From the IMG/VR virus record IMGVR_UViG_3300009506_000002, positions 32,001 to 96,000 of that record: DNA of 64,000 bases; one strand, 5' to 3'. A model generated the notes under the pieces. That model searched no databases. It was not told the origin of the DNA and saw only the letters and a list, made by a program, of their open reading frames with translations. The position numbers were made by a program, and so were the translations under genes. Below, piece by piece: positions 1-64,000 of the stretch. Source of the DNA: a virus. Each line of letters starts with the position of its first letter. Positions within the stretch are counted from its first letter, which is position 1.

Positions 1-553
1 TGTCGCGCTCGCGTGATTTGTTCAGCAGTCCGTTACAGAACTTCTTATGCTCACGTCGCATGTCATCAGGACGGAACAACTTGATTTTCTTGAAGTCGTT
101 TAGCTGGCGCTGATAGAGGAAATCCCATGCAGGGTCAAGGCGTGACCACTGGGTGCCTCCGTAGAAATTGACACCATCAATCTCCGCAATCTCATTGTAG
201 AGAATGTGGATGTTGGGATTTGATGCGTAGCGCATCTGTAGCTCGTGAACTTTGCACAGGCGAGAGCGCCAGAAATCGTGGTTTCCAGGAACGAACAGAA
301 CATGGCGTGCCAGTGTGAGTGCTTCGTTGAAGATCACATCGTAGTCCTCGAATCGGCGCATGTATTCAATGTCGCCAGCAAGAACCAAGACATCGATGTC
401 ATCGCCTGCATAGTCGAAGTAGAAGTGCGCGCCAGTGCCAAAATTGTCTGCACGCATTTGAGCCTCAGGACTCAGGCGTGGGTAGCCACGAACTCCTTCG
501 ATGCTGTTACGTAGAAACTCTCGATGTAGGTCGGATCCGAACTGAATTTTCAT
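1..553 (-). CDS. Calcineurin-like metallophosphoesterase (3' end runs off the window; not in ORF track)
   Basis: Manual translation from ATG 553: MKIQFGSDLHREF...VLVLAGDI...LFVPGNHDFW...FYGGTQWS; DxH, GD and GNHD metal motifs. Confidence 0.85.
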   Translation of the reverse strand, partial: MKIQFGSDLHREFLRNSIEGVRGYPRLSPEAQMRADNFGTGAHFYFDYAGDDIDVLVLAGDIEYMRRFEDYDVIFNEALTLARHVLFVPGNHDFWRSRLCKVHELQMRYASNPNIHILYNEIAEIDGVNFYGGTQWSRLDPAWDFLYQRQLNDFKKIKLFRPDDMRREHKKFCNGLLNKSRERD

Positions 554-559
554 GGCGTA

Positions 560-588
560 ACTCTACACGATTTCATTCGGTTTGTCAA
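560..588 (-). promoter_or_regulatory. sigma70-type promoter, predicted leaderless
   Basis: TTGACA-17-TAGAGT-6nt-ATG(553). Confidence 0.75.
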
Positions 589-2309
589 GACTCCATCATC
601 ACCGAAAAGTCATCTACCAGTTTGTACTCGAGACAGCGCGCGAACTGATCGGTGATTGTGTTGTCATGAGTGATGACAAAGATGTTCGAATTGTCTGTTG
701 TCTCTTCAATGATGCGCATAAAGGCTTCTGTTCCTGCAGCGTCAAGCGAGCTCGAACCAATTTCGTCCAGAACCAGCAGGTTGCAGGAAGCAGAGTTGCG
801 CAAGCGTGCCAGCTCGCGCCAGGTGAAGAGTAGTGCCAAGTCAATTCGCATCTTCTGACCTTCAGAGAAGTTTGCATAGCTGAATTGGTCGCGGTGGCGT
901 GACTTCAAGGTCTCGTTGAAGCTCTCATCGAATGTGAACTCACAAGGGAACTCTAAGATTTCCAGATACTTACGGATCAGGCTATTGATTGTTGGCAGAT
1001 AGTTCCTGATGATCTGACTCTTGATGCCGCTGTCCTTAAGCAGTGATGAGATCAAGGAATAATACTGACCAGTATCTGCCAAGCCACCCTTGTCCTTGAT
1101 CATTTTCGACAAATCATCACCGAGGCCCTGTATCTCTTTGTCTACGTCGGAAGCGCTCTCGTTGGTGTTTTCATCCTGAATCTTCTTATTCGCAGTCTCC
1201 AGGGCTTTTACGTGCTCTGAGATGGTCCGAATACGAGTATTGTTGCTCGCAACCTTTCTTTCATTCTCAGAAATGTATTTTTGTACTTCTGAGATGTGAC
1301 CCAAGCGCGCTGACAGTGAAGACAGTCGGCTTTCAGCCATATCGATAGCCTTAGAGCACTCGTCAACCTTCTTCTGGCATGAATCAATTGATTCTGCCTT
1401 GAACTCTTTGTGGATTGGCTGGCTACACGTAGGGCACTCATCGTTCTCCTTGAAGAAGACGATCTCACGCTCATTCTTGTTCTGGTTCTTTTTGATGGTT
1501 GAGATAAGTAGCGATAGCTCGGATGATGTCTTGTTGACCTTTGTCTCGTCAGTCACTTCCTCAAGAGCTTCATCAATGGCAGCATGAATGATCTCACTCT
1601 CTTTCTCAATGGCTTCAATATCGGCACGATACTGGGCGATCTGGCGCTCGTTTTCAGCAACCTGCTCACCTTTGGCAGCGGCCAATTCGTCACGGTGCTG
1701 TTCCTTGAGTTCGATCTTGGTGCGCACCATCTTGATCTGGTTTTGCAGTTCGGAGTATTTGGTTGCCAGCGTTGCGCCGCGCGTCTTGAGGATTTGGTTC
1801 ATCAGTGAGAAGACCTGAATGTCTAGGATCTCCTCAATCACCTTGCGGCGATCATTGGTGCATAGGCGCATGAAAGGCACGAAGGTGGTTGAACCCAGGA
1901 AGACGATCTGCTTCATTGTGGTAGAGTTCATCTTCAGGATTGAGTTTTCAAGGTAGTCTTGGTAGTCCTTCAACCCTGCAGAGTTTTCCTTCAGAACACC
2001 ATCAATGAAGATGTCAAAGATGTTGGGCTTGATACCACGGCGCACCTTATATTTCTTCTTGTCGATGGTGAAGTCAAGCTCTACAAGACAGTTCTTCTGG
2101 TTGATGCTGTTCACAACCTGCGCCTGTTTCAGCTTACGATACGGCTTGCCATACAGAGCAAAATAAACCGCATCGATGATGCCAGCAGACTTGCCTGCGC
2201 CATTGTCTCCAATGATCAGTGTCGTGTTGGTCTTGTCTAACTGGATTTCAATGAAACGATTACCGGCTGATAAGAAATTCTTATACCTAACCTTGTTGAA
2301 TACGATCAT
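585..2309 (-). CDS. gp46: Recombination endonuclease ATPase subunit (Rad50/SbcC-like)
   Basis: Walker A GDNGAGKS, CPTC zinc hook in coiled coil, FSEGQ signature, LVLDE Walker B. Confidence 0.96.
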   Translation of the reverse strand: MIVFNKVRYKNFLSAGNRFIEIQLDKTNTTLIIGDNGAGKSAGIIDAVYFALYGKPYRKLKQAQVVNSINQKNCLVELDFTIDKKKYKVRRGIKPNIFDIFIDGVLKENSAGLKDYQDYLENSILKMNSTTMKQIVFLGSTTFVPFMRLCTNDRRKVIEEILDIQVFSLMNQILKTRGATLATKYSELQNQIKMVRTKIELKEQHRDELAAAKGEQVAENERQIAQYRADIEAIEKESEIIHAAIDEALEEVTDETKVNKTSSELSLLISTIKKNQNKNEREIVFFKENDECPTCSQPIHKEFKAESIDSCQKKVDECSKAIDMAESRLSSLSARLGHISEVQKYISENERKVASNNTRIRTISEHVKALETANKKIQDENTNESASDVDKEIQGLGDDLSKMIKDKGGLADTGQYYSLISSLLKDSGIKSQIIRNYLPTINSLIRKYLEILEFPCEFTFDESFNETLKSRHRDQFSYANFSEGQKMRIDLALLFTWRELARLRNSASCNLLVLDEIGSSSLDAAGTEAFMRIIEETTDNSNIFVITHDNTITDQFARCLEYKLVDDFSVMMES

Positions 2310-3383
2310 TTACTGGTCTCGTCCTAGCGCAACTGCTTCGGTGTAGAGCTCTTGTACGAGCTCTAGCATCTTATCTTCATTCAATTCCTCGTTTTCAGCA
2401 ATTGTTGAAACTGCTGCCTTCAGTACGGTCAAGGTGTCAAGTGCCTCAAAAGCCTCAACGTCTACGCCATCAACCAGCACAACATCGGACTCGACAATTG
2501 TGTAGTCGTGTGGCATTGCTGCCGCGATTTGGTCAAGGAACCAATCGTATTTCTTGGTATCCTTACGGTCGCGCACAATGACCTTGACGATTGCATCCTT
2601 CAGCTCTGTGAAGTCAAACTCGTCGTAGTCGACATCAGAGCAAAAGAATGCTTTGTGAAACATTCTATACGGATTCTCAACAAATGTCAAGTCTCCCGTT
2701 TCAGTGTCAAGGACATGGAAGCCGCGAGGGTCATCGTAGTCGCTCCAGGTGATTTCGTATGGCGTGCCAACGTAATCGATATTCTTCTGAGAAGATTTGG
2801 TGTGGTAGTGACCAGTGATAACCCTGTCGTAATGGCCGAACACGTTTGACTTGAGGCCACCATGTCCTGGGATGCCAGCGTACATATCGAAGCCCACAAT
2901 TTCAAAGTGGCCGACGCAGTAGTGGCTCTTGCTGTTCTTCATGAACTTGACAATCTCTTTCGAGTTGTACTTGTTGATCCATGGAATCATATCAATCGGG
3001 ACGCCATCAATGTCGATGGTTGTAGGCCCCGCGTCATGCACGTGGACGCAGTCACGCCACGCGAACAGCTCTTGCAGTGAGTTGATTTCGTTTGTGTAGC
3101 GATAGTAGATATCGTGATTGCCTGGGATGACGTGGAATTGCAAGCCATCAGCCAGCGTAGGCAGAACATCCATAAATCTGCGGTTGACTTCATGCAGCGT
3201 CTTGAAATTGACGCTCTTACGTCTGTCTATGAAGTCACCCGTCTGGATAACGTGGGTGATACCATGCTCTTTGATGTACGGGAAGACCACGCGCTCAAAG
3301 AACTTGAAGAAGTACTCTAGGAATACCTCAGAATCATTTCTCGCACCAAAATGGGTGTCGCCAATGATCACGACTTTAGCCAT
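2310..3383 (-). CDS. gp47: Recombination endonuclease nuclease subunit (Mre11/SbcD-like)
   Basis: GDTHFG, GDFID, GNHD, GHYH motifs; adjacent to gp46. Confidence 0.96.
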   Translation of the reverse strand: MAKVVIIGDTHFGARNDSEVFLEYFFKFFERVVFPYIKEHGITHVIQTGDFIDRRKSVNFKTLHEVNRRFMDVLPTLADGLQFHVIPGNHDIYYRYTNEINSLQELFAWRDCVHVHDAGPTTIDIDGVPIDMIPWINKYNSKEIVKFMKNSKSHYCVGHFEIVGFDMYAGIPGHGGLKSNVFGHYDRVITGHYHTKSSQKNIDYVGTPYEITWSDYDDPRGFHVLDTETGDLTFVENPYRMFHKAFFCSDVDYDEFDFTELKDAIVKVIVRDRKDTKKYDWFLDQIAAAMPHDYTIVESDVVLVDGVDVEAFEALDTLTVLKAAVSTIAENEELNEDKMLELVQELYTEAVALGRDQ

Positions 3384-3933
3384 CGCATACCTCGGTCAGA
3401 TCAACAGTGTCAGAGGTTGCCCTCTTCTTTCGTGGTGTTTGTTCCTCGTCCTTTTCATCCAAGTCGACTTCATAGAAGTCGCGCATGTAGTCAAGATATT
3501 GGTTGGAAAAATCGCAGTCATCATCGTGGGACTGGGTAGAAGCCTGCTGTAGCATTGCACCCGAGCGCTGCACGTAGCGCACCTTGGTGAAAAACAACTT
3601 CTTCTCTTTTTGGATACGGCGGATAAAAGCGAAGTAGCAAATCTGCGTGAAGTACCCGAACGGATTGTTGCTCTTGTCCGGGTCAAAGTTGTCAGCGTAC
3701 ATGACGCAATTCTCAATCGCGTCATCTACCATCTCATCCCTATAAGAATAGTTGATGAAATTAGGCTTGTATGAGAGTCGTTCGGCGATGAGCATGATTT
3801 TCTTGCCAATTGCGTCAGATAATCTTGGCTTTGGCTTACCAGCAGCTTCTGCCTCTTTCGCTAGGCGCTTGTATTCGACGAAATCAGAGAGGAACTCTTT
3901 GTTCGAAACGTAATGCGTTTTCTTCTTGCTCAT
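3376..3933 (-). CDS. gp55: Late-transcription sigma factor
   Basis: HYVSNKEF, NFINYSYRDEM, NPFGYFTQICYFAFIRRIQKEK; acidic C-tail; synteny. Confidence 0.95.
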   Translation of the reverse strand: MSKKKTHYVSNKEFLSDFVEYKRLAKEAEAAGKPKPRLSDAIGKKIMLIAERLSYKPNFINYSYRDEMVDDAIENCVMYADNFDPDKSNNPFGYFTQICYFAFIRRIQKEKKLFFTKVRYVQRSGAMLQQASTQSHDDDCDFSNQYLDYMRDFYEVDLDEKDEEQTPRKKRATSDTVDLTEVCDG

Positions 3934-3971
3934 GATTCTCCTAAATCATTGTATAGTACCTCACGGTGCAA

Positions 3972-4000
3972 ATTGTACAACATATTGGGGCACCTGTCAA
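3972..4000 (-). promoter_or_regulatory. sigma70-type promoter for gp55-47-46
   Basis: TTGACA-17-TACAAT; AGGAG before ATG 3933. Confidence 0.8.
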
Positions 4001-4062
4001 GTCATATTTTTTCCTTATACCTAATTGCCCTTCCTATAAGAAATTGTTATGGTTATTTGGAC

Positions 4063-4091
4063 TTGACACGCGCTAAATATTCATGTATCAT
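4063..4091 (+). promoter_or_regulatory. sigma70-type promoter firing into the non-coding region
   Basis: TTGACA-17-TATCAT, divergent from the gp55 promoter. Confidence 0.7.
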
Positions 4092-4097
4092 TACAAC

Positions 4098-4595
4098 CTT
4101 GAAGAACACATCCATGATCTTGACGGTTATCTTTCAGGACCGATCATGGCAACAACTGAGAGCTCTCTGATCAGTCAAACGTGATGAGACCGCAACCATT
4201 TGACCCCTTGGTTGAATGCGAGCGCTTAATGAAGTCCTTGTGTTGGGACTAGAGGTTAAGCGGCAGCCAATATAAGTATCGCACGAAGTTTGGTTAGTCG
4301 TCAAAAAATGCCCTTGCCTAAGTCTTTTGATATGGTGAGGGATCGGCCGTGGGATTGAGGAAACAAAAAGTCACATCGTAGTTGAACGCCAGCTATGATC
4401 CCAGATGACGGAATGGCAATCGGTAATTCGTAAGCCGATACTGTCACGTCTATGTTCAATCAACAATTACAAAAAGCACCACGAGCTTCGAAGAAGCGAG
4501 ACCTGAGCAAAGCGAAGGTTAGATGGTTCACCACAATGCAAACCATTCAGGTTTGCTCCGCAAACCAGCTCGCTTCGCTCGCTACGCTCTCCCTC
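4098..4595 (+). ncRNA. Candidate large structured non-coding RNA (family unknown)
   Basis: No credible ORF; about nine consecutive stem-loops with G-U pairs favouring the + strand; own promoter. Confidence 0.55.
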
Positions 4596-4606
4596 TGCGC
4601 ACATTT

Positions 4607-6103
4607 CTATATTTTGATTCGCTTCAAAGAGAATTCAAACTGCTCTCTGTTGTAGTAGTCAACGCGCACCAAGAAGTGCTCCATCGCATAGTTCTTATGT
4701 CTCTTCCAAGTCAAATCATCAGCAATATCGTACAGGATGAATGAATCCTTTTCTGAATTGATTCTCAAGCCGCGGCCAATCGACTGGAGCGTGCGGATTT
4801 TTGACTTCGATGGTGATGCAAAGATGCCCCAGTGCAGGTTCTTGATTGAAACGCCAGTAGAGAACGTTCCAAACGAAGCTACAATGATCGAGTCCTTTTC
4901 CTTTTCGACCCAATGACGGATTTGTTCGCGCTGGTCAGCAGGTACTGAACCGTCAACGAAGTGAACAGTGCGGTTAGGGTCAATATCTTTGATCCGCTTG
5001 TAGATATCCTTACCATGCTCGATGTTGTTGAACAGGATCAGTCCGTTCTGAGTTTGAGCCAGAGCCAGTTTCGCAATGAAGTCTGTTCGACGCGGGTGTT
5101 TGATCAGCCACTTAACCTCATCTTGATACTTGGCCTTCTTCATGAACTGCTTTTCCTCATCCGTGTAGATGAGAGACAGCGCCTTGATATTCAAACGCGC
5201 TACCTTCTTTCTGTCCATCAATTCCTTGGTTGTGATGGTTCTCTTGACAGGGCCGAGCAATCCCTCGATCACAAGGCGAGAGGTCTTTGAATCGTCAAGC
5301 GTACCAGTGAGTCCGATCTTATAAGGGCATTCAGTCATCTTCTCACAGATTCCGCGCAGCGATTCAGATGTTGCCAAGTGAACCTCGTCAATCATCAGGG
5401 TGCCGAACTTCTCAAAGTAGCCCTTGTGCTTACGGAAAATAGACTGCCATGTTGAAACGTAGATACCGCACTCAGAATCCTTTTCGCGGCCACCCATGAT
5501 CATGTGAACCTCGTCATCTGCTGTCCAGTGGACGTGAGATGAGTAGTCCGCCATGTCACCTGCCATCTGCGCAACCAGTCCGGTTGTTGGCACGACGACA
5601 AGTACCTTTTTGCCTGGGCGAGTGAGACGCAGCCAGCGCGCCAGCGCATAGATCATCAGAGACTTACCCGAAGAAGTAGGAGACAGCAAGATGCATCGCT
5701 TGTATTTGAGCGCGCACCAGATGCCGAAGAGCTGGTAGTCATGTGCCTCAATCTTTTCGCCATTTGAGTGGACGTTGAGAGTTTCAAGGAACTTGACCAC
5801 ATCCTCAGGCTTGACGTTTGTTTGTGGCATAACGTCATCATCGATGTGGATGCTGTATTTGTGTTGCTCCGCGAACTGCTTGACGTATGAAGTCAATCCA
5901 GAGTAGAGCTCGCGATTGCGAATTGAGAACAGGTGGATCTTACCATCCCACATCTTGTTCTTGAACTTTGGCATGAAGCGGTAGCCAGGAACGAAGAATG
6001 TGAAGAACTCGTCCAGTGAGAATGCAATGTGTAGCTCGCACTCAATCCAAACGTAGACGTCGTCAACCCTATGTACGGTGATATCTGCTTTTCTTTCAGC
6101 CAT
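4607..6103 (-). CDS. uvsW: SF2 RNA-DNA/DNA helicase
   Basis: SPTSSGKS, IDEVH, QSIGRGLR; N-terminal WDGKIHLF. Confidence 0.95.
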   Translation of the reverse strand: MAERKADITVHRVDDVYVWIECELHIAFSLDEFFTFFVPGYRFMPKFKNKMWDGKIHLFSIRNRELYSGLTSYVKQFAEQHKYSIHIDDDVMPQTNVKPEDVVKFLETLNVHSNGEKIEAHDYQLFGIWCALKYKRCILLSPTSSGKSLMIYALARWLRLTRPGKKVLVVVPTTGLVAQMAGDMADYSSHVHWTADDEVHMIMGGREKDSECGIYVSTWQSIFRKHKGYFEKFGTLMIDEVHLATSESLRGICEKMTECPYKIGLTGTLDDSKTSRLVIEGLLGPVKRTITTKELMDRKKVARLNIKALSLIYTDEEKQFMKKAKYQDEVKWLIKHPRRTDFIAKLALAQTQNGLILFNNIEHGKDIYKRIKDIDPNRTVHFVDGSVPADQREQIRHWVEKEKDSIIVASFGTFSTGVSIKNLHWGIFASPSKSKIRTLQSIGRGLRINSEKDSFILYDIADDLTWKRHKNYAMEHFLVRVDYYNREQFEFSLKRIKI

Positions 6104-6240
6104 ATCAATAATTTATGCGTTTCTTAAGAGTGATTTCTCCAAGAAAAACATACCACTTTTTCATGACAGAATCGCGCCATAATGACGCAATAAATGGTGG
6201 AATTCGGCCTAGAATCTCTTTTCGTCGGAGAATCGCGCCA

Positions 6241-6642
6241 TTAGTAGGCTCCTGCTTGGAACTTGCGCCATTCGATGGCGTCGCGTATGTTGAATGAAAG
6301 ACCTGAGATGATCTTCAGTACAGTTTCGAGGTATTCAGCTTTGCGCTTTTCGTAGTCGAGTTTCATGCGTGACTCTTGGAGCTCTCCGTCTCCGTCAATC
6401 ATAATCTCGATCTCACCACGATTCTTGAAGATGACGTTATGATCATTTCGATAGTGAAGGAATTTCTGGCGATATATGAGGTCGTAGTCGCCCTTGAGTT
6501 TCGCGCATTTCAGTTGTGACTTGTGCAGCAGGTCAAGGTACTTGACATACAGCATAGGGATATTGACCGCAGTACGATCGAGATTTGCTTCATCGATCTT
6601 TACGTCACGCGCTACTTGTTTCTTAAGGTCTTCTAGAGTCAT
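6241..6642 (-). CDS. uvsY: Recombination mediator protein
   Basis: 133 aa helical protein ending FNIRDAIEWRKFQAG; next to uvsW. Confidence 0.9.
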   Translation of the reverse strand: MTLEDLKKQVARDVKIDEANLDRTAVNIPMLYVKYLDLLHKSQLKCAKLKGDYDLIYRQKFLHYRNDHNVIFKNRGEIEIMIDGDGELQESRMKLDYEKRKAEYLETVLKIISGLSFNIRDAIEWRKFQAGAY

Positions 6643-6650
6643 AGAATGGT

Positions 6651-6679
6651 AGTCTACCAGAATCCGAGAAGCCTGTCAA
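6651..6679 (-). promoter_or_regulatory. sigma70-type promoter for uvsY
   Basis: TTGACA-17-TAGACT-8nt-ATG. Confidence 0.75.
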
Positions 6680-6680
6680 G

Positions 6681-7133
6681 TTATTCTACGAACTGGAATT
6701 GAGTGTACGCGAAGGTGATGTTGCAAATGTGTTCTGTTGGCTCTGCGTCCTGTGTGGTAAACTGCGCTTCTGCTAGGATGACGGGGAAGACACCCTCGAA
6801 TCGAATCTTCTTCAGTGGTTGCTTGTTGTTAGACAGAATTGTCAGTGTGGCATCGGACCAGATATCTTGGAAGTCGTTGCCTTTGTATGCTCGGCATTTC
6901 TGCATCCAGTCAAAGAGCTCTTTGTAGTTGTCGAACTGCTCGTCAATCAGGAACTCTACGTTCAATGGGTCGTAGGTCATCTTGTTGCCTGGAGTGGCAA
7001 TGTCATGTGATGGCGTATGCCACGGAACGTTCGTGATTGAGTGAGTAGGCAGAGAGCATCCTGTAACCGTGAAGTTGGTCTTAGGGATTCTGCTTAGGAC
7101 AAATTCAAAGTTGCTTCTGAGTGCGAAGTTCAT
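6681..7133 (-). CDS. gp3: Tail tube terminator / tail completion protein
   Basis: Tube-fold motifs YDPLNVEFLIDE..NYKELFDWM, SDATLTILSNN. Confidence 0.85.
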   Translation of the reverse strand: MNFALRSNFEFVLSRIPKTNFTVTGCSLPTHSITNVPWHTPSHDIATPGNKMTYDPLNVEFLIDEQFDNYKELFDWMQKCRAYKGNDFQDIWSDATLTILSNNKQPLKKIRFEGVFPVILAEAQFTTQDAEPTEHICNITFAYTQFQFVE

Positions 7134-7138
7134 ACTTT

Positions 7139-7146
7139 TATTTATG
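7139..7146 (-). promoter_or_regulatory. Late promoter (leaderless geometry)
   Basis: CATAAATA-5nt-ATG. Confidence 0.7.
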
Positions 7147-7153
7147 GCTAGGC

Positions 7154-7184
7154 AAAAAGAAAGGCGCCCAAGAGGGCGCCCTTC
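7154..7184 (-). terminator. Rho-independent terminator after gp23
   Basis: GAAGGGCGCCC-TCTT-GGGCGCCTTTC followed by TTTTT. Confidence 0.9.
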
Positions 7185-7206
7185 AGGTTGTTATGAAACT
7201 GGGTTA

Positions 7207-8478
7207 TTAAACGCCAGTTACCAGGAAGTCACGGTAGTAGTCGTTCTGACCAGCAATACCTGATACGAATGGGTTGTATGCGATTGCATAACGGGTCTTC
7301 ATACCGATACGTGGCTGGAAGTCTTCCTCGCCGACGGCCTTCATCATCTGCAGAGGTACGTATGGGCAGTAGAACATACCAGCGTCGTAGACGTTAGCGC
7401 CCTTGTAACCCACAGTCACGAAGTCTGCAGCAGCATACGGATCGACGTACACCTTGAATCGACCACCCAGGATACCCGCGAAGGTTGCTCCTACGAAGTC
7501 ACTGTTCAGAGTGCCGCTGATTGCAGCGGTGTCGAGCTTGGTAGCCTGCTCGAGTGCAGCCATGACGATTGGCGAACATACAATGAAGTTACCAACACCA
7601 CGGCGGGTAGTGGTAGCAATCAAAGATGCTTCACGGACGATCTGCATGTACAGGTTCTTGTACTTTTCAATCTCCCAACGACCATCAGTGTCGTCGTTTG
7701 CGCCACCGGTCATGTCGAATGTACCAGCTACGTTGGTGTTCTGCGCGCCAGTACGAGCCTGAGAACGCATGGTTGCGATGATTTCACGGTTGATTTCACC
7801 CACAACTTCGGTTGACAGGATGTTTGCCAGTTCGGCTTCTGCATCCATACCGTGGATTGCCTTCAGGTCCTGGGCCAGTTCAATGGTGTACTTAGCCTTC
7901 AGAGCACGAGTGCCAGCTTCGACTGACTTCTTATCGATGCTGAATGACATCTCAGCCCATGGGTTGGTCTGAGCGATGTTGGTTACATCGGTGAAGGCAG
8001 TACGCGCGGTAGTGCCATCAGTTGTACCGTCACCTTGGATGTCAACGCCAAGTGCTTCACCTGCCGCAGTTGTCATTGCTGCGCCTGCGCCGTTACCAGA
8101 GTGGTTGACGTCTGGTGCCGAAGTACCGAACGCTTCTGCGCCAGTCTGTGGGTCGCCAGTGTAGCGAGCACGCATTGCAAAGATGAGGCCGGTTGGGCCG
8201 CTCATTGGCTGAACACCGACGATGTCATGCGCAATCAGCGATGGCATGGTACGGCGAACCATTGAGATCAGGATAGGGTCAAAGCCCTGTCCGCCACCAG
8301 AAACCATGTTGCCGGTGTTTACGCCCTCTTCAAGGGCAGCTTTTTCTGTGTTTTCAAGCAGACGGATGGTTGTGTTTCGAACGTCGCGGTTCTTGATCTC
8401 ATCAACGCCTTCAGCAGTGATGACAGGTTCCCACTTCTGCTTTACTTCTTCAGACAATAGTGGCTGATTAGTAGTCAT
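7207..8478 (-). CDS. gp23: Major capsid protein
   Basis: MVRRTMPSLIAHDIVGVQPMSGPTGLIFAMR, ELAQDLKAIHG, FYCPYVPL, FQPRIGMKTRY. Confidence 0.98.
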   Translation of the reverse strand: MTTNQPLLSEEVKQKWEPVITAEGVDEIKNRDVRNTTIRLLENTEKAALEEGVNTGNMVSGGGQGFDPILISMVRRTMPSLIAHDIVGVQPMSGPTGLIFAMRARYTGDPQTGAEAFGTSAPDVNHSGNGAGAAMTTAAGEALGVDIQGDGTTDGTTARTAFTDVTNIAQTNPWAEMSFSIDKKSVEAGTRALKAKYTIELAQDLKAIHGMDAEAELANILSTEVVGEINREIIATMRSQARTGAQNTNVAGTFDMTGGANDDTDGRWEIEKYKNLYMQIVREASLIATTTRRGVGNFIVCSPIVMAALEQATKLDTAAISGTLNSDFVGATFAGILGGRFKVYVDPYAAADFVTVGYKGANVYDAGMFYCPYVPLQMMKAVGEEDFQPRIGMKTRYAIAYNPFVSGIAGQNDYYRDFLVTGV

Positions 8479-8526
8479 ACCTTTTTATTCTCCTAGTTAA
8501 TTTTGAACCAGATAAACTTGTTCAAT

Positions 8527-8534
8527 TATTTATA
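8527..8534 (-). promoter_or_regulatory. Late promoter for gp23
   Basis: TATAAATA, with AGGAG downstream. Confidence 0.85.
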
Positions 8535-8553
8535 GAATTGCAATTCTTGCGAA

Positions 8554-9468
8554 TTACTTTTCAGATTTCAGCAGACGCAGGGTCTGTTCGATGAGTCCGC
8601 TTGGAGAACCTTTGTTCTCCTTACTTCCTGCTTCTTCCTCAAGCTCTTCAGCAGGCTTGCCGCCGCTGGTCTTCTTGAAGTAGCTTTCCTTCAGCGTTGA
8701 TACCTTAGACTTGTAGTCCTCGATATTGTCTGCGTCAACGCTTTCGGCAAGCTCTGTCAGTTTCTCGACCTGAGTGTCAGCAAGACCCTCGGCGAGTTCT
8801 GCAAATGCCGCCTTCTTTTCAGACTCAAAAATGGTGGCAGTTGCTTGGATGTTCTTCTCGATCTCTTCGTCGAGCTTGGTAGAAAGGTCTTCAACCTTGT
8901 TAGCCAGCTCTTCAACGAGGTCCCAACGGTCATCCGGAACCTTAACGTAGTGCTCTTTCAGCAGTGTAGCCAGACCGTCAAGGAACTCTTCGTTCATCTT
9001 GGCCTTGATACCATTTTCTACCGTAGGCTTGTTAGCCTCGAGCCACTCGTTGACAACGTGAGCGAGGTAGCCATCAACTTTCTTCTCGAGCTCTGTACGA
9101 GCATCGGCGATAGCCTCATCCAGCTTTTCAGCGTAGGCTTCCTCGATGCGCTTCACCTCGGCCTTGACGCGAGATTTTACAGCGGTCTCGATGATAGTTG
9201 CGGCTTTTGACTTGAACTCTTCTGAAAGCTCTTCACCTTCAGTCAGTGCAGCGATGTCTTCGTCGAGATTGCTCACAACGATTTCACCTTCATCATGCTC
9301 TTCTTCAAGCTTCTTGACTTCTTCCTCTTCGGCAATACCAATCAGTTCGCCTTCCTCGAACAACTGGGTAGCTTCATCTAGAGAAAGAGTCTTCTTGCAA
9401 GATTCGCATACGTGCTGCTCTTCCTGAAGATTCATTGTAGCTTCACATTCAGGGCACATAAAGCGCAT
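8554..9468 (-). CDS. gp22: Prohead scaffolding/core protein with N-terminal zinc ribbon
   Basis: ELSEEFKSKAATIIETAV, LKESYF; acidic coiled coil; between gp21 and gp23. Confidence 0.92.
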   Translation of the reverse strand: MRFMCPECEATMNLQEEQHVCESCKKTLSLDEATQLFEEGELIGIAEEEEVKKLEEEHDEGEIVVSNLDEDIAALTEGEELSEEFKSKAATIIETAVKSRVKAEVKRIEEAYAEKLDEAIADARTELEKKVDGYLAHVVNEWLEANKPTVENGIKAKMNEEFLDGLATLLKEHYVKVPDDRWDLVEELANKVEDLSTKLDEEIEKNIQATATIFESEKKAAFAELAEGLADTQVEKLTELAESVDADNIEDYKSKVSTLKESYFKKTSGGKPAEELEEEAGSKENKGSPSGLIEQTLRLLKSEK

Positions 9469-9505
9469 ATCTTCTCTCCTTTTTAGAATACCTTAGTATT
9501 TTTTA

Positions 9506-9513
9506 TATTTATA
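9506..9513 (-). promoter_or_regulatory. Late promoter for gp22
   Basis: TATAAATA. Confidence 0.8.
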
Positions 9514-9536
9514 AATCTTGATCTTTAGATCGCCAT

Positions 9537-10187
9537 TTACAGCTTGTTTACGAAGTCTTGGAAGGCTGCAAGCTGTGTTTCTTCCAAACGCGCCTTTGGT
9601 GTGCGCTTGATCAGCTTGTAGATCTTCTCAGCTTCTTGCTCAATCAACTTGCCATTGTCCCATACCCATTCATGGCCTTCCATGATGCCATTTACAAAGG
9701 CATCTGGCGCTGACGGGTCGGAAACAACGTCAACACAGACAAGGCGGAAGTCAGACTGAACCTCGTTAACGCCTCGACTGTTTTGTCTTACAGTACCAAG
9801 GCCACGCGATGAAACACCCATCTGGGTGCCGCCCTCGATCAAACCACGAACCAGGTTGCCCATTGGTGTGTTGAGAACGAGTGCCTTACCCACAAAGTTG
9901 TTGCCCTCTGATGTCAGCTCGACGATGCGATGGCTGGCGCGCTCAGGATTGACGACAGGGCTCTGTGGGTGATTGAGTTCTCCAAGAGCGCGATTCGTGC
10001 GCACATACTCGGTCACATAGCGATTGACCTGTGCTTCAAGAATCGATCTTGGGTAAATACGTCCGTTGCGGTTTCTCTGCTCTGCTTGCATGAAGATACC
10101 CTGCAGATACAGGTCCTTGCTACCGTTCTTGCCTTCTTCAATGTAGGCTCTGGTAGTATCTTCGAGATATTCGGTGATCAGTAGCAT
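9537..10187 (-). CDS. gp21: Prohead protease
   Basis: NRNGRIYP, ALGELNHP (His), GVSSRGLG (Ser), DVVSDPSAPDA (Asp). Confidence 0.97.
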   Translation of the reverse strand: MLLITEYLEDTTRAYIEEGKNGSKDLYLQGIFMQAEQRNRNGRIYPRSILEAQVNRYVTEYVRTNRALGELNHPQSPVVNPERASHRIVELTSEGNNFVGKALVLNTPMGNLVRGLIEGGTQMGVSSRGLGTVRQNSRGVNEVQSDFRLVCVDVVSDPSAPDAFVNGIMEGHEWVWDNGKLIEQEAEKIYKLIKRTPKARLEETQLAAFQDFVNKL

Positions 10188-10200
10188 TTCAATTTACTCC

Positions 10201-10452
10201 TTAGGAAGCTACGTAGACCACGTAGAGGCCTTTTCCGTTAGCCCACTTTGCAGCCTGTTTTGCAGCCTTTGCATAGGTATCGGTGATGATAACGTAATCC
10301 TCACCTTCGACAGCTTTTGACCAGTTTTCAATACCCCACTTCTCTTTGGTGAACATCCAACGTCCAGAGCCCTTTGGCTTTTTGCCGTGGGCTCCTTCGA
10401 ACGTTGACGTATCAACACGAGCAGCTTCCTTGAGCATGGTCAGGAATCTCAT
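10201..10452 (-). CDS. Small protein, candidate capsid internal protein
   Basis: In head operon; N-terminus MRFLTMLKEA resembles a capsid-targeting leader. Confidence 0.6.
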   Translation of the reverse strand: MRFLTMLKEAARVDTSTFEGAHGKKPKGSGRWMFTKEKWGIENWSKAVEGEDYVIITDTYAKAAKQAAKWANGKGLYVVYVAS

Positions 10453-11138
10453 TAGATTCTCTTAACCTGTCTCTTACCGTATGCTGTCTGACCAATACGA
10501 GACTTGATCTTTGCACGCTTGCGCCATCTCTTGTAGTGAGAGGTCTTACGGAAGCGCTTCTGGCGAAGTTTGATGGTGGCCTTGTTCTTACGGTAGGCCT
10601 TCTGGTGTGCCAGCTTGTCAGCGGCGGCAGTGTGTACTCGCTTGCGTGATGAAGCAGCGACCTCGTCAAGGTCTTCCTCATTCATCTTCTTTTTGCGCTT
10701 GCCCTTGCAGACTTCGCAAAGCTCGAGTTCTTCACCCTCTTGCATCTTTTTCTTCTTGGTCTTGCAAACTTCACAGAGCTCAGACTCGTCTAGGCCCTCT
10801 TCCATTTCCATCTCGCCATCCATCTCATCTTCCGACTCATCGCTGTATGAGATCTCTTCATCGTCAAGTGCCGCAAAGAATGCGTCCAGCTTGTCTTCAT
10901 CGTCTTCGAGAATTTCAATGCTGGTTCCTTCGTCATCGAGCTTGTAGGCGATACCAACTTTGTTCGCGACCTGAATGACCTTGTGCATGTCTTCTTTCGC
11001 AAAGCTGATTTCTACCTCTGAGTCCGCCATGTCAGCAGCCATTTCGTCAATAGCTTGCTCTACCATCTCACAAAGCTCTTTGCTGGCTAGTTCGGTAAAC
11101 TTACCAGCGCTTTCGAGTACTTCTTTAGTCAGTTCCAT
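10452..11138 (-). CDS. Prohead core protein (gp68 position); acidic body, CxxC repeats, basic C-tail
   Basis: Start revised to ATG 11138 (AGGAG upstream); synteny between portal and protease. Confidence 0.6.
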   Translation of the reverse strand: MELTKEVLESAGKFTELASKELCEMVEQAIDEMAADMADSEVEISFAKEDMHKVIQVANKVGIAYKLDDEGTSIEILEDDEDKLDAFFAALDDEEISYSDESEDEMDGEMEMEEGLDESELCEVCKTKKKKMQEGEELELCEVCKGKRKKKMNEEDLDEVAASSRKRVHTAAADKLAHQKAYRKNKATIKLRQKRFRKTSHYKRWRKRAKIKSRIGQTAYGKRQVKRI

Positions 11139-11274
11139 CTTCGTTTTCTCCTGATGGTTCACCGTTGGTCAAGCGCTCTCTTTCAGCATCGATTGCTTCC
11201 TCACGCTTTTGGTCAAGGAACTCGGTCACGCTTGAGGCGAAGTTAGACGGTGAGTTGAAATCTAAATCCTTCAT
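11125..11274 (-). CDS. 49-aa protein at the gp67 position (not in ORF track)
   Basis: GGAG-6-ATG; MKDLDFNSPSNFASSVTEFLDQKREEAIDAERERL... Confidence 0.65.
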   Translation of the reverse strand: MKDLDFNSPSNFASSVTEFLDQKREEAIDAERERLTNGEPSGENEDGTD

Positions 11275-11286
11275 ATTGTGCTCCAA

Positions 11287-12864
11287 TTATTTATTTTCTT
11301 GATCGTTTTGGTTATCAGGCTCTACGATCTTGACTGGGGTAGGCGCTGGCTCACCGCCAGGTTGATCTTGCATATCAAAGTCACCCTCACCCTCACCAGG
11401 TTTGATCTTTCCGTCAGCCTTTTCCTGTTCGATGCGATCATTCACCTCTTTGATCTCATCATCGTTACGCTTCAATACCTGCTTGTGAACGTCCTCGATT
11501 GAGTAGTAACGTCCTACATACTGGTCAATTGTTGCCAGCAACTCGAGACGTCCACGCAAAATTTCATTCTCCTTCAGCTCTGTGAAGTGTGAGTCTGAAT
11601 TGAAACGGAACTGGATTGCTTCATTGATATCGAGCCAATCGTCCTCAGTGATGATATTCTTGAGGAGCAGTTGTGTCTTGAGTGCCTGACGGAACAGGCG
11701 CGAGAACTTCTTGCGCAGCTTGTCAATGAACTTCGAGAACTTGATCTCGTTACGCGAAATTTCCGCAGATACACCCATGTTGAACACTGCTTCGGTGTCG
11801 ATACGCGATGCTGGGATGCGGAGTGCTTTGTACAGCTTCTTGACGAAGTATAGGACATCATCCATGTCGCCCAATGAAGTAGCGCCTGGGAGTGTTGAAA
11901 CCTCAGTACCTCGGTTGCCTTCACGTCTTGGTAGCCAGATATCCTCAAGCATAGACATGATATGACGGTTGTCTTTGACTGTGCCAGTTGTGGCATCATA
12001 GACCATCTTGTTCTTATGCTTGTTGATGATGCTCTTCATGTACTGCTCTGCCTTTGTCTTTGGCAGGTTACCAGTATCGATGTAGAACACACGGCGCTCT
12101 GGCGCGCGCGAGATTCGGTAAATTACTAGCGAGTCTTCGAGTGCGACAAGCTGATTCAGTGGCTTGATCGCAGCGTCAAGGTATGAGATTACCTCTTTGC
12201 CTTCCGAGTCCATGAGTCCTGACGGAACATACAGGACGGCCTCTTTCGGAATCTTGACTGCTTCTTTTTTGACATAGTGCTTTGAGCCGGGATCGTTGTA
12301 AACGAAGTATTCCTCAACGCTCTTGACAATTTCGACTCCGCCTGGGCCCTTTTCCTTTTTGACATCGCGTACTTTCTTGATGAAGCGCGGATCGATGTAA
12401 CGTAGCTCTGCCACGCCATCCTTCTGGGCCTTCTTGTCGATGATAACGTGGTAGAAGATACGTCCGTCTACGTACCACTTGCGGAACAGGTCGTCTCCGA
12501 TCTCATTGAAATTGAGCAAGCGGAGAACTTCTTTGAACTCTTCGGAAATCTTTTTCTTGATGCTGGCTGAAACGTCTGCGTCATCTGAGAACATGATGTC
12601 AACAGGTGTCTCTTCAGCGTCAAACACGATGGCATCGTTGATGATTTCGTCTAGAGCGTCATCAACGTCCGAATTGGCGGCAGCCTTGCGATAAAGCTCG
12701 ATCTGCTCTTTCGTGTTCTTGTATGACGCATCGAAGTCGAAACCAATCGTGTTGGTTATTGCAACTTCTACAGCGCCATCTGTGTCTGTCGGAGGTACGA
12801 ATGAAGGAGAGAGCTTCTCATCCTTCTTCTTGCTTCCGATTTCGATGCTTCCAAAGAATTCCAT
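11287..12864 (-). CDS. gp20: Portal protein
   Basis: YRISRAPERRVFYIDTGNLP, WLPRREGNRGTEVSTLPG. Confidence 0.98.
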   Translation of the reverse strand: MEFFGSIEIGSKKKDEKLSPSFVPPTDTDGAVEVAITNTIGFDFDASYKNTKEQIELYRKAAANSDVDDALDEIINDAIVFDAEETPVDIMFSDDADVSASIKKKISEEFKEVLRLLNFNEIGDDLFRKWYVDGRIFYHVIIDKKAQKDGVAELRYIDPRFIKKVRDVKKEKGPGGVEIVKSVEEYFVYNDPGSKHYVKKEAVKIPKEAVLYVPSGLMDSEGKEVISYLDAAIKPLNQLVALEDSLVIYRISRAPERRVFYIDTGNLPKTKAEQYMKSIINKHKNKMVYDATTGTVKDNRHIMSMLEDIWLPRREGNRGTEVSTLPGATSLGDMDDVLYFVKKLYKALRIPASRIDTEAVFNMGVSAEISRNEIKFSKFIDKLRKKFSRLFRQALKTQLLLKNIITEDDWLDINEAIQFRFNSDSHFTELKENEILRGRLELLATIDQYVGRYYSIEDVHKQVLKRNDDEIKEVNDRIEQEKADGKIKPGEGEGDFDMQDQPGGEPAPTPVKIVEPDNQNDQENK

Positions 12865-12869
12865 ATTTG

Positions 12870-12877
12870 TATTTATA
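12870..12877 (-). promoter_or_regulatory. Late promoter (leaderless geometry)
   Basis: TATAAATA-5nt-ATG. Confidence 0.8.
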
Positions 12878-12878
12878 G

Positions 12879-12912
12879 AAGAAAGAAGGGGCTAGTTGAA
12901 AACCAGCCCCTA
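12879..12912 (-). terminator. Terminator after gp19
   Basis: AGGGGCTGGTT-TTC-AACTAGCCCCT then TCTTTCTT. Confidence 0.8.
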
Positions 12913-12922
12913 TGTTTCCAGA

Positions 12923-13417
12923 TTACTGAATTCGAGTCCAGTAGTCGTATGCGATAGTCACAGAGTATTCCATGACCGTGTCGTTTGAATCAAACGCCAA
13001 CTCTACTGAACCGATTTCTTGTGGGAAGCAGCCAACCAGCTTGTATGAAGCAATGACCGATTCGTCATTGCCAAGCTGCTCTACGATCATGTCGTACTTG
13101 TAATCCTCTGCCGCAGCAGGTCCTACGTTCAGAACGTGATCATTGATTGAGTTTGACCAATCCTCGAGTTGCTTGCGGATGGTGAATGTCTCGTCCTGCT
13201 GAATGGTAAGTGTCCACTCGACGAATACACGGTCACCAGCGATCTTGATCTTGCGACCAAGATATGGCACTTCGATGATTCCAAGCTGTGAAGAAGGAAG
13301 CTGGGCGCCTTTTGCAAGGAACTGCAACTTACGATCTAGTACAGCAGGAGCAGATACTCGGAACAGCGTAGGGCGAGCAAATTGTGCGACTTCTGCTTTG
13401 AAATTGTCAACTGACAT
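12923..13417 (-). CDS. gp19: Tail tube protein
   Basis: ARPTLF, GRKIKIAGDRVF..W, YDYW. Confidence 0.95.
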   Translation of the reverse strand: MSVDNFKAEVAQFARPTLFRVSAPAVLDRKLQFLAKGAQLPSSQLGIIEVPYLGRKIKIAGDRVFVEWTLTIQQDETFTIRKQLEDWSNSINDHVLNVGPAAAEDYKYDMIVEQLGNDESVIASYKLVGCFPQEIGSVELAFDSNDTVMEYSVTIAYDYWTRIQ

Positions 13418-13428
13418 TTACTTACTCC

Positions 13429-15015
13429 TTATCCGATTACTTCTTCAAACTGTACAGCGGTCTTGACAGCCACGAAGTTGAGGTAGATGTAGTTGATTGA
13501 ACGAGCAGGCTTGATGTAGATATCACCAACGAACTCGTTTCTGTCAATCACTTCACCTGTGTTGTTTGTTTCGTCACATACAACACGGAAGTCGTAGATA
13601 CCACGACGACCCTGAACTTCACGCAGGAATGGCTCAACCATCTGAACGAAGCGGTTACGTGTGAACGAGTCATTGAACTCGAACAGTGTGTACTTCGCAG
13701 CGGTTGCAATTGCCTTCTCAAGGACAATGAACAAACGACGCACATTGATGCGATCGAATGCGCTTGGCTTGGTCTGCATGGTCTTGTCACCATACAGAAC
13801 TGTTCCTTCACCTGAGAACGCAACAACTGGGTTGATGCCTCTCTTGTAAAGCTCGTCGCGCTGTGCCTTGTTCGGGTTGAACGCCAGCTTGACAACGTTC
13901 TTGATCTGACCACGGTTGAATCCACCCGGAGACCACCATGCGTCTGCCACGTTGTCGGTACGAGCACACAGACCAGCAATGTCGCCGTTCAACGGTACCC
14001 AACGGTAGACGTCGTTATAGCGGTCGTACTGGTATTTGTAGTTGCCGTCCATTACACCGTAGCTTGAAGAGAAGTTGTAGTCGCCAGTGTCACGCAGAGT
14101 AGCAAGCTCCCCTTCAGGTGTAGTTGCTGGGTTGACGACGTCAGCCTGATCAGGCGAAACGAACGCCACGCAGTCCTTACGTACTTCGGCGATGCTCTGC
14201 ACGATGTACGCACCGGTTGCAGTTGGTGAGCCACCCTGCATAATCAGGTTGACATCGATCGATTCTGCATCCAGGAACAGGTCAAAGCCAGTGCGGTAAT
14301 CTGCGTCGACCAGAGCAGCGCCGTCAGCGCCAGAGCTCAAGGTGTAGACGACAGGAGAACCTGCGTTGTCAGTGACCAGTGCAGCAGAATTGATACACCA
14401 GACGTACTTCGATGCTCTTGCGAGGTAGTCTTCGCAGTATTTTGTGTCTCCCTGGAAGTTCTTTGTGCCAGCAGTCTTGTCTACGATGTGTGTTTCAACA
14501 ATCGTACCTGCTTTCAGAACTACCACGAAGAATTCTGTACCTGTAGGCGCATAGTCAAACTGTCCTTCGTAAGTCCAGCCTACGAAGTTGTTGACGTCTG
14601 CGACATGAACCACGATATCGTTGCCTTCCACGCCTGGGTACTTGGCGATGAACGCATCAGTCGCCGCGGTCTGCAGGGTTGGTAGCTGGGCTTCGTAGTC
14701 TGCAAAATTCTTGATTAGTACGCCAGTGCCTGAATCCGCAGCGTTGAGAGCTCCGGCGCCTACGACACGAACGAGTTTAGCGTTTCGTGAGTAAGACAGG
14801 AAGTTAGCGATAGTGAACCAATCCTTGTAATTTGCATCAGTAGGGCCGTAGAAACGGGTGACAATATCAGCTTCTCGAGCCAATAGAGTTACTTCTTCGA
14901 CCGGACCCCATGAGAATGCGCCAGCCATAGCACCAATAGAAGTTGCTACTGCAGGAACAGATGTGGTTAGATCTTGTTCATTTACATCTACAATAGCAGA
15001 CAATGAGAATCCCAT
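13429..15015 (-). CDS. gp18: Tail sheath protein
   Basis: WGPV, WWSPGGFNRG, FDRINVRRLF, IKPARSINYI. Confidence 0.97.
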   Translation of the reverse strand: MGFSLSAIVDVNEQDLTTSVPAVATSIGAMAGAFSWGPVEEVTLLAREADIVTRFYGPTDANYKDWFTIANFLSYSRNAKLVRVVGAGALNAADSGTGVLIKNFADYEAQLPTLQTAATDAFIAKYPGVEGNDIVVHVADVNNFVGWTYEGQFDYAPTGTEFFVVVLKAGTIVETHIVDKTAGTKNFQGDTKYCEDYLARASKYVWCINSAALVTDNAGSPVVYTLSSGADGAALVDADYRTGFDLFLDAESIDVNLIMQGGSPTATGAYIVQSIAEVRKDCVAFVSPDQADVVNPATTPEGELATLRDTGDYNFSSSYGVMDGNYKYQYDRYNDVYRWVPLNGDIAGLCARTDNVADAWWSPGGFNRGQIKNVVKLAFNPNKAQRDELYKRGINPVVAFSGEGTVLYGDKTMQTKPSAFDRINVRRLFIVLEKAIATAAKYTLFEFNDSFTRNRFVQMVEPFLREVQGRRGIYDFRVVCDETNNTGEVIDRNEFVGDIYIKPARSINYIYLNFVAVKTAVQFEEVIG

Positions 15016-15085
15016 GTTATTAACTCCTTATTTATTTGCCGTATGACATCTATATTTGTATTATTTATTAAAGTCCGTCTTTCAT

Positions 15086-16672
15086 TTAAGCAGACGACCA
15101 GACCAGTCCGTCAGTATCAACCTCATAATGAGGTTCGTCGGAATCTAGTCCATCCTCGATGAAGCCGAATGGTGAAAGATCCTCTTCAATTTGTTGCAAT
15201 TCGTTGGCGAAAATCATCTGGCTAAGGTTGAAGCCAGCACGGAGTTCGTCAAAGAACGTGCGTGTGGTGAGCCATGCAAAAAGAACAAGCGTCATTACAA
15301 GGTCGTCGTGGAATCCAACGTCCGCCTCGTATGACGTTCCCTTCTGAATGAATCCGCCAAGCTCGAGGATTGTGTTCTTGTCTTTGATGATCAGTTTCGA
15401 GTTCTCGAGCAAATCTCGAAGTGTTGAACATCCAAGCGCTTTAACAGACTTGGTTGTTCGTATTCCAAGTGAATATTTCTTGTCCCCACCAATAGAAACA
15501 AGATTTTCGTACTCGTATTCATAGTTAAGGATATTGACAACTTGCTCGCCAATGTCATTCGTTTCTACCAGTACGTAGGCATCATTGTACTTCTTACCTA
15601 CTTCGTTGATGACCTTAGGGTAGATCAATGGTGAAATAAGGCTGTCGTAGAATGTTGCAACTTGCACAAACGGGTACTCTGTGACATCTATCACAGAGAA
15701 CGCTGAATTGTCTAATCCCTTACCGCGTGAAGTGTCAACAACCAAACAGTAAGAATGTCCTAGGATAGGATTAATGTAGGTGCGTAGATTGCCATCGCGC
15801 AGCTTGTATTCTGGTTCTTCGACAAGCATCTTGCGCAGGTAGCCTGATGAGATCAGCGTATTAGCTGAACCCAAGAAGTGGTTTTCGTGTTCCTGCAGGA
15901 ATGCTTCGTACGAGGTGTTCGCAATTGTTTCAGTGCGCCACTCCTCATCTCGTCCGGGTACGTCGCGCCAGTTAACCTCAAACGGGTGGAATGAACTCTT
16001 GCCATTGATGGCATCCTGCCACATTCGGTAGTAGTGGTTCATGCCGTTAGCAGTTGACACTAGAACGATTCGTGATGTCTTACCTGACGCAATTGTCGGA
16101 TAGGTTGAAGCGTAGAACTCCTCCCAGATGTCAAGGAACGCGCACTCATCCACGAATAGATAAGCAACTGGCAAACCACGAATTGAGTCTGTTGACGTAC
16201 CAGCGGTGATTATCTTTGAGCCGTTCTCAAGTTCAATTGATCCTTTGTTCCACTCGATTACGCCCTGTTGCAGCCAGTACGGCAGGTTCTCGTAGGCCAT
16301 TTGGATACGAGACAAGATTTCGCGCGCGGTTGCACCCTTGTTAGCAAGGATTGCGCATGTCTTGTGATCATTGAAGAGGATATAGTGGAGCATATCCACA
16401 GTGATCGTGGTTGTTTTACCAGACTGACGAGACTGCAAGATGATATTGAAGCGATGGTCGCCCAAGTGTTGCAGCAGGTTCTTCTGATATTCATAGAGCG
16501 GAATGTTGATCAGTCCGTGGTCGACGTGGACGATCTTCATGTACTTCTCTGCGAAATACACCTTATCATTCATGCAGCGCTCGTACTCGAGCACCTGCTC
16601 TTTTGTGAAGTTGATTTTCTGACCAGCGCGCTTTAGGTTAGGATTGCCTAGGTAGGTCTGGTAGACAGTCAT
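15086..16672 (-). CDS. gp17: Terminase large subunit (uninterrupted)
   Basis: YLGNPNLK, SRQSGKTT, FVDECAF, HDDLVM. Confidence 0.97.
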   Translation of the reverse strand: MTVYQTYLGNPNLKRAGQKINFTKEQVLEYERCMNDKVYFAEKYMKIVHVDHGLINIPLYEYQKNLLQHLGDHRFNIILQSRQSGKTTTITVDMLHYILFNDHKTCAILANKGATAREILSRIQMAYENLPYWLQQGVIEWNKGSIELENGSKIITAGTSTDSIRGLPVAYLFVDECAFLDIWEEFYASTYPTIASGKTSRIVLVSTANGMNHYYRMWQDAINGKSSFHPFEVNWRDVPGRDEEWRTETIANTSYEAFLQEHENHFLGSANTLISSGYLRKMLVEEPEYKLRDGNLRTYINPILGHSYCLVVDTSRGKGLDNSAFSVIDVTEYPFVQVATFYDSLISPLIYPKVINEVGKKYNDAYVLVETNDIGEQVVNILNYEYEYENLVSIGGDKKYSLGIRTTKSVKALGCSTLRDLLENSKLIIKDKNTILELGGFIQKGTSYEADVGFHDDLVMTLVLFAWLTTRTFFDELRAGFNLSQMIFANELQQIEEDLSPFGFIEDGLDSDEPHYEVDTDGLVWSSA

Positions 16673-17118
16673 TAGTTACTCTTCAGCTCTTTGATTGTCT
16701 TACGCAGATCCTCGGTAGTCCCAACGTGGATGTGGTTGTGCTGCTCTTTCGGCGCATTAGGGTCCGAGTTCTTTTCAGAATCAATCTTGGCAGCTTTGCT
16801 TGACAATTCAAGTAGGTCTTGTGATAGTTCAGACATCTGCTTCAAGATATTGGCAGCAACCTCAAGCGCGCGCGGGTGCTTTGATTCTTGAGCGACGAGA
16901 ATCGCATCATTCAGCACTTGACCACCCTTCTCGATCAAATCGTGAAGAGTGCCGCGTGCGTAGTTGTAATCGTCAGTGATGTCCTGATCTGTAGGTCGAA
17001 GCGTACCCTTCTGTCTCTTGTGCATCTGCTTGAGAGCAGGCTTTGCGTCCTTCACTTCAACAAGGAAAGAATCGGAGATTTCAAGTGCTTCTACAATTGC
17101 TTCATCTGTACCAGACAT
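16672..17118 (-). CDS. gp16: Terminase small subunit
   Basis: DDYNYARGTL, HPRALEV, VGTTEDL. Confidence 0.92.
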   Translation of the reverse strand: MSGTDEAIVEALEISDSFLVEVKDAKPALKQMHKRQKGTLRPTDQDITDDYNYARGTLHDLIEKGGQVLNDAILVAQESKHPRALEVAANILKQMSELSQDLLELSSKAAKIDSEKNSDPNAPKEQHNHIHVGTTEDLRKTIKELKSN

Positions 17119-17135
17119 AGTTTAATATGTAGCGT

Positions 17136-17915
17136 TTATCCTAATTGCGATGGGTCGATTGTGATGACAGTTACCGGAGTCCAGATGTCCTCTTTGTTAG
17201 CTGCCAGCGGATCAACCTGAACATTGATGTCTTCGAGCAGGTTGGTCATCGAAGGATCATTGTACATATTGACAATCGCAGTTTTAATCGGCTTGCTATC
17301 CACTGTACGGTGGTAGATGTAGCCTTTGGCAACAATGTCAAACGACCAAGAGATGAGACGATTCTTTACAAATCCGTCTTGGTAGTTGTCATCCTTTACC
17401 ACGTTTGAAATTGAGATCGGAACGTCCTGAGTTACCAGCGCGCCATTCTCATCAATCATCTTGATGACGAGGTTATAGCTCGGCGCGAAGTATGGAAGAA
17501 TCTGTTCCATCATCTGCAGACCATCCTCTACACGGTTTGAGTAGACGGATAGGTTGAACATGAAATTATACGGAATCGGCTGGTACATCTGCGTGCGCAG
17601 TGTTGAACCAGTAGCCGAAGGCATGTTGATTTTCTGTGTCGTATTAAGCTGGCGAGTCGGATCGTACACAGGACCCTCAAAGTCAAACGACATTCTTGGT
17701 AGCGTTTTCTGAACCCAGTCTTCAGTCATACCACCTACGTCATCGCGCAGCTTTGACCAGTAACCTGTTCGTGGCGCAAACGCCAGCGGGACCTTGATGT
17801 CTTTGATCAGTGTACCCACGGCATCCTTCTGCAAGACGTGGACATCGTTGAACAGTGTGCCGATTGCAACTGTCAGCTTTCTGATGGTTTCATGATAGAA
17901 CGGTGTTCCGAGCAT
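17136..17915 (-). CDS. gp15: Tail sheath stabiliser / tail terminator
   Basis: GTLFND, LPRMSF, EQILPYF. Confidence 0.93.
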   Translation of the reverse strand: MLGTPFYHETIRKLTVAIGTLFNDVHVLQKDAVGTLIKDIKVPLAFAPRTGYWSKLRDDVGGMTEDWVQKTLPRMSFDFEGPVYDPTRQLNTTQKINMPSATGSTLRTQMYQPIPYNFMFNLSVYSNRVEDGLQMMEQILPYFAPSYNLVIKMIDENGALVTQDVPISISNVVKDDNYQDGFVKNRLISWSFDIVAKGYIYHRTVDSKPIKTAIVNMYNDPSMTNLLEDINVQVDPLAANKEDIWTPVTVITIDPSQLG

Positions 17916-17925
17916 TTATTTCACC

Positions 17926-18546
17926 TTATGGTTGACCAAATGGATTACTCTCACTAAAGTCGAGAATTGTGATAGCCTCATTCTCAATATTTACGTTGTC
18001 AGCATACGGATCAAGAGCGTCAAGATTTGTCTCGACATCGTCAACGGCAGGAATGCCAGTATTGAGTCTCTCGCCAGAGTAGTCAAACAGCTCGCATCTC
18101 AAGCGATATGTAGGTAGCGTTCCGTTAGGGTAGAACTGATTTTCGTGCTCTACGAATTTGATTTCAAACAGTGAGCCAGACAGCGGGAAGTGAATAAGGT
18201 CACCTTCAAGTGGCTTCGACATACCAGTGGCCTCAACAAAGCGCTCTCTTGAAACTGCCAGCTCCACTTGGTCGTTGATGCTGAAACCGAAGTTCATCAG
18301 CATATCGCCATCGCCCTCAAAGCCATCGAATGACTCGATGTACATTTCAAGCGGATAGTTGCTCTCGAATGATGAGATTATATCCTCATGAAAGAGCGTG
18401 TCTTCCTTTTGCAGTGTACGAGGTAGGTAGTTGCACTCAATACCAAACATCTGGATTGACTCGGTCACCCATCCTTGCACAAGGGCACGCTCGTTGGCAT
18501 TGCCAGCGTCTTGGCCGTGTAGCTTGAAATATGGATTAACAGCCAT
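17926..18546 (-). CDS. gp14: Neck protein
   Basis: ESIQMFG, YLPR, EGDLIHFP, FEIKFVE, DFSESNPFG. Confidence 0.93.
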   Translation of the reverse strand: MAVNPYFKLHGQDAGNANERALVQGWVTESIQMFGIECNYLPRTLQKEDTLFHEDIISSFESNYPLEMYIESFDGFEGDGDMLMNFGFSINDQVELAVSRERFVEATGMSKPLEGDLIHFPLSGSLFEIKFVEHENQFYPNGTLPTYRLRCELFDYSGERLNTGIPAVDDVETNLDALDPYADNVNIENEAITILDFSESNPFGQP

Positions 18547-18549
18547 CTA

Positions 18550-19716
18550 TTATCCCCACATGAAGTCAATTGGGAGTTCGTAGTCTAGGCTGAAGGCCTC
18601 TTCGAGTTTGGTGATCTCTTCCTCAGCCTCATCAAAGATGTCCTTACCGTTCATGGTGATTCCACCTGGAAGCTGTACGCCATCAAATTTCTTGATGTTG
18701 CTTCCCCACTGCTTCTTGATCAGTGCAGTCGCATACTTCTTAACCCAGCGCTCGTTGTAGACGTTCGTTGATTCAATCGGATCGAGAGCCTTGTAGCCAT
18801 GCAAGATGAGCATTGAATTGAAGTAGAGGTATGGGTTGTAGACGAAGAATGTTTCGCCAGCGCTAGCGGCTGTACCTTCAACAATGACCTGAATGTCGTC
18901 GACGTGACCATCTGCGAATGTAGCAGTCACGTACTCGCCCTTCCATACATTTGACGGAGTGACAATCTTCGAGCCAACGATAGTTCCTGCAGAGTCCTTC
19001 AGGGTGATTGTGACGGGCCCTGTGTATGTGCCCGCACGCAATGACACCCAGATAGTGGCAACGCCACGAACGTAGGAGTCAGTTAGATAGGTTTGTCTCA
19101 ATCCAAACGCACCAGCAGCCCCAGACGCCACCGTATGCGCTTTTTCTGCGCCCAGAGGGTCTGTGGTATCATTAGACGTCAAAACAGCGTTAATGGCTGT
19201 CCAGTTAGCCGTTGTGATGTCAGTATTGTCCTTGAGAAGATTCTGTGTACCAACATCTGAGAGCTTCCAACGTGGCAGCAAGCGGTTAGATGCTGAATTG
19301 AACGAGAACGATCTTTCAGGTGTGAACAGATTGCGCAGCAATGCGATATGCTGCATTCCGATGTAGTATTCGGAAAGCTGTGAACGCATCAGATCCTTGT
19401 GGTTTTCCACCATGAACTGATATTGAACATCGGCCATAGCCTCAGATGAAAGTTGCTGGTTCTGGCTCATGATGTCAATTACCGCAACAAACTCATCTGG
19501 AACGTTCAGGTAGCCGCGCTCGATGTCTGGACGACGTACGACGTATCTATAGTAGACTTCTTCAACGCCGTTGTAGTGGCGCTCGGTGAAGTATTCGATT
19601 GCCTCATCGATTCTGTCGTAGGCCTGCGTGTCGTCAATTTCAATGTTGATGACAGGTGAGCCTAGCTTTCTCAGGCAATAGTTTTTAAGGTCTTCTGCAG
19701 ACTCAATGATAGCCAT
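18550..19716 (-). CDS. gp13: Neck protein with inserted beta-sandwich domain
   Basis: LRKLGSPVINIEI and WVKKYATALIKKQWG..KFDGVQLPGG flanking a ~145-aa insert. Confidence 0.92.
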   Translation of the reverse strand: MAIIESAEDLKNYCLRKLGSPVINIEIDDTQAYDRIDEAIEYFTERHYNGVEEVYYRYVVRRPDIERGYLNVPDEFVAVIDIMSQNQQLSSEAMADVQYQFMVENHKDLMRSQLSEYYIGMQHIALLRNLFTPERSFSFNSASNRLLPRWKLSDVGTQNLLKDNTDITTANWTAINAVLTSNDTTDPLGAEKAHTVASGAAGAFGLRQTYLTDSYVRGVATIWVSLRAGTYTGPVTITLKDSAGTIVGSKIVTPSNVWKGEYVTATFADGHVDDIQVIVEGTAASAGETFFVYNPYLYFNSMLILHGYKALDPIESTNVYNERWVKKYATALIKKQWGSNIKKFDGVQLPGGITMNGKDIFDEAEEEITKLEEAFSLDYELPIDFMWG

Positions 19717-19865
19717 TATTCTACCTCAGTTAGACTTTGTAGCGGTGCGCCAGTATTTATCTCTATCAGCGCGAACGTATCTTGTGTGTCGGTTATCGTT
19801 GGTGCGTCAACGACCTCCGTCATTACGGCACTGACCGAAACCTCAGACAGTGTGAACGTGATCAT
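19716..19865 (-). CDS. 49-aa hypothetical protein (not in ORF track)
   Basis: TAATG overlaps with both neighbours; MITFTLSEVSVSAVMTEVVDAP... Confidence 0.55.
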   Translation of the reverse strand: MITFTLSEVSVSAVMTEVVDAPTITDTQDTFALIEINTGAPLQSLTEVE

Positions 19866-20221
19866 TAAGGAGCAACCGAAACAGTGATATCCTGCAGCAC
19901 CTTAACTTTACCAGAAAGCAGTGTCTCGACGTCTGCCGGCGCGCCATCAATCACGCGCTGGAAGTCATAGTAGTAGGTGCCTTCTGGGATATACTGGGTT
20001 TGATTTGATGGCAGGGTAATGTGCATGATGCCAGTTGCAGGACTATCGGCAGCGTCATCGCCAGCCAGTGCCCACACTTGCAGAAGTGCAGCATTATCAT
20101 GGTCTGTCTTGTTTGTCTTCAGTGTGCAAACAATTCGCCAGCCAGTGATGTCGGTGGTTGCGCCGAAGTCAAACTTGTACTTCTTGGTGTCACCACGGTA
20201 AAAATTTGAGATTCCTGCCAT
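19865..20221 (-). CDS. Virion-associated Ig-like/BppU-N-like protein
   Basis: YRGDT...DITG...GTYYYDFQ...TLLSGKVKV pattern. Confidence 0.6.
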   Translation of the reverse strand: MAGISNFYRGDTKKYKFDFGATTDITGWRIVCTLKTNKTDHDNAALLQVWALAGDDAADSPATGIMHITLPSNQTQYIPEGTYYYDFQRVIDGAPADVETLLSGKVKVLQDITVSVAP

Positions 20222-20231
20222 CAGTCAATCC

Positions 20232-21608
20232 TTATGTTCTGATTTCTCTCCAAGTGATTGCCGCATACATTACACCAACAAGACCAGTGTCGCTGGTTGC
20301 AGCGATGGTGATTGAGTCGTGGTGTCCGTCTGGGTTAATGATCATCTTGAAGCCAATTTCTTGTGAGCCTTGTGTCTGGGCCTTGACAACGCCACCTGAA
20401 GCCAGATAGCCTTCGAGAATCTCACGACCCTCTTCTCCTGGAGTGGTTGAACGTTCAGCAGTACCGCCTGTGTTGATATGGTATTCTGCAACAGATTCAG
20501 TACCGTTGTCTGTGTAGCTGACAATCGCACCTTGGCCTGCTGCTCGGATTATCGCATCCTCAAGGATAGCCCAGTGAACGGTGTTGTTTTCTGCCATGAT
20601 ATTGATATCGAGTGCAATCATGGTTGACTTGTTCGTAACGCCCTTGAACAATGATTTAGGACGGATACTGAGAACTGGTGTAAGAACACCAGGAGTTTGA
20701 GACAGAGGAACTGAAACAAGCTCGGTAGAGCGTGACTTCAAGAATCCTCGCTTTTCATATCCTCCCTCTGAGAATGCAGAGCAGCAGATTTGGTTCAACG
20801 TGCCAGTATTTGCACCTGTGACGTTCTCAATCTCGTATGCCATGAACAGACTTGGGTTGCTCATGTAGACTGTATCAATGTTGTTTGCGTTGAGAATTTC
20901 ATGCACGTAGATGAACTTGCCGTCGATGTTCAGACCAAAGCGGATACGACCAGCACCGAGCCACTGGAAGTCAATCAAAAAGATTTGTGACTTAGCTGGG
21001 TTTAGTAGAATTCCAGACTCATTCACTGTTTCGACTGAATTTGTGCCGTCGAGTCGATCAATGTTCCATGATGACTGCGGGATCTTTGTTTCAAGCGGCG
21101 CACCTGATACTGACGAGCGCAAGCAAACGCCCATCTCGGTACCGTCAGAATAGAAGTACAAACCATCATCGTCATCAAACAGACCAATACGCTTTGTGAT
21201 GCCAGCGGTATGGCCGTTAAAGTTGCCAGTGAAAATCGTCAGCAAAGAACGTCCTGGCTGGTAGTGGATTCGCTCTGAAGAGTAGTTGCCAGCTTTTGAA
21301 CCAACGGCAGCAGTTACCGAAAGAACCTGAGAGGCATTTGGTGTATCGTTTGTGACCGCACCGCCGTTGGCAACAACCTCAGTAAAGAGGTGTGTCTGCT
21401 TACCGTAAACGAATGAGGCGTCAAAGATCGCGTATGGGTTTGATGTTCGTAGACGTGAGAACGCATCAATTGCCGCGCCATCACCTAGACCAATATAGAA
21501 CGGTCTGTCGAGTATGCCGTTTTGTTCGCCTCGGTCATCAACAGTGGCTACCGCATTGAAGAGTTCACCGTCGGTATTTACATCGTGTTGCTTAATTTTT
21601 GGTGGCAT
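20232..21608 (-). CDS. Putative virion structural protein (beta-rich, lectin-like)
   Basis: DAFSRLRTSNP, YQPGRS, FQWLGAGRIRFG; late module. Confidence 0.6.
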   Translation of the reverse strand: MPPKIKQHDVNTDGELFNAVATVDDRGEQNGILDRPFYIGLGDGAAIDAFSRLRTSNPYAIFDASFVYGKQTHLFTEVVANGGAVTNDTPNASQVLSVTAAVGSKAGNYSSERIHYQPGRSLLTIFTGNFNGHTAGITKRIGLFDDDDGLYFYSDGTEMGVCLRSSVSGAPLETKIPQSSWNIDRLDGTNSVETVNESGILLNPAKSQIFLIDFQWLGAGRIRFGLNIDGKFIYVHEILNANNIDTVYMSNPSLFMAYEIENVTGANTGTLNQICCSAFSEGGYEKRGFLKSRSTELVSVPLSQTPGVLTPVLSIRPKSLFKGVTNKSTMIALDINIMAENNTVHWAILEDAIIRAAGQGAIVSYTDNGTESVAEYHINTGGTAERSTTPGEEGREILEGYLASGGVVKAQTQGSQEIGFKMIINPDGHHDSITIAATSDTGLVGVMYAAITWREIRT

Positions 21609-21636
21609 GGTATTCTCCTGCTATCCGATTATTTAT

Positions 21637-22533
21637 TTAGAACACTGAGGTTAGTGTTGCAAAAGGCTTCTTGTCAAGCGTAATACCCGCACCTAGGTGA
21701 AGGTCTTTAATCAATGGCAAGTATTCACCAAGATTGACCGAACCAATTTCCAGACCGACATTGTAGCTGCTAGGAGCTGTGAGCATGAACGTAGGCGACA
21801 AAATCTGGAACACAGGCAACTGCTTTTCGTAGCCGTAGTTCATAAAGTTGAATTTGCCGATGATGCCATACTCTGCAGGTATTGCAGTGTACGCGCCAAG
21901 AGACACGGTAGGGTTCCACCATGACCAAACAAGCGGCTTATCCTGCAGTTCCTGGAATTGTGCGTCTTTTATGTTGAGGCGTAGCTTGACATCTTCATAA
22001 CCCTTTCTGCTTGGCGATGATGCCCATACAGAAACAGTATTGTGAACGCCTCCGTCGTAATCCTCAGATCGGACTATTTGTGCAGTGTAGTCAATCTGAT
22101 ATGTCTTTGAGAGCCAAGGATCAATTCCCTTTGCATCCTTGTTTGGTGAGTACAACGCGACACCGATTGGCAAGCGCGCGCCAGTTTCATCCTGCCAGTA
22201 GAGCTCTTTCTTCTTTACGCCATATTTCTCAACGTTTGTGCCGCCTTCATTGGATCGCTCTTGCCACTTGGCATCGATGGTGGCCTTGATTTCACCACGA
22301 GCCTTGATCATGTGAGAATTTACGCTCTTGGCGATGATCTCATCAATGCCAGCCATGTCAATCTTGTGAACAATCTCTGTTCGTCCTTGAACCACGCCTG
22401 GGGCAATATTCTGGAAATCCGTTCCGTGCTTTGTGCCTGCTCCTTGATCAGTGAACAGTGAAAAGGCGATGAAAGCCGCCATTGCTACAAGAAGGATGTC
22501 CTTAAGGTCAAATGACTTGCTGAAGAGTTCCAT
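21637..22533 (-). CDS. Membrane-anchored protein of lysis cassette (spanin candidate)
   Basis: N-terminal hydrophobic helix; beta-strand-like C-terminal third ending in Phe; coupled to holin-like gene. Confidence 0.45.
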   Translation of the reverse strand: MELFSKSFDLKDILLVAMAAFIAFSLFTDQGAGTKHGTDFQNIAPGVVQGRTEIVHKIDMAGIDEIIAKSVNSHMIKARGEIKATIDAKWQERSNEGGTNVEKYGVKKKELYWQDETGARLPIGVALYSPNKDAKGIDPWLSKTYQIDYTAQIVRSEDYDGGVHNTVSVWASSPSRKGYEDVKLRLNIKDAQFQELQDKPLVWSWWNPTVSLGAYTAIPAEYGIIGKFNFMNYGYEKQLPVFQILSPTFMLTAPSSYNVGLEIGSVNLGEYLPLIKDLHLGAGITLDKKPFATLTSVF

Positions 22534-22895
22534 TATTTACCTGAGAGCCAATCCGCAAGACCTTGCTTGAATCCGCCTTCGGGGCCCTTGCGCAGCCATT
22601 TGATAGTCGGCACGTAGAGTGCAGAGATGGCAACTGAAAGCGCAAGACCAAGTCCTACACCTGACTGCCAATCCGTACCTTCGGTGAGCAAGATAAAACC
22701 ACCAAGAGCACCAATCGAACCAGAGATAAGGCGAGTGATCAGTCGGTGTGTCTTGTCTTGGAGCTTACCGCCAAAGTACATCTTACCGATCTGGGTTACA
22801 GACACAATCATCAACACAACCCAGAGAGGCTTGTAGGCTATGATCTCTTTTGCAAAAGTCCAGCCTTGATCTAGATACTGAAAGAATTCTTCCAT
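22533..22895 (-). CDS. Holin-like membrane protein
   Basis: 120 aa, three hydrophobic segments, directly after the amidase. Confidence 0.6.
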   Translation of the reverse strand: MEEFFQYLDQGWTFAKEIIAYKPLWVVLMIVSVTQIGKMYFGGKLQDKTHRLITRLISGSIGALGGFILLTEGTDWQSGVGLGLALSVAISALYVPTIKWLRKGPEGGFKQGLADWLSGK

Positions 22896-22896
22896 G

Positions 22897-23475
22897 TTAT
22901 GCCTCGAATGCTCGGACCGCTTCTACGAGGCTTTCGGCAACTTTAGTGAGTCCTTCCTTCGTTGTCAAGAACTTCTTGGCGAATCCGTTGTTATCAATGT
23001 ATCCTGGCTCAGGAATGAACGCAGGACAATTGGTTTTGTCAGTGAAATAGTCAGGTTTTGTTCCGGGGTCAGAACCACCCCAATAGAGCCCTTTGCGGCC
23101 GCCTAGATCCCTTTCTCCAAGCTTCTTTGCGATTGCAGCCGACATTTTATCAGCTTGACTCTTTCGAGCGGCACTGGTCGGATAGTGCATGACCATTACG
23201 CCATAGCCCTTCTTATCATCAGTGTCCTCGAGCTCTGCATCAGCATTGAAGTGGAGGTCGAATGCAAGATCGAATTTTGGCACGGTAGCATTGATGCGCT
23301 TGACCTTTTCAGATAGCTTGCCAGCGAAGACCTGAACGGTATGACCGTCAGCTCGCAGCAATTCCTCCGCTATCTTGATGATCTCGATAGCGACGTCGTT
23401 TTCAGTCAGCTTGTGCTTCTTGTTTTCCGCGCCTTTCGCGTTTGTGTGGTGTCCTGGACAAATTGCTATTCTCAT
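22897..23475 (-). CDS. Endolysin, N-acetylmuramoyl-L-alanine amidase (Amidase_3-like)
   Basis: ICPGH, TENDVA, LHFNA, PAFIPEPGYIDN zinc/catalytic motifs. Confidence 0.9.
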   Translation of the reverse strand: MRIAICPGHHTNAKGAENKKHKLTENDVAIEIIKIAEELLRADGHTVQVFAGKLSEKVKRINATVPKFDLAFDLHFNADAELEDTDDKKGYGVMVMHYPTSAARKSQADKMSAAIAKKLGERDLGGRKGLYWGGSDPGTKPDYFTDKTNCPAFIPEPGYIDNNGFAKKFLTTKEGLTKVAESLVEAVRAFEA

Positions 23476-23480
23476 AATGT

Positions 23481-23488
23481 TATTTATG
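23481..23488 (-). promoter_or_regulatory. Late promoter (leaderless geometry)
   Basis: CATAAATA-5nt-ATG. Confidence 0.7.
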
Positions 23489-23894
23489 AGAGATTGTTAT
23501 GTGACTCCGGGTAGATAGTTTCGTGGTATCTGCCACTATCAGACTCTTCTTGGTTCATGTGACGGATTATCCATGCGTATGCAACCAGCATGAAGGTCTC
23601 GAAGATCTTACCAGTGACGTTGACAAACTCACTGACCTTGTCGAGGTGCACGGGTGCGTGAGCAGACAGCCATAGGTGAGCGCCGTATGAGATGACAAGG
23701 AAGAATGATACAATAGATGTCAGCAATGAGAAGGAGATGTGGTCGGTGTTATGCTGCTTCTCAGTCTGCGAAACGACCTTTTTAGCGTTCCGAATTGAGA
23801 CGAAAGACAGCTTTGTTGAGATTGCGAAGATGTAGATCGTGATCAGCAGTTGCACGAGATCTTCAAGATGGCTATTGATTAGATCAATCCACAT
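23484..23894 (-). CDS. Membrane protein (lysis cassette)
   Basis: Three hydrophobic segments. Confidence 0.6.
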   Translation of the reverse strand: MWIDLINSHLEDLVQLLITIYIFAISTKLSFVSIRNAKKVVSQTEKQHNTDHISFSLLTSIVSFFLVISYGAHLWLSAHAPVHLDKVSEFVNVTGKIFETFMLVAYAWIIRHMNQEESDSGRYHETIYPESHNNLS

Positions 23895-24313
23895 TATTTC
23901 TTATCCTCCGGTGATGGAGCCTCCTCAGACTTCCAGCGTATCCATGACAATCCTTTCTTCTCAGCCAACTCGAGAATATCTTTGGTCAACATACCAGTGA
24001 GAACCATCAACGCGCTTTCGGCGCGGATGTTCATTGCTGGCTCAATCCATAGAGCGATGTTGTCGACCAGAAAAGCTATGACAAGTGCCAGAGCAATGTT
24101 AATCAACCAAACAGAGAATACGAAAGTTCCCGCGAGCTTACTTTTTGCCAGCGACACAATCCCGTTGGAGATCATTGCAATCGTGAGCATGACGACAGTC
24201 TTGAACCATTCGGGAAAGACTGCGTCTAGAGTCGCCGGAATTTGATCATGAGGCATCCTGCTCAAATCTCCGTTTTTTAGTAGTTGTACATCGTCCCATA
24301 TTGCTAGAAGCAT
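23894..24313 (-). CDS. Holin-like membrane protein
   Basis: Three hydrophobic segments, charged C-tail; own late promoter. Confidence 0.55.
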   Translation of the reverse strand: MLLAIWDDVQLLKNGDLSRMPHDQIPATLDAVFPEWFKTVVMLTIAMISNGIVSLAKSKLAGTFVFSVWLINIALALVIAFLVDNIALWIEPAMNIRAESALMVLTGMLTKDILELAEKKGLSWIRWKSEEAPSPEDKK

Positions 24314-24384
24314 TTCATATCACCTGGCCTTTTTATCCGGTGGGTGCTTCCTGCACTACTTGGATATTCTCAACGGCTTAGTAA

Positions 24385-24392
24385 TATTTATA
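24385..24392 (-). promoter_or_regulatory. Late promoter for the lysis cassette
   Basis: TATAAATA. Confidence 0.8.
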
Positions 24393-24413
24393 GAAAATGT
24401 GCTCTAAGTCACA

Positions 24414-24956
24414 TTAAAGTTCGTGCGGCATCAGATATGGGGTATCGATGAAGAAATCTTTGCCGCTGGTTTCACAGTCAGCGCGTGCAGAGAACATGCC
24501 TTGATAGGTCAACCACATATCGTCGATGATCAGTTGAAGAACATCGAGAGTTACGTTGTGGTGCGCATTAAACGCATCTCTCAGAGAAACCGATGTCTGG
24601 CTTGTTCTCTGAGCCCACGCAAGAAGTGATTCGAAGATAAGGATGGTCTTTACTCCACCATTGAAGATGATGTCTTGGGCTTTGATGAAGTTTGAAGCAA
24701 GACCAAAGTCTTCAGAGATCTTCTTCTTCTGTGATTCCTTCTCATTCTCATCAATCATGATGGTGTCAAGCGCGATGACCTTGTTTATTTTGTCGAAGCA
24801 AATTTGCTCAAGAGTTGATCCTGTTCTCAGAAGCAGCATGATCTCTTCGTAGGTTTGCTGAGAGATCTTTGTTGATCCTTTCTCGCGCTTCTCTGAGAGA
24901 CGGTCGATGTGAGAACCGTCTTCAGAAAAGATGATGTAGTATGTTGTATCTGCCAT
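24414..24956 (-). CDS. Tail fibre assembly chaperone-like protein (DUF4376-like)
   Basis: Directly after the fibre gene; VSLRDAFNAHHNVTLDVL pattern. Confidence 0.55.
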   Translation of the reverse strand: MADTTYYIIFSEDGSHIDRLSEKREKGSTKISQQTYEEIMLLLRTGSTLEQICFDKINKVIALDTIMIDENEKESQKKKISEDFGLASNFIKAQDIIFNGGVKTILIFESLLAWAQRTSQTSVSLRDAFNAHHNVTLDVLQLIIDDMWLTYQGMFSARADCETSGKDFFIDTPYLMPHEL

Positions 24957-24966
24957 CTAATTATCC

Positions 24967-27900
24967 TTATGAAACGCTGTAACCTACAGGGCCAGAACAA
25001 GCAACCTGCGCGTAGCAGTGGTAGTAAGAAGTCGTGTTGTATGTGTAGTTGTAGTACGGACCATATCCATATGCCTGCAACTGGAATGAGTCGCCATTTG
25101 CAACATCTCGTACAGCCCAAGCTGACCACCCTGTCGTATTCGTTACCTGTGCAACGTTAACGCCGTTGTGAAGTAGACGTGTGTACGTTGTGGATGCCTG
25201 CTGGAAAGCCTGATAGCATCGTGCCTGAACTTGACCATTAGATCCTGCGTAGTACCATGTGGCAACAGTCTGCCAAGCAATAGCAGTGTTCTTTCTGTAG
25301 TCCGGACCGTAGTAGAGCAAGTTGTATGCAGTACCAGACACTGGTCCACTGATCTTGTCAGTTGTGATAGCACCAGCGGCAATCTTATTGGTTACAACTG
25401 CGCCGTTTGCAATCTTCGCAGATGTCACGTTGAGATCAGCGATATTGGCGGCGCCTACAACACCTGCGCCGAGTTCAGCAGTACCGATAGAGCCGTCAAT
25501 GATGTGGCTTGCGCCAATTGAGTTAGCCGCGATCTGAGAACCACCGATTGCGTTTGCATCAATACGTACCCATGCCTGCCATACGCCGGCTAGCAGAACA
25601 CGTGACCATGATGCCGCGTTGTTGAAGTCAGTCATCTTCTGAATGACGTAGGTTGAAGAGTGACGAATTACAGTCACAAATCTCCACCAGTGAGCGCCGG
25701 CAAGAGCAGGAGCATTTAGCAGATCATTGCCGCGGTAGAATCCGGTGTTGACGTAGTTATTCCAGTCGCCAGTAGCGAAGATAGCCTCACCATTGACCGC
25801 ACCTTCAGTTGTCAGCAGAATCTGGTGATTTGCTGGAACATCGTGCGCCGCAAGGTCACTAACAACGGTGTCGATGTTTGACTGCAAGGTTGTGTCATTT
25901 GCCGAACGAGTATTTGCCTCTACAATGTCGCGTTCGATGTAGTCAGCATCTTCGATCTTGAAGTAGTCGAGCTGAATCGTACCGCTACCGTCACCGCCGG
26001 TTGGGTAATTAACGTGCATGAACGGACGGAAGAACTTGACGTTATCATGTACGCCTGATGGTGCTTCTGGGTCGGTTGCGTTTGGAACATAAGCACCGTA
26101 ACCCTTGAAGTATGCGACCAGTTCGACCCAAGTGTTCAGGCCATCAGTTGCCAGGTCTCTGCCGTTTGCCAAGACGTAGTATTGGTTCGCAGGAGAGTTA
26201 GCGCCTGCGGTATTGCAGTAATTGTAGTCGCGATCCCAACCTGCGAAGCCCATGTAGATGACTGCCTGACCAGCAGAGTCAAGTGCAGTCGCTCGCACGC
26301 GCGCAGTTACCTTGTAGAGCTGGTGAGGGTTGAATGGAATCTTAGTCTTGTACACATCTGCACGGTAGCCAGTGACCTCACGGACACCCCAAGCAGATGA
26401 GCCAGCAACAGTAGGTGATCTTGGGTACGATACCGCACCAGAACCACTAACATTATCCCACTTGAAGTCCATATCATCGTCAAAATTGGTAATCCAGTCA
26501 GCGCGTTCGTGGATGAAGTCTTCCTGCAGGTGGATGTTCTTGTCAAGTTGTGCAGTGTTATCAAACGCGTCCTGACGCAGAGACTTTCTGTATCCAAGCT
26601 GGATGTATTCCATGTCGTTCGGGTCGTTGGTGCGAAGCGCGAACGGCTTGGTTCCGTAGAACTTCCACATACGGTATGGCGCTTTGGTGAGTGTGCATGT
26701 CGCACCCGAAGTTCCACCAGTTACTACGTTCACAGTGTCGAATGAGCCAGAGATTGAAGTCAGTACCAGACGGTTTGGGTAAACTTCCTTGATGACTGCG
26801 GTTGCACCTGTTACAGCCTGTGTGATGGTTTCGTCATCAACGAAGGTGCCTGTTGCAGTAGATGTGTCGAAGTCAACGTAACCAACGGTAGGGAACAGTG
26901 AAGCGACAGATGGTGCGCCAGAAGCATTGTTACCGACTGCATGGTAGACTGGATTAGTTCTTGATGCCGCAGTCAGATCAATGTCAGCATACAGATTGTC
27001 TGCACAGAACACGCGGATGTCGCATGGCTCAATTGCAAGAATCTGGAAGCCAGCAATGTCGTGCTCGAACATGTATGAATCACCACACATCGTATATGGA
27101 ATACCGGTGTGACCAGAAGAACCTACTCCATCATCGTTTGCGAATGCCTGCATGACATCGTCACAGACATAGTAGCCGTTTCCGACGTGGGTTGGTGTCA
27201 AGCCAGTGAATGAAACTGCCTGTTCTGCTGCCAAGCCGCTCCATGGAATGAGGATTTCGCGTGACATTGGGTACACGCACATATTATCGGCAGCGGCACC
27301 TTCCTTTGAGATGACCATAGGGCCATTTGAGTGGAAGTAGTGATGACCAATTTCTGATGCGTTTGCAGATGGAGGTGAAACACCTGGAGTAGATGCTGGG
27401 TCGTACTGTACGAAGACGGACTTTGTCTTGCCCTTTGGTACGTGAATGACGTTTGTCTCACCGCCACCTGAAACAGCAGGGTCCCAGACATTTTCTGAGA
27501 CAGCGAAGTTGGTGTCAGTAGAGTAGATGACGTCGATGTCCTGCTCTGGTGCGTAGATGGTTACTTCGTGAGGAGCAGAACGATCTGAGTAGAACCAGAA
27601 GTGTTCAGCCGCAGCAATGAGCGCAGGCACAACGTTACCGTCGAGCTTGTCTTTCAGTGCAATTGGCTTGTTAGATGATACGATGTCACCTGCAGATAGA
27701 ACCATTTCGCCAACGCTATCATCTGGCAATCCTGACAGTACGGTCTGACCATTCACCACAATTGAGGTATCGTCTTCGAATGTACCGTAGACGACGGTCA
27801 TGTTGTAAGGGATAACACGGCGTGAAAGCGCACCCATTGATGAGAAGAGCTTAGGTTCGTCATGCTGCTTCTCAATGTCGTCAAGAACGGCGATTGTGCC

Positions 27901-29244
27901 ATGCTTGTTCGGAATCTTCAGAATACGCTCTGTGCCAGTGTCAACCGGTGATACGTCGAATGACGCCTTCTTTGAAACGTCAACGTCGTTGTAGATCTGG
28001 AAAGCGTTGTCTGAGAATGTGGTTGCACCAGATGACGCAAAGTTCTGAGCGTTCAGAACAGATTCAAGTGATACGATGTTCGCATTGCCTTGCTGTACGA
28101 TAACGCGTCCAATCAGAACGCCAAGGTAATCGAGTGGCGATGGAAGATTCTGTGGTGGGGTTGCAGTTGCAGCCTCAGCCTGAGTTGCATATTCTGCATC
28201 GCCGTAGATTGTGTACAGAGTGGTCTTGTTTGAACCAATCTTGAGGTACAGCCAGTCCGTCTTGTAGTAGGTGGCTGTCATTGCAGCAAGACCTACACCG
28301 AAGTTATTGTACTGGGTGTTGTCGAACTTGTAGCCAGCGTTTTCCTTCCAAGTACCGTCGTTGTAGTAATACTCGAACGAAGCGGTAGTGGTTTCCCACG
28401 AAGCAGACGCAGTTGATGTGCCTAGGGTTCTGTCTAGAACCATCGTGTCATTTGTGCTTGTGGTAGTCGCGAACGAAGCGACCTTAGCGTGCTGGCCGTT
28501 GGTGATGTCCCACACATCGTCACCTACTGAAATACCAAGAACAACAAGGTCTCGGCTTGCAGAGTCGATGATTTGAGTTGTAGTTGAGGCAGCAGTAGCA
28601 GTACCGCTCTGATCAAGAACGGTGCTCTGTGATGGTGTCAGGTATTCACCTACACCGTAGTAGAATTCACCGCCAGTGATAGAGAAGCGGAGCGGAGATG
28701 GCTCACCAATCTGCGCGCCAGTTGCGCGCTTGAAGCCGTCAGTATCGCGCAGTCTGTGAGTGATACGGCGCTCGAAGTCGCCTGACTCGCCAGCAATCTG
28801 CAGGATGGTCAGCTTCACACCGTTCTTCTGAACGATGGCGATCATTGCGCGGTCTCGGTCATTTACGTCACTCTTGATTGTGGTTGCCACAATCTGAGGA
28901 GTACCTGAGTTGTAGTCGGCGTAGACGAAGTTGGTTGTCTGATCAGTCAGCGCCAGTGATGCAACCGCAGCAAAGCCAACCGAGCGAATCGGTGCAGATA
29001 GTGAGTTGCTCTCACGTAGCAGTGCCTCACCAGAAGTGAGGGCGATAGTGCCGTCGCCGTTGTCAGAGACCGTACAACCAATGTGGACACCAGCCGATTC
29101 GGTGATGTTGAACGTTTCAACACGGGTGCCCAACGTTACAACGGTACCGGTGGTAGGCATGTTGAAGACATTGATCAGATCATTAGTGATCAGTCTCCAT
29201 GTCTTAAAGGTGTCTGTTCCAAGAACGGTTTGAATCTGTGCCAT
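24967..29244 (-). CDS. Tail fibre / receptor-binding protein
   Basis: N-terminal TDTFKTWRLITN anchor, knob-like DWNNYVNTGFY..WQAWVRI, 10-residue IAxGAVTxxK repeats, aromatic tip. Confidence 0.8.
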   Translation of the reverse strand: MAQIQTVLGTDTFKTWRLITNDLINVFNMPTTGTVVTLGTRVETFNITESAGVHIGCTVSDNGDGTIALTSGEALLRESNSLSAPIRSVGFAAVASLALTDQTTNFVYADYNSGTPQIVATTIKSDVNDRDRAMIAIVQKNGVKLTILQIAGESGDFERRITHRLRDTDGFKRATGAQIGEPSPLRFSITGGEFYYGVGEYLTPSQSTVLDQSGTATAASTTTQIIDSASRDLVVLGISVGDDVWDITNGQHAKVASFATTTSTNDTMVLDRTLGTSTASASWETTTASFEYYYNDGTWKENAGYKFDNTQYNNFGVGLAAMTATYYKTDWLYLKIGSNKTTLYTIYGDAEYATQAEAATATPPQNLPSPLDYLGVLIGRVIVQQGNANIVSLESVLNAQNFASSGATTFSDNAFQIYNDVDVSKKASFDVSPVDTGTERILKIPNKHGTIAVLDDIEKQHDEPKLFSSMGALSRRVIPYNMTVVYGTFEDDTSIVVNGQTVLSGLPDDSVGEMVLSAGDIVSSNKPIALKDKLDGNVVPALIAAAEHFWFYSDRSAPHEVTIYAPEQDIDVIYSTDTNFAVSENVWDPAVSGGGETNVIHVPKGKTKSVFVQYDPASTPGVSPPSANASEIGHHYFHSNGPMVISKEGAAADNMCVYPMSREILIPWSGLAAEQAVSFTGLTPTHVGNGYYVCDDVMQAFANDDGVGSSGHTGIPYTMCGDSYMFEHDIAGFQILAIEPCDIRVFCADNLYADIDLTAASRTNPVYHAVGNNASGAPSVASLFPTVGYVDFDTSTATGTFVDDETITQAVTGATAVIKEVYPNRLVLTSISGSFDTVNVVTGGTSGATCTLTKAPYRMWKFYGTKPFALRTNDPNDMEYIQLGYRKSLRQDAFDNTAQLDKNIHLQEDFIHERADWITNFDDDMDFKWDNVSGSGAVSYPRSPTVAGSSAWGVREVTGYRADVYKTKIPFNPHQLYKVTARVRATALDSAGQAVIYMGFAGWDRDYNYCNTAGANSPANQYYVLANGRDLATDGLNTWVELVAYFKGYGAYVPNATDPEAPSGVHDNVKFFRPFMHVNYPTGGDGSGTIQLDYFKIEDADYIERDIVEANTRSANDTTLQSNIDTVVSDLAAHDVPANHQILLTTEGAVNGEAIFATGDWNNYVNTGFYRGNDLLNAPALAGAHWWRFVTVIRHSSTYVIQKMTDFNNAASWSRVLLAGVWQAWVRIDANAIGGSQIAANSIGASHIIDGSIGTAELGAGVVGAANIADLNVTSAKIANGAVVTNKIAAGAITTDKISGPVSGTAYNLLYYGPDYRKNTAIAWQTVATWYYAGSNGQVQARCYQAFQQASTTYTRLLHNGVNVAQVTNTTGWSAWAVRDVANGDSFQLQAYGYGPYYNYTYNTTSYYHCYAQVACSGPVGYSVS

Positions 29245-29250
29245 TTATTC

Positions 29251-29508
29251 TTAATCCTTAGCCGCTGGCTTTGTTGCCTTCTTCTGCGATGCCTTCACTT
29301 GCGCTTGGAGGTCTTCTACTGTGCGCGTCAAAATTGCGACCTGACGCTCCAGAGCAATGAGGCGATTTTCCTGAGCAGCCTGCTTCTTGACTTGCTGCTT
29401 TCGCTGCTTGGCTTGCAAATATTTATTGTGATCTGTAGAAACTAAGGCGCCCGATTTTGGATCGCGCGCCAAAGCTCTACCTTCTACTGGAATGAGGTCA
29501 GGTCTCAT
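29251..29508 (-). CDS. Small conserved virion-module protein
   Basis: VEGRALARDPKSGALV plus coiled coil; follows the large baseplate protein. Confidence 0.65.
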   Translation of the reverse strand: MRPDLIPVEGRALARDPKSGALVSTDHNKYLQAKQRKQQVKKQAAQENRLIALERQVAILTRTVEDLQAQVKASQKKATKPAAKD

Positions 29509-29518
29509 TTACACCCCC

Positions 29519-32500
29519 TTAGATGACTGCAATTGCTCGGAAGTTGGTGATCTTTGGAATGTCGACCACTGACAAACCACGCATTTCGACCTTGATCGCG
29601 AATGTGTTGAACTCTTCGTTCGCGTTTTCATCAGGAACGTAGGTGTACTCACCAACGCCCTGCAGGTCGATAGTTGGGGTCTTCTCCAGCTTCATTGGTC
29701 TCCAAACAATCGCATCCTCTTCAACCAGAACGTCGTTGGTGAACACGCCAGGAACCTGTGACCAGTCGGTGCCGTTCTTGGTTGGCTCTGCGGTTGTTGC
29801 AGAAGTTACGTTGCTCTTCCACAGCAGGTCCTTATGCTTGACAAGGTCGCCTACTGTACGTGCTGTACCTGACTCCCAAACAGAGTCGATGTGGTCAGCC
29901 GCTGGCAGCGCGCCAACGTACTCGGTTGTGAGCAGAACGCTGTTCGCACCGTTAGGGAAGATGGTGACATTAGAGATTGCCTTCAGGTAAACCTTACCAG
30001 TGTCATCAATCTTGGTTACGACTGCCTGCGCAGGCTCTGTTCCGCCAGTTGGTGAAACAAAGTTCTGGAACTCACCGGTACCAGCAGTCAGGTAGTAAAC
30101 AAACACTTCCTGACCTACAACGATCTGCTCCAGACCAGCGTAAGCGCTCGTTGGAACTAGCCATTCTGCAGCGCCAGCCTGTGACTCGGTGACGTACTTA
30201 GGCACGTAGGCAGTTGATGAGTAGAACACGTTGAAGAATGCGTTCTGTGGTGTGTACGCATCAAAGATGACACGCAGGTCATCTGCCGGGTTGATGATCT
30301 CAACTGGGATGGTTACGTAGGTACCCAGATCGCGGTCTTCAGCCGCTGAACCCGGCATGTTGACGTTTGCAGTAACGCCAGATGACACGTTACCAGTGAT
30401 CTGCTCGTTGTTCTGGAATGCAATGTCATTGTGCCATGCCAGAGTGAGAACAGTTCCGTCATCAGCAACAAGAACGCCGGTTGCGCCAGATGTTCCGCCA
30501 GTGATTGTCTCACCAATGATGAACACGCCGCCAGCCAAAGTATCGTAAGGAATCAGCTTACGGTCAGAGTTGTTCACCATCGTTACGCTAGAGCGCTCGA
30601 GTGAAATCACAGGTGAGATGTTGCTGTCAGTGGACGCAATGGTCATCTTCACATCTAGTGGGCTGGTGTCTGAGTCGACTGTCTTACGGACATTTGTGTT
30701 GATGTTTGTGCTGTTCTCGAAGCTGGTGTATGCCGCGTCACCGGTGAACTTGTATTCTGCGGTGATTGTGGTATCATTCAGCGCAAGCGCATCAATGCCG
30801 AAGTTGACTGTTGTTGCCTTTGCATTGACCTCAAGCGGAGTTGTGTATTCCACAGAGTTTGCAGTAGCAACCGACGCGCTGCTCTGACCTGTCAGTCCTT
30901 CGCCATTCTGGAACGCAATTGCGTTGCGAGTGCTGAAAGTCAGCGCTGTACCGCTGTCGTTGATGACCACACCGGTTGCACCTGAGGTGTCACCGACCAC
31001 GGTTTCACCTAGCTCGAATGAGTTAGATGGGCTTGTGTAATCAATGAACGAAGCCTTAGTGGTCAGGTCGTAGATACCTGGAGCAGCGGTGTCGAATACA
31101 CATTGCTTGATCTTGAACTTGATGTCTGAGTTCTGGTCAGCAGTCCAAGTAGATGCATTCTGTGAGGTGAACATTACACCTGCGTATGGCTGCTCGGCAA
31201 TACCCTTACCGTCAATCAGGTCAACTGCACCCATCTCTGCGCGGAACACTTTGTAGTTGGTGCTGTTCGTCATGACGACAAACGCATACTCGGTGCCTTC
31301 CTGTAGGTAAACAGGGTCAGAGAAGTCGAACACAGTTGCAGCCGAACCGTTGGTTGAAACGTTTACGTCGACTGGATTTACTGTTACTTTAGAGAATGGC
31401 AAGATTCTCTGAGTTGGGTATCCGTTCTCCATCTCAACGAGGTGGACTGAAACTGGCAGGCTTGCATCCTTTGTCTCAAAGTAGAGAGTGATGCTTGACA
31501 GGAACACGCCGTTCTTGCTTGGTGTGCTGACAAGGAATGACTGCGCAAGTGGGTCAGACCATGTGGTACGTACCCATGGAGTTGTTACAGTCTGGCTCTC
31601 AGAGACAGGTGTACGAGTGACCTTTGAACCGTAGATTGTGGTGATGGTAGCCTGATGTGTCTCAGTAATACCCTCAGCGGTGTAGGTCGCAGTTGCGCGT
31701 GAGATGTCCTCACCCAGCTCGTTGTCGTACAGCAAGAATTCCTTCGCGCCTACTGTGAATGTACCACCCGGGAGGTCGAAGTAGCCGACACATGAACCGA
31801 TGCTGTCTGTGGTCAAGTTGGTGCAGTATCCTGATACGTTCACACCGTCGAACTTAGCTGCCAAGCCGATACCTGGACGCATGTTGACCGCAGAGTACCA
31901 GATTCTACGCGCGCGCATGAATGGAATGACTTCGCGTGAAACGATCTTGTCTGAACGCTCGGTACGAACTGTAGGAATAACGTCAGTACGAACACCAGAA
32001 CGTGTCTGGTTAGAAACGTTGTTCCAAGTCAGTCGGCTGTAGCCGTGATCAGCACTGCCCCAAGGTACGGTAGTAGCCTGGACACCAGACCAAGTTGTCT
32101 GCCATGAGTTCCACTCGGTGAATGTCTGGCGTTCAACTGGCTCACCAATTGTCTTCTGCAATGTTGGCAGAGTGACGATGTCGACCCAGTAGTCGGTAGC
32201 TGGCTTGAGGTCAACTTCACCCAGCCACGAGAACACGGCGTATGGGTTGACGTTGATAGAGCTTGATGCCTTGCCCTGCGTGATGAAGTCAACAACGGTG
32301 TAGTCGAGCGTTACGCTGTTCTTGTGAATCTTGATATTCTTGTTGACTGGGTAGTTCGCATCGTACACGCGGTGAAGCGGTGCATTGTCGATTGTGAACG
32401 GGCAACGTACCAGATTCTTCTTCATGTCAAGCGTTGCGCGGAAGTCTGCGTGCTGTTCCTGTGAACCAGCCCAAGAGCTGAAATCGTCAACAAAGATACC

Positions 32501-35017
32501 GTGCTTGAACTTGGTCAGGCCGTTTGCATCAGTGATTGAGAGCTCGTCAGCCGCCTTCTCCAATGCGTTAAGAGAGGTGTAGTATTCCAGACCAGCAATA
32601 CGGGTCTCGAGTTCACCAATATCTCGCATTGTGTAGCGACGGTTGTCAACTGGGGTGATTCCGACATTCACGTCCTTGAATGTGTAAGGAGTGATGTTCA
32701 GAACAAACAGAGTCATCGCATCGTCGACGCCGTTTGGCTTGACAGGGTAACGTGATGGGATACCCTTCTTGACACCGAAGTTGCCTTTTGAGTCGATGTA
32801 GACGTTGTCAATTCGTGAAACGTAGTAGTCGTACTCCAAGGTCATTGGGGTTGTGCCAGAGACGATGATGTCAGTACCAGCGCCTACGTAGTCAGATAGC
32901 TTGCGACGGAAGTCGATGCAGTTACGCAGGTTGTACTCGGTCAGGCCATTCTCAGTCTTGTACTTGTAGATGACCTCATAATCTGGGTATGAGTTCGCAG
33001 CGAAGTATGAACCCAGCGGAGAAACACCGTGAGAGTAGTAGTTGTAGTTGACCTGATAGGTAACGCCAGATTTCAGGTTGCTTACGACACCCGGGCCATA
33101 GTAGTAATCGCGCTGGCCGTTGTCAAGTGTCACAATGTCAAGGTTGACAGGTGTTGCAGCGCCAGCAGGATCTTCGATGACCGAAGTCAGGCCAATAATG
33201 TCCTCATGGGTCAGTGTGATCTTACCGTTTGCATCAGCGGCAGTCTGTGTCTGTCCGACGGTGACCGCCTTGCTACGCGGGTTACCTGAGCCGTTGTTTC
33301 GACCGATCTTGACGACAACGTCGATTGTTTGACCAACCAGACCAGTCAGACCAGAACCTGAGATTGTTGCTGTGTCGTTTGAACCAGAGTTCGGAGCAGG
33401 TGTGGTGTAAGTCAGTGTTGAAAGGTCGATAGGAGTACCGTCCTGCTTAACAACCGCAACCAGGCCGCCCGCAGAAGCAGGTGTCCAAGTAGAGTCAGTG
33501 TCGTCAGCAGTCAGCACAACATCTGGTGTCGCTGAAACAGTCAGGCCAGTGTAGCTTCTCAGTACCTCAAAGGTTGACTGATTGAGAGTGATCTCCTTAA
33601 CGGCTACGCTTGAATCATCAACCGAGATGATTGGTGTGTTCTTGTTTTTGTTGCCGATAACTGGCAGGCCGTCTGCGTAGGTCTCAATGTTAGCCCATGA
33701 TCCTGATGAAGAACCAACGATTGAACGTGCTGAAACGAGGTAGTCTGTCTTACCTTCAGTGTCAGCCAAGAACACGCGCATTTCGCCAACGCTGTTTCGT
33801 GTGACGCAGGCGATTCGCATGGTGATTGGGTTTGAGTTTTTGTCGAGGATCTGAGTACCAGTTCCGCCAGCGCCAGTGTACAGGGTTACCTGCTCGTGGT
33901 GTGAAACGTCAAGCAGACCAGAGATGTCATCAAGGATACCATTCTGGGCGATGTCAACATAAGGACCGTACTCGACGTAACGGGTTACCTGATTCGCATG
34001 CTGGAAGTCACGACCCTTGTCAGTCTGAATTGTTGTCGACGCAATTTTCTCGTATTCGTAACCCAGGACATAGGCTTTACCCGGTTCGAGCGTTAGATCG
34101 AGTTTGGTGGCGTCTGAGCCATTAGTCTGGATGCGGATTGGGAAGTCGCGAACCGTGTAGTTACCTGACTCGTCATAGGTACGACGTGCCATTGTCTCGA
34201 GGATGTCTGCGTATTGTGGCTTGTCCTGATCAAGGATGATCTTGCCGTTCTTGGTGACAACCAGCGCAAAGAAGTTATCGTCAGCGTTGCCAATATCTGC
34301 ATCGGCGTACGATGAAAGCTCCAGCGTTACACGATAGCGGTCAGCACCTGGAGCGTTGAAGTTGAACGAGCCCTGAGCGGGGTCGAACAGTGTAGAGTCA
34401 TCAGATGAAGTTACGACATCCTCAACAATGGTGTAGCCGATGTGGTGGCTACCGGTGTTACCTTCAGCCTCAACAACGTGAGTCTGCTCGTTAACAATGA
34501 CGAAGTGACCATTTGAGTAGATGATGCCTGGCTCGCAGTTTGCGAATGTTGCTAGGCCAACTGAACCTGCGGTTACAGTAGCACGGAACGGAGTTGGGTC
34601 ATTAGTTGCGATGATGTCTGGTGTAACGTCATCAAACGAACCGCCCTTGTACTCAAAGTAGACGATCTTGTTGATTGTGTCAACATGAACAATCTCTGCG
34701 CTGGCATTTGATGTATCGCCAGTGATGGTCTTACCCAGGAAGTTGTTGAGGTCGATGTCAAGACCAGTGTCTGGGTCTAGTGCATCAACCTTGAGGAACG
34801 CGCGCTGGAAATTGACCTTGATGTTTGCGCCAAGGATCGGTGTGTTGTTTTTGAAGATGTGATTCGCAAACTTCGCGACTTGGTTCTGCAGCATTGTCTG
34901 CAGTTGGGTCAATTCACGCGCTTGAACCGCACGAGAAGGGTTGAACAGAACTCGGAGAAAGTTCTTCGCCTCTTCAAAGTCGTCGTAGTAAGGATCAGAA
35001 TTGTAAGAGTAAGCCAT
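29519..35017 (-). CDS. Large baseplate-associated structural protein (VrlC/DUF4815-like)
   Basis: PYYDDF..KNFLRVLFNP..AVQARELTQLQ, ARRTYDESGNY, DNRRYTMRDIG, DPLAQSF. Confidence 0.75.
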   Translation of the reverse strand: MAYSYNSDPYYDDFEEAKNFLRVLFNPSRAVQARELTQLQTMLQNQVAKFANHIFKNNTPILGANIKVNFQRAFLKVDALDPDTGLDIDLNNFLGKTITGDTSNASAEIVHVDTINKIVYFEYKGGSFDDVTPDIIATNDPTPFRATVTAGSVGLATFANCEPGIIYSNGHFVIVNEQTHVVEAEGNTGSHHIGYTIVEDVVTSSDDSTLFDPAQGSFNFNAPGADRYRVTLELSSYADADIGNADDNFFALVVTKNGKIILDQDKPQYADILETMARRTYDESGNYTVRDFPIRIQTNGSDATKLDLTLEPGKAYVLGYEYEKIASTTIQTDKGRDFQHANQVTRYVEYGPYVDIAQNGILDDISGLLDVSHHEQVTLYTGAGGTGTQILDKNSNPITMRIACVTRNSVGEMRVFLADTEGKTDYLVSARSIVGSSSGSWANIETYADGLPVIGNKNKNTPIISVDDSSVAVKEITLNQSTFEVLRSYTGLTVSATPDVVLTADDTDSTWTPASAGGLVAVVKQDGTPIDLSTLTYTTPAPNSGSNDTATISGSGLTGLVGQTIDVVVKIGRNNGSGNPRSKAVTVGQTQTAADANGKITLTHEDIIGLTSVIEDPAGAATPVNLDIVTLDNGQRDYYYGPGVVSNLKSGVTYQVNYNYYSHGVSPLGSYFAANSYPDYEVIYKYKTENGLTEYNLRNCIDFRRKLSDYVGAGTDIIVSGTTPMTLEYDYYVSRIDNVYIDSKGNFGVKKGIPSRYPVKPNGVDDAMTLFVLNITPYTFKDVNVGITPVDNRRYTMRDIGELETRIAGLEYYTSLNALEKAADELSITDANGLTKFKHGIFVDDFSSWAGSQEQHADFRATLDMKKNLVRCPFTIDNAPLHRVYDANYPVNKNIKIHKNSVTLDYTVVDFITQGKASSSINVNPYAVFSWLGEVDLKPATDYWVDIVTLPTLQKTIGEPVERQTFTEWNSWQTTWSGVQATTVPWGSADHGYSRLTWNNVSNQTRSGVRTDVIPTVRTERSDKIVSREVIPFMRARRIWYSAVNMRPGIGLAAKFDGVNVSGYCTNLTTDSIGSCVGYFDLPGGTFTVGAKEFLLYDNELGEDISRATATYTAEGITETHQATITTIYGSKVTRTPVSESQTVTTPWVRTTWSDPLAQSFLVSTPSKNGVFLSSITLYFETKDASLPVSVHLVEMENGYPTQRILPFSKVTVNPVDVNVSTNGSAATVFDFSDPVYLQEGTEYAFVVMTNSTNYKVFRAEMGAVDLIDGKGIAEQPYAGVMFTSQNASTWTADQNSDIKFKIKQCVFDTAAPGIYDLTTKASFIDYTSPSNSFELGETVVGDTSGATGVVINDSGTALTFSTRNAIAFQNGEGLTGQSSASVATANSVEYTTPLEVNAKATTVNFGIDALALNDTTITAEYKFTGDAAYTSFENSTNINTNVRKTVDSDTSPLDVKMTIASTDSNISPVISLERSSVTMVNNSDRKLIPYDTLAGGVFIIGETITGGTSGATGVLVADDGTVLTLAWHNDIAFQNNEQITGNVSSGVTANVNMPGSAAEDRDLGTYVTIPVEIINPADDLRVIFDAYTPQNAFFNVFYSSTAYVPKYVTESQAGAAEWLVPTSAYAGLEQIVVGQEVFVYYLTAGTGEFQNFVSPTGGTEPAQAVVTKIDDTGKVYLKAISNVTIFPNGANSVLLTTEYVGALPAADHIDSVWESGTARTVGDLVKHKDLLWKSNVTSATTAEPTKNGTDWSQVPGVFTNDVLVEEDAIVWRPMKLEKTPTIDLQGVGEYTYVPDENANEEFNTFAIKVEMRGLSVVDIPKITNFRAIAVI

Positions 35018-35034
35018 GCGCTATTTGTCCCTTC

Positions 35035-35850
35035 TTAGAATTCCAGAACAGACTTGATTTCTTCAAACTGTCCGGTATTACGTGTAATTGGTGGTCTGTG
35101 TTCCAGGTACAGCAGGTTACCGCTGTTTGCAGTCAGATCGGCTGCAAGATAGTTATCATTCGTGCAAACCGCTGGTACGAGGTCCTCAGGATTTTCAATC
35201 AGTGCGATCTTGCGGTAGGTGACGTCAACTGGAAGATCTGTATCCAGAATCTTCGAACGGACAATCACATACTTCGCATTGAGGCTGTGAACTGCATTTA
35301 TATCGCCATTTGAAATCTGAAGAGCAGATTCCTTCGTGCCCCAGTTGACTGGGAGCCAAGCGCTAGACAGCAGGTTTGTCTGGTCGTATGCTGAGAGATC
35401 ATACATGAAATCCCACAGATAGCCGTCACCGTAGTCTGTGCCTTGACCAGTGCCGTTCGGTTCAGTTGAAACAACGCCACCACCTGCGGTTGCACAGCGG
35501 TAAACGTAGTTGTTTGAAGCCAGAACATAAGTGTCCTGAACCCATGGGTTCTCGAGGATTGTATCCAGAGCGACGTAGGTGGCACCTGACGTCCAGTCGA
35601 TTCTGCGAATGGCAGGGCAGATATCAGTGATGGCAATACGGTGGATGCCAATAAGTTCGGACCAGAAGGATGTTTTCTCATCAAGGGCAGTCGTTGGGAT
35701 AGGAGGATTGACTTCATCGACCCACGCTGTCGTTCCCGAAATACCTACGAATAGGTAGTTGCTGACGCTCGGCACCGCGTCAAATTTGTCAATAAAGTTA
35801 AGCGCATCGACTACTCGAAGGCTGTCATGTACGATTGCTGAAGATGCCAT
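35035..35850 (-). CDS. gp8: Baseplate wedge protein
   Basis: RIDWTSG, YVYRC, GDGYLWDFMY, LYLEHRPPITR..Q.EEIK. Confidence 0.85.
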   Translation of the reverse strand: MASSAIVHDSLRVVDALNFIDKFDAVPSVSNYLFVGISGTTAWVDEVNPPIPTTALDEKTSFWSELIGIHRIAITDICPAIRRIDWTSGATYVALDTILENPWVQDTYVLASNNYVYRCATAGGGVVSTEPNGTGQGTDYGDGYLWDFMYDLSAYDQTNLLSSAWLPVNWGTKESALQISNGDINAVHSLNAKYVIVRSKILDTDLPVDVTYRKIALIENPEDLVPAVCTNDNYLAADLTANSGNLLYLEHRPPITRNTGQFEEIKSVLEF

Positions 35851-35877
35851 TTACAAATCCTCTGGAATTATTTTAAT

Positions 35878-35885
35878 TATTTATG
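35878..35885 (-). promoter_or_regulatory. Late promoter
   Basis: CATAAATA. Confidence 0.7.
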
Positions 35886-35889
35886 CGAG

Positions 35890-37092
35890 TTAGACGATAG
35901 TCACTTCGCTTGGGTTAGAGTACGGGAATGACACATTCGCATTCGTTGCAAAGATGTCAACTGCCAGCGCGTCAAAGTGTTCGGCCAAGAACAGAGCGTC
36001 AAACGGGCTAAGTTCGCGATAACGTTCAATGAAGGCGTACGTCCAAGCCGCTGCAATTGCGCTAGATACCCAGCTCTCCAGCCAAAGGTTGTCGTTTGGT
36101 TGCACAAGCGCGCCAGCGCCTTTCTCCCATGAAATCAGCCACTCTTTACCTACTGCGCGAGTGATTGCGCCAGCTTGCGAGAGCAGACCATCAAGGAAGT
36201 CAACCACGCCAAAGAAGATCGTACCCGCTGGGTGAACGTTCTTGCGGATTGTTCTCCAGTAGAAGTCTGATGACAAACCGCATCGTAGCTGGTAAGAATG
36301 CTCTTGGTAGTAGTAGTTGTCCTGCAGGTACTTGTTTGATGACAGGAAGCCATCAGTGTTCGTCCAGTTACCGTCCTTGGTGTCGATGATAGAAGCACCT
36401 GCAGTCGCAACCGCGGTCTTGATAGTAGGTGAGTTCTCATCGTGCAGGTAGCGCAGCGTCTCATTCTCAATGAAGGCGCCTACGTTCTCAGATACGATGA
36501 GTGCCAACACTGGCGGCAGTACCGGATTCAGTGGGTCATCATCTGGGTGAACTGCTTCTGTGATACCTTCAACGTATGCGGTGTCGCCGGATGAAAGTCC
36601 GATGATCTCCTTGAAGAGCCAGTCCGCAGCCAGTTCGTTGATGGTAGGGAAGGTGTCGTCATTCTTGATGACTGTCAGGTGGGTTGGCTTATGCCACTTA
36701 CCGTCCGAACAGCGCAGGATGTCAACTCGAGGGTAGTAGAACTCGATTGGTTCGTCAAAGATGGTACGGAACAGGAACTTGAACGAATTCTCATTACCTT
36801 TCTGCAGGAAGAACTCGCGGATGTGTTTGATGACCAGCTTGAGGTCAGCTCGCACGCTCTCAGGCATGTCTGGAGCGTATTCCTTTCTCCACTCTTCAGC
36901 GAAGTCGTTGATTGAGTTATCAATGTCTCGTGTGTAGACGATCTTGGTCAGCAAGTCATACGGGTTGCCTTCTTGCTCAAGGAACTCGAAATACTTGGTA
37001 ACAAAGGTGACGAATCCGGAGTGGTTTTCCTTGATGAAATCCGGAATCATTCGCTCTGCGAATATTGATAGTTTCTTACTTTCTGCTGTCAT
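35890..37092 (-). CDS. Baseplate wedge protein (gp7-like)
   Basis: KGNENSFKFLFR, LQDNYYYQEHSY, VHPAGTIFFG; between gp6 and gp8. Confidence 0.7.
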   Translation of the reverse strand: MTAESKKLSIFAERMIPDFIKENHSGFVTFVTKYFEFLEQEGNPYDLLTKIVYTRDIDNSINDFAEEWRKEYAPDMPESVRADLKLVIKHIREFFLQKGNENSFKFLFRTIFDEPIEFYYPRVDILRCSDGKWHKPTHLTVIKNDDTFPTINELAADWLFKEIIGLSSGDTAYVEGITEAVHPDDDPLNPVLPPVLALIVSENVGAFIENETLRYLHDENSPTIKTAVATAGASIIDTKDGNWTNTDGFLSSNKYLQDNYYYQEHSYQLRCGLSSDFYWRTIRKNVHPAGTIFFGVVDFLDGLLSQAGAITRAVGKEWLISWEKGAGALVQPNDNLWLESWVSSAIAAAWTYAFIERYRELSPFDALFLAEHFDALAVDIFATNANVSFPYSNPSEVTIV

Positions 37093-37095
37093 CTA

Positions 37096-38841
37096 TTATC
37101 TCAAGAAGTCTGATGTGATGGTAACTTCACCTTCGGCCAGCAGGATGTTTCGAGCAGAAGCCACGTTGTTAGAAACTGGCTGTGCTGAAAGTGTTACCTT
37201 GTTGCCAATTGTGATGTCGGCATTCCAGTTGTCAAGGATGACCTTACCTGTGTCGTAGTCAATCGTGTGCTTGTTTGATTCACCCAGCACAAGGACGTCG
37301 TCCATGTACAGGTCAACATTGCCAGCAGAGTCATCTTTGAACTGGTATGTTCTGCCAGCAACGGTAGTCCATGGCTTGCTGATAAAGGTGCCTGGAACAA
37401 TAGAGTTCGCAAACTCAAACTCGTAGGTGAAGAAGTCAAGTGTGTTCGGAACGAACTTCTTTGAAATCATCAGTGAGGTTTCGTTGTTCACGATGGCATG
37501 TGCTGCACCGTCAATCGCAGCCAGCAACTTAGAATAGTTGAGGTTTGCATCGAAGTTGCTGGTCAGGTTAGTTGAGAAGTATGCAGTGATCGACGCAGCA
37601 ACAAGCGCTTCCAGCTCTACCTGCGTTTTGGTAGTTGTCTCTTTATCCCAGATGAACTTCGTTGCCGCATCAATGTAGATGTAGTCTGGGTCAATAACCT
37701 CAGGAACAATACCCACAATCTTGAACTTGTCAAGATAGTCGACGACTGATTCCTTGACCGCTGTCGTAGTGGTTTCGCCGTAGTCAGGTTTGATTGAGAT
37801 GAACACCTTACCGAAGATCTTTGGCACATTGCGCTCGCCACCCCAGACGTTGAGACTTTCAATCCAACCGTACTTGTCAAGCAAGATTGCTCTGTAGTCG
37901 TCCTCAGTTACAGCTCGTCCCTGAGCCTGATAAATCTTCGGCGCGATATGGCGGATACTCTCAATTGATTCTTCAGCGCTGCCGCCTGCTGCTTGGCTAA
38001 TTGTCTCGAGGATGAACAGGTTGGTCGCATATCCACCAACCGGGTTAACCAAACTGAATACGTTCGCATAGTTTGCGTCCTTGCCATCAGTCACAAGGTA
38101 ATCGACAATGACCTGATTCTGGTCAGTCAGTTTTGAACCAAGAACGCCATCGCCAAAGTAGATCTCGACCTTGCCATCTGAGGTCTCTTGCATAAAGTAA
38201 GCCTTGCTGGTCGGACCGAGGGATGTGATGTCAGTAGATAGCTTCCACTCAACCGCAGTAGAATCGTCTGCTGCCGCGGTCGCTTTGACTCGGACCGTGA
38301 TGTGATCAAGATCAACGGTGAACTTGTCTGGCAGGATGAATGGCTTAGGAGCAGTCACATCGTAGTTGAAACGGAATGTCTGGTATCGACCTTGCGCAAT
38401 GTCAAAGCTCGCGTTATAATCACCACCGCCTTGATCAGTCAGGCTGTAGGCGTCTGTAGTGACAAACTGGTACGACTGACCGTCAATTGACGATACGAAC
38501 TGGGTGCCCTTTGGCACCTCAATGCTGGCAGGTGATCCTGCAGGGTTGAGAATCTTCAAATTGATATTCGCCACCGCTGCCTGACTCTGACGCGGCATGT
38601 AGCCATGCTCCTTAGCGCGTGACACGATTGAAGAACGAAGCTGTGCAGAATCCATGAAGATTTCTGAGAAGCTCATGTTGCCATAGACGCCCATGTAGTG
38701 GGTCACGTATGTAAGGATGTCCATCAGCACAGTGATACCTGCGCCTTCAAACTCAAAGTCGGTAAACTCAGGCTGTGACTTCAAGAACGTTACGATGTTG
38801 TTCTTGATTCCTTCAAAGTCGAGTTCGGTTGTAGCTGCCAT
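37096..38841 (-). CDS. gp6: Baseplate wedge protein
   Basis: LDFEGIK, FTDFEFEG, QGRAVTEDDY, GKVFISIKP. Confidence 0.93.
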   Translation of the reverse strand: MAATTELDFEGIKNNIVTFLKSQPEFTDFEFEGAGITVLMDILTYVTHYMGVYGNMSFSEIFMDSAQLRSSIVSRAKEHGYMPRQSQAAVANINLKILNPAGSPASIEVPKGTQFVSSIDGQSYQFVTTDAYSLTDQGGGDYNASFDIAQGRYQTFRFNYDVTAPKPFILPDKFTVDLDHITVRVKATAAADDSTAVEWKLSTDITSLGPTSKAYFMQETSDGKVEIYFGDGVLGSKLTDQNQVIVDYLVTDGKDANYANVFSLVNPVGGYATNLFILETISQAAGGSAEESIESIRHIAPKIYQAQGRAVTEDDYRAILLDKYGWIESLNVWGGERNVPKIFGKVFISIKPDYGETTTTAVKESVVDYLDKFKIVGIVPEVIDPDYIYIDAATKFIWDKETTTKTQVELEALVAASITAYFSTNLTSNFDANLNYSKLLAAIDGAAHAIVNNETSLMISKKFVPNTLDFFTYEFEFANSIVPGTFISKPWTTVAGRTYQFKDDSAGNVDLYMDDVLVLGESNKHTIDYDTGKVILDNWNADITIGNKVTLSAQPVSNNVASARNILLAEGEVTITSDFLR

Positions 38842-38842
38842 A

Positions 38843-39235
38843 TTATCTTACTCTTTCCAGTATGAATGAAATTTTTACGGGTGTATCCAATCCCAGAACT
38901 CGGAAGTAGATAACAACGTCATAGGCGTTCTGATCTTCGTTGTAGTTCACGTTTATTGAGACGATCTCACCACGAGGTTCGTGCTTCTGAATAACGTCAC
39001 GTATATCTTTGGTCAGCGCATCCTCGATGATCGGGGAAACTGGCTCAAAAAGATAGCCGCGCGCGTTACTACCGAGGTAGTGCTGGAACGGTCTCTCATA
39101 GAAGTTGGTCAGAACCAACGTCTTGATTGACTGCTCGACAGCTCGTTCGTCAGTAACTTTGATGATGTCGCCAGTCACCGGGTGAGCCTTCATGCTCAGA
39201 TCAATGTCGACGTAAACCTTACGAGTGCGCTTCAT
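38843..39235 (-). CDS. gp25: Baseplate wedge / sheath initiator
   Basis: SIKTLVLTNFYERPF..GS, HEPR. Confidence 0.93.
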   Translation of the reverse strand: MKRTRKVYVDIDLSMKAHPVTGDIIKVTDERAVEQSIKTLVLTNFYERPFQHYLGSNARGYLFEPVSPIIEDALTKDIRDVIQKHEPRGEIVSINVNYNEDQNAYDVVIYFRVLGLDTPVKISFILERVR

Positions 39236-39247
39236 AATGAATATTTA

Positions 39248-40216
39248 TTACGTCTGTTGCTGGTTAGGTGCGCTGACTGGAACACCTAGGTTACCAATGT
39301 GATCGTGACCGTTGTAGGTATCACGCATTTCTTGCATTGTTCCGTTCGCGTCGTTAACCTGATCAGCCGCCTGAACACTTGCGTCGGTTGAAATATTTTG
39401 GGTTACATGCAGTCTACCCTTGATTGTGTGCAGTGGAGTCTCCTCGGTCACGTTGCCAATGACCTTAAGGTTGCAGTTGCCTGAGATGGTGATATTGCAC
39501 TCACCCTTAATGTGGACATTCTTCTTGCCAGCCACAATCTCATAGCTGTCCTTGACGATCTTATGTACCTCAGTTCCATCCGGATGAACTTCACGGAAGG
39601 TACCTGCTCTATGGTAGTCATGAATACGCTCTGCACCCTCGGTGTCGTCAACTTCAAAGATGTGGCCGCTCTCGCTCTCATGAACGTGATTGAAAGGATA
39701 CTTCGCTGCATACGGAGTTTCTGGCTCGCTCCATTGGCCGCCAGTAGACGTAGGCACATTCTTGTCAGTGCCACTCTTCTTGCCTGGAACAATTGTGCCT
39801 TCAGTTACGCCACGCGCCAAACGGTTGGTGTCTGGCTCACCTTTGTAATCCTGCTTCGGATACTTTTTGTTTGGGTCACCAAAGCCCTCTTCTGTCTGCT
39901 CAGGAACTATTCCTGGAAGCGTGCCAAAGTACACGAGGTTTTGAAGCGCTGAACCGTCACGCGAATAGCCGACAACCCAAGTGCCCTCAACTGGCCCTAG
40001 TGGCGTTTCACCAATTCCGTGCATGTTAGCATTCGTGATAGGACAAACAGGGTGCGCCCAAGGCAGTGAAGCGACAGGGATACCCTCGCCAGTTTTATCA
40101 TCAGGCACGAGTTTTTCGGAGTGGAGACCCACAATGCGCACGCGCACGCGACCCAGCTCTAGCGGATCGTCACGGTCTTCGACAACTCCTTCCCATAGGT
40201 AAAGTCCTTGCATCAT
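39248..40216 (-). CDS. gp5: Baseplate central spike without lysozyme domain
   Basis: OB-fold GVVEDRDDPLELGRVRVR, YPFNHV.ESESGH..E.DDT, C-terminal HDH. Confidence 0.9.
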   Translation of the reverse strand: MMQGLYLWEGVVEDRDDPLELGRVRVRIVGLHSEKLVPDDKTGEGIPVASLPWAHPVCPITNANMHGIGETPLGPVEGTWVVGYSRDGSALQNLVYFGTLPGIVPEQTEEGFGDPNKKYPKQDYKGEPDTNRLARGVTEGTIVPGKKSGTDKNVPTSTGGQWSEPETPYAAKYPFNHVHESESGHIFEVDDTEGAERIHDYHRAGTFREVHPDGTEVHKIVKDSYEIVAGKKNVHIKGECNITISGNCNLKVIGNVTEETPLHTIKGRLHVTQNISTDASVQAADQVNDANGTMQEMRDTYNGHDHIGNLGVPVSAPNQQQT

Positions 40217-40219
40217 GTG

Positions 40220-41497
40220 TTATACCTTCTTCAGGCTGCCCTTGCGTAGTTCAAGGACCTGTGTGTATGATTCTGCTGTGATGACATGCTTGATCTTTGA
40301 GACCAAAAACTTGCCAGACAGATGGCTGTTCATTCGTGGCTTACCGCTGTTCTCCTTCATGGTAGAAGGGATATCCAAGTTGACCACGTTCGCCAGTACG
40401 TGACTTGTGTTACCTGTCACCTCAGCATAAACGATGTAGTTGTCGAGTTGTTGGATGCGTGAGCGGTGAACCTGTCTCCATGGTGTGTCAGCTTTTGAGT
40501 CGTTCTCGTAGTGATATTCACCTGGGAGAATAACCGTAGCTTCCTTGGGGCTATTTGAGCGTAGTCCAGTGAGTGAGCCAGTATCCACAGTCGCGAACTT
40601 GGCGAAGCTGGCTTCATAGTCAAACTCTTCGATGCGGATGTTCTTGTTGATGATGTCGTGATAGATGTATCTGTTGCCGTACAGGCCAGCAGATGCGTTT
40701 GCCAGTTGATCGAAACAGGTAGGCAAAACGAGCGACAAAATCTGGCGGGGATCAGAACGTCTGATTGATTTTTCCTTGTCAGAGAACTTTGAGAAGTCCG
40801 TCATGGTCAAGCTATTGATGGCCTTATTCTTGTGCAGTGCATCCTCGATGATGGTTGAAAGCGCAACAAACTTGAAGCCGTCCTTGTCCTCATAGAACAA
40901 GAAGGTTGAGTCCTTATCTTTGGTTGGAGAACCACCGTCAAGAATATCTGACTGTGCCAAGTGGTTAATAAGCTGAAACGGTGTCCAGTTCGGGCATACC
41001 ACGTTGCGGTCAAAGCGCGACTTCTCAACATACAGCTTCGACGCTGCAATGTCAAGCATATTCTTGCAGACGTTCTCAACAATCTCTGATGCGCGCACTC
41101 CTTGCTCTTCACTGCCAAACGATCTACGCAGGCGCTTCTGCTGATTGAGAATGAATGGCGCAGATGCGAAGAACAGCTTGTAGGTTACGTACTGCTTTGT
41201 GCCGTTAAGAGCATAGTCCTCGCACTTGTAGATGAGGAACTCCTTCTTGAACTTGGCCTTGCTGTTTGTGCTGATTGTGACCACAATCTTTTCTGATCCG
41301 TCACCAATTATCGGGAGAGTCTCGGGCAGATTGTGAGAGTCAAGGAGCTTGACATATCCACTCATGGCGTTCGCGAAGATGTCCTCGTAGAATACCATTT
41401 CTGTGAATACGTGACGGATGTCCACAGATGTACCGTTACGTTCAATCGTCATAGACTCGATGTGAACGTTATTTTGCTCGAAGCCTGTTTCACTCAT
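40220..41497 (-). CDS. Baseplate hub protein (gp27-like)
   Basis: YEDIF..MSG, PNWTPF, FLFYED, SGKFLVSKIKH; next to gp5. Confidence 0.6.
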   Translation of the reverse strand: MSETGFEQNNVHIESMTIERNGTSVDIRHVFTEMVFYEDIFANAMSGYVKLLDSHNLPETLPIIGDGSEKIVVTISTNSKAKFKKEFLIYKCEDYALNGTKQYVTYKLFFASAPFILNQQKRLRRSFGSEEQGVRASEIVENVCKNMLDIAASKLYVEKSRFDRNVVCPNWTPFQLINHLAQSDILDGGSPTKDKDSTFLFYEDKDGFKFVALSTIIEDALHKNKAINSLTMTDFSKFSDKEKSIRRSDPRQILSLVLPTCFDQLANASAGLYGNRYIYHDIINKNIRIEEFDYEASFAKFATVDTGSLTGLRSNSPKEATVILPGEYHYENDSKADTPWRQVHRSRIQQLDNYIVYAEVTGNTSHVLANVVNLDIPSTMKENSGKPRMNSHLSGKFLVSKIKHVITAESYTQVLELRKGSLKKV

Positions 41498-41963
41498 TTA
41501 GTATTGTCTCAAGTTCTTGTTTGATCAGGTCAGTGTATTCAGGGCGGAGAATCTTGATCTTGCGCTTTGCTTCGTTGACCAGCTCCTCATAGTTGAGGTT
41601 TGATACGCTGGCAGCGCCTACGGTGAACTCATCTACTACGTTGCCATCTAGCTCGTAGTGATGCACGCCAAAGCGACCACCGTCGTTGACGTACTTCTCA
41701 TCCACGTAGGCGAGAAGCTCTTTTGACGACAGTACCCAATCATAGAATGGGTCGATGATGTCGTTCATGATCATGATGAGGATATGATACTTCGGGTCAC
41801 TGTAATATTTCAGTGCAATGTCCTCAATCTTCTGACCCTCGTTGATGATATGAGTCTCGAAGATGGCGATGTTGTCCTTCAGATATTTGTGAATTGACAA
41901 GCGGCGCGAGATGTCGGTCAGGATACGACCATCATATACGATTGTCGGGAATTTGTCAAACAT
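41490..41963 (-). CDS. gp53: Baseplate wedge protein
   Basis: FDKFPTIVY, LysM-like IALKYY, NDIIDPFYDW, NEAKRKIKIL. Confidence 0.9.
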   Translation of the reverse strand: MFDKFPTIVYDGRILTDISRRLSIHKYLKDNIAIFETHIINEGQKIEDIALKYYSDPKYHILIMIMNDIIDPFYDWVLSSKELLAYVDEKYVNDGGRFGVHHYELDGNVVDEFTVGAASVSNLNYEELVNEAKRKIKILRPEYTDLIKQELETILNE

Positions 41964-42793
41964 TAGAACCAACCCTCCGAATCAATATTGTCGTAGTCCT
42001 GTGAAGTGATACGCTCCAGTTCTTTGAACGTCAATTCCAGTTTGATGGCAATAGGATCGCCGCCCTCAAACGTAGACCAAATCTGGTTTGGTGTTGAATC
42101 AACATTGACCTGCGTACATGCACACTTCTTGAAGTTGTGAATGATCTTACCACGCGACTTGTGCTCGATCTCCCAATAGTGCGGATACTGAATCCAACCA
42201 TCTGACTGAGAGCGTGGGACAGAGTGATACTTGAACGAGCGGATGATCGCCATTACAGCGCGCAATTCTTCCTCTGATTCTGGCGCAAGTAGGAAGTTGA
42301 AGGTGAACTCGCGGAAGCCAACGCCCTTGAAGAACAGCTCTGTGTTAGGGTTGATGATTTGACCCTGACGCTTTGAGATGATCTGTGCAGTTTTACCACC
42401 CAGCGCGGTTTGGGATGCAACACGAGTTGCGACGTCCTTCAGCTTGTTCATTGAAGTGTCGGTGACTAGGTTGATAAGCGCACCAATGAGGCCAGTCTCA
42501 GTTTCTTCCCAGTTGATCGCAGTGTTCGACAACATCTGATCAGGGTGATATAGGTAGATGGCCTGTCCTGCAGTGAAATTGATTTTTGCTTCTGCATTCT
42601 GGTCAGGTTGGCTCGTCGTAGACGTAGCCTTCGGCGCCTTGTATGAAGAAGGTCTGTATGGTCTGAACATTATCCAGTGATTCTGGGTGTTCTTTTCGGG
42701 GAACACTAGCGGTGAGTCGAATCCAATTCTTCCAGATTTGCTCTGCGCGCTGGCGTGCTCTTTCGCAGCGATAGGATCGTATGATGTTGCCAT
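41963..42793 (-). CDS. gp48: Baseplate tail-tube cap
   Basis: INPNTELFFKGVGFREFTFNFLLAPES; start revised to ATG 42793 below the late promoter. Confidence 0.85.
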   Translation of the reverse strand: MATSYDPIAAKEHASAQSKSGRIGFDSPLVFPEKNTQNHWIMFRPYRPSSYKAPKATSTTSQPDQNAEAKINFTAGQAIYLYHPDQMLSNTAINWEETETGLIGALINLVTDTSMNKLKDVATRVASQTALGGKTAQIISKRQGQIINPNTELFFKGVGFREFTFNFLLAPESEEELRAVMAIIRSFKYHSVPRSQSDGWIQYPHYWEIEHKSRGKIIHNFKKCACTQVNVDSTPNQIWSTFEGGDPIAIKLELTFKELERITSQDYDNIDSEGWF

Positions 42794-42798
42794 GACAA

Positions 42799-42821
42799 TA
42801 TTTATACGGCTCCCATAAATA
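42799..42821. promoter_or_regulatory. Back-to-back late promoters
   Basis: TATAAATA (-, 42799-42806) and CATAAATA (+, 42814-42821), each 5 nt from an ATG. Confidence 0.85.
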
Positions 42822-42826
42822 ATGGT

Positions 42827-43276
42827 ATGGCTTATAAGGGTGTGTTTCGTCCATCTAATCCTGAGAAGTACCGTGGTGACATTACAAAGATCATCTACCG
42901 GAGCTCTTGGGAGCGTAAATTCATGGAGTTTTGTGACCATAACTCTAGCATTCTGCTATGGAATTCTGAAGGTGTGGTCATCCCATATATTTCTCCAGTG
43001 GACGGAGAGCGACACAGGTACTTTATTGACTTCTGGATTCGTATGCGTGACAAGCACGGCAACATCGTAGAGAAGTTGATTGAGATCAAGCCAAACGCGC
43101 AACGCCACCCACCAAAAGAACCCCAACGCAAGACCAAGAGATATTTTGGTGCTGTGAAAACATACGCGGTCAATCAGGCCAAGTGGAAAGCGGCTGAACT
43201 GATTGCGGAGCAGAACAACATGCAGTTCGTTGTTCTTGACGAATACGATTTGGGTATCAAGAAGAGGAAAAAGTAA
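42827..43276 (+). CDS. gp4: Head completion protein (TnsA-like nuclease fold)
   Basis: NPEKYRGD, YRSSWE, HRYFIDF, IEIKP, NQAKWKAA. Confidence 0.93.
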   Translation: MAYKGVFRPSNPEKYRGDITKIIYRSSWERKFMEFCDHNSSILLWNSEGVVIPYISPVDGERHRYFIDFWIRMRDKHGNIVEKLIEIKPNAQRHPPKEPQRKTKRYFGAVKTYAVNQAKWKAAELIAEQNNMQFVVLDEYDLGIKKRKK

Positions 43277-43849
43277 TTGGCACGCTTTACAGTACCGCAG
43301 AGATTTCTTGATCGTCTGGGCATTGGCAAAAAGCTAAGCCCAAGCCAGCTCGCGCGCGATGCGATGCAGTGGTTCCAAGGAAAGACTGCCAGAAGCATTA
43401 TGAGTGACAAGGAGAAGACTGCCATCCCGAAGCTTGGCAAGATGTACCTATTCCTCTATGATGCAAAGCACAAAGATACACTTCCATATTGGGACAAGCA
43501 ACCACTAATCATCGTGATCAAGAAGCGCGGCAATTCAGTATGGGGCTTGAACTTGCACTATCTTCCTCCTACGCTGAGAATCAAGCTGCTGTCTCAGCTT
43601 ATGGAATACGCATCGAATGATCGCATGGATGAGACAACAAAGTTGCGCGTGACGTACAGCTTCCTGAAGAGTGCGTCAAAGCTAAAGGAATTCAAGCCAA
43701 CGATTCACCGATACCTGTACAACCACACGAAGTCGCAGTTCGCGCTTATTCCTGCCAATGAGTGGAAGTTCGTCACAATGATGCCAATTGCGAAGTGGCA
43801 AGGTGCCAGCTCTGGCACAGTTTACAACGATTCACGAGGTAAGATCTAA
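43277..43849 (+). CDS. gp2: DNA end protector protein
   Basis: YDAKHKDTLPYWD, GLNLHYLPP. Confidence 0.92.
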   Translation: MARFTVPQRFLDRLGIGKKLSPSQLARDAMQWFQGKTARSIMSDKEKTAIPKLGKMYLFLYDAKHKDTLPYWDKQPLIIVIKKRGNSVWGLNLHYLPPTLRIKLLSQLMEYASNDRMDETTKLRVTYSFLKSASKLKEFKPTIHRYLYNHTKSQFALIPANEWKFVTMMPIAKWQGASSGTVYNDSRGKI

Positions 43850-44505
43850 TGTCAAAACTTGGAGATACCAGAAAGCCAACACCTGGAATTGGAACCATTC
43901 TTGACCCCATTCACAACCTCAAGACGATGGCACTTGACTTCGCGCGTCCGAACAAGTACATTGTGCAGCTATTCCCAAACCGACTGAAGATCCCTTTCCG
44001 TTCGGTGCTTGGCATCCCGTTTGATGAGGCGCTCTCGCTGGCGTGCAGCAACGCCGTGCTTCCAGGCAAAAATTACACCACATTCGATGATCGTCGAGGC
44101 TTGCCAAACTCGGCGAAGAAAGCTGGCGACTTGGTCTACAATGATGTGCAGCTAACCTTCCAGGTCTCTTCATTGATGATCGAACACAACGTCATCCAGG
44201 AATGGATGAACTTCATCTATGATGAGAATGGCGAGTTCTACAATTTTCACAAAGATTATAAGACGGATATACATATCATACAACTGAACCAGACACGCCA
44301 TCCGGTCAAGTATGTCAAGCTGATTGACGCTTTCCCGACTCAGATGGGCGACATTGCGCTCGGTTACGATATGAATGACCAGATTGAGACATTCAACGTC
44401 ACCTTCGCTTATCACCATTGGGAGTCAATCGATCTGACAAATGCGCAGGCCACTGTTCCTGACCTAGTCGAGCAGATGGTGAGTAAGATTCCTCAGCTAT
44501 TCTAG
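43849..44505 (+). CDS. gp54: Baseplate tail-tube initiator (tube fold)
   Basis: ARPNKY, AFPTQMG, FNVTFAYHHW. Confidence 0.75.
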   Translation: MSKLGDTRKPTPGIGTILDPIHNLKTMALDFARPNKYIVQLFPNRLKIPFRSVLGIPFDEALSLACSNAVLPGKNYTTFDDRRGLPNSAKKAGDLVYNDVQLTFQVSSLMIEHNVIQEWMNFIYDENGEFYNFHKDYKTDIHIIQLNQTRHPVKYVKLIDAFPTQMGDIALGYDMNDQIETFNVTFAYHHWESIDLTNAQATVPDLVEQMVSKIPQLF

Positions 44506-44516
44506 GAGATTATTGA

Positions 44517-45242
44517 ATGACATCATTGCCGCAAATTAGCGCACCCGTAAGTAAGACAACCCTTCCATGCTCAGGCATTGAAGTTGAATTTCGTCCGTTC
44601 TTGGTAAAAGAGGAGAAGATCCTCATCATTGCTGCAGAAAGTGAAGATGAAAAAGCAATCGACGCCGCTGTCCTGCAAGTTGTGACCAACTGCACCTTTG
44701 GCAAGATTGACTTTGAGAAGGTGCCAGCCGTTGATCTTCAGTGGATGATCCTGCAACTGCGCAAACATGCAAAGGGCAACAACATCGAGCTGTTCTTCAA
44801 GTGTGAAGCCACGGACGAAGAAGGCAAGAAGTGCGGTCATACCAACGAGATCGTGAAGAAGATTGACGATGTGAAATACTACGGTCCGACCAGCGGCTCA
44901 AAGCGCATTGAGTTGACCGATCAGATCGGCATCAAGATGAAAGTGCCAACTATGAAGGACGCCAAGGACATTCGCATGAATGACTCGGTCGAAGGCATGT
45001 TTGACACAATCATCTCCGCTATGGAAATGATCTATAACGGAGACGAAGTATGGCAGATCGAGAACGTACCACGCAAAGAGCTTGAGGCGTTCATTGAAGA
45101 GCTGCCACCAACCCAGTTTAACCGTGTGCAAGCATTTATCGACAACCTACCTCGCCTCGTGCTTGAAGTAGATTTCGAGTGCAAGAAGTGCAAGCATACA
45201 GAAAAAATTGAATTGACAGGACTAGACTCTTTTTTCGTGTAA
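44517..45242 (+). CDS. gp26: Baseplate hub assembly protein (gp26-like)
   Basis: FRPFLVKEEKIL, CKKCKH, LTGLDSFF; ends on a slippery heptamer. Confidence 0.85.
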   Translation: MTSLPQISAPVSKTTLPCSGIEVEFRPFLVKEEKILIIAAESEDEKAIDAAVLQVVTNCTFGKIDFEKVPAVDLQWMILQLRKHAKGNNIELFFKCEATDEEGKKCGHTNEIVKKIDDVKYYGPTSGSKRIELTDQIGIKMKVPTMKDAKDIRMNDSVEGMFDTIISAMEMIYNGDEVWQIENVPRKELEAFIEELPPTQFNRVQAFIDNLPRLVLEVDFECKKCKHTEKIELTGLDSFFV

Positions 45243-45244
45243 TC

Positions 45245-45421
45245 GTGATTGACGACACCTTGCAGTCGTTCTATAAGCTGAATTTTGAACTAAGACACGA
45301 ACATGGTTACTCACTGACGGAGATTGAAAACATGCTCCCGTGGGAACGTGAAGTCTTTACCTTCATGATTATTAAACGACTCCAAGAGAAGAAAGAGGCA
45401 CTACAAAATGCCAACAGATAA
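45245..45421 (+). CDS. gp51-like short ORF, probably read as a -1 frameshift extension of gp26 (not in ORF track)
   Basis: ...LQSFYKLNFELRHEHGYSLTEIENMLPWEREVF...; no Shine-Dalgarno. Confidence 0.75.
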   Translation: MIDDTLQSFYKLNFELRHEHGYSLTEIENMLPWEREVFTFMIIKRLQEKKEALQNANR

Positions 45422-46877
45422 CACAGTATCGTTCGCAAAAGGCGTCACCGAGCAGCTAAAGCAAAGCAAGTCTCTGGGTGAAATTTCTGACCATTCTCAG
45501 AACATGCTGAAAGAGTTGAAGTCAACGCAGAAGTCATTTGAGATGCTGCAAATTGAACTTGCTCCACAGCGTGAGATTCTCGATGCGGCTGTCAAGGACA
45601 ATTCGTACCTAAAGGATGTGGTTGATCAGCTCGATGGTCTGGTAAAGCTCGATGGTGCAGCGCGCAAGGATCAGAAGATTGGTCTGGCTCGCTTGGCACA
45701 AATCCGCAAGGATCTCGATGGCAATAAGGAAATCAGTGATGAATCACGTGCCATCCTTGACCGCTACATGCAAAGAATCGACGAGGGTTTGACGAAGCAG
45801 TCGAACATTCTGAACTCAATCAAGAAAGCTGCCTATGAGAATATTGACAAGATCACAGGCGGCATTGCCTATGCGCTTGGCGAATCACCGCTTGGAATGA
45901 TGCTGTCTGGCTTCCTGTCAACGAAGATCAAGGAGATCTTCGAGCGCAGACGCGAAGCCAAGAATCAAAAAGCCAACCTTGCCAAGCTGAAGGCGATTGA
46001 AGCTGCAACAAAGGGTGTTGAGAAAGCAGTCAAAGGAAGCAAGCCAACGCGCCTAGATGCTGCACAGGCAGCACCTACACGAACAACTGCTCGTGGAGCA
46101 CCAGTTCGTAGAAAAGCAGGCATTGGCGCTCGTATGACAATGATCATGGTCGCTGGTATGATCAGATTGTTCTCAATGGCAACGAGTGCAGTCACCGGAC
46201 TGGTTAGTGCGGTGTCACTGATTTCGGGCGGTATTCAACTGGCTTGGACTGCCCTGTCTGGCTTTGCATCATTCATCTGGGATATGATCAAGAATCTCGG
46301 TAGCGCACTTGCGCGTCTGATTCCGGGCTTCAGTGGTGACAAGACAACCGCAGGTGGCAAAGCAAGCAAGACAACGAAGCCGGGTGGTAAAGCCACACAG
46401 ATGTCTAAGACTGGCTCTGTGGTGAAGAAGGGTGCTGGCAAAGCGCTCTCAATTGCAGGTCGAGGTGCAGCGCTACTAGGTCCTGCTGCTGCCGTTGCTG
46501 GCGCTGGCTATGCTGGTTGGGAAATCGGATCTTGGCTGAATGATGAACTCAATAGCCTTGTGAAGAACGCAACTGGCGGCAAGTCACAGTCGCTCGGTGA
46601 GTGGATTTACGATAAGACTCATGATGACAAGACACAGAATTTGGTCGCGGCCACTTCTGAAAATGTCAAGGCAGTGAACGGTGCCAAGTCTGGTGCTCTG
46701 GTTCAATCACAGCGCGAACTTGAAGCAATGAGACATCCTACTGCAGAAGGCGCAGGTGGCTCAAGCTCTACTGTGGTTCAAACATCTCAGACAACGAATC
46801 AGGTCATTGCACCACGCATCGATCCTTCGAACCACGACCCATCATTCCTCAAGGCCTCACTCGCAGGCGCAACATAA
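45408..46877 (+). CDS. Tape measure protein (gp29-like)
   Basis: Helical, Ala/Gly-rich, central hydrophobic segments; follows gp26/gp51. Confidence 0.65.
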   Translation: MPTDNTVSFAKGVTEQLKQSKSLGEISDHSQNMLKELKSTQKSFEMLQIELAPQREILDAAVKDNSYLKDVVDQLDGLVKLDGAARKDQKIGLARLAQIRKDLDGNKEISDESRAILDRYMQRIDEGLTKQSNILNSIKKAAYENIDKITGGIAYALGESPLGMMLSGFLSTKIKEIFERRREAKNQKANLAKLKAIEAATKGVEKAVKGSKPTRLDAAQAAPTRTTARGAPVRRKAGIGARMTMIMVAGMIRLFSMATSAVTGLVSAVSLISGGIQLAWTALSGFASFIWDMIKNLGSALARLIPGFSGDKTTAGGKASKTTKPGGKATQMSKTGSVVKKGAGKALSIAGRGAALLGPAAAVAGAGYAGWEIGSWLNDELNSLVKNATGGKSQSLGEWIYDKTHDDKTQNLVAATSENVKAVNGAKSGALVQSQRELEAMRHPTAEGAGGSSSTVVQTSQTTNQVIAPRIDPSNHDPSFLKASLAGAT

Positions 46878-46880
46878 CGC

Positions 46881-46910
46881 AAAATGGGGAGCCCGAAGGC
46901 TCCCTATTTC
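46881..46910. terminator. Bidirectional terminator between convergent genes
   Basis: AAAATGGGGAGCC-CGAA-GGCTCCCTATTT. Confidence 0.85.
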
Positions 46911-46929
46911 GTTTGGCGGAGATGAAGAC

Positions 46930-47844
46930 TTAGTCTTCTGCTGCCAGCTTACGGAAGTAATCCAGCGCTTCGTCCTCTTCACCAGGTTCAGCGCCAACCA
47001 CTGGCTCCTCTTTCGGAGTTGCGGTCTTGCTGCCTGCTGAAATACCAGCACCGTGAGGCAGATCATCTTCCTCTTCAGAAAGGTCTGCTGCGGAGCGGGT
47101 TGTTGCAGCGCTACCCAGTACGCGGTCAAGACGTGCTGAAAGATCGTCCCATGACTTGAAGCGTTCTGGTGATACGAACTCCTTCAGCGGGTGAAGCTGC
47201 TCGTAGATATCGGTGATGGTCTTGTCGTCATCAGCGATTGGTGATACTTCCTCGAACTTGGACTTGTCGTAGTTGACGTTGCCCTCGTACTTACGGATTC
47301 GCAGCATGAAGTTCGCGCCTTCAGTGAAGTCAAACGGGTTGATAGCCGGACCGTCTTCCTCAAACTCAGGGAACATGGCGTCCTTGATCTTGTCGAAGAT
47401 CTTGGCGCCGAACTTGAACAAGAAGACCTTGCCTTCGTTCTCGGGGTTCTTCGGATCCTGAATGACCAGGATGTTTGCGATGTACTGCGTACGACGCTTG
47501 CGCTTACGCGCAATTTCCTTGTCGGATTCGATTCCTGAGTTCCACAGGCGACCGTTGTCCTTACATGCAGGACAGTCATTGCCGATGGTAGTTGGGCACT
47601 CTTCGATGTACCAGCCACCGGTCTCCTTGAAGCCATGAGAGTAGACTTTCACCCAAGGTGCGTCTTCGCCCTCAGCAGGCGGCAGGAAGCGGATGACTGC
47701 AGAGCCATTCTTGTTTTCGTCGAGTTGTGGGTAGTAGAAGCGGTCGTCAGAATTGCCCGACCTTTTTGATTCGTTCTCGATTCGCTTGGCGAGATCGCCG
47801 AAAGACATGCGAGACTTTTTCCATGCTGGTTGTTTTGCTGCCAT
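46930..47844 (-). CDS. gp32: Single-stranded DNA-binding protein
   Basis: AVIRFLP, WYIEECPTT..CPAC, EGKVFLFKFG, NYDKSKF, acidic tail. Confidence 0.96.
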   Translation of the reverse strand: MAAKQPAWKKSRMSFGDLAKRIENESKRSGNSDDRFYYPQLDENKNGSAVIRFLPPAEGEDAPWVKVYSHGFKETGGWYIEECPTTIGNDCPACKDNGRLWNSGIESDKEIARKRKRRTQYIANILVIQDPKNPENEGKVFLFKFGAKIFDKIKDAMFPEFEEDGPAINPFDFTEGANFMLRIRKYEGNVNYDKSKFEEVSPIADDDKTITDIYEQLHPLKEFVSPERFKSWDDLSARLDRVLGSAATTRSAADLSEEEDDLPHGAGISAGSKTATPKEEPVVGAEPGEEDEALDYFRKLAAED

Positions 47845-47925
47845 TGATTTCTCCTGTTCTGTACAGCGCGGATTAACCGCTAGACATTGATATTATTGAT
47901 TTTTGTGGTTGTTGAGACCACTTAC

Positions 47926-47933
47926 TATTTATG
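47926..47933 (-). promoter_or_regulatory. Late promoter for gp32
   Basis: CATAAATA. Confidence 0.6.
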
Positions 47934-47940
47934 CGATCTG

Positions 47941-48552
47941 TCAGGATTTCAGGAAAATTTCTTTAACTTCATCATGGCATTTCGCTTTGTCAAGATTGAG
48001 GAATGGTGCATACTTTTTGATTTTCAGCGACCATTGCTCATAGATGTAATCGTTCTTCAACATGCGGTCAAAGCGTGCTGAAAAGCCGAGTACGGTATCC
48101 ATGATGATATAGGTTTCAAGGGTGATGTAGCGTTGAACCAACAACCTAAAGATGATTGGCTGTGATCCTTCCTTGACAACGAAGAGATCATTAAAGGTCA
48201 GGCTACGGTTTGCAAGAAAGTCCCGGATGTTTTCCATGTCCGATCTTGCAGTTGTGAATAGGCGGGACATACGTTTGCGCCATGCAAAGTAGATCTCTTC
48301 TGACTCTTGGTTGAGGGTCAGATCGCCCACCCACAAATTCTCATTTTCGACAAAATTGGCAACAAGGTACGGTATGATGTAGTCCATGTTGCGGTTTGCC
48401 AAGCGCTCGAAAAATGCCTTATCGTTGCGCTTTTCATAGGAACTGCGCTTGACCGTGGTCTTTGCGCGGTACTTGATATAGTCGTAGGATGGTGTGTTGA
48501 AGTGGCTCTTCAGCGCGACATAATGCTGAAAAACCTCAAATCCTGAAAGCAA
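47941..48552 (-). CDS. gp59: Helicase loader
   Basis: YVALKSHF..YDYIKY, KRNDKAFFERLA; upstream of gp32. Confidence 0.9.
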   Translation of the reverse strand: MLSGFEVFQHYVALKSHFNTPSYDYIKYRAKTTVKRSSYEKRNDKAFFERLANRNMDYIIPYLVANFVENENLWVGDLTLNQESEEIYFAWRKRMSRLFTTARSDMENIRDFLANRSLTFNDLFVVKEGSQPIIFRLLVQRYITLETYIIMDTVLGFSARFDRMLKNDYIYEQWSLKIKKYAPFLNLDKAKCHDEVKEIFLKS

Positions 48553-48555
48553 CTT

Positions 48556-48996
48556 CTACCCCAATAAGATTATCGGTGTGCGTGTAAATATACCACATTC
48601 GAGTACTCTTGTCAAGTCTTCATTTGAGACCATCGACACGGTATCGATTATGGCAACGTGGAATGTTGCCAAGGCTGGCATGTAGAGACGTGGCAAGCGT
48701 GAACGGAATGATCTGACATTGAACACACGTTCTTGAGAAATGCCGTACTCACGAATGTACTCGCATCTCCGGCGCTCATCGAATGCAAACAGAGCCGCAT
48801 TGTACTTTTGAGCCAGTGCCACGGCTGCGGTGGTGTGACCAGTACGACGAGACATCTGCAATCGCATGACACGGAAGTCTGTCTCGAATGCTGGCAGTGT
48901 TCTGAGGAATTCTTCAGGCAGAGAGTAGTAGCTGTCGATATGCGCTTCTGCAAGAGCAAGCATCTGATCAGTCAGCGTTGGGATTGAGAGGTTCAT
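48556..48996 (-). CDS. Degenerate P-loop protein resembling a minimal terminase ATPase core
   Basis: LQMSRRTGHTT, VAIIDT, PIILLG. Confidence 0.55.
   Translation of the reverse strand: MNLSIPTLTDQMLALAEAHIDSYYSLPEEFLRTLPAFETDFRVMRLQMSRRTGHTTAAVALAQKYNAALFAFDERRRCEYIREYGISQERVFNVRSFRSRLPRLYMPALATFHVAIIDTVSMVSNEDLTRVLECGIFTRTPIILLG
48587..48615 (-). promoter_or_regulatory. sigma70-type promoter for gp59-gp32
   Basis: TTGACA-17-TATATT. Confidence 0.65.
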
Positions 48997-49229
48997 ATCG
49001 GCAGCTCCGCAGTTGTATCTTCGTTGTGTTCTTTCCTGATTAGTTTCAGGCGTCTGGCTTCAATCGTCACTTTCTCGAGCAACGTGCCAGAGATATATGC
49101 CTTTGATGCCTCGACGTCAATGTCGTTTTGCTCACAGACAGCTTGAATGGCGTCCAGATAGGTTGTGCCACGAGCAGCCAGTTTTTCGACCTGTTCTGCG
49201 AAGTGCTGCTTTGAGAACTTAATTGGCAT
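48993..49229 (-). CDS. gp33: Late transcription coactivator
   Basis: F..QVEKL..TYLDAI..CEQNDID..L.EKV..EA. Confidence 0.85.
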   Translation of the reverse strand: MPIKFSKQHFAEQVEKLAARGTTYLDAIQAVCEQNDIDVEASKAYISGTLLEKVTIEARRLKLIRKEHNEDTTAELPI

Positions 49230-49456
49230 CAGGACTCTTTCTCTTCGAAATACTTACCGTCCAGGCCGCAGATTGATCTGCGTGCTTCGTCACAGGTCAT
49301 GAAGAGACCTTTACCAGTGACAAGGAACTGGATGTGTGCGTCACTGTACGCATCCTTGTGGATGACTTTTGGTGCAACGCACACATCCAGCCTCTTGAGG
49401 CCGTTCGCCTCTTCTTTATGATGGGTACATTTTCTACAGATTTTTGGTTCACTCAT
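49229..49456 (-). CDS. Cys-rich hypothetical protein
   Basis: CRKCTH..C..C..CG; start at ATG overlapping the upstream stop. Confidence 0.6.
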   Translation of the reverse strand: MSEPKICRKCTHHKEEANGLKRLDVCVAPKVIHKDAYSDAHIQFLVTGKGLFMTCDEARRSICGLDGKYFEEKES

Positions 49457-49782
49457 CGTAGTGGTTCTCCGAAATAGCGCGTTGCGCATTTGATAGTATG
49501 ATCGACGTTGAAGCCTTCGTCGCGCAGCCCCAGGACAATGGCATAGCGAGCAGCCCGGGCCAGCTCTTCATCATGTGAGTCGAGGTCACCGAGCCACTTC
49601 TCTTCGAAGCGATCTGCCCCAATACTTCCACCATAACCGATCGCCTCACGTGCCTTTTTACCAATGTAGAACCAAGCTGCAAAGAGCTCTCCCCGAGTGT
49701 AGTCACGATAGTTGCGCGGCTCGAAAGCTGTTCCTTCTTTGATGCGTTTGCGCTGGCGCGATGTCATCTTACTGAAATCCAT
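49453..49782 (-). CDS. Hypothetical protein
   Basis: GGGAG RBS; operon packing. Confidence 0.65.
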   Translation of the reverse strand: MDFSKMTSRQRKRIKEGTAFEPRNYRDYTRGELFAAWFYIGKKAREAIGYGGSIGADRFEEKWLGDLDSHDEELARAARYAIVLGLRDEGFNVDHTIKCATRYFGEPLR

Positions 49783-49800
49783 AATATACTCCCTTGAGGT

Positions 49801-50340
49801 TTATTCTGCGCCACCCATGAATCGCTGCATGTGCTTAGCCTGTGAGATCGCGTCATCAAGAGCGTTATGGTAGGTACCGATGCGCTCGAATACAATATCT
49901 TCAGGTGCAAGTGCCTTCAGTGTACGGTAGCAGCGGTCGTTCCAGAACTTCCATGGCTGCTCGAGGCCTACTGCGCGGTACGCATGAGACATGATTGCGT
50001 TGTCGAACGCAGCTCCATTGCCCCACAGATAAACAGCCTTGCGGCGGTTGAACCACTCGGTAAATTGCTGCATGCCTGATTTCAGGGAGACATTTGAGTT
50101 CTTGGCTTCAACCAGTACCTTGCGGGCTTCTGGTGCCTGACCCATCCACCACTCGACAGTCTTCGGGTTGATGCTCAGGCCAGCTTCAACGCAGGATTCG
50201 GTGTTGATGGTAATGTAAAAGGTTTCTCCGATCTTGTCGGAAGTCGGGTCGAACTCGACTGCACCAATTGACAGGATCGCCGCAGTGGCAACGGTGTCAA
50301 GGGTTTCCAAGTCGACCATGATATGTTTCAATGGTGGCAT
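49801..50340 (-). CDS. DEDDh 3'-5' exonuclease (DexA-like)
   Basis: MVDLETL, WGNGAAFD, HNALDDA. Confidence 0.88.
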   Translation of the reverse strand: MPPLKHIMVDLETLDTVATAAILSIGAVEFDPTSDKIGETFYITINTESCVEAGLSINPKTVEWWMGQAPEARKVLVEAKNSNVSLKSGMQQFTEWFNRRKAVYLWGNGAAFDNAIMSHAYRAVGLEQPWKFWNDRCYRTLKALAPEDIVFERIGTYHNALDDAISQAKHMQRFMGGAE

Positions 50341-50363
50341 TGATACTCCTTATTCGTTATGAC

Positions 50364-50392
50364 AGTCTACACGAAAGAGGTATAACTGTCAA
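50364..50392 (-). promoter_or_regulatory. sigma70-type promoter
   Basis: TTGACA-17-TAGACT; AAGGAG RBS. Confidence 0.8.
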
Positions 50393-50616
50393 GTATTTTC
50401 TGATACCCACCCGATGGTAGTCCATTGGTGAACTGCGGACAAGAACTCGTTGAACTCAATGCTCCACTTTTGTGGTAGGAATTTCAACGGGTAGGCTTCA
50501 TCGTCCACCCTAACGCCATGCTCAACCAAGAAGTCGATTAACTCCTTTTCAGAGTTGAAAATGGCAAACGGCCTGCCCAAGGTTCTGTGCGGGTAAACGA
50601 AAACGTCTTTCGCCAC
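50389..50616 (-). CDS. Hypothetical protein
   Basis: ORF filling the gap; stop lies in the -35 box. Confidence 0.5.
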   Translation of the reverse strand: MAKDVFVYPHRTLGRPFAIFNSEKELIDFLVEHGVRVDDEAYPLKFLPQKWSIEFNEFLSAVHQWTTIGWVSENT

Positions 50617-50640
50617 AGGCCGATGTCGCGGGGATAAAAC

Positions 50641-50898
50641 TTAATCCTGCGCGGTCGGGAAGATTGCATCGTAGTCGTCGAGCAGGTCGTTGATTTCAGC
50701 TTCGACCTCTTCCTTGTTCTGCTCGAAGTAGATCTTCGCCAGTTTGCGCAGACGTGCTGGCTTCATACCAGTTGCATCCTTCACGCGGTCGCAGATGCCC
50801 TTCTGCAGGTCCTTCTCTGCTGCAACACGAGTCAAGCTCGCATTGAACTCCTGCAGCGCGCGGCCGATGATATCCTTGTCAGCATTACATAGTGCCAT
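50641..50898 (-). CDS. dsbA: Double-stranded DNA-binding protein (T4 DsbA-like)
   Basis: 85 aa helical; KGICDRVKD..GMKPARLRKLAKIYFEQ; near gp33. Confidence 0.75.
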   Translation of the reverse strand: MALCNADKDIIGRALQEFNASLTRVAAEKDLQKGICDRVKDATGMKPARLRKLAKIYFEQNKEEVEAEINDLLDDYDAIFPTAQD

Positions 50899-51288
50899 TT
50901 AACACTCCTTTTCTTTGATGAGTTTGTATTCGTATTTGTCAAGCTGTCCTCCCCATCCAGAGAAGCAGGTCAACACCGGTATGCCGTATGACTCGACAGC
51001 TTCAATTGCAGCCCTACGCGGAGGGAGGTCGAAGCCATTTGGTAGTTTTGCAGAAGCCGGGACAACAATTTTGCAATCCCATACTCGGAACTCGCTATGA
51101 TCTATTGGCTCCTCTCCCTCTCGGAGATGTGATGCCAGATAATTGAGGATGCGAGAAGCGGGTTTCAGCCATCGGTCGAAGTTACGGTCAACAGCATTTT
51201 CGAGCCATTCACCATTTGCTCCGGTAGCTTTGTAGTGCTCGTAGGCTAGTTCACGAGCGAGACATTCTTCTTGAGTGCGATCACACAT
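50899..51288 (-). CDS. Hypothetical protein
   Basis: Start revised to ATG 51288 (GGAG RBS). Confidence 0.6.
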   Translation of the reverse strand: MCDRTQEECLARELAYEHYKATGANGEWLENAVDRNFDRWLKPASRILNYLASHLREGEEPIDHSEFRVWDCKIVVPASAKLPNGFDLPPRRAAIEAVESYGIPVLTCFSGWGGQLDKYEYKLIKEKEC

Positions 51289-51706
51289 ATCTAAACTCCA
51301 GACCTGGTACCCAGGTTTTCTTGAACGCAAGGCAGCGCTCTTCGTATGGCACAAGTCCTTCTTTGCGAATTCGGACAATCACGTCCTTCTCGCCTTCAAA
51401 GTTTTCCAGCCAGTCCCAGAAGTCGCTGACTTTGCCATGATACATTGGGAGCAGGTCAACAAACGAACCGGCCTCGCGCTTGCCAGCATGGAACTCTTCC
51501 CAATATTGATCAGTCAGCTCCCAGGCTGTGATTGATGCGCTATTGAGGAACTCGTGATCCTTGTTGTTTTCAGGGTCGAGGATTTTTGATTCGATCTCGC
51601 GCTCGTCATCATTTGAGAACACTGATTTGGTGACAGTGTATCCGTACCAGATCAGGAATGTGAGTAGCGCAAGCGCGTAGATGTCATAAGGATTAGGTGC
51701 GTTCAT
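51281..51706 (-). CDS. Hypothetical protein with N-terminal membrane anchor
   Basis: IYALALLTFLIWYGY. Confidence 0.65.
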   Translation of the reverse strand: MNAPNPYDIYALALLTFLIWYGYTVTKSVFSNDDEREIESKILDPENNKDHEFLNSASITAWELTDQYWEEFHAGKREAGSFVDLLPMYHGKVSDFWDWLENFEGEKDVIVRIRKEGLVPYEERCLAFKKTWVPGLEFRYV

Positions 51707-52088
51707 CTTTAACTTGCTCCAAAGGGTAGTACACGCCAGAAGGTCCGGTCATGTAAAAGTCTTTCCGCTGTATGCGTAAACGAAACGTATTATACAGCAT
51801 TTCTTCGGCTTTGTCAATAGCCGCCATGTGGTGATCACCTGTCTGACAATGCAGGTCATGGGTTTCATCATCCCACTCGATCAGGGTCACTGGCATGTTG
51901 CACTGCCAGTCCTCACTCCACACCTGGAAGAGTTCTATTTCTGTCCTATTCTGCGCTGTCATTCTGTCCACAGATGCATTGTGAGGGAAGGCGCCCACAG
52001 TCCCTACAGAAACCAGTAGGAGTTTCTTCGCGTTGTCTATAACCGTATGGCTCTGCACCTCGTGCAATGCGCATCTGGTTGATTGCAT
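51693..52088 (-). CDS. Hypothetical protein
   Basis: Operon packing. Confidence 0.55.
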   Translation of the reverse strand: MQSTRCALHEVQSHTVIDNAKKLLLVSVGTVGAFPHNASVDRMTAQNRTEIELFQVWSEDWQCNMPVTLIEWDDETHDLHCQTGDHHMAAIDKAEEMLYNTFRLRIQRKDFYMTGPSGVYYPLEQVKDERT

Positions 52089-52089
52089 C

Positions 52090-52269
52090 CTAGGTTGCTT
52101 CCAGCGCTTCTGGAGGAACGTCGGTCATTGGTTGAACACTTACCAACTCATCTGCTATCATCTGTGGGATAGCTTTTCGTAGACGTGCGATCTCCTCAGG
52201 ATCGATTTTGCCGTGAGGATCGAAATGGCTATATCCGCCATTGATACGATCTTCGTGGTTGTCAGCCAT
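52090..52269 (-). CDS. 59-aa protein carrying a major-capsid (Gol-region)-like peptide
   Basis: RLRKAIPQMIADELVSVQPMT versus gp23 MVRRTMPSLIAHDIVGVQPMS. Confidence 0.65.
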   Translation of the reverse strand: MADNHEDRINGGYSHFDPHGKIDPEEIARLRKAIPQMIADELVSVQPMTDVPPEALEAT

Positions 52270-52606
52270 TGAGGATCTGCACTTCGCCTTCGCGAACGTC
52301 TTCTTGATCAGTGACAACTTTCTTGCCATCAGACTCGCCGACAACTTCACGCTCGACCACCGACTTCGGACCCTTGTAGTCCTTCAGGTCTTTTGTGGTG
52401 ATGATGCCTGAACCGTGTACCATTGCGTCATCCATGTCTTTCTCCTTTTCCGTAACTTCAATCCTGAATGTTGCTCCAGGGTGAGGGTGTGGCATTGGCT
52501 CAACTCCCTCAATAATCTCCGCAAAGCTGAAAGGTTGCAGAGGAGGCATGACCCATAAATTGACAGGAGGGAAGCGTAGGTCAGGCCAGTTGATCCTTAA
52601 TCCCAC
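52262..52606 (-). CDS. Hypothetical protein with weaker capsid-like segment
   Basis: FAEIIEGVEPMPHPHPGATFRI; AAGGAG RBS. Confidence 0.55.
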   Translation of the reverse strand: MGLRINWPDLRFPPVNLWVMPPLQPFSFAEIIEGVEPMPHPHPGATFRIEVTEKEKDMDDAMVHGSGIITTKDLKDYKGPKSVVEREVVGESDGKKVVTDQEDVREGEVQILNG

Positions 52607-52830
52607 CCCTTCTCCTTTGCCAGTTTGTCAACCATATCCTGCAGGTTCTGAACCCACGAGCTTCTCATTGTGAGAATCACACCTTGAGTGCAATCCTCGA
52701 CAACTGGTTCCCATTCGAACTCCAGACCGTCTTGATCATAGCACTCTTTGAGGACTTTTGCAAGTTGTTTCTTGTCGCGTACTTTGAGCGACAGTTCCCA
52801 TCTAACCGGGCTTTCAGTGACGGGTGTCAT
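52597..52830 (-). CDS. Hypothetical protein
   Basis: GGAGAGG before ATG 52830. Confidence 0.55.
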   Translation of the reverse strand: MTPVTESPVRWELSLKVRDKKQLAKVLKECYDQDGLEFEWEPVVEDCTQGVILTMRSSWVQNLQDMVDKLAKEKGWD

Positions 52831-53140
52831 ATCCGAACCTCTCCAGAACTGTACGCGCACGCGCACGAACGGAATCGTCAGCGCTCTTGAGATAATGCGT
52901 CCACCACATTTCGTTCTTCATGTACTGCTCGAACTCCTTGGAGTCAATTGGGAACATCATTTGGAGCTTGGTTGGTGTCAGGTCATGGAGAGTACCCTCA
53001 CGCGCAATATCCCGAAGCATCTCGACCATTGCGTCATGCTCTTCCAGAATGTCAGAGACGATGCCGTCAAAGTCGTCTGCGTTTGCAGTCAAACGATCAC
53101 GGAACTTCTGTGATGGCTTAGTCGTTTGCGATGACAAGTT
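52814..53140 (-). CDS. Hypothetical protein (start uncertain)
   Basis: Open frame ...KFRDRLTANADDFDGIVSDIL...; no clear ATG. Confidence 0.45.
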   Translation of the reverse strand, partial: NLSSQTTKPSQKFRDRLTANADDFDGIVSDILEEHDAMVEMLRDIAREGTLHDLTPTKLQMMFPIDSKEFEQYMKNEMWWTHYLKSADDSVRARARTVLERFGYDTRH

Positions 53141-53324
53141 GCACCCCTTCGATCTTTCTGTTCTCTTCGAGACGCCAAACAATAGCGGTTGAGATGTGGA
53201 ACTCTTCGAGTAGCTGTATGTATTCATCCTTGGTCAACTCGATGAACTCAAGGTTCTCTGCGCCGTGGCGCTGAATCAGCTCGATGACGCGATCATAGAT
53301 GCTGTGCTTAAATCTAACTCTCAT
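53118..53324 (-). CDS. Hypothetical protein
   Basis: AGGAG-6-ATG. Confidence 0.6.
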   Translation of the reverse strand: MRVRFKHSIYDRVIELIQRHGAENLEFIELTKDEYIQLLEEFHISTAIVWRLEENRKIEGVQLVIAND

Positions 53325-53640
53325 CTTGTTCTCCTGCTTTGGCTGGGATAGAAAAGTTGTCAGCATTACGGTACACGATGACCTTGGTTATACGAATTTC
53401 CTTCTCGCGAGGTGTAAGGTTTATCTCCTCGAGTACGTAGCCATGAAAGGTTTCCATGTCCTCACATCTATGGGCTTGCGCTTCACAGCTAAAGTCCTTC
53501 TCCTGTGGATCGGTACCCAGCAAGTTGGTGACTGTCAGCGTGCCTGGGTTCCAATACTTGACATTGAAGTCGTGCGCAGTCCTACCGTTGCCATAGCGAA
53601 TTGGCAACGACAGGAACTCAGAAATATGCAAGCATGGCAT
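53314..53640 (-). CDS. Hypothetical protein
   Basis: TGATG coupling to thyA. Confidence 0.6.
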   Translation of the reverse strand: MPCLHISEFLSLPIRYGNGRTAHDFNVKYWNPGTLTVTNLLGTDPQEKDFSCEAQAHRCEDMETFHGYVLEEINLTPREKEIRITKVIVYRNADNFSIPAKAGEQDES

Positions 53641-54485
53641 CAGACGGCCACCTTGCCTGTCAGCTTCGGATGCGAATGGTAGTTGATCAGTTGGATGTCG
53701 TCGAACTTGAAGTCGTCGATCTCCTTGCAGTCCGGGTTGAGTGCAACCAGAGGGAAGTGGTGCGGCTTTCTGGTCAACTGTTCATTGATCTGCTCAATGT
53801 GGTTCTCGTAGATGTGAGTATCGCCACCTGTCCAGATCAGCTCGTGTGCTTCCAGTCCTGTAACGTGAGCCACCATCTGCAGAAGCAGAGCGTAGCTGGC
53901 AATGTTGAACGGAAGCCCTAAGAAGCTGTCTACGCTTCGCTGGTACATTTGAAGTGAAAGTTTACCATTGATGTGGAAAAACTGGTAGAACGCATGACAG
54001 GGCGGCAGAGCACACTTTCCGTTGGCGACATTGACCGAGAAGGAATCTTCATCCACTGGCAACACTTTTGGATTCCAGGCCGAGCAGATCAAACGGCGGT
54101 CGTTCGGATTTGTGCGCAGCTTGTCAATGATGTTCTGTAGCTGGTCGATGCCAGAACCATCAAAGTTGCGCCATTGCGCGCCATACACAGGACCGAGGTC
54201 GCCGTTTTCATTGGCCCACTCATTCCAGATGCGGACGCCGTTGTCCTGCAGGTACTTGATGTTCGTATTGCCCGAAATGAACCATAGCAGCTCGTGAGCA
54301 ATCGACGGGAAGTGGGTGAACTTGGTTGTCAGCAGCGGGAATCCCTCTCTGAGGTTAAACCTCATCTGGGTTCCGAAAATTGCGTAGGTGCCAACGCCAG
54401 TGCGGTTGTCTTTGTATTCACCTTCATCAAGAATTCGTCTCACGAGATTGAGGTATTGGTACTCTGGGTGTTCCTTCTGATGCAT
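53640..54485 (-). CDS. thyA: Thymidylate synthase (no intron)
   Basis: RTGVGT, ELLWF, ALPPCH, YQRSVD.FLGLPFN. Confidence 0.97.
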
Positions 54486-54496
54486 CTAGGCGCTCC

Positions 54497-54820
54497 TTAC
54501 TTGCAGTCCATTTCGTCTTTGCTGGTTGGCACGAAGCCGATCTTGTCGTATGACGCAATTCGACCCATGCCAAAGAAGCCCGACACGGAGCCTACTGCAT
54601 CAGAGTAGACCACATAGCCACCGTCTGCGGTGCGGCAACCAATTTCAACCATCTGGAAGGTCTTGTCGCCGCCGCCGGTTGAGTATTCACTCGAGACGAT
54701 CTGCTTGCAGGTTGGTGGCTGGGTGCAGGTCAGTGTGCTGGCGTGGGCCTGTGGTGCAACTGCAACCGCCATGATTGCAACGATGGAGAATGCGGCTGCT
54801 GATATGATCATTTTCTTCAT
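54497..54820 (-). CDS. Secreted/periplasmic protein with four Cys
   Basis: Signal peptide MKKMIISAAAFSIVAIMAVAVAPQAHA. Confidence 0.7.
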   Translation of the reverse strand: MKKMIISAAAFSIVAIMAVAVAPQAHASTLTCTQPPTCKQIVSSEYSTGGGDKTFQMVEIGCRTADGGYVVYSDAVGSVSGFFGMGRIASYDKIGFVPTSKDEMDCK

Positions 54821-54854
54821 CTTTTCTCTCCTTAGAGTGTGGTTTCGATGGCCT

Positions 54855-55061
54855 TCATGAAAATGTATAAAAGCAATCGAGATCTTCATCAACGTAGAAC
54901 CCTAAGCTGTCAAGCAGGGCAATCTCCTCAGATGAATATTGGTTCGGGTTACCGACGTACATGACATCGTGCTCGAAGCTGTAATCACACTTGCCTTCTT
55001 TCTCGGCGATGATTGCCAGCGCGGCGACAAGTCTTTGAATGAGTGAAAGTTCTGCACTCAT
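54855..55061 (-). CDS. Hypothetical protein
   Basis: ATGA overlap with the ligase stop. Confidence 0.6.
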   Translation of the reverse strand: MSAELSLIQRLVAALAIIAEKEGKCDYSFEHDVMYVGNPNQYSSEEIALLDSLGFYVDEDLDCFYTFS

Positions 55062-56077
55062 AGCTTGTCGGTCTCCGCGAACCAAAATACACGCGCAGAG
55101 TTGGAGATGTGCTTGCCGACATCAGCCGCTGTAAAGCCATTCTCCTCCATCAGGGCCTGCTCTTCGTCAAGGATGTCGTTGACAACCCAACGCAGGAAAT
55201 CACCTGTGTTCTTACGCTCGATCTCGATACCATGCTGGCGCATGACATCAAGACCCTGATTCAGACGATTCTTGGTGACAGTAGCAGCCACAAACTCATG
55301 GATAGAGTTCATCTTCTCTACGTCAACCGCAGCAAGCGTCTTGACCTTTGAGGAAGAGTGGCGCTCGTCCTTGACCTTGAACCAGAACTGTGGGTCACGG
55401 TAGCCGTAGGACTCACACTTCCAGACGATGCCTTCGCCGGCGCCTTCCTTGTTGAAGTGCGCGCCGACAGGGCACTGGTCACCGACCTTTTGAGTCAACT
55501 CTGCAAGCTGGGCAGTAGCCAGCTCTGGACGATTGAAGTCAATCTCAATCTTGAATGTAGGGAACTGGCGGATGTGGTAGATGCCCATATCGTTGATCTT
55601 CTGAGTCCACTCAGGATCAGAAGTGACATCCTCAATTGAAGGGTTGCTCCAAGTGTCATCATCCAGGTCGCGGTAGGCGAAGATGACGAACATCTTGTCG
55701 AGGCCTGTGATTGCCACACCCTTCTGAATGTTGCCACCGCACCACTCACCGTAGACTGCCGTGCTGTATGATGCGCCATCCTTCAGCTCTGCAGGGAGAG
55801 CATCAATGAAAGCAGCAAAGCCAGCATTGTCGTCCTCTGGAGTGATGACACGCTCACGCGACTGTGCGTGAAGGTGGCCGCCAGCATCGAAGACTACCGC
55901 AGCGTTCGTGCCGTGCAGCTTGACGCTACCCTCAAAGACGAGAGTAGGATAGTCAGATGTATGTTCGTAGATTGGATTACCTGCGGCGTCTTTGCCTTTG
56001 AAGTCATGATGGAGCTGAACAGATCTTACAACGTCACGGAACTGACGGATTTTGGGGAATTTAATCATTTGGGTCAT
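55058..56077 (-). CDS. RNA ligase (Rnl2-like nucleotidyltransferase)
   Basis: Motif I KLHGTN, YGEWCG, FVIF, GEGIVW, FKVK. Confidence 0.85.
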   Translation of the reverse strand: MTQMIKFPKIRQFRDVVRSVQLHHDFKGKDAAGNPIYEHTSDYPTLVFEGSVKLHGTNAAVVFDAGGHLHAQSRERVITPEDDNAGFAAFIDALPAELKDGASYSTAVYGEWCGGNIQKGVAITGLDKMFVIFAYRDLDDDTWSNPSIEDVTSDPEWTQKINDMGIYHIRQFPTFKIEIDFNRPELATAQLAELTQKVGDQCPVGAHFNKEGAGEGIVWKCESYGYRDPQFWFKVKDERHSSSKVKTLAAVDVEKMNSIHEFVAATVTKNRLNQGLDVMRQHGIEIERKNTGDFLRWVVNDILDEEQALMEENGFTAADVGKHISNSARVFWFAETDKL

Positions 56078-56378
56078 AATCACCTCTGGTTAAGATAACA
56101 GTCAAGTTTTTGGCGATGTTCAATGCGCCAACAGGGTTCGCTGAATGAACACCGAAGCTAAAGCACTTTGGGATGAAATTTCCCATTTCGAGATCAGTTT
56201 CGATCATCCAGTTTACCACAATCATAGCGGTGTCATCTCCGCCCAGGTCATGGTCAAAACTGATATAGTCAGGGCAGCCTTCACTAAGCATGTAGGAAAT
56301 GGCTTCTGCAGAACTACGCAATATAGCGTCGAACACACCCTTTGGGTCACGATCATCGTCAATGTAAATTCGAATCAT
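56061..56378 (-). CDS. Cyclic-phosphate-processing receiver-like domain protein
   Basis: IYIDDDR.P, ISFDHDLG, VHSANPVG. Confidence 0.8.
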   Translation of the reverse strand: MIRIYIDDDRDPKGVFDAILRSSAEAISYMLSEGCPDYISFDHDLGGDDTAMIVVNWMIETDLEMGNFIPKCFSFGVHSANPVGALNIAKNLTVILTRGDYDPND

Positions 56379-56381
56379 GAT

Positions 56382-56424
56382 CAACTCCTGCGTGCTGCAA
56401 TACTACACGAACACGCAGGAGTTG
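56382..56424. repeat. 13-bp perfect inverted repeat covering promoter and RBS
   Basis: CAACTCCTGCGTG (56382-56394) / CACGCAGGAGTTG (56412-56424). Confidence 0.9.
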
Positions 56425-56428
56425 TCAA
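56400..56428 (-). promoter_or_regulatory. sigma70-type promoter inside the inverted repeat
   Basis: TTGACA-17-TAGTAT. Confidence 0.75.
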
Positions 56429-56432
56429 GTTT

Positions 56433-56735
56433 TTATTCGTCGTAGATGAACAGAACATCATCTTCAGTGATGACGGTACACTCCTTGTCGTCCCACGGTC
56501 CTGTCTTGCCAGCGTAGCCAGTGAACAGGATCCGGTCACCAACCTTGACAGACATCTCCTTGCGGGTAGTGCCATCAGGAAGGAAAGCGCCCGGGCCAAC
56601 TGCTACGATGGTGCCGGACTTTGGTGGATGCTCATGCTTCGGGGTATCCGGAAGGATGATACCGCCATCAGAGACGGTCTGCACCGGATCGAGAATCAGA
56701 GCAATACGGTCGAGGATGGGTCTTACGCGCGCCAT
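56433..56735 (-). CDS. groES: Co-chaperonin GroES (bacterial-like cpn10)
   Basis: RPILDRI, GGIILPD, GTIVAVGPG, VKVGDRILF. Confidence 0.92.
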   Translation of the reverse strand: MARVRPILDRIALILDPVQTVSDGGIILPDTPKHEHPPKSGTIVAVGPGAFLPDGTTRKEMSVKVGDRILFTGYAGKTGPWDDKECTVITEDDVLFIYDE

Positions 56736-57022
56736 CAGACAGTAAGTACCTTACCGAAATGCTTGGCATAGGCGTCTTCGATGAACTTCATCTCATTGAT
56801 GATCGTTGCATGGAACATCACCTGCGCAGACTTGAGCGGCAGGATGCGGGTTTCGCCCTTGGTCAGGTTGAAGTATGGCGCATAAGGAACCAGCTCCATT
56901 CCGCCCTTGCCATCAGGCATGCCGACAACCGGGTTCTCGATGACTACCTGTTCAGCAGTCTCTTCGACCAGGTACCCGACGAACTCTTCGCCGGTGATCA
57001 GTTTGAAAATTCGAATACTCAT
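56735..57022 (-). CDS. Sm-like fold protein
   Basis: IFKLITGEEFVG..VIENP..PYAPY pattern. Confidence 0.6.
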   Translation of the reverse strand: MSIRIFKLITGEEFVGYLVEETAEQVVIENPVVGMPDGKGGMELVPYAPYFNLTKGETRILPLKSAQVMFHATIINEMKFIEDAYAKHFGKVLTV

Positions 57023-57051
57023 TCGTTCTCCTTGTGGATGTAAAGGTACTA

Positions 57052-57080
57052 ATTGTACAGGTTTTGGGTTAGCTTGTCAA
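57052..57080 (-). promoter_or_regulatory. sigma70-type promoter
   Basis: TTGACA-17-TACAAT; AAGGAG. Confidence 0.8.
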
Positions 57081-57087
57081 GCTCTTT

Positions 57088-57300
57088 TTAGCTGGCAGCA
57101 ATCCAAGCCCAACCGATAAAGGCAACAATGAACCAGCGCCACGGGCGATAGACTCGCTGATAGCCCTTGCACATATCGCTGATCTGCTTCGGGCTGCCCT
57201 CATAGCCCCAGCCGAGTGTGGAATGAAGCATGAACGCAATAGAGCCGAATACAGCCAAGCCCCAGGCGATGATGTTCAGAAATGTGTTAAGCGTTTCCAT
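57088..57300 (-). CDS. Small membrane protein
   Basis: Two hydrophobic segments; AGGAGG RBS. Confidence 0.65.
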   Translation of the reverse strand: METLNTFLNIIAWGLAVFGSIAFMLHSTLGWGYEGSPKQISDMCKGYQRVYRPWRWFIVAFIGWAWIAAS

Positions 57301-57757
57301 GATAATCCTCCTTCATGATAACAATAGGGTCACCGCCATTGGAATCAAGAATGGCGTCGTTCTGTCCGTCACGCTGAATCGGGATACCCGCAGTTTGCAG
57401 CATATCGAGTTTGATGATTGCCACGCGATCCTGTTCTGACAGGAGAGGCGCGCCACACTCAGGGCAGCGATCATAGAGGTGATCAGCCATGTTCGCAAGC
57501 GTATCAGTCTGATAGCCGCATCCCTCGGTGTCACAGTAGAGCAATCCCTGCAGTGCCGGCGGCGTGAACAGCTCTTCGAGATATGAGCCAGTGATGTCGT
57601 TATCCCAGCCTAGCTCCTCATCGATCTCTGCGCCAGTTACAGCGTCGAACTTCCATGGGCCACAATAGATGAAGCCGTTGGCAATTTCAGACACCTTAAG
57701 GCGCATCTTTGTGCCAGCCAGGTTTCGTGTTACTTGTTGACCTACTTCGATAGTCAT
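57287..57757 (-). CDS. Hypothetical protein with zinc ribbon
   Basis: CDTEGC...CPEC. Confidence 0.65.
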   Translation of the reverse strand: MTIEVGQQVTRNLAGTKMRLKVSEIANGFIYCGPWKFDAVTGAEIDEELGWDNDITGSYLEELFTPPALQGLLYCDTEGCGYQTDTLANMADHLYDRCPECGAPLLSEQDRVAIIKLDMLQTAGIPIQRDGQNDAILDSNGGDPIVIMKEDYHGNA

Positions 57758-57759
57758 GA

Positions 57760-57984
57760 TTATTTGCTCCTACGCGGTTGATTGCAATCTGATGATACCC
57801 ACAGCAAAAAGCCTGGAAGCATGAAACCCCAACCAAACAAGGTATCGGTATGGTAACCTCCGCCAGTGATGGCAGAGTAGACGGCGTTGGCTCCTGCTAT
57901 GATGAAGCCAAAGAAACACCACACAAGGAGCAAACGCTCAAAGTATGAGGTCTCGTCATTGTAGCGCTTGAAAGGATTCTTCAT
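57760..57984 (-). CDS. Small membrane protein
   Basis: Two hydrophobic segments. Confidence 0.6.
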   Translation of the reverse strand: MKNPFKRYNDETSYFERLLLVWCFFGFIIAGANAVYSAITGGGYHTDTLFGWGFMLPGFLLWVSSDCNQPRRSK

Positions 57985-58133
57985 GAGAAGGACTTCACAA
58001 TGATATAGCCTAGAACACCGGAAGTGGTCACGCTAGATGCGAGAAACGATTTCAATGTTGGGGCTCCACTAAACAGACACCAGGTTGTGTAACCTGAGCC
58101 TGTGAGAATAAATCCTAATGCGACTGCGTCCAT
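57981..58133 (-). CDS. 50-aa membrane peptide (not in ORF track)
   Basis: AAAGGAG RBS; MDAVALGFILTGSGYTTWCLF...; ATGA overlap downstream. Confidence 0.6.
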   Translation of the reverse strand: MDAVALGFILTGSGYTTWCLFSGAPTLKSFLASSVTTSGVLGYIIVKSFS

Positions 58134-58167
58134 TACTTATAACTCCTTTCACTCACAGATTAACGTA

Positions 58168-58196
58168 AGTCTACACGAAAACGGGGCCGTTGTCAA
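58168..58196 (-). promoter_or_regulatory. Early promoter with 12-bp dyad
   Basis: TTGACA-17-TAGACT; AACGG-CC-CCGTT. Confidence 0.85.
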
Positions 58197-58546
58197 GTCC
58201 TGTTCCCATCAAGGGCTTTGTCTACAATGTCAGCGATTGCAGCCATGCCGCGCACAGAGTCGCCGTTGTACAGCATCAGAGTCTCTTCAATGCGGATGAG
58301 GGCTCGAAGGTTCTTGTCACGGTTTCTGGTGAAAGCATGTGCCTTCGCGTGCGCTTCAATGATATGCTTGCCCTTACGGCGGTCGCTGGTATAGTCGAGT
58401 ATCTTATCTCCCCACTTCACAGTCCAGTCGCCGTCAACCAGCTCCCCAAACTCCACGGAGACAACGATGTCATCCACCACACCAAACAGGTCGATGGTCG
58501 AGTTCTGACTTGCCTCTTCCCAGTTTGTCCAGATTACGTTCATCAT
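58193..58546 (-). CDS. Hypothetical protein
   Basis: GAGGAG RBS. Confidence 0.6.
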   Translation of the reverse strand: MMNVIWTNWEEASQNSTIDLFGVVDDIVVSVEFGELVDGDWTVKWGDKILDYTSDRRKGKHIIEAHAKAHAFTRNRDKNLRALIRIEETLMLYNGDSVRGMAAIADIVDKALDGNRT

Positions 58547-58699
58547 GTTTTCTTCTCCTCTTGTCTGCGCATGGTGTCAACGTGCGAGAACCACAACCCA
58601 TATCGATGCCACGTACAAAGCGGGTAAGGTTGCGCGCGTATGTGTTCATCTCGGGCATATACCATGCCTGTTTTGCCATGCGTGAGGCTGCTGCCGCGA

Positions 58700-58794
58700 G
58701 ACTAATTAGAGTTTGTCCTTATTGTGGTAAACGCGGCAAAGGTGGCAACATGACTAGGTATCATTTTGAGAACTGCTCTTTAGTCCAAGTTTAA
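58700..58794 (+). pseudogene. C-terminal remnant of a homing-endonuclease-like gene
   Basis: RVCPYCGKRGKGGNMTRYHFENC zinc-finger tail; opposite strand to neighbours; no catalytic domain. Confidence 0.55.
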
Positions 58795-58996
58795 TTCGCT
58801 TGACTTTGAAGCCACCCTCTTCGAACAGCACAACGAGCTGCTCCATTGGGATGTCAGTCACGACGTCGTAGTCATTAGGAACCTTGCCACTCAGAAGGTC
58901 GCGAACTGCGCCACCGACAATGAAGTTGTTGTCGGAGTGGGCATTCAGCACCATCAAGAAGGGCAGCAATTTGAAAGGGGCATGGTTTTCGAACAT
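58754..58996 (-). pseudogene. Truncated tRNA nucleotidyltransferase (CCA-adding / poly(A) polymerase head)
   Basis: FIVGGAVRDLL..PNDYDVVT; similarity ends about 65 codons in. Confidence 0.8.
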
Positions 58997-59028
58997 AATC
59001 AACTCCTGTTCACTCACTCAATAGTGAA

Positions 59029-59057
59029 AGTCTACACGAAACGGAACCTTTTGTCAA
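59029..59057 (-). promoter_or_regulatory. Early promoter with 12-bp dyad
   Basis: TTGACA-17-TAGACT; AAAGG-TT-CCGTT. Confidence 0.85.
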
Positions 59058-59257
59058 ACGATTTTTCTCAAATACTGGTAGGCTTCGAGCAGCTTCTTCT
59101 CAGAGAGATCGGTAAGCACTCGCAGGTTCCATTCCCAGCCAGATTTGCTGAAACTGCCAAGATCGCAGATAAGTGGGTTTATTGATTGGGTATAGGACGG
59201 AGAGCACGACTTGACCAGCTTTAGCAGGTCGCCCTTGTCGAGCTCTACCGGCACCAT
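59054..59257 (-). CDS. Hypothetical protein
   Basis: Operon packing; stop in the -35 box. Confidence 0.6.
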   Translation of the reverse strand: MVPVELDKGDLLKLVKSCSPSYTQSINPLICDLGSFSKSGWEWNLRVLTDLSEKKLLEAYQYLRKIV

Positions 59258-59258
59258 T

Positions 59259-59564
59259 TTACAGTGCGAACTTCTCGTTCAGGATGGCGATGACTTCTGG
59301 AGTAAGATCGCTCTTACCATAGTCACCAACACGATAGCTCGGGGTCTCTGTGCCATAAGAAAGGATGACTGACTTCACGACATCATCGATCTGGCGCTTG
59401 CCAAACTCTTTGATATAGTCGGTGATCTGGTTGTCATCGAGGTGGCAAACGTCACAGATCAAGAAGACTGCAATGTCTTCGACAGTGAAATACTGCTCGG
59501 GGAAGCGAATTTGGAAGCCCTGCTTCACCTGATCGTTTGCTGTTTTAACTTTAGTTGGTTTCAT
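59259..59564 (-). CDS. Hypothetical protein
   Basis: Start revised to ATG 59564 (AGGAG-6-ATG). Confidence 0.65.
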   Translation of the reverse strand: MKPTKVKTANDQVKQGFQIRFPEQYFTVEDIAVFLICDVCHLDDNQITDYIKEFGKRQIDDVVKSVILSYGTETPSYRVGDYGKSDLTPEVIAILNEKFAL

Positions 59565-59596
59565 GAATAACTCCTGTTCACTCACTCAATGGTGAT

Positions 59597-59625
59597 ATTC
59601 TAGCACAAAAGGTGCCGTTTGTCAA
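59597..59625 (-). promoter_or_regulatory. Early promoter with 12-bp dyad
   Basis: TTGACA-17-TAGAAT; AACGG-CA-CCTTT. Confidence 0.85.
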
Positions 59626-59882
59626 GCGGTATCTTTCATCAGCTCCAGGCATTGGTCAATCAGTGCAGGTACGGCAGCAATAGCAAGAACATCGCCTTCA
59701 ATGCCCTCATAGCTGTCGGTCACCTGAATCATGCGATCACCTAGTGATGAACACTCGGGCACATAGAAGTACCCGTCCTCGTCAGGCGTGGTGTCAATAG
59801 GTCCTCTATTGCCTACCCACTCCCAGCGCCCTTCCGTAATACCGTCACGTAGGGCTTCGAGCTGCTCGCGCGTGAATGTCAC
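59622..59882 (-). CDS. Hypothetical protein (TxGxW...AIAA.P family)
   Basis: GTGA overlap start; ITEGRWEW...AIAAVPALID. Confidence 0.6.
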   Translation of the reverse strand: MTFTREQLEALRDGITEGRWEWVGNRGPIDTTPDEDGYFYVPECSSLGDRMIQVTDSYEGIEGDVLAIAAVPALIDQCLELMKDTA

Positions 59883-60055
59883 TTCTGTTCTGCCTTCCTG
59901 CGCGCGCGTGCCATTTTGCGGCGGCAGTGTGAACAGTATCCAGCATCGAAACGTTTCTTGTTGTCCTTGATGTACTGGCGCAGGATCTCGGTCTCGCAAC
60001 CTTCAGTCTTGCACATAACGAATCCTGGCATTGGAACGGGAATCTTGTTGATCAT
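59879..60055 (-). CDS. 58-aa zinc-finger protein (not in ORF track)
   Basis: AGGAG RBS; CKTEGC...YCSHC, basic tail. Confidence 0.6.
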   Translation of the reverse strand: MINKIPVPMPGFVMCKTEGCETEILRQYIKDNKKRFDAGYCSHCRRKMARARRKAEQK

Positions 60056-60210
60056 TCAGAATCTCCTAATACTTGGTTGACAATGTGGCACGGATTGTCC
60101 TTGCCAGCACGAATATCTTTCAGAGCTTGTACGAGCTTTTCGTTGCGCTCATCAAGAGCGACTATCGCACCATTCAGCGCGCGGATGATGACGTCCTTAT
60201 CGTATTCCAT
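60052..60210 (-). CDS. 52-aa hypothetical protein (not in ORF track)
   Basis: GGAGG RBS; overlaps on both sides; MEYDKDVIIRALNG... Confidence 0.6.
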   Translation of the reverse strand: MEYDKDVIIRALNGAIVALDERNEKLVQALKDIRAGKDNPCHIVNQVLGDSE

Positions 60211-60437
60211 CAGTCCTCCATGTACTTGAGGAACTGGCGTGGGACCTCGATCATCTTGTTGTCACTTGGGATGTTACCGCCTGCACCAATGCGCAGGTCC
60301 TGCAGGAACAGGTCAAGGTTTTCACGCAGACGGCTTGCTCCGCCATCGTTTGATGAACCAGAGTATCCTGCGTCTGATTCCAGCTTATCCGCTGCACGCA
60401 AGACCCTGATCTTTATTCCATATACCGATTGAATCAT
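60210..60437 (-). CDS. Hypothetical protein
   Basis: Start revised to ATG 60437 (AGGAG). Confidence 0.6.
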   Translation of the reverse strand: MIQSVYGIKIRVLRAADKLESDAGYSGSSNDGGASRLRENLDLFLQDLRIGAGGNIPSDNKMIEVPRQFLKYMED

Positions 60438-60456
60438 AATGTACTCTCCTATTGTT

Positions 60457-60690
60457 CTACTGAATGTTGCTCTCGGGCAGTCTCTCGATGTCGATGAACT
60501 CGATCTGCTCGGGGTTGAATACACGGGTGATGGTGCTATCACCCATCTCAACCTCAAAGGAAATGCTTGGCAGGTCACGCATCGAAGCGATCCGAGCCAG
60601 GTACTTCTCTTTGTAGTATTTCTCGGACACTGGCGCAACCGTATGAGATTCACCTGCCAGTGTGACGACGGTAATCAAGATCATGCTCAC
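60457..60690 (-). CDS. Hypothetical protein
   Basis: Operon packing. Confidence 0.55.
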   Translation of the reverse strand: MSMILITVVTLAGESHTVAPVSEKYYKEKYLARIASMRDLPSISFEVEMGDSTITRVFNPEQIEFIDIERLPESNIQ

Positions 60691-60924
60691 TTATTCACCC
60701 CACTGCAGGCGACGCTTGCGAACAAGCTCGATTGACGCAATTGATGGGATGTAGAAGATGTAGTTGCTGCCATGCTTCTGAAAGCGCATGTAGTCCAGTG
60801 ATCCTGGGTCGAGCATCTTCTGATACATCGCATCTGCGTGATCTTCTTCCTGCAACTGTGAACGGAAAGTCTTTCCGTCAACTGTGCGAACTACGATTTG
60901 AAACTTTTTGACGATACGAACCAT
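60691..60924 (-). CDS. Hypothetical protein
   Basis: AGGAGG RBS; TAATG overlap. Confidence 0.6.
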   Translation of the reverse strand: MVRIVKKFQIVVRTVDGKTFRSQLQEEDHADAMYQKMLDPGSLDYMRFQKHGSNYIFYIPSIASIELVRKRRLQWGE

Positions 60925-61475
60925 TATTGGTTGTCCTCCTTCTTGATCAGGTCGTCGACACTTTCCCACTTGCTTTCAGTCTCATTCCAGACCTGTCGCA
61001 GGTACCTTGCGCCGTTTGTGGTGATGTACTCACCTTCACTCCAGGTGTCACCGCGATCGATCAGCTCGATGCCGCGGATTGAAGTATTTTCCCCGCTTTC
61101 ACCTGGGTGCTTGTGTTTGATTTCCAGTACACATCGGATGCGCAGGCCCCCTCGTCCAGTGAATCGGACAATGCTGCCTACCTTCAGGTTCTCGCGTGCC
61201 CAACGTTCACGGCGCTGGTCAGCATCCTGCTTCTTCTGGCGAGTCTCTTTGCGGATACGGTCGTCATCAGGACGAAGCATTATTGCCAGAGCGCCAACAT
61301 CGAGGTTGATCTCCAGAATGCGCTTCTCGAGCTTGCGCTTTTCCTCAAGAAGAGTCTTTTGTTGCGCACGCCAATCGGTTACGTTACGACCAAGTCTGCC
61401 AGTGGCAATGACTTCTGCGCAGCGCTCTTCTTTCAGGCGCTTCTCGCGCTCGTATGGTGATTCCCAACGTCTCAT
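60924..61475 (-). CDS. Hypothetical protein (coiled coil plus SH3-like C-domain)
   Basis: LKVGSIVRF motif after a charged helix. Confidence 0.6.
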   Translation of the reverse strand: MRRWESPYEREKRLKEERCAEVIATGRLGRNVTDWRAQQKTLLEEKRKLEKRILEINLDVGALAIMLRPDDDRIRKETRQKKQDADQRRERWARENLKVGSIVRFTGRGGLRIRCVLEIKHKHPGESGENTSIRGIELIDRGDTWSEGEYITTNGARYLRQVWNETESKWESVDDLIKKEDNQ

Positions 61476-61478
61476 GAT

Positions 61479-61856
61479 TTACTCTACCTCTCCGGTGTAG
61501 AATCCAATGCCTACAATTTTCTGAATCTCGACGACACTGTCGTTCAATTTGCCAATGCTCGAAAGGCCAGTGAACATAGACTTGTCGTTTTCAATGATTG
61601 ATTTAATCAATGCTCCCGCAGGGGTATCGAGAATTTTGATACTTGCGATGATATTGCCATCGTCATCCATGCGCATCGACTCAACGATGTGAGATGCTCT
61701 TGATGGATCATCTGTTAAACCATCAAAGGTGCAGACAGCCGGACCCTTGAACTCTTCGACTGCTTTGCGCAGTGTCTCCTCAGGATAAATGCGACCATAC
61801 GTTGACGTTGGAACGCCTGCCTTTGGAAGATCAATATTGTATTCTTTTGTCATCAT
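61479..61856 (-). CDS. Truncated, apparently inactive prohead-protease (gp21) paralog
   Basis: GRIYPEETL, RASHIV, KILDTPAG.LIK, GLSSIG align to gp21; no ELxHP His, no DxVxDPS. Confidence 0.75.
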   Translation of the reverse strand: MMTKEYNIDLPKAGVPTSTYGRIYPEETLRKAVEEFKGPAVCTFDGLTDDPSRASHIVESMRMDDDGNIIASIKILDTPAGALIKSIIENDKSMFTGLSSIGKLNDSVVEIQKIVGIGFYTGEVE

Positions 61857-62293
61857 TTACCCCAGTCGAGTTTCAGTGGTTCAACATAAACCAGATTTGC
61901 TTCCAAAGCAGGAATATTTATTGGCTTGCCATCAGGCCGCCAGTCTCCAACATCGTAACTCAAGGTCACGTGCGGGACGAAGTTGTCATACGCATGAGGG
62001 TAGCCTCTGCTTAACCATTCCTCATGGCGGCGCTGAATTCCAGGACTATCGAGTACCAGCACAAGGACATTGCCCGATTCAGTAGGCCATACCTCAAGAT
62101 ACCACGGCAGCGCAGTGAAATTGACTACTTCCCGGATATGTGGCGCTTCCGTGCGCTCCGTACAGTAAAGTACAGTGCTATGAAGCATTCCTTTAGGAAC
62201 CGGGTTAGGAACCTGAATTTCTCGCGCAAAGCGATGTAAGTTACCCATGGATCGGCCATTGTATTTCACTCCTACGTAGACGCCGTCAGTCAT
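61853..62293 (-). CDS. acb1: Anti-CBASS 2H phosphoesterase (T4 gp57B/Acb1 homolog)
   Basis: VPNPVP, HSTVLY, LEVW, LVLVLDS, PHVTLSY, EPLKLDW match T4 Acb1 as recalled. Confidence 0.92.
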   Translation of the reverse strand: MTDGVYVGVKYNGRSMGNLHRFAREIQVPNPVPKGMLHSTVLYCTERTEAPHIREVVNFTALPWYLEVWPTESGNVLVLVLDSPGIQRRHEEWLSRGYPHAYDNFVPHVTLSYDVGDWRPDGKPINIPALEANLVYVEPLKLDWGK

Positions 62294-62314
62294 GACGCGC
62301 TCTCAACATTGTTG

Positions 62315-62343
62315 ATTCTAGCACGAACGGCTCCTTTTGTCAA
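62315..62343 (-). promoter_or_regulatory. Early promoter with 12-bp dyad, for the acb1 operon
   Basis: TTGACA-17-TAGAAT; AAAGG-AG-CCGTT. Confidence 0.85.
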
Positions 62344-62353
62344 GTCTTTTTCT

Positions 62354-62587
62354 TCATCTGCCAGCTTGTAGCCACCGATAACCTGCGCATAACTCACAGA
62401 GAGCGGGAGCGGTTTGACCCCATATCAGTCTCACCGCAGAAGTGCCCCATCCACGGATGCGAGCAACAAAAGCATCCCGATCATCGTCGGCGACCATCTC
62501 GTTGTTCGCATCCCAGATGTAGCCACATTCATACCGAAACGGTGGCTTGTAAAGGGCAAGTGCTGCCGCTCGAAGTTCGTTTGTCAT
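62354..62587 (-). CDS. Hypothetical protein, possibly truncated
   Basis: PPFRYECGYIWDA..MVAD..RIRGWG then an atypical tail. Confidence 0.5.
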   Translation of the reverse strand: MTNELRAAALALYKPPFRYECGYIWDANNEMVADDDRDAFVARIRGWGTSAVRLIWGQTAPALCELCAGYRWLQAGR

Positions 62588-63723
62588 ACCAGCTCTCCTG
62601 CTTTAACCTTCCAGTCCTCGAACTTAGACTGCTTGCCGAGGTGGTTCTTCAGTTGGTCAACCACAAAGAGGAACACGTCCTCATCTGGGCGATCAAACAG
62701 ACGGAACACGATGTTGCTGAAGGCAGCAGCACGATACTCGGACAGAGCAAAGTCCTTCTTGGTAGAGAACTTGGCCTTGGTAGCCACAGCCCAGGCACCT
62801 ACTGCATCAATCAGCACATGCAGGTCACGGGCAAACTCGCCAAAGTAGACACGGTCAGACTCTTCGATGTATGGCATGATGTCATCAATCGAAGCAGTCG
62901 CGTGGCAGTCAAGAACGAGCTGCGCGGTGATGTGTGGGTGGTTGAACATCTCCTTGATCTTGTGGCGCTTGACGTACCACGGAGACTTGATCTTAACCGG
63001 GCCAGTCTCAACCAGCTCGACTACGACACCCTCATCGTTAGACATGTTCTCAACAACCTTCATGATGTCAACCAGAGTGGTAGACGGACCGAAAGCGAAG
63101 TGAGGAACAGTCTCTACGCCGTACTCGACGGCCTTGCGGAATACAGAACCCTTCTTGTGCTCGTATGCGCCAGTCTTGTTATCGCGTACAGCAATCAGAC
63201 GCAGGAATGCGCGGTCATACTGCACCACGATCTTAGACGGGATGAAGTTCGGGTCGTGGAACTCAAAGATTGGAGTCAGGCCAGCGAAGATGCACTCCGC
63301 AACAAACGCCTTCATGCCAGTGGTCTGAGTCAGTGGGTGATGCTCGAGGTAGCGCTCAAACTCCTCTGCGACACGCTTAGTGCCCCAGATGATCTTACCA
63401 TTGCACAGGAATGGTGCAACCATTGCGCCGTCGAGCTTAGTGGTCACAGACACGATGCCCTCGTTGACGAGGTCGCCAATCTGGGTGTGCTCCTTCTCGT
63501 TGACGTTGAAGAACTTGTGCAGCGGACGACGGATGACCTTGCCAGTTACGTTGTCGAAGATGATACCACGGCACTCGAGCGCCTCTGGTGAATCAAACGT
63601 ATCTGGGAAGGCAACGTTGTAGGCTACGACAGTGTAACCATCGCGCACGTTGACGCCGATCTCATCCTTGTGAGCGACAGCAGCCAGAAACTCGTCTTTG
63701 TTAGTGATGTATGGCAGAATCAT
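62584..63723 (-). CDS. rnlA: RNA ligase 1
   Basis: LECRGIIF, RPLHKFFN, KLDGAM, EGVV, KIKSPWY. Confidence 0.9.
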   Translation of the reverse strand: MILPYITNKDEFLAAVAHKDEIGVNVRDGYTVVAYNVAFPDTFDSPEALECRGIIFDNVTGKVIRRPLHKFFNVNEKEHTQIGDLVNEGIVSVTTKLDGAMVAPFLCNGKIIWGTKRVAEEFERYLEHHPLTQTTGMKAFVAECIFAGLTPIFEFHDPNFIPSKIVVQYDRAFLRLIAVRDNKTGAYEHKKGSVFRKAVEYGVETVPHFAFGPSTTLVDIMKVVENMSNDEGVVVELVETGPVKIKSPWYVKRHKIKEMFNHPHITAQLVLDCHATASIDDIMPYIEESDRVYFGEFARDLHVLIDAVGAWAVATKAKFSTKKDFALSEYRAAAFSNIVFRLFDRPDEDVFLFVVDQLKNHLGKQSKFEDWKVKAGELV

Positions 63724-63836
63724 TTAGAAGCCTCCGGGCACAGAACCAGAATAATACCGAACAGAAGCGCGCCACCGTAGAGGATACCTACTACAGCAAA
63801 CGTGGAAAGCTTCTTTTTATCTTTGTTGTTTTGCAT
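63720..63836 (-). CDS. 38-aa membrane peptide (not in ORF track)
   Basis: AAAGGAG RBS; MQNNKDKKKLSTFAVVGILYGGALLFGIILVLC; ATGA overlap with rnlA. Confidence 0.65.
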   Translation of the reverse strand: MQNNKDKKKLSTFAVVGILYGGALLFGIILVLCPEASK

Positions 63837-63863
63837 CAAAAACTCCTTTCACTCAATAACGCG

Positions 63864-63892
63864 ATTCTACACTAAAACGGTGCCGTTGTCAA
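63864..63892 (-). promoter_or_regulatory. Early promoter with 12-bp dyad
   Basis: TTGACA-17-TAGAAT; AACGG-CA-CCGTT. Confidence 0.85.
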
Positions 63893-64000
63893 GCACTTTC
63901 TGGCGCGTCGAGGTTCCAAGGATATTTGACGATCTCGTCGGTGATGACGTTGTGGAAATAGTCAGGAATGAAATCTGACTTGGCTCGCAGGTCAATGGTT
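63889..64000 (-). CDS. C-terminus of a gene entering from outside the window, possibly a phosphoribosyltransferase
   Basis: ...FIPDYF...IVKYPW... Confidence 0.4.
   Translation of the reverse strand, partial: TIDLRAKSDFIPDYFHNVITDEIVKYPWNLDAPESA

Follow-up and report, generated by a model that had tools for sequence, protein, structure and literature searches.

The window, a 64,000-nucleotide stretch that comprises bases 32001 to 96000 of a 142,377-bp IMG/VR virus contig with terminal repeats, carries a T4-like gene cluster in which the gp55-like and uvsW genes are separated by a gap of 673 nt (3934-4606). This gap is the sole long ORF-free stretch of the window, as the preliminary description had noted: when ORFs of 70 aa or more are counted on both strands, the 64 kb contain a single internal stretch of at least 250 nt without any, at 4171-4522. 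Its G+C content is 44%, against 49% for the genome. The surrounding genes are all encoded on the minus strand:

585-2309, minus strand: gp46-like gene (gene context)
2310-3383, minus strand: gp47-like gene (gene context)
3376-3933, minus strand: gp55-like late sigma factor gene, flank; named by synteny, thousands of homologs adjoining gp47/gp46
4607-6103, minus strand: flanking uvsW helicase gene, which runs convergently to the RNA gene described below; Pfam UvsW_N (5.9e-19), ResIII, DEAD and Helicase_C
6241-6642, minus strand: uvsY (gene context)
7207-8478, minus strand: gp23 (gene context)

The placement between gp55 and uvsW proposed earlier holds for both flanks, uvsW being assigned by Pfam and gp55 by synteny (the ORF at 3376-3933 has no Pfam match). 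With gp47 and gp46 on one side of the gap and uvsY and gp23 on the other, the gene order gp46-gp47-gp55-uvsW-uvsY-gp23 is the one common to marine T4-like phages. The nearest cultured phages are Methylophilales phage Melnitz and Pelagibacter phage HTVC008M, with capsid identity below 50%. The one sequencing run found to contain this DNA is a marine-sediment metagenome, probably the source sample, and no RNA run turned up with it; the phage is uncultured, T4-like and from marine sediment.

Both of two divergent, near-consensus sigma-70 promoters are located at the gp55 end of the gap, and the plus-strand one is directed into it:

4000->3972, minus strand: sigma-70-like promoter for gp55/gp47/gp46, divergent from the RNA promoter; TTGACA-17-TACAAT, 11/12
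4063-4091, plus strand: sigma-70-like promoter of the RNA gene; TTGACA-17-TATCAT, 11/12, predicted start near 4098

The divergent gp55 promoter is present in most relatives. The plus-strand promoter, which the preliminary description had already assigned to the element, is retained with the same orientation and 10-12 of 12 matches, 50-90 nt upstream of a hairpin with an invariant loop, in eight of the nine related loci of the two classes defined below; the ninth (L166) has a weaker 9/12 match, found by eye.

The closest gp55 and uvsW relatives in a large protein collection define one small clade of uncultured T4-like phages. In the contigs of this clade the uvsW-gp55 gap is gene-free and 540-1436 nt long, and the loci split into two classes. 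Class A comprises the window and five relatives (L163, L166, L193, L194 and L196), whose contigs carry related sequence in the same gap (blastn E 5e-24 to 3e-9; nhmmer E 1e-25 to 1e-89). Sequence conservation ceases past the 3' strand of the helix that closes the RNA, which sets the conserved RNA at ∼360 nt (4098-4460) rather than the ∼500 nt first estimated. The start of this helix lies 8-26 nt past the -10 box in all six class A sequences, by our reading of the alignment and the promoters, and so fits a promoter-set 5' end. Both the class A RNA and the 3' module described below are single-copy in the genome.

Comparative analysis supports a structured RNA. RNAalifold, applied to the six-sequence alignment A5, predicts 56 pairs in 10 helices. 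Of the 333 cells at these pairs, 89.5% are paired, versus 76.0% in shuffles and 33-43% when the alignment is slid; 30 of the 56 pairs are changed on both sides, versus 18.2 in shuffles and at most 12 when slid, and none of 500 shuffles matches any of five covariation measures, in a comparison of six sequences of which two are close to each other, with shuffles that ignore relatedness and a structure derived from the same alignment. Covariation among relatives' gp55-uvsW gaps, which the preliminary description had proposed as a check, is present. No covarying pseudoknot or other non-nested helix was found in class A by our own column-pair scan.

The same alignment discriminates between strands. 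G-U cells in class A pairs number 59 on the plus strand versus 5 on the minus strand, indicating that the RNA is the plus strand, opposite to the flanking genes; the earlier argument from G-U pairs, made on a single sequence, reached the same strand. Canonical cells fall from 298 to 244 (54 lost) on the minus strand. Folding of 4090-4600 against dinucleotide shuffles gives z -2.93 on the plus strand and -0.24 on the minus strand, so the element does fold better than shuffled controls, and the core of the window alone gives -2.2 and 0.0, respectively. Across classes A and B the promoter strand reaches z -2.2 to -4.0 in all eight full RNAs, with the other strand weaker in seven. Finally, tblastx between class A cores yields short matches on both strands with the frame shifting between segments, and by this sequence criterion the core reads as not coding. 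Together, the covariation, the asymmetry in G-U and canonical cells, the strand-specific folding and the tblastx pattern mark the feature as a predicted RNA from the plus strand of the window. Its parts are as follows (all plus strand):

4098-4460: conserved core, class A structured RNA, ∼360 nt; nhmmer and CM matches in L163, L166, L193, L194 and L196, with covariation
∼4099-4108 with 4453-4459: P1 (helix 1), closes the RNA ends; 4 of 7 pairs change on both sides
4112-4149: P1a, window-specific variable hairpin; 8-bp perfect stem, unaligned in relatives
4164-4189: P2 hairpin; 8-nt loop AGUCAAAC at 4173-4180, stem pairs covary (CG 3 / GC 2)
4197-4218: P3 hairpin (helix 3); 5 of 8 pairs change on both sides
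4224-4261: P4 with inner hairpin P4a (4233-4250) (helices 4 and 5); 97-100% paired, 7 of 9 pairs change on both sides
4266-4295: hairpin P4b, which L166 lacks; our own column-pair scan shows covariation in 4 of its 5 pairs
4311-4341: P5 hairpin with an 11-nt GAAA-tetraloop receptor; CCUAAG (4317-4322) opposite UAUGG (4331-4335)
4347-4357 with 4396-4411: P6 (helices 7 and 8; whole P6/P6a 4347-4411)
∼4375-4399: P6a, variable hairpin within P6
4359-4364: GNRA-type element; GAAA in five class A sequences, GCGA in L166
4414-4446: P7 hairpin (helices 9 and 10); 4 of 5 distal pairs change on both sides
4461-4492: A-rich unconserved linker, 32 nt; A-rich linkers of relatives are 30-70 nt

Several of the stems picked out from the single sequence recur in this model. 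The stem at 4223-4262 (P4/P4a) and ATCGGT/GCCGAT (P7) are kept in relatives with compensatory changes, and CCCTTGCC/GGTGAGGG (P5) is likewise kept. The suspected long-range pairing of the 5' and 3' parts corresponds to P1, which is kept with compensatory changes and pairs well in relatives in the aligned register, whereas the window itself pairs only in a shifted register. The stem at 4112-4149 exists as the window-specific P1a, and CGTAGTTG/CAGCTATG also exists; both occupy variable positions. Two short pairings do not survive the comparison: CGCA/TGCG is not conserved, and neither is ACTGA/TCAGT, which moreover competes with the covarying P2 stem.

Two elements stand out for their invariance. 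The P2 loop AGUCAAAC is identical in five of the six class A RNAs and in the class B loci L164 and L192, with GUCAAAA variants in L196 (class A) and L002 (class B), and an invariant string, GAAUGGCA (4411-4418), runs into P7. The idea that the P2 loop recognizes a target in the phage genome was dropped: its complement is ∼3-fold enriched there, yet the sites read as in-frame Phe-Asp codons.

The 11-nt receptor in P5 occurs in its helical context in the window, L193, L194 and L196 (four of six class A sequences) and in both full class B sequences (L002 and L164), at a chance rate of 1.5-2% per sequence; in the window it is flanked by Watson-Crick pairs on both sides (4311-4316/4336-4341 and 4323-4324/4329-4330). 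The sole GAAA common to class A lies at 4360-4363, with one covarying closing pair (G-C to C-G). The receptor is found only alongside GAAA, and the lone GCGA sequence (L166) is without it. Tetraloop-receptor docking pairs are a mark of compact tertiary folds.

Class B consists of L002 (with an identical stretch in L001), L164 (with an identical stretch in L165) and L192. Its position in the gap and promoter orientation are as in class A. The preliminary description had treated the locus as having one RNA, and class A is indeed found in five relatives; other close relatives, in contrast, carry this alternative architecture, including L002, which has the most similar gp55 (69%) and yet is class B. 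On the gp55 tree, too weakly resolved to show an exchange of the classes, two changes of class label are needed, the well-supported branches being compatible with one. In the two full class B sequences each of the 61 predicted pairs is canonical and 19 of them differ at both positions; G-U cells number 23 versus 0 on the other strand. Classes A and B have in common the invariant-loop hairpin, the receptor helix, the GAAA element and the order of modules; in class B the GAAA caps a plain hairpin with a covarying stem. Primary sequence and models do not bridge the classes: nhmmer with class A finds no match in class B, the class A 3'-domain CM finds none either, and the 5'-domain CM reaches at best 13 bits (E ∼0.09), in L192 only.

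L197 may represent a third form. Its two divergent promoters are perfect, and its 300-nt leader (z -2.5) is a different one that bears a similar loop; the same repeat arrays come next, and then a co-oriented PIF1-like helicase gene with a ribosome-binding site. No homology of this leader to class A or class B is detectable. In this contig the gene caller gives uvsW as two ORFs of 117 and 322 aa (L197:1985-3469), the PIF1-like helicase gene lies between uvsW and gp55 (L197:3568-4770), and immediately before gp55 there is a tRNA gene that has a perfect promoter to itself (L197:5776-5847).

Beyond the linker lies an element separate from the core:

4493-4590, no strand assigned: inverted-repeat hairpin module with AGCGNAGCGA motifs in both orientations

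The stem that the preliminary description had placed at 4493-4576 exists, as part of this module rather than of the conserved RNA; the predicted fold of 4493-4576 is a cloverleaf with an 8-bp closing stem. The AGCGNAGCGA motif, which contains a GCGNAGC mini-hairpin, is concentrated in the locus (window, L166, L194, L196 and L197), with ∼2 occurrences expected by chance in 1.23 Mb of loci. L196 has six nested copies, whose forward and reverse members can pair over 13-23 bp. GCGNAGC-type mini-hairpins are reported as frequent at phage replication initiation sites (2026 review, PMC13037366). The module may terminate or process transcripts from both directions, may belong to the RNA as its 3' domain, or may be part of an origin. 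In L193:277-600 and L196:4200-4600 the space between the RNA core and uvsW holds direct repeats 65-70 nt in length, each with AGCGNAGCGA in a hairpin loop. Downstream of the class B RNA of L002 (3090-3170, read on the minus strand) there are three iteron-like direct repeats, each ∼14 nt long and set at a spacing of 25-28 nt, and after them an A-rich tract. L163 and L195 come from the same Logan sample: one contig stops 19 nt past uvsW and the other begins inside the hairpin array, probably an assembly break at the repeat module.

None of the known RNA families searched accounts for the gap. Rfam 15 CMs give nothing inside it at E up to 10 (including RNase P, group I and II introns, tmRNA, 6S, GOLLD, ROOL, OLE, HEARO, T-box and riboswitches), the whole window has no match at gathering score, and L002 and seven homolog loci have none at permissive thresholds. 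ARAGORN finds 0 tRNA or tmRNA genes in 3800-4800, neither the gap nor two homolog RNAs match any of 50,697 phage records by blastn, and literature searches turned up no report of an RNA at the uvsW-gp55 position. Pattern scans of IMG/VR gave only chance matches or already known contigs, a pattern scan of genome contigs gave four chance matches (the best, L201, inside a helicase ORF), and a metagenome scan with gp55 found no close relatives. The earlier remark that the element is not recognizable as tRNA, tmRNA, RNase P or intron agrees with these Rfam and ARAGORN searches. A tRNA or tmRNA identity is rejected on the 0 ARAGORN genes and on the genome's own copies elsewhere: a full tmRNA (143 bits, L205:465-805, minus strand) and ∼37 tRNA genes in a single array across the contig ends (L204/L205; genome 124000-142377 and 1-20000), a region in which the RNase P and GOLLD models give nothing at gathering score. 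A group I intron identity was also rejected: the element sits in an intergenic gap on the strand opposite to its neighbours, is preceded by a promoter of its own, and shows neither a covarying non-nested helix nor a model match. A likeness by eye of short strings to RNase P CR-I/CR-V and to the group I core was dropped, as neither models nor pairing support it.

Comparison with known systems places the RNA among several without matching any. GOLLD, ROOL and OLE are large, ornate RNAs of bacteria and phages whose function is unknown (PMC12286853). The class A RNA resembles them as a large, multi-helix, covarying ncRNA that has a promoter to itself and lacks a partner gene next to it, and resembles many GOLLD and ROOL copies in being phage-encoded; unlike them it is shorter (∼360 nt), has no CM match and lies outside the tRNA array. 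With group I introns and RNase P RNA it shares a helix that closes the ends, many helices linked by junctions and an 11-nt receptor with a putative GAAA tetraloop partner, whereas it has no model match, interrupts no gene and yielded no P3-P7 or P4 pseudoknot; its RNase P-like strings are ∼50 nt apart, while those of RNase P are at opposite ends of the RNA. T4 ori(uvsY)/ori(34) and ColE1 RNA II offer another parallel, a promoter-driven untranslated transcript of a few hundred nt (predicted here) near uvsW/uvsY, followed by repeats or hairpins. However, a promoter and an A+T-rich element are all that T4 origins require, whereas here the structure is the conserved part, and there is no conserved antisense partner like the RNA I of ColE1. 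The heptamer in both orientations at 4493-4590 and in the arrays of relatives recalls the GCGNAGC sites of G4-type phage origins and plasmid ssi signals (PMC13037366); those sites occur singly, on plasmids or genomes that are single-stranded, in contrast to nested inverted repeats on a double-stranded T4-like genome.

The covariation in six sequences, the promoter kept in its orientation, the strand-specific folding and G-U pairs and the empty Rfam and ARAGORN searches support, at the sequence level, the earlier proposal of a new phage ncRNA: a structured plus-strand candidate with its own promoter, apparently of a family not described before (relative to Rfam 15). For its role, the reading that we lean towards, and hold to be somewhat better than an even bet, is that 4098-4460 (plus strand) is a stand-alone gene for a compactly folded, trans-acting ncRNA of ∼360 nt from an undescribed family. 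Host sigma-70 RNA polymerase would transcribe the RNA early in infection from 4063-4091, convergently with uvsW. Judging from the comparison of relatives, the transcript would fold with P1 joining its ends and at least 10 helices radiating from junctions, and the GNRA-type element near 4360 may dock into the 11-nt receptor of P5. The RNA would then act in trans, either by binding proteins, as their scaffold or decoy, or by catalysis as a ribozyme; its likely working surface would be the 8-nt loop of P2 together with the junction strings, all of them invariant. The module at 4493-4590 would probably set or protect the 3' ends of both convergent transcripts. Several observations weigh against this stand-alone role. 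The six class A sequences, two of them close, come from one small clade, and the shuffles ignore relatedness; the core is followed by no terminator, so read-through is possible; the promoter, leader and array that precede a co-oriented PIF1-like gene in L197 hint at a cis-acting leader; and the family is linked to no partner protein or target.

A bolder version of the trans-acting RNA, which we regard as a long shot worth keeping in sight, is that it represents a tertiary-structured class (possibly a ribozyme or self-assembling) with at least two interchangeable architectures built on the same loop and receptor, which together with the mini-hairpin array would form a new RNA-dependent replication or control element in T4-like phages. 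To our knowledge, it is rare for a large RNA to combine many covarying helices with tertiary docking motifs, and the few examples of known function are mostly ribozymes, RNP cores or, recently, self-assembling cages. We know of no such RNA in T4-like phages, despite decades of study. The RNA occupies a fixed place beside genes that switch replication and transcription modes, and the presence of two architectures with one invariant loop at one locus narrows the experimental target. If the RNA is tied to the mini-hairpin array, replication start in non-enterobacterial T4-like phages becomes directly testable.

The best-surviving alternative, unlikely in our estimate, is a replication origin in which a folded transcript like ColE1 RNA II forms a persistent hybrid in the repeat module, is made into a leading-strand primer by phage RNase H and is later removed by UvsW. 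The precedent is T4 itself, where oriF and oriG consist of a promoter and a downstream R-loop-forming element, UvsW unwinds the R-loop, and oriE has an early promoter and iterons (PMC3016281). The promoter at 4063-4091 directs transcription into the element as oriF and oriG require, here as a sigma-70/early-type rather than a MotA-type promoter. Inverted and direct repeat arrays lie downstream of the core in every relative, the GCGNAGC mini-hairpin (PMC13037366) forms part of their motif, in L002 an A-rich tract comes after three direct repeats, and helicase genes flank the arrays (uvsW here, PIF1-like in L197). On composition the picture is mixed: the gap has 44% G+C (genome 49%), with the 32-nt linker at 4461-4492 as its only A-rich part, and the module after the core consists of G+C-rich hairpins and not of an A+T-rich unwinding element. 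GC skew has no turning point at the locus, and the neighbouring genes all run in one direction, while T4 origins lie at strand switches. Ten covarying helices and a tetraloop receptor would go unexplained, because R-loop formation in T4 needs no specific RNA sequence or structure and T4 origins amount to a promoter with an A+T-rich element (PMC3016281); an origin could nevertheless apply to the repeat module.

Ranking just behind the origin, and equally in the realm of the doubtful, is a cis-acting leader or antisense transcript, whose fold would control early transcription through the module; read-through would silence uvsW until late and, in L197, express the PIF1-like helicase. The RNA gene is convergent with uvsW, and since no intrinsic terminator was found after the core, the RNA may continue into the hairpin module and antisense to uvsW, a gene that in T4 is expressed late only (PMC3016281). 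The arrangement in L197, with promoter, leader, array and then a co-oriented helicase gene with a ribosome-binding site, hints at such a leader. Against this, nothing coding lies downstream on the RNA strand in eight of nine loci, the L197 leader has no detectable homology to class A or B, searches with the riboswitch, T-box and antiterminator families give no match, and antisense control requires no 360-nt tertiary fold.

That the element is what is left of a mobile ribozyme, or an unusual version of one (for instance a group I-like intron that lacks a host gene), in a hyperplastic region appears very improbable. Group I introns and RNase P typically have a tetraloop with an 11-nt receptor and a helix that closes the ends, some short strings look like the group I core (by eye only), and the locus of relatives takes up a 130-aa ORF, HNH genes or a helicase gene. 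Nevertheless, group I, group II and RNase P models find no match at E up to 10 in the window and eight relatives, no gene is interrupted, the element has its own conserved promoter, and the scan revealed no covarying pseudoknot.

In ∼45 distant relatives (gp55 40-57% identical), an ORF of 125-147 aa directly follows uvsW, on the same strand as uvsW and gp55. A profile of this ORF has no match in the gap of the window, and a homologous 95-aa ORF (E 1.5e-13) lies ∼52 kb off, at 56735-57022 (minus strand); the gap is thus not a decayed copy of this gene. The least probable explanation of all, that there is no functional RNA and the conservation reflects DNA-level signals or a decaying minus-strand gene, could invoke that ORF at the same place and the stop-free minus-strand frames of 58-108 codons in all six cores, but these frames are not kept between relatives, the ORF profile finds nothing in the gap and its homolog is elsewhere in the genome, and neither compensatory changes nor a 59:5 G-U asymmetry is expected from DNA signals. 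The uvsW-gp55 junction behaves as a hot spot for varied cargo, since L198 carries an HNH endonuclease gene and a DUF7338 gene there, after uvsW (L198:2875-3947).

Follow-up and report, generated by a model that had tools for sequence, protein, structure and literature searches.

Predicted non-catalytic look-alikes of three late proteins in the probable early region of an uncultured T4-like marine phage

Cryptic paralogs of the prohead protease have been described in phiKZ-like phages (SPN3US gp117, 201phi2-1 gp206, and PhiPA3 gp143), and the two with a stated length have 136–145 aa (PMC5694885). They are truncated second copies of the head protease that are presumed inactive and lack the C-terminal region, and the C-terminal tail of the SPN3US protease was inferred to target it to the prohead; Ali et al. 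regarded such paralogs, SPN3US gp117 among them, as possible remnants and left their function untested (PMC5694885). Recent work identified protease sensing as a principal trigger of CBASS, and activation requires the active site of gp21 (PMC12991175). The terminase-ATPase-like T4 protein Vs.8 has been modelled in the terminase pocket of Avs2, which it triggers, and its co-expression with EcAvs2 activates the sensor and is toxic; Evans et al. suggested that Vs.8-type proteins may serve anti-defence and that Avs2 acquired recognition of them (PMC13601566). Both the cryptic protease paralogs and Vs.8 are already published. Our literature search turned up no report of a phage counter-measure directed at the protease-sensing step of CBASS, or of stand-alone copies of the gp23 Gol region.

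We analyzed a window of 64,000 nucleotides (positions 32001–96000) from the 142,377-bp contig of an uncultured T4-like marine phage. The best-matching sequencing run is a marine sediment metagenome, and the contig may derive from it; in the one DNA run that matched, the sequence was identical and gave no variants for a selection test, and no RNA run was listed among the matches. As the first-pass annotation had claimed, intact genes for gp23, gp21, and gp17 lie in the window (Table 1), and the region described there as sigma70-driven carries ten minus-strand sites of the form TTGACA-17-TA(T/G/C)xxT between 48.6 and 63.9 kb. The T4 late promoters (TATAAATA), five in all, lie without exception at or before 42806. 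Judged by these consensus matches, the three look-alike genes described below are probably expressed early. All four ORFs considered here have gene-like codon usage, and the reading frames of the three look-alikes are intact.

Table 1. Features of the window discussed in the text (window coordinates)
Feature	Position	Strand	Basis or remark
gp23, intact major capsid protein	7207..8478	-	
gp21, intact prohead protease (216 aa), late promoter region	9537..10187	-	H73, S126, D153
gp17, intact large terminase	15086..16672	-	
Vs.8/phrog_2586-family terminase-ATPase-like protein, 146 aa, between gp33 and gp59	48556..48996	-	
Closest strong sigma70-type promoter ahead of the Vs.8-like ORF	50364..50392	-	consensus
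59-aa ORF with copy of gp23 Gol region (residues ~21-50)	52090..52269	-	
114-aa gene-like ORF, capsid likeness not above chance	52262..52606	-	codon score 0.136
Closest strong sigma70-type promoter ahead of the Gol-copy ORF, ~3.8 kb off	56400..56428	-	consensus
gp21-fold pseudo-protease, 125 aa; start overlaps acb1 stop (ATGA)	61479..61856	-	
acb1, anti-CBASS phosphodiesterase	61853..62293	-	PF23474 E 3.5e-29; both HxT motifs in translation
Sigma70-type promoter (TTGACA-17-TG-TAGAAT) ahead of acb1 and the pseudo-protease	62315..62343	-	consensus match only

The ORF at 61479–61856 had been proposed to encode a protease paralog without catalytic motifs, and this was confirmed. It matches phrog_207 (E 1.4e-9) and, among 2734 ORFs, the phage's own gp21 (E 3e-5, 28% identity). 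Its predicted structure (AF2 pLDDT 89) contains the gp21/assemblin barrel and matches T4 gp21 (Peptidase_S77, 5JBL) with a VIA Z of 12.0 and an rmsd of 2.4 Å over 119 residues, the runner-up being a herpes protease (Z 7.0); the GRIYP, SH, and TPxG motifs are also present. In columns anchored on 5JBL and 24 full gp21 proteins, the triad H73/S126/D153 is replaced by a gap, Gly, and Gly, leaving no triad residue, and compared with gp21 the protein is shorter by about 25 residues at the N-terminus and 60 at the C-terminus. Unlike gp21, the gene stands outside the head module, 51 kb from its full-length counterpart, behind an early-type promoter and with no TATAAATA beyond 42806. A profile (A1) run on the whole genome found exactly two genes, of 125 and 216 aa, so that the phage has an intact protease and a second truncated homolog, as in the SPN3US gp117 type. 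Unlike gp117, which by its published description keeps Ser and Asp, the protein has lost the whole triad; two further differences are its T4 gp21 (S77) type and the coupling of its gene to acb1. This coupling, also noted at first pass, was borne out by the overlap of start and stop codons and by a shared sigma70-type promoter with an extended −10 element (11/12 consensus matches); the upstream gene encodes an ordinary Acb1.

The pseudo-protease family has 184 representatives at E ≤ 1e-3, and 135 among the best 150 of these are ≤170 aa (median 134). The catalytic triad is kept in none of the 135 short members and in all 24 full gp21 proteins. In the short members, which were selected through likeness to the query, Y45 (130), S85 (118), H86 (124), G110 (134), and G131 (120) are kept and may be purely structural, and H73 (3), S126 (17), R128 (26), P158 (16), and S159 (4) are mostly lost. 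Cultured members are fHe-Yen9-04 g109, Serratia BF_0116, and XacN1 ORF386, the last not mentioned in the text of the XacN1 paper. Purifying selection across relatives was found in one cultured lineage, where dN/dS, taken in these phages and not in the genes of the phage described here, was 0.20–0.22 for g109 against its Serratia BF and Erwinia orthologs, with 0.19 for Acb1. The family is old. Many T4-like phages do without it: in PA5oct, Cr30, RSP15, Ahp1, and AS-szw only the full protease was found. Matches labelled hypothetical in tblastn searches of Cr30, RSP15, and SP-15 were rejected as the ordinary proteases of those phages. The 80 loci that the motif P[NTS]xNGRIYP picked out in IMG/VR all encode full-length proteases and served as the gp21 and gp23 control set. 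The jumbo phage Eowyn gave a weak match (E 4e-6) that may be a gp117-type gene. Some of these genes carry wrong annotations, as capsid maturation protease or scaffolding protein.

Nine other mini-protease loci (seven metagenomic ones with DNA and two cultured) are surrounded by small accessory or replication genes; one adjoins baseplate genes, and none lies in the head module. Locus L121 carries two mini-proteases in tandem, and in L007 the mini-protease adjoins a degenerate gp23 paralog (E 7.5e-9). Besides its adjacency here, acb1 lies 4.3 kb from the mini-protease in Eneladusvirus, near NadM and NAMPT, and 184 kb away in XacN1, and it was not found in any of the seven metagenomic loci (one just 692 bp). 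Among the loci examined, the linkage recurs in one other lineage only, and direct coupling in none. Anti-defence genes abound in the early regions of large phages, so the proximity may be chance. In the closest relative, P0003, the start of the mini-protease gene is overlapped by a 150-aa gene, Acb1-sized.

ORF 48556–48996 had been read as a terminase-like P-loop with a broken Walker A. The broken motif stood (Walker A SRRTGHT, K→H; Walker B IIDT, E→T), but likeness to the phage's own gp17 was negligible (1.7 bits; hhalign probability 32%), and the protein belongs to the Vs.8 family. It scored E 2e-10 with a family profile built leaving it out and E 5.8e-4 with phrog_2586; the family profile aligned to T4 Vs.8 with an hhalign probability of 98%, and T4 Vs.8 matches the TerL profile phrog_2 at E 1.7e-5. 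In Pfam and PHROG the ORF had no TerL match of its own, only its relatives matching phrog_2, and at 146 aa without a nuclease domain it is not a full TerL. The family profile gave nothing below E 0.2 against PDB sequences, a single-sequence model was useless (pLDDT 44), and the Atlas neighbours were the ORF's own family followed by SF1 helicase domains (TM ~0.6). Like T4 Vs.8, phrog_1488, and phrog_2586, it is a stand-alone domain of the 140–220 aa type among accessory genes; unlike T4 Vs.8, an activator of EcAvs2 in which both Walker motifs are retained (PMC13601566), it has lost the key residues of both and sits between gp33 and gp59. Relatives occur in T4-like, T5-like, and phiKZ-like phages. 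Walker A varies in the family: GK(T/S) is kept in five of nine Vs.8-like proteins, the Lys is also absent from the SPN3US member, and two more depart from GKT/S. T4 vs.8 sits four genes from vs.4, which is acb2.

The claim of one or two capsid-peptide ORFs held for one. With the start of ORF 52090–52269 taken as the ATG at 52269, which overlaps the upstream stop (a GTG at 52350 was rejected as lying inside the upstream gene), the protein was recovered from the 2734 ORFs at E 1.1e-5 by a Gol-region HMM from which gp23 of this phage had been left out, and it scored E 1e-3 with Pfam Gp23. Its residues 21–50 align to T4 gp23 90–119, an alignment weak by itself (E 1.5), and cover most of the Gol peptide (gp23 94–122; PMC3014915); the copied stretch amounts to 20–30 residues. 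Unlike T4 gp23, the copy is a stand-alone protein that has lost the conserved PTGxxF end. Protein word-index and IMG/VR searches found no relatives. Aeromonas phage Ahp1 has a similar Gol motif inside a 259-aa ORF. The neighbouring ORF 52262–52606 was rejected as a second capsid peptide, having scored 0.6 bits with the Gol HMM, been absent from the genome-wide matches, and had no Pfam or PHROG match.

By homology, then, the three ORFs are real non-catalytic look-alikes of late proteins, but they are not recent copies of the phage's own genes, and the proposal that they form one arsenal was not supported. The pseudo-protease scored 92 bits with another mini-protease against 21 bits with its own gp21, and in an IQ-TREE quick tree it fell outside the starred clade holding that gp21; with its many weak forks the tree shows this exclusion only, not one origin for all mini-proteases. 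The genes lie 3–9 kb apart behind different nearest promoters, the Vs.8-like gene occurs in none of the nine other mini-protease loci, and the three are not one co-selected system. Word-index protein searches with all three ORFs recovered only the query itself, and IMG/VR scans with single proteins and with acb1 gave no match. Further late-gene fragments were rejected, an all-against-all search of the genome having given only tube-like and other ordinary paralogs.

The original interpretation was of a coordinated early arsenal that occupies the sensors of CBASS, Lit, and Avs while leaving them silent, and we consider it distinctly unlikely. Three known trigger classes are echoed and the pseudo-protease is coupled to acb1; since CBASS activation needs the gp21 active site, a dead protease would be silent (PMC12991175). 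ATP is part of the Avs2-terminase interface and the Walker residues kept in T4 Vs.8 are lost here, so that the Vs.8-like ORF might bind without activating. Inert occupation nevertheless fits poorly with published data, which point towards triggering for the other two: T4 Vs.8 activates EcAvs2 and terminases with a dead Walker B still trigger Upx (PMC13601566), and Gol binds EF-Tu rather than Lit and promotes Lit cleavage, so that a free Gol copy would be expected to trigger (PMC3014915). Moreover, an Avs sensor closes around an entire core fold, a space too large for a 30-residue peptide to fill (PMC13581612), the genes do not co-occur across mini-protease loci, and the fourth ORF is no capsid look-alike. 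Only the pseudo-protease fits a decoy role, and this role is putative.

The look-alikes could instead be assembly modulators, dominant-negative or chaperone-like, that time the phage's own gp21, gp23, and gp17 or poison co-infecting T4-like phages without any link to bacterial immunity. T4 Inh restrains gp21. A whole fold that has lost its active site and the tail inferred to be prohead-targeting in SPN3US (PMC5694885), the pairing of mini-protease and degenerate capsid paralog in L007, and an absence from many T4-like phages, as for an accessory gene, agree with this, but early-type promoters without a late promoter nearby suit a helper of the phage's own assembly poorly and the direct coupling to acb1 also argues against it, and we regard it as rather unlikely. 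Reuse of barrel, P-loop fold, and peptide for new functions (ligand binding, scaffolding, or translation control via EF-Tu), which would make the likeness to the parents only history, seems very unlikely. Low identity to the phage's own parents (28% for gp21, negligible for gp17), the SF1 helicase domains nearest to the P-loop ORF outside its family, and the five Vs.8-like proteins with a GK(T/S) Walker A, which may be active NTPases, would accord with it; Vs.8, however, is modelled in the Avs2 pocket and triggers (PMC13601566), its terminase-like surface still being read as terminase. That the ORFs are functionless decaying duplicates is exceedingly improbable: Ali et al. saw gp117 as a possible remnant (PMC5694885) and the Gol ORF is a singleton, but frames are intact, codon usage is gene-like, and for the pseudo-protease family decay is largely refuted by uniform length and a conserved core over 135 clusters, the low dN/dS (0.2), and the confident fold.

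We favor, as a proposition about evenly balanced between true and false, three independent non-catalytic binders, unrelated accessory genes derived from late proteins and probably used in host or phage conflict. Directly observed are the homology, loss of catalytic residues, intact frames, and early-type promoters, and the family spread of the pseudo-protease and the Vs.8-like protein; each gene appears to have branched off long ago from that of a conserved late protein and to have lost catalysis or, in the Gol copy, all other parts of gp23. Each look-alike would be made early as a soluble protein and bind a partner of its full-length parent, competing with it in host-phage or phage-phage conflict. 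The pseudo-protease, predicted to be co-transcribed with acb1, would most likely dampen a defence response that the head protease sets off. It would do so by capping the phage's own gp21 while this is outside the prohead, or by filling a receptor that recognises the fold of gp21; trapping of the CD-NTase loop is less likely because the family lost the residues around the active site. The Vs.8-like pseudo-ATPase may block one terminase sensor and be seen by another, as T4 Vs.8 is, and the Gol copy would most likely bind EF-Tu or a capsid partner. A bolder reading, which we think unlikely, is that the widespread pseudo-proteases of 110–150 aa form a hitherto unrecognised class of anti-CBASS proteins acting upstream of signal synthesis. 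Made early with Acb1, they would keep gp21 from cleaving the CD-NTase activation loop, whether by capping the protease or by covering its target, and they would be recycled counter-sensors, as would the Vs.8 variants with dead Walker motifs and the Gol copies that stand alone.

The family of dead gp21 copies is large and selected, one copy is coupled to acb1, and the existence of cultured members makes a direct test cheap. With its naturally dead Walker motifs, the Vs.8 variant bears on whether activators and blockers of Avs2 differ in ATP binding (PMC13601566). Should the tests fail, these would be ordinary accessory genes; if the counter-sensor reading is true, large phages would be reusing inactive parts of the late proteins that they conserve most.

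The window comes from a T4-like phage contig of 142,377 bp, which has direct terminal repeats; one public marine sediment metagenome run, possibly the contig's source, contained the whole stretch in one piece with 0 differences. The head module, which also includes gp22 and gp20, is intact. Five T4 late promoters were found in the window (0.46 expected), none beyond 42806, and the minus strand at 48.6-63.9 kb carries 10 sites with a perfect TTGACA and a 17-base spacer. Judged by these promoter sites, 48.6-63.9 kb is a predicted early-type region, in agreement with the first-pass annotation, which had proposed that three kinds of sigma70-driven ORF are possible inert immune decoys resembling parts of gp21, gp23 and gp17. 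Two promoter-bearing intergenic segments (59014-59057 and 59573-59627) are present again elsewhere, in contigs with a similar depth, which fits a repeated cassette of early promoters, and the RNA ligase and cREC genes near acb1 suggest an RNA-repair cluster. A tail-tube paralog (28% identity; pair 43849-44505 (+) and 12923-13417 (-)) lies in an oppositely read baseplate block, as expected for a gp54-like protein. Outside the window, three ORFs at genome 106054-110365 share one short stretch that is almost the same in all of them (up to 86% over 21 residues) and is probably a common leader.

Features of the window and of related loci (plain coordinates, window positions; L prefix, locus positions)
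Feature	Position	Strand	Setting
gp23	7207-8478		head module, intact
gp21	9537-10187		head module, intact
gp17	15086-16672		head module, intact
P-loop (Vs.8-like) ORF, 146 aa	48556-48996	-	
Strong extended sigma70-type promoter	48587-48615	-	inside 3' end of Vs.8-like ORF
59-aa ORF	52090-52269	-	
114-aa ORF	52262-52606	-	
Two RNA ligases (PF09414, PF09511) and cREC receiver-domain gene	55058-56083, 56061-56384, 62584-63723		acb1's early region
Pseudo-protease, 125 aa	61479-61856	-	
NadM/Nudix, NAMPT, Acb1, Sir2, PhoH, mini-protease	L102:20-9759 (Yersinia phage fHe-Yen9-04) and L103 (Serratia phage BF)		one conserved run
Two tandem mini-proteases	L121:428-1328 (metagenomic)		Dda-like helicase after
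Degenerate gp23 paralog, 347 aa, E 7.5e-9	L007:8957-10459 (metagenomic)		immediately before mini-protease
259-aa ORF with internal Gol-like motif, E 4.8e-8	L094:119-898 (Aeromonas phage Ahp1)		tRNA region, 2 kb from Vs.8-like gene
Two detached gp23 pieces above Pfam Gp23 cut-off	XacN1 (AP018399) 151294-151416, 316358-316468		

The start of the pseudo-protease ORF overlaps the stop codon of a clear acb1, and an extended sigma70-type promoter at 62343 precedes both genes. The ORF matched phrog_207 and the phage's own gp21, and HMMER, run against 1.84 billion representatives, returned 184 matches; among the best 150, 135 were at most 170 aa long (median 134). Its structure model, made with 117 alignment rows, was confident (pLDDT 89), and the predicted fold matched T4 gp21 with 119 residues superposed (Z 12.0, rmsd 2.4 A). 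With triad positions taken from the alanine-mutant 5JBL sequence, the catalytic triad was invariant in 24/24 full gp21 proteins and complete in 0/135 short members, and the pseudo-protease reads gap, Gly, Gly. These results indicated a protease paralog without catalytic motifs, as had been proposed. Columns Y45, S85, H86, P108, G110 and G131 are kept in the short family and H73, S126, R128, P158 and S159 are lost; what the family has kept is thus the core, and what it has lost surrounds the active site, a pattern that speaks against trapping of a substrate loop. The residues kept may have a purely structural role.

The pseudo-protease is not a fresh duplicate, because it scored 92 bits with its best relative and 21 with own gp21, and because a quick tree placed own gp21 within a starred clade of full proteases and the pseudo-protease outside it; the idea of a mini-copy of the phage's own protease is therefore not supported. 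A fold search of viral proteins found cultured members in fHe-Yen9-04 (g109, with the Ser motif present and the His motif absent), Serratia phage BF (BF_0116), Erwinia orthologs and XacN1 (ORF386). Purifying selection was seen in one lineage of these cultured relatives, with a dN/dS of 0.20 for g109 versus BF, level with Acb1 (0.19). Linkage to acb1 was mixed: in Eneladusvirus acb1 lies 4.3 kb upstream of the mini-protease, with NadM and NAMPT nearby, but in XacN1 it is 184 kb away, and it was not found at any of 7 metagenomic mini-protease loci. In the run conserved between fHe-Yen9-04 and BF, Acb1 is annotated as hypothetical and the BF mini-protease as a capsid maturation protease. At L007, the gp23 paralog and mini-protease are surrounded by RNase H and dUTPase genes, distant from any head module.

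The P-loop ORF, located between gp33 and gp59, showed no significant likeness to own gp17 in sequence and profile comparisons, contrary to its reading as a gp17 copy. The Atlas grouped it with 30 clusters of unnamed phage proteins (top clusters 140-160 aa), and a search stepwise through Aeromonas phages reached family members in Moon, JSF10, SPN3US and Phabio, the Moon gene occupying the vs.8 position. Profile alignment of the family with T4 Vs.8 gave a probability of 98%, a query-free family profile recovered the ORF (E 2e-10), and T4 Vs.8 matched a TerL profile (E 1.7e-5); the ORF is thus terminase-like at the level of its family. Walker A is broken, as first noticed, through loss of its Lys, and the Walker B Glu is lost as well. 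Vs.8 is a terminase-ATPase homolog toxic together with EcAvs2 (PMC13601566), so the sole tested family member activates, the opposite of inert sensor occupation; Evans et al. suggested that Vs.8-type proteins are maybe anti-defence factors turned triggers (PMC13601566). Because the Avs2 interface includes ATP, loss of the Walker residues could make this product behave differently from T4 Vs.8, but Walker-B-dead terminases still trigger Upx, which counts against such a difference (PMC13601566). The promoter within the ORF would drive gp59 and gp32 and may constrain the ORF's sequence.

The capsid-like stretch consists of two coupled ORFs. The 59-aa ORF, starting at ATG 52269, matched the Lit-triggering Gol region of gp23 in an HMM from 36 other gp23 proteins (E 1.1e-5) and was, gp23 aside, its sole match genome-wide; residues 21-50 align with T4 gp23 90-119. 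The 114-aa ORF scored 0.6 bits and was dropped, leaving one of the "one or two" capsid peptides proposed. Protein searches and an IMG/VR scan found no relatives of the 59-aa ORF, and a literature search turned up no publication describing a stand-alone Gol copy; detached Gol-like or gp23 motifs also occur in Ahp1 and XacN1. Gol binds EF-Tu, turning it into a Lit substrate (PMC3014915). A free copy made early should therefore trigger Lit, except if it binds EF-Tu but does not promote its cleavage. Avs-type capsid sensors envelop the entire fold (PMC13581612). EF-Tu or a capsid partner would be the more natural target.

Three of the four ORFs thus stand as late-protein look-alikes, the 114-aa ORF being the exception. 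gp21 triggers CBASS by cutting a CD-NTase loop, which requires its active site (PMC12991175), so a dead gp21 copy would be silent, as a full decoy arsenal supposes. Such an arsenal is nevertheless rather improbable: the genes lie about 3 and 9 kb apart, separated by thymidylate synthase, RNA ligase, GroES, exonuclease and dsbA, and the nearest promoter differs for each. A Vs.8-like gene was not found at 9 other mini-protease loci and a capsid-derived gene was present at 1/9 (L007); in Ahp1 a Vs.8-like gene and a Gol motif are present and a mini-protease was not found. A literature search found no paper on a decoy role. In our reading, the three are accessory genes that follow a recurring design independently of one another, and not an arsenal selected together.

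Modulation of assembly would suit the kept gp21 fold but not the early-type promoters or the coupling to acb1, and we consider it unlikely. Unrelated reuse seems less likely still. Decay is very improbable given, for the pseudo-protease, the selection seen in a cultured lineage. The reading we favour, with roughly even confidence, is that these products are non-catalytic and would bind a partner in competition with their full-length counterparts, as part of a conflict with host or phage. Precedents have been published for two parts, namely Vs.8 (PMC13601566) and the truncated cryptic protease paralogs described, with no explanation given, in phiKZ-like phages (PMC5694885). Among these genes, the acb1-coupled pseudo-protease is the best anti-defence candidate.

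Follow-up and report, generated by a model that had tools for sequence, protein, structure and literature searches.

The stretch of DNA analysed here (the window) comprises 64,000 nucleotides of IMG/VR record IMGVR_UViG_3300009506_000002. The source phage is an uncultured T4-like virus of 142 kb with terminal repeats, and its major capsid protein (MCP) is approximately 48–50 per cent identical to those of Methylophilales phage Melnitz, Pelagibacter phage HTVC008M, and Stenotrophomonas phage DLP_6. The full 64-kb stretch is contained in a single sequencing run, from a marine-sediment metagenome, which is probably where the phage comes from; no RNA run is listed as containing the locus described below. 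On the minus strand of the window, a strong sigma-70-type promoter is followed by acb1, by a gene for a short paralog of the prohead protease gp21 (hereafter, mini-gp21), and by a 183-aa gene. The coordinates of these and other features are collected in Table 1.

Table 1. Features of the acb1/mini-gp21 locus and related features of the window.
Feature	Position	Strand	Remarks
mini-gp21, 125 aa	61479–61856	-	Prohead-protease core, predicted to be catalytically dead
True prohead protease gp21, 216 aa	9537–10187	-	Intact His/Ser/Asp; late head-gene cluster
acb1, 2H-family cyclic-nucleotide phosphodiesterase, 146 aa	61853–62293	-	T4 57B ortholog; PF23474
ATGA stop/start overlap	61853–61856	-	mini-gp21 ATG (61856–61854) over acb1 TGA (61855–61853)
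Sigma-70-type promoter of the acb1 operon	62343–62315	-	TTGACA, 17 nt, TG-TAGAAT; 11/12 consensus matches, TG extension
Seven-codon ORF MLRARHD	62309–62286	-	Overlaps acb1 start; ATG 6 nt after the -10 box
183-aa gene	60924–61475	-	Starts 3 nt past the mini-gp21 stop; same transcription unit as acb1
Next early promoter	59597–59625	-	TTGACA-N16-18-TANAAT pattern; downstream bound of the acb1 transcription unit
rnlA-type RNA ligase	62584–63723	-	
PolyA_pol head-domain fragment, short	58754–59017	-	
cREC_REC cyclic-phosphate-processing domain	56061–56384	-	E-value 5e-19
Second RNA ligase	55058–56083	-	
Two paralogs of ~163 aa	63889–64383, 69083–69574		Window numbering continued past its end at 64000; 95889–96383 and 101083–101574 in genome C1
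86-aa ORF, early region	52090–52350	-	Resembles part of the MCP
MCP	7207–8478		

The product of acb1 matches the Pfam family PF23474 with 101.8 bits (cut-off of 27; E-value 3.5e-29), and its residues 3–145 cover positions 1–142 of the 144 in the profile. Along its full length it is 39 per cent identical to T4 57B, and both 2H catalytic motifs are found in the translation as LHSTV (H-S-T) and PHVTL (H-V-T). By these sequence criteria the 146-aa protein is a genuine Acb1, for which cleavage of CBASS nucleotides is predicted; T4 Acb1 destroys the cyclic-nucleotide signals of CBASS. The window gene shares with T4 gene 57B its PF23474 membership and both HxT motifs, but it heads its own early operon adjoining rnlA, whereas gene 57B lies between 57A and ipI in T4 and is not known to have a gp21-like gene beside it.

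Genes of RNA-repair type surround the acb1 operon (window 55058–63723, minus strand), and two mutually related proteins (35 per cent identity) of no known family are encoded immediately ahead of the rnlA promoter region. We considered whether acb1 could be a mere RNA-repair LigT, given the rnlA, cREC, and Rnl2-like ligase genes nearby, and rejected this assignment because the protein scores much higher with the Acb1 profile than with the generic 2H profile.

The product of the second gene is detectably homologous to gp21. It is 28 per cent identical to the window's own gp21 (E-value 5e-10), which in turn matches Peptidase_S77 with an E-value of 2e-46 (158 bits), and it matches phrog_207, annotated as 'head maturation protease', with an E-value of 1.4e-9. 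No Pfam family was matched by mini-gp21 at E-values up to 0.1, so the gathering score of PF03420 is not reached. An AlphaFold2 model of mini-gp21, built on 62 family sequences, has a pLDDT of 90.8, and its best match in the PDB is the T4 gp21 structure 5JBL (TMq 0.78, rmsd 2.4 Å), followed by herpesvirus proteases. A sequence search of the PDB with mini-gp21 returned chance matches only, and 5JBL was found by the fold search alone. As modeled, mini-gp21 has the gp21/herpesvirus-protease fold.

Catalysis in gp21 relies on a triad, named in PMC5694885, that comprises the ELNHP His, the leading Ser of GVSSRG, and the VDxV Asp; in 5JBL the first two are replaced by Ala (H-to-A and S-to-A). In mini-gp21, the ELNHP loop is deleted, Gly occupies both the catalytic Ser and the Asp columns, the DPSAP tail is absent, and approximately 20 N-terminal and 70 C-terminal residues of gp21 are missing. 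The motifs GRIYP, RASH, and LDTPAG are kept, and NGRIYP, SH, and LDTPxG are common to mini-gp21 and cyanophage-type gp21s. A preliminary description of the window, made from its letters and open reading frames, had reported a 125-aa gp21 paralog that keeps the fold motifs and lacks the ELxHP His and the DxVxDPS segment. The alignment, the PHROG match, and the fold agree with that report, and they support the view that mini-gp21 is a truncated gp21 paralog that would be catalytically dead. Compared to T4 gp21 (MEROPS S77, PF03420, 5JBL), mini-gp21 is alike in its core fold and sequence homology, but it lacks the His/Ser/Asp, both termini, and a Pfam match, and is located in an early operon instead of the late head cluster. 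Co-folding of gp21 with mini-gp21, run without controls, gave a score of 0.00.

The exact pattern TTGACA-N16-18-TANAAT occurs at seven sites in the window, with 0.09 expected. Because of this excess, and because all seven sites are on the minus strand, we regard them as real early-type promoters. As near-consensus TTGACA-N17-TAnAAT sites they span window positions 2662–63892 on that strand, and a TTGAG element 8–13 nt downstream of the -10 box is common to the three whose box reads TAGAAT. T4-type late promoters (TATAAATA) also occur in the window, where five of them (at positions that include 12877, 9513, and 8534) precede the portal, scaffold, and MCP genes and two more late genes. The window scan detected no such late promoter near 61–62 kb; mini-gp21 is situated there in an early sigma-70-type unit, outside of the late head cluster and approximately 50 kb from the head genes (portal, gp21, scaffold, and MCP). 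Judged by its promoter motifs, the acb1/mini-gp21 operon is predicted to be early.

The stop codon of acb1 overlaps the start codon of mini-gp21 as ATGA, as the preliminary description had stated and as both the ORF coordinates and the sequence confirm, which supports predicted translational coupling of the two genes under the early-type promoter. The same description had named one promoter for acb1 and the overlapping paralog. The promoter is indeed placed to drive acb1, but its unit is longer than described and continues from 62343 to the promoter at 59625 and includes the 183-aa gene, which has no Pfam or PHROG match, and several small ORFs. The seven-codon ORF near +1, which had been suggested to deliver ribosomes to acb1, is present and overlaps the acb1 start. 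Its ATG sits inside the TTGAG element of the TAGAAT promoters, and at the other six promoters no ATG occurs at so short a distance. Those six are followed by leaders of 22–39 nt to the first long ORF, with clear GGAG-type ribosome-binding sites, whereas the acb1 leader is short and has a weak GAGAG site. The seven-codon ORF is probably coincidental, and a role in ribosome delivery is without support.

Short gp21-like proteins form a family well beyond this phage. A phmmer search with mini-gp21 against 1.84 billion representatives returned 184 matches, most of them 106–165 aa long and alignable from end to end. In an alignment of 137 short proteins with 32 true gp21s, the catalytic columns hold H, S, and D in all 32 true proteases. 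Among the short proteins, His does not rank with the 12 most frequent residues of its column, Ser is found in 19 and Asp in 49, and the three residues are never found together (0/137). NGRIYP, SH, LDTPxG, and GxG are kept across the family, GxSSRG and DPSAP are lost, and the gp21 termini are absent in every member. The ESM Atlas yielded 18 feature matches to short viral proteins without a Pfam family and nine with Peptidase_S77; among the matches listed, the Atlas clusters are virus-only, with more than 50 members each. A structure search of viral models found look-alikes of 140–146 aa in Yersinia phage fHe-Yen9-04, Klebsiella phage Eowyn, and Pseudomonas phage Psa21, and a 154-aa member is encoded in addition to the true protease in Serratia phage BF and related Erwinia phages. 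These comparisons describe a large, phage-only family of predicted pseudo-enzymes, 105–165 aa in length.

Other searches mostly recovered true proteases. Word-based homolog searches with mini-gp21 and Acb1 returned the window's own proteins only. Alignment-driven scans of loci in IMG/VR and metagenomes gave almost exclusively true gp21, with just two short members (L054 and L094), and two degenerate DNA patterns added two more (L174 and L178) among what were otherwise true proteases.

In an unrooted maximum likelihood tree of 74 short and 32 true proteins, reconstructed from 136 columns, a single branch splits the two groups (SH-aLRT support of 95), and the mini-gp21 family is apparently of single origin. 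The closest relative of the window protein is the short protein P0002 (46 per cent identity, compared to 28 per cent for the window's own gp21), and the two are neighbors on the tree. Because the tree places the window protein with P0002 and away from its own gp21, mini-gp21 is no private duplicate; its sequence marks it as a member of an old and widespread family rather than as a recent copy. It also resembles the family in length, in end-to-end alignment, in its position in the separate clade, and in having lost the triad while keeping the fold motifs.

Inactive-looking protease paralogs of this kind have been known since 2017. Truncated 'cryptic protease' paralogs were described in SPN3US (gp117), 201phi2-1 (gp206), PhiPA3 (gp143), and Erwinia phages (Ali et al. 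2017; PMC5694885). Like mini-gp21, they are small (~136–145 aa), diverged, presumably inactive, and encoded apart from the true protease. They were identified by way of the S80 (phiKZ-type) protease, however, and Ser and Asp are retained in some of them, whereas the family described here is nearest to S77 (T4-type) and is found in T4-like and jumbo phages. The window protein thus adds one member to a kind of protein that is already recognized but uncharacterised.

The preliminary description had proposed co-occurrence of acb1 and the paralog across phages as a check. Among the genomes and contexts covered, recurrent linkage is absent, and the two genes are linked here and, loosely, in Serratia phage BF only. 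Most mini-gp21 members are found in genomes or contigs without acb1. The Acb1 profile has no match in a complete 371-kb genome that encodes two mini-gp21 copies and a true protease (G016), in a 200-kb genome that is 92 per cent complete and carries mini-gp21 (G046), or in the whole records G047, G001, and G030, and among the neighbors tested there is no acb1 near mini-gp21 in at least six further contexts. Conversely, approximately 1,500 cultured phages carry Acb1, and in searches with family members, the Escherichia records and most other cultured ones showed nothing but the true gp21. Acb2-type sponges (PF13876) were not found in five genomes, in a search that had no positive control.

The genes around family members vary. 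In L004, mini-gp21 follows a sigma-like gene and a 127-aa gene and precedes an Mre11-like gene; L089 and L090/L094 are small-gene arrays with a SLOG-domain gene and a radical-SAM-like gene; a GNAT gene is nearby in L054 and an HNH gene in L178; and in G030, mini-gp21 lies 3 kb from the true protease. The 200-kb phage of L174 encodes NADAR (5021–5539; E-value 2e-51) 1.5 kb from mini-gp21. NADAR proteins are an established means of counter-defence against toxins that ADP-ribosylate. Two diverged mini-gp21 genes (124 and 133 aa) stand in tandem in L088 (428–1328), and a Dda/PIF1-type helicase gene comes after them.

In Serratia phage BF, the gene for Acb1 (BF_0110, 56 bits) lies 3.8 kb upstream of mini-gp21 (BF_0116), co-oriented and six genes apart in a 357-kb jumbo phage genome, for which the chance expectation is roughly 2–4 per cent. 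BF_0116 (154 aa, annotated as 'capsid maturation protease' and with homologs in Eneladusvirus) is, like the window protein, a short family member and a second gp21-like place in its genome. Unlike the window protein, it neither adjoins nor couples with acb1, as genes for Sir2-like, cREC-Nudix, and PhoH proteins lie in between. Because the window was selected for the adjacency of the two genes, BF is the only independent test of linkage among genomes known to hold both, and its single case is suggestive. The cREC domain encoded between the two BF genes is fused to Nudix, and a cREC domain is also encoded near the window acb1. On the 1,972-bp contig of assembly GCA_044344285.1 that encodes P0002, a 150-aa ORF that overlaps the P0002 start could be acb1.

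Across 80 loci retrieved through rnlA, neither mini-gp21 nor a homolog of the window acb1 was present. The nearest relative of the window's rnlA (63 per cent identity, locus L202) is flanked by unrelated genes at the corresponding position, so that, relative to this locus, acb1 and mini-gp21 come and go as a pair. Because of these two observations, we interpret acb1 and mini-gp21 as a variable cassette.

What, then, might mini-gp21 do? The preliminary description had seen in acb1 and the paralog a two-layer anti-CBASS module, on the premise that prohead proteases activate CBASS. The premise is borne out by the literature: T4 gp21 activity suffices to activate CBASS by cutting a loop of the CD-NTase, an effect that Acb proteins mask (PMC12991175), the head protease is the trigger to which many CBASS systems respond (2026 preprint), and prohead-protease mutations permit phage escape from type I CBASS. 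Because the head protease triggers CBASS, a large family of dead protease look-alikes in phage accessory regions is a natural candidate for a novel class of counter-defence. Under a two-layer mechanism, mini-gp21 would keep the protease from activating the CD-NTase, whether it shielded the loop or held free gp21 inactive in the cytoplasm, and Acb1 would degrade the residual signal. The predicted coupling of the two genes under one early promoter, their joint presence or absence relative to L202, and their proximity in BF are in line with such a mechanism. Against it stand the mini-gp21 genes without Acb1 in G016, G046, and the further contexts, and the many cultured acb1 phages with true gp21 only; the adjacency in the window, having been the reason for its selection, is no evidence. 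Moreover, the GxSSRG motif, which forms the oxyanion/S1 site for canonical substrate binding, is degenerate across the family, which speaks against a substrate trap of the classical kind on that loop of the CD-NTase. We regard the two-layer mechanism as rather unlikely, and the claim of a dedicated two-gene module finds no support, although a genuine-looking Acb1, a neighboring gp21 paralog that is predicted to be dead, the coupling of their genes, and the premise from the literature all do. A joint anti-CBASS function of the two genes is possible. A broader version, in which mini-gp21s are early dead look-alikes of the head protease that stop 'protease tripwire' immunity (e.g. CD-NTase loop cleavage in CBASS) by occupying the sensor or restraining free gp21, and are here paired with Acb1 as a second layer, is speculative and in our judgment unlikely. 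If true, it would provide the first anti-CBASS factor that acts upstream of signal synthesis and, with it, a simple model, open to testing, of how a phage evades immunity before the nucleotide signal arises; should the link to CBASS be false, the family remains a widespread phage pseudo-enzyme. The locus is the cleanest natural pairing of the family with a known anti-CBASS gene, which makes it a promising subject for experiments but does not amount to evidence of a module.

The partner of mini-gp21 could instead be the protease itself. T4 gp21 is a pentamer that is kept inactive until assembly (PMC9958956), and a protein that retains the whole core fold in its model, together with the fold motifs of cyanophage-type gp21s, and that is predicted to be made ahead of gp21 could regulate or poison prohead-protease oligomers, by delaying the phage's own gp21 or by sabotaging that of a co-infecting rival. 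The two or three copies in some phages (e.g. the L088 tandem pair and G016) are as expected of arms-race genes. Poisoning one's own protease would be costly, however, and we consider this role distinctly improbable. It is very improbable that mini-gp21 is what is left of a protease duplicate in decay, without function and beside acb1 only by accident: truncation and the loss of all catalytic residues would fit a pseudogene, and the label 'cryptic proteases' of Ali et al. 2017 (PMC5694885) was given to such paralogs, but the ORF is uninterrupted and closely coupled to acb1, the fold is predicted with confidence, a clade of its own is formed by hundreds of diverged homologs that agree in length and conserve the motifs, and the nearest relatives of mini-gp21 are short proteins and not the window's own gp21.

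The reading that we favor, and hold to be probable, is that mini-gp21 is a non-catalytic accessory or counter-defence factor, which came to adjoin acb1 through a shared mobile cassette. The locus would be the head of an early accessory operon, in which the first gene encodes an Acb1 that looks functional and the second a coupled pseudo-enzyme consisting of the gp21 beta-barrel core minus the N-terminal propeptide region, the C-terminal third, and all three catalytic residues. This protein is predicted to be produced before the late head proteins. A role in binding, as opposed to catalysis, seems most likely because the triad is absent, expression is predicted to be early, and the gp21 termini are missing. 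Because those termini are missing family-wide, mini-gp21 is presumably not built into proheads like gp21 and would have no part in head assembly. Elsewhere, too, family members appear to occupy the variable early or accessory parts of large phage genomes.

Mini-gp21 is not the only 'mini-copy' of a late head protein in the early region of the window. A second one, the 86-aa ORF, resembles residues 54–93 of the phage's own MCP and includes the conserved IPxxIAxxxVxVQPM stretch, which we take to be the Gol region of T4 gp23, the trigger of the Lit protease. A comparable arrangement is seen in L005 (4957–6459), where a 152-aa mini-gp21 comes right after a shortened capsid-protein-like gene (347 aa) that matches the VQPM region and the C-terminal part of the MCP. 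This pair is followed by a 145-aa gene and an RNase H gene and lies among replication and nucleotide genes rather than head genes.
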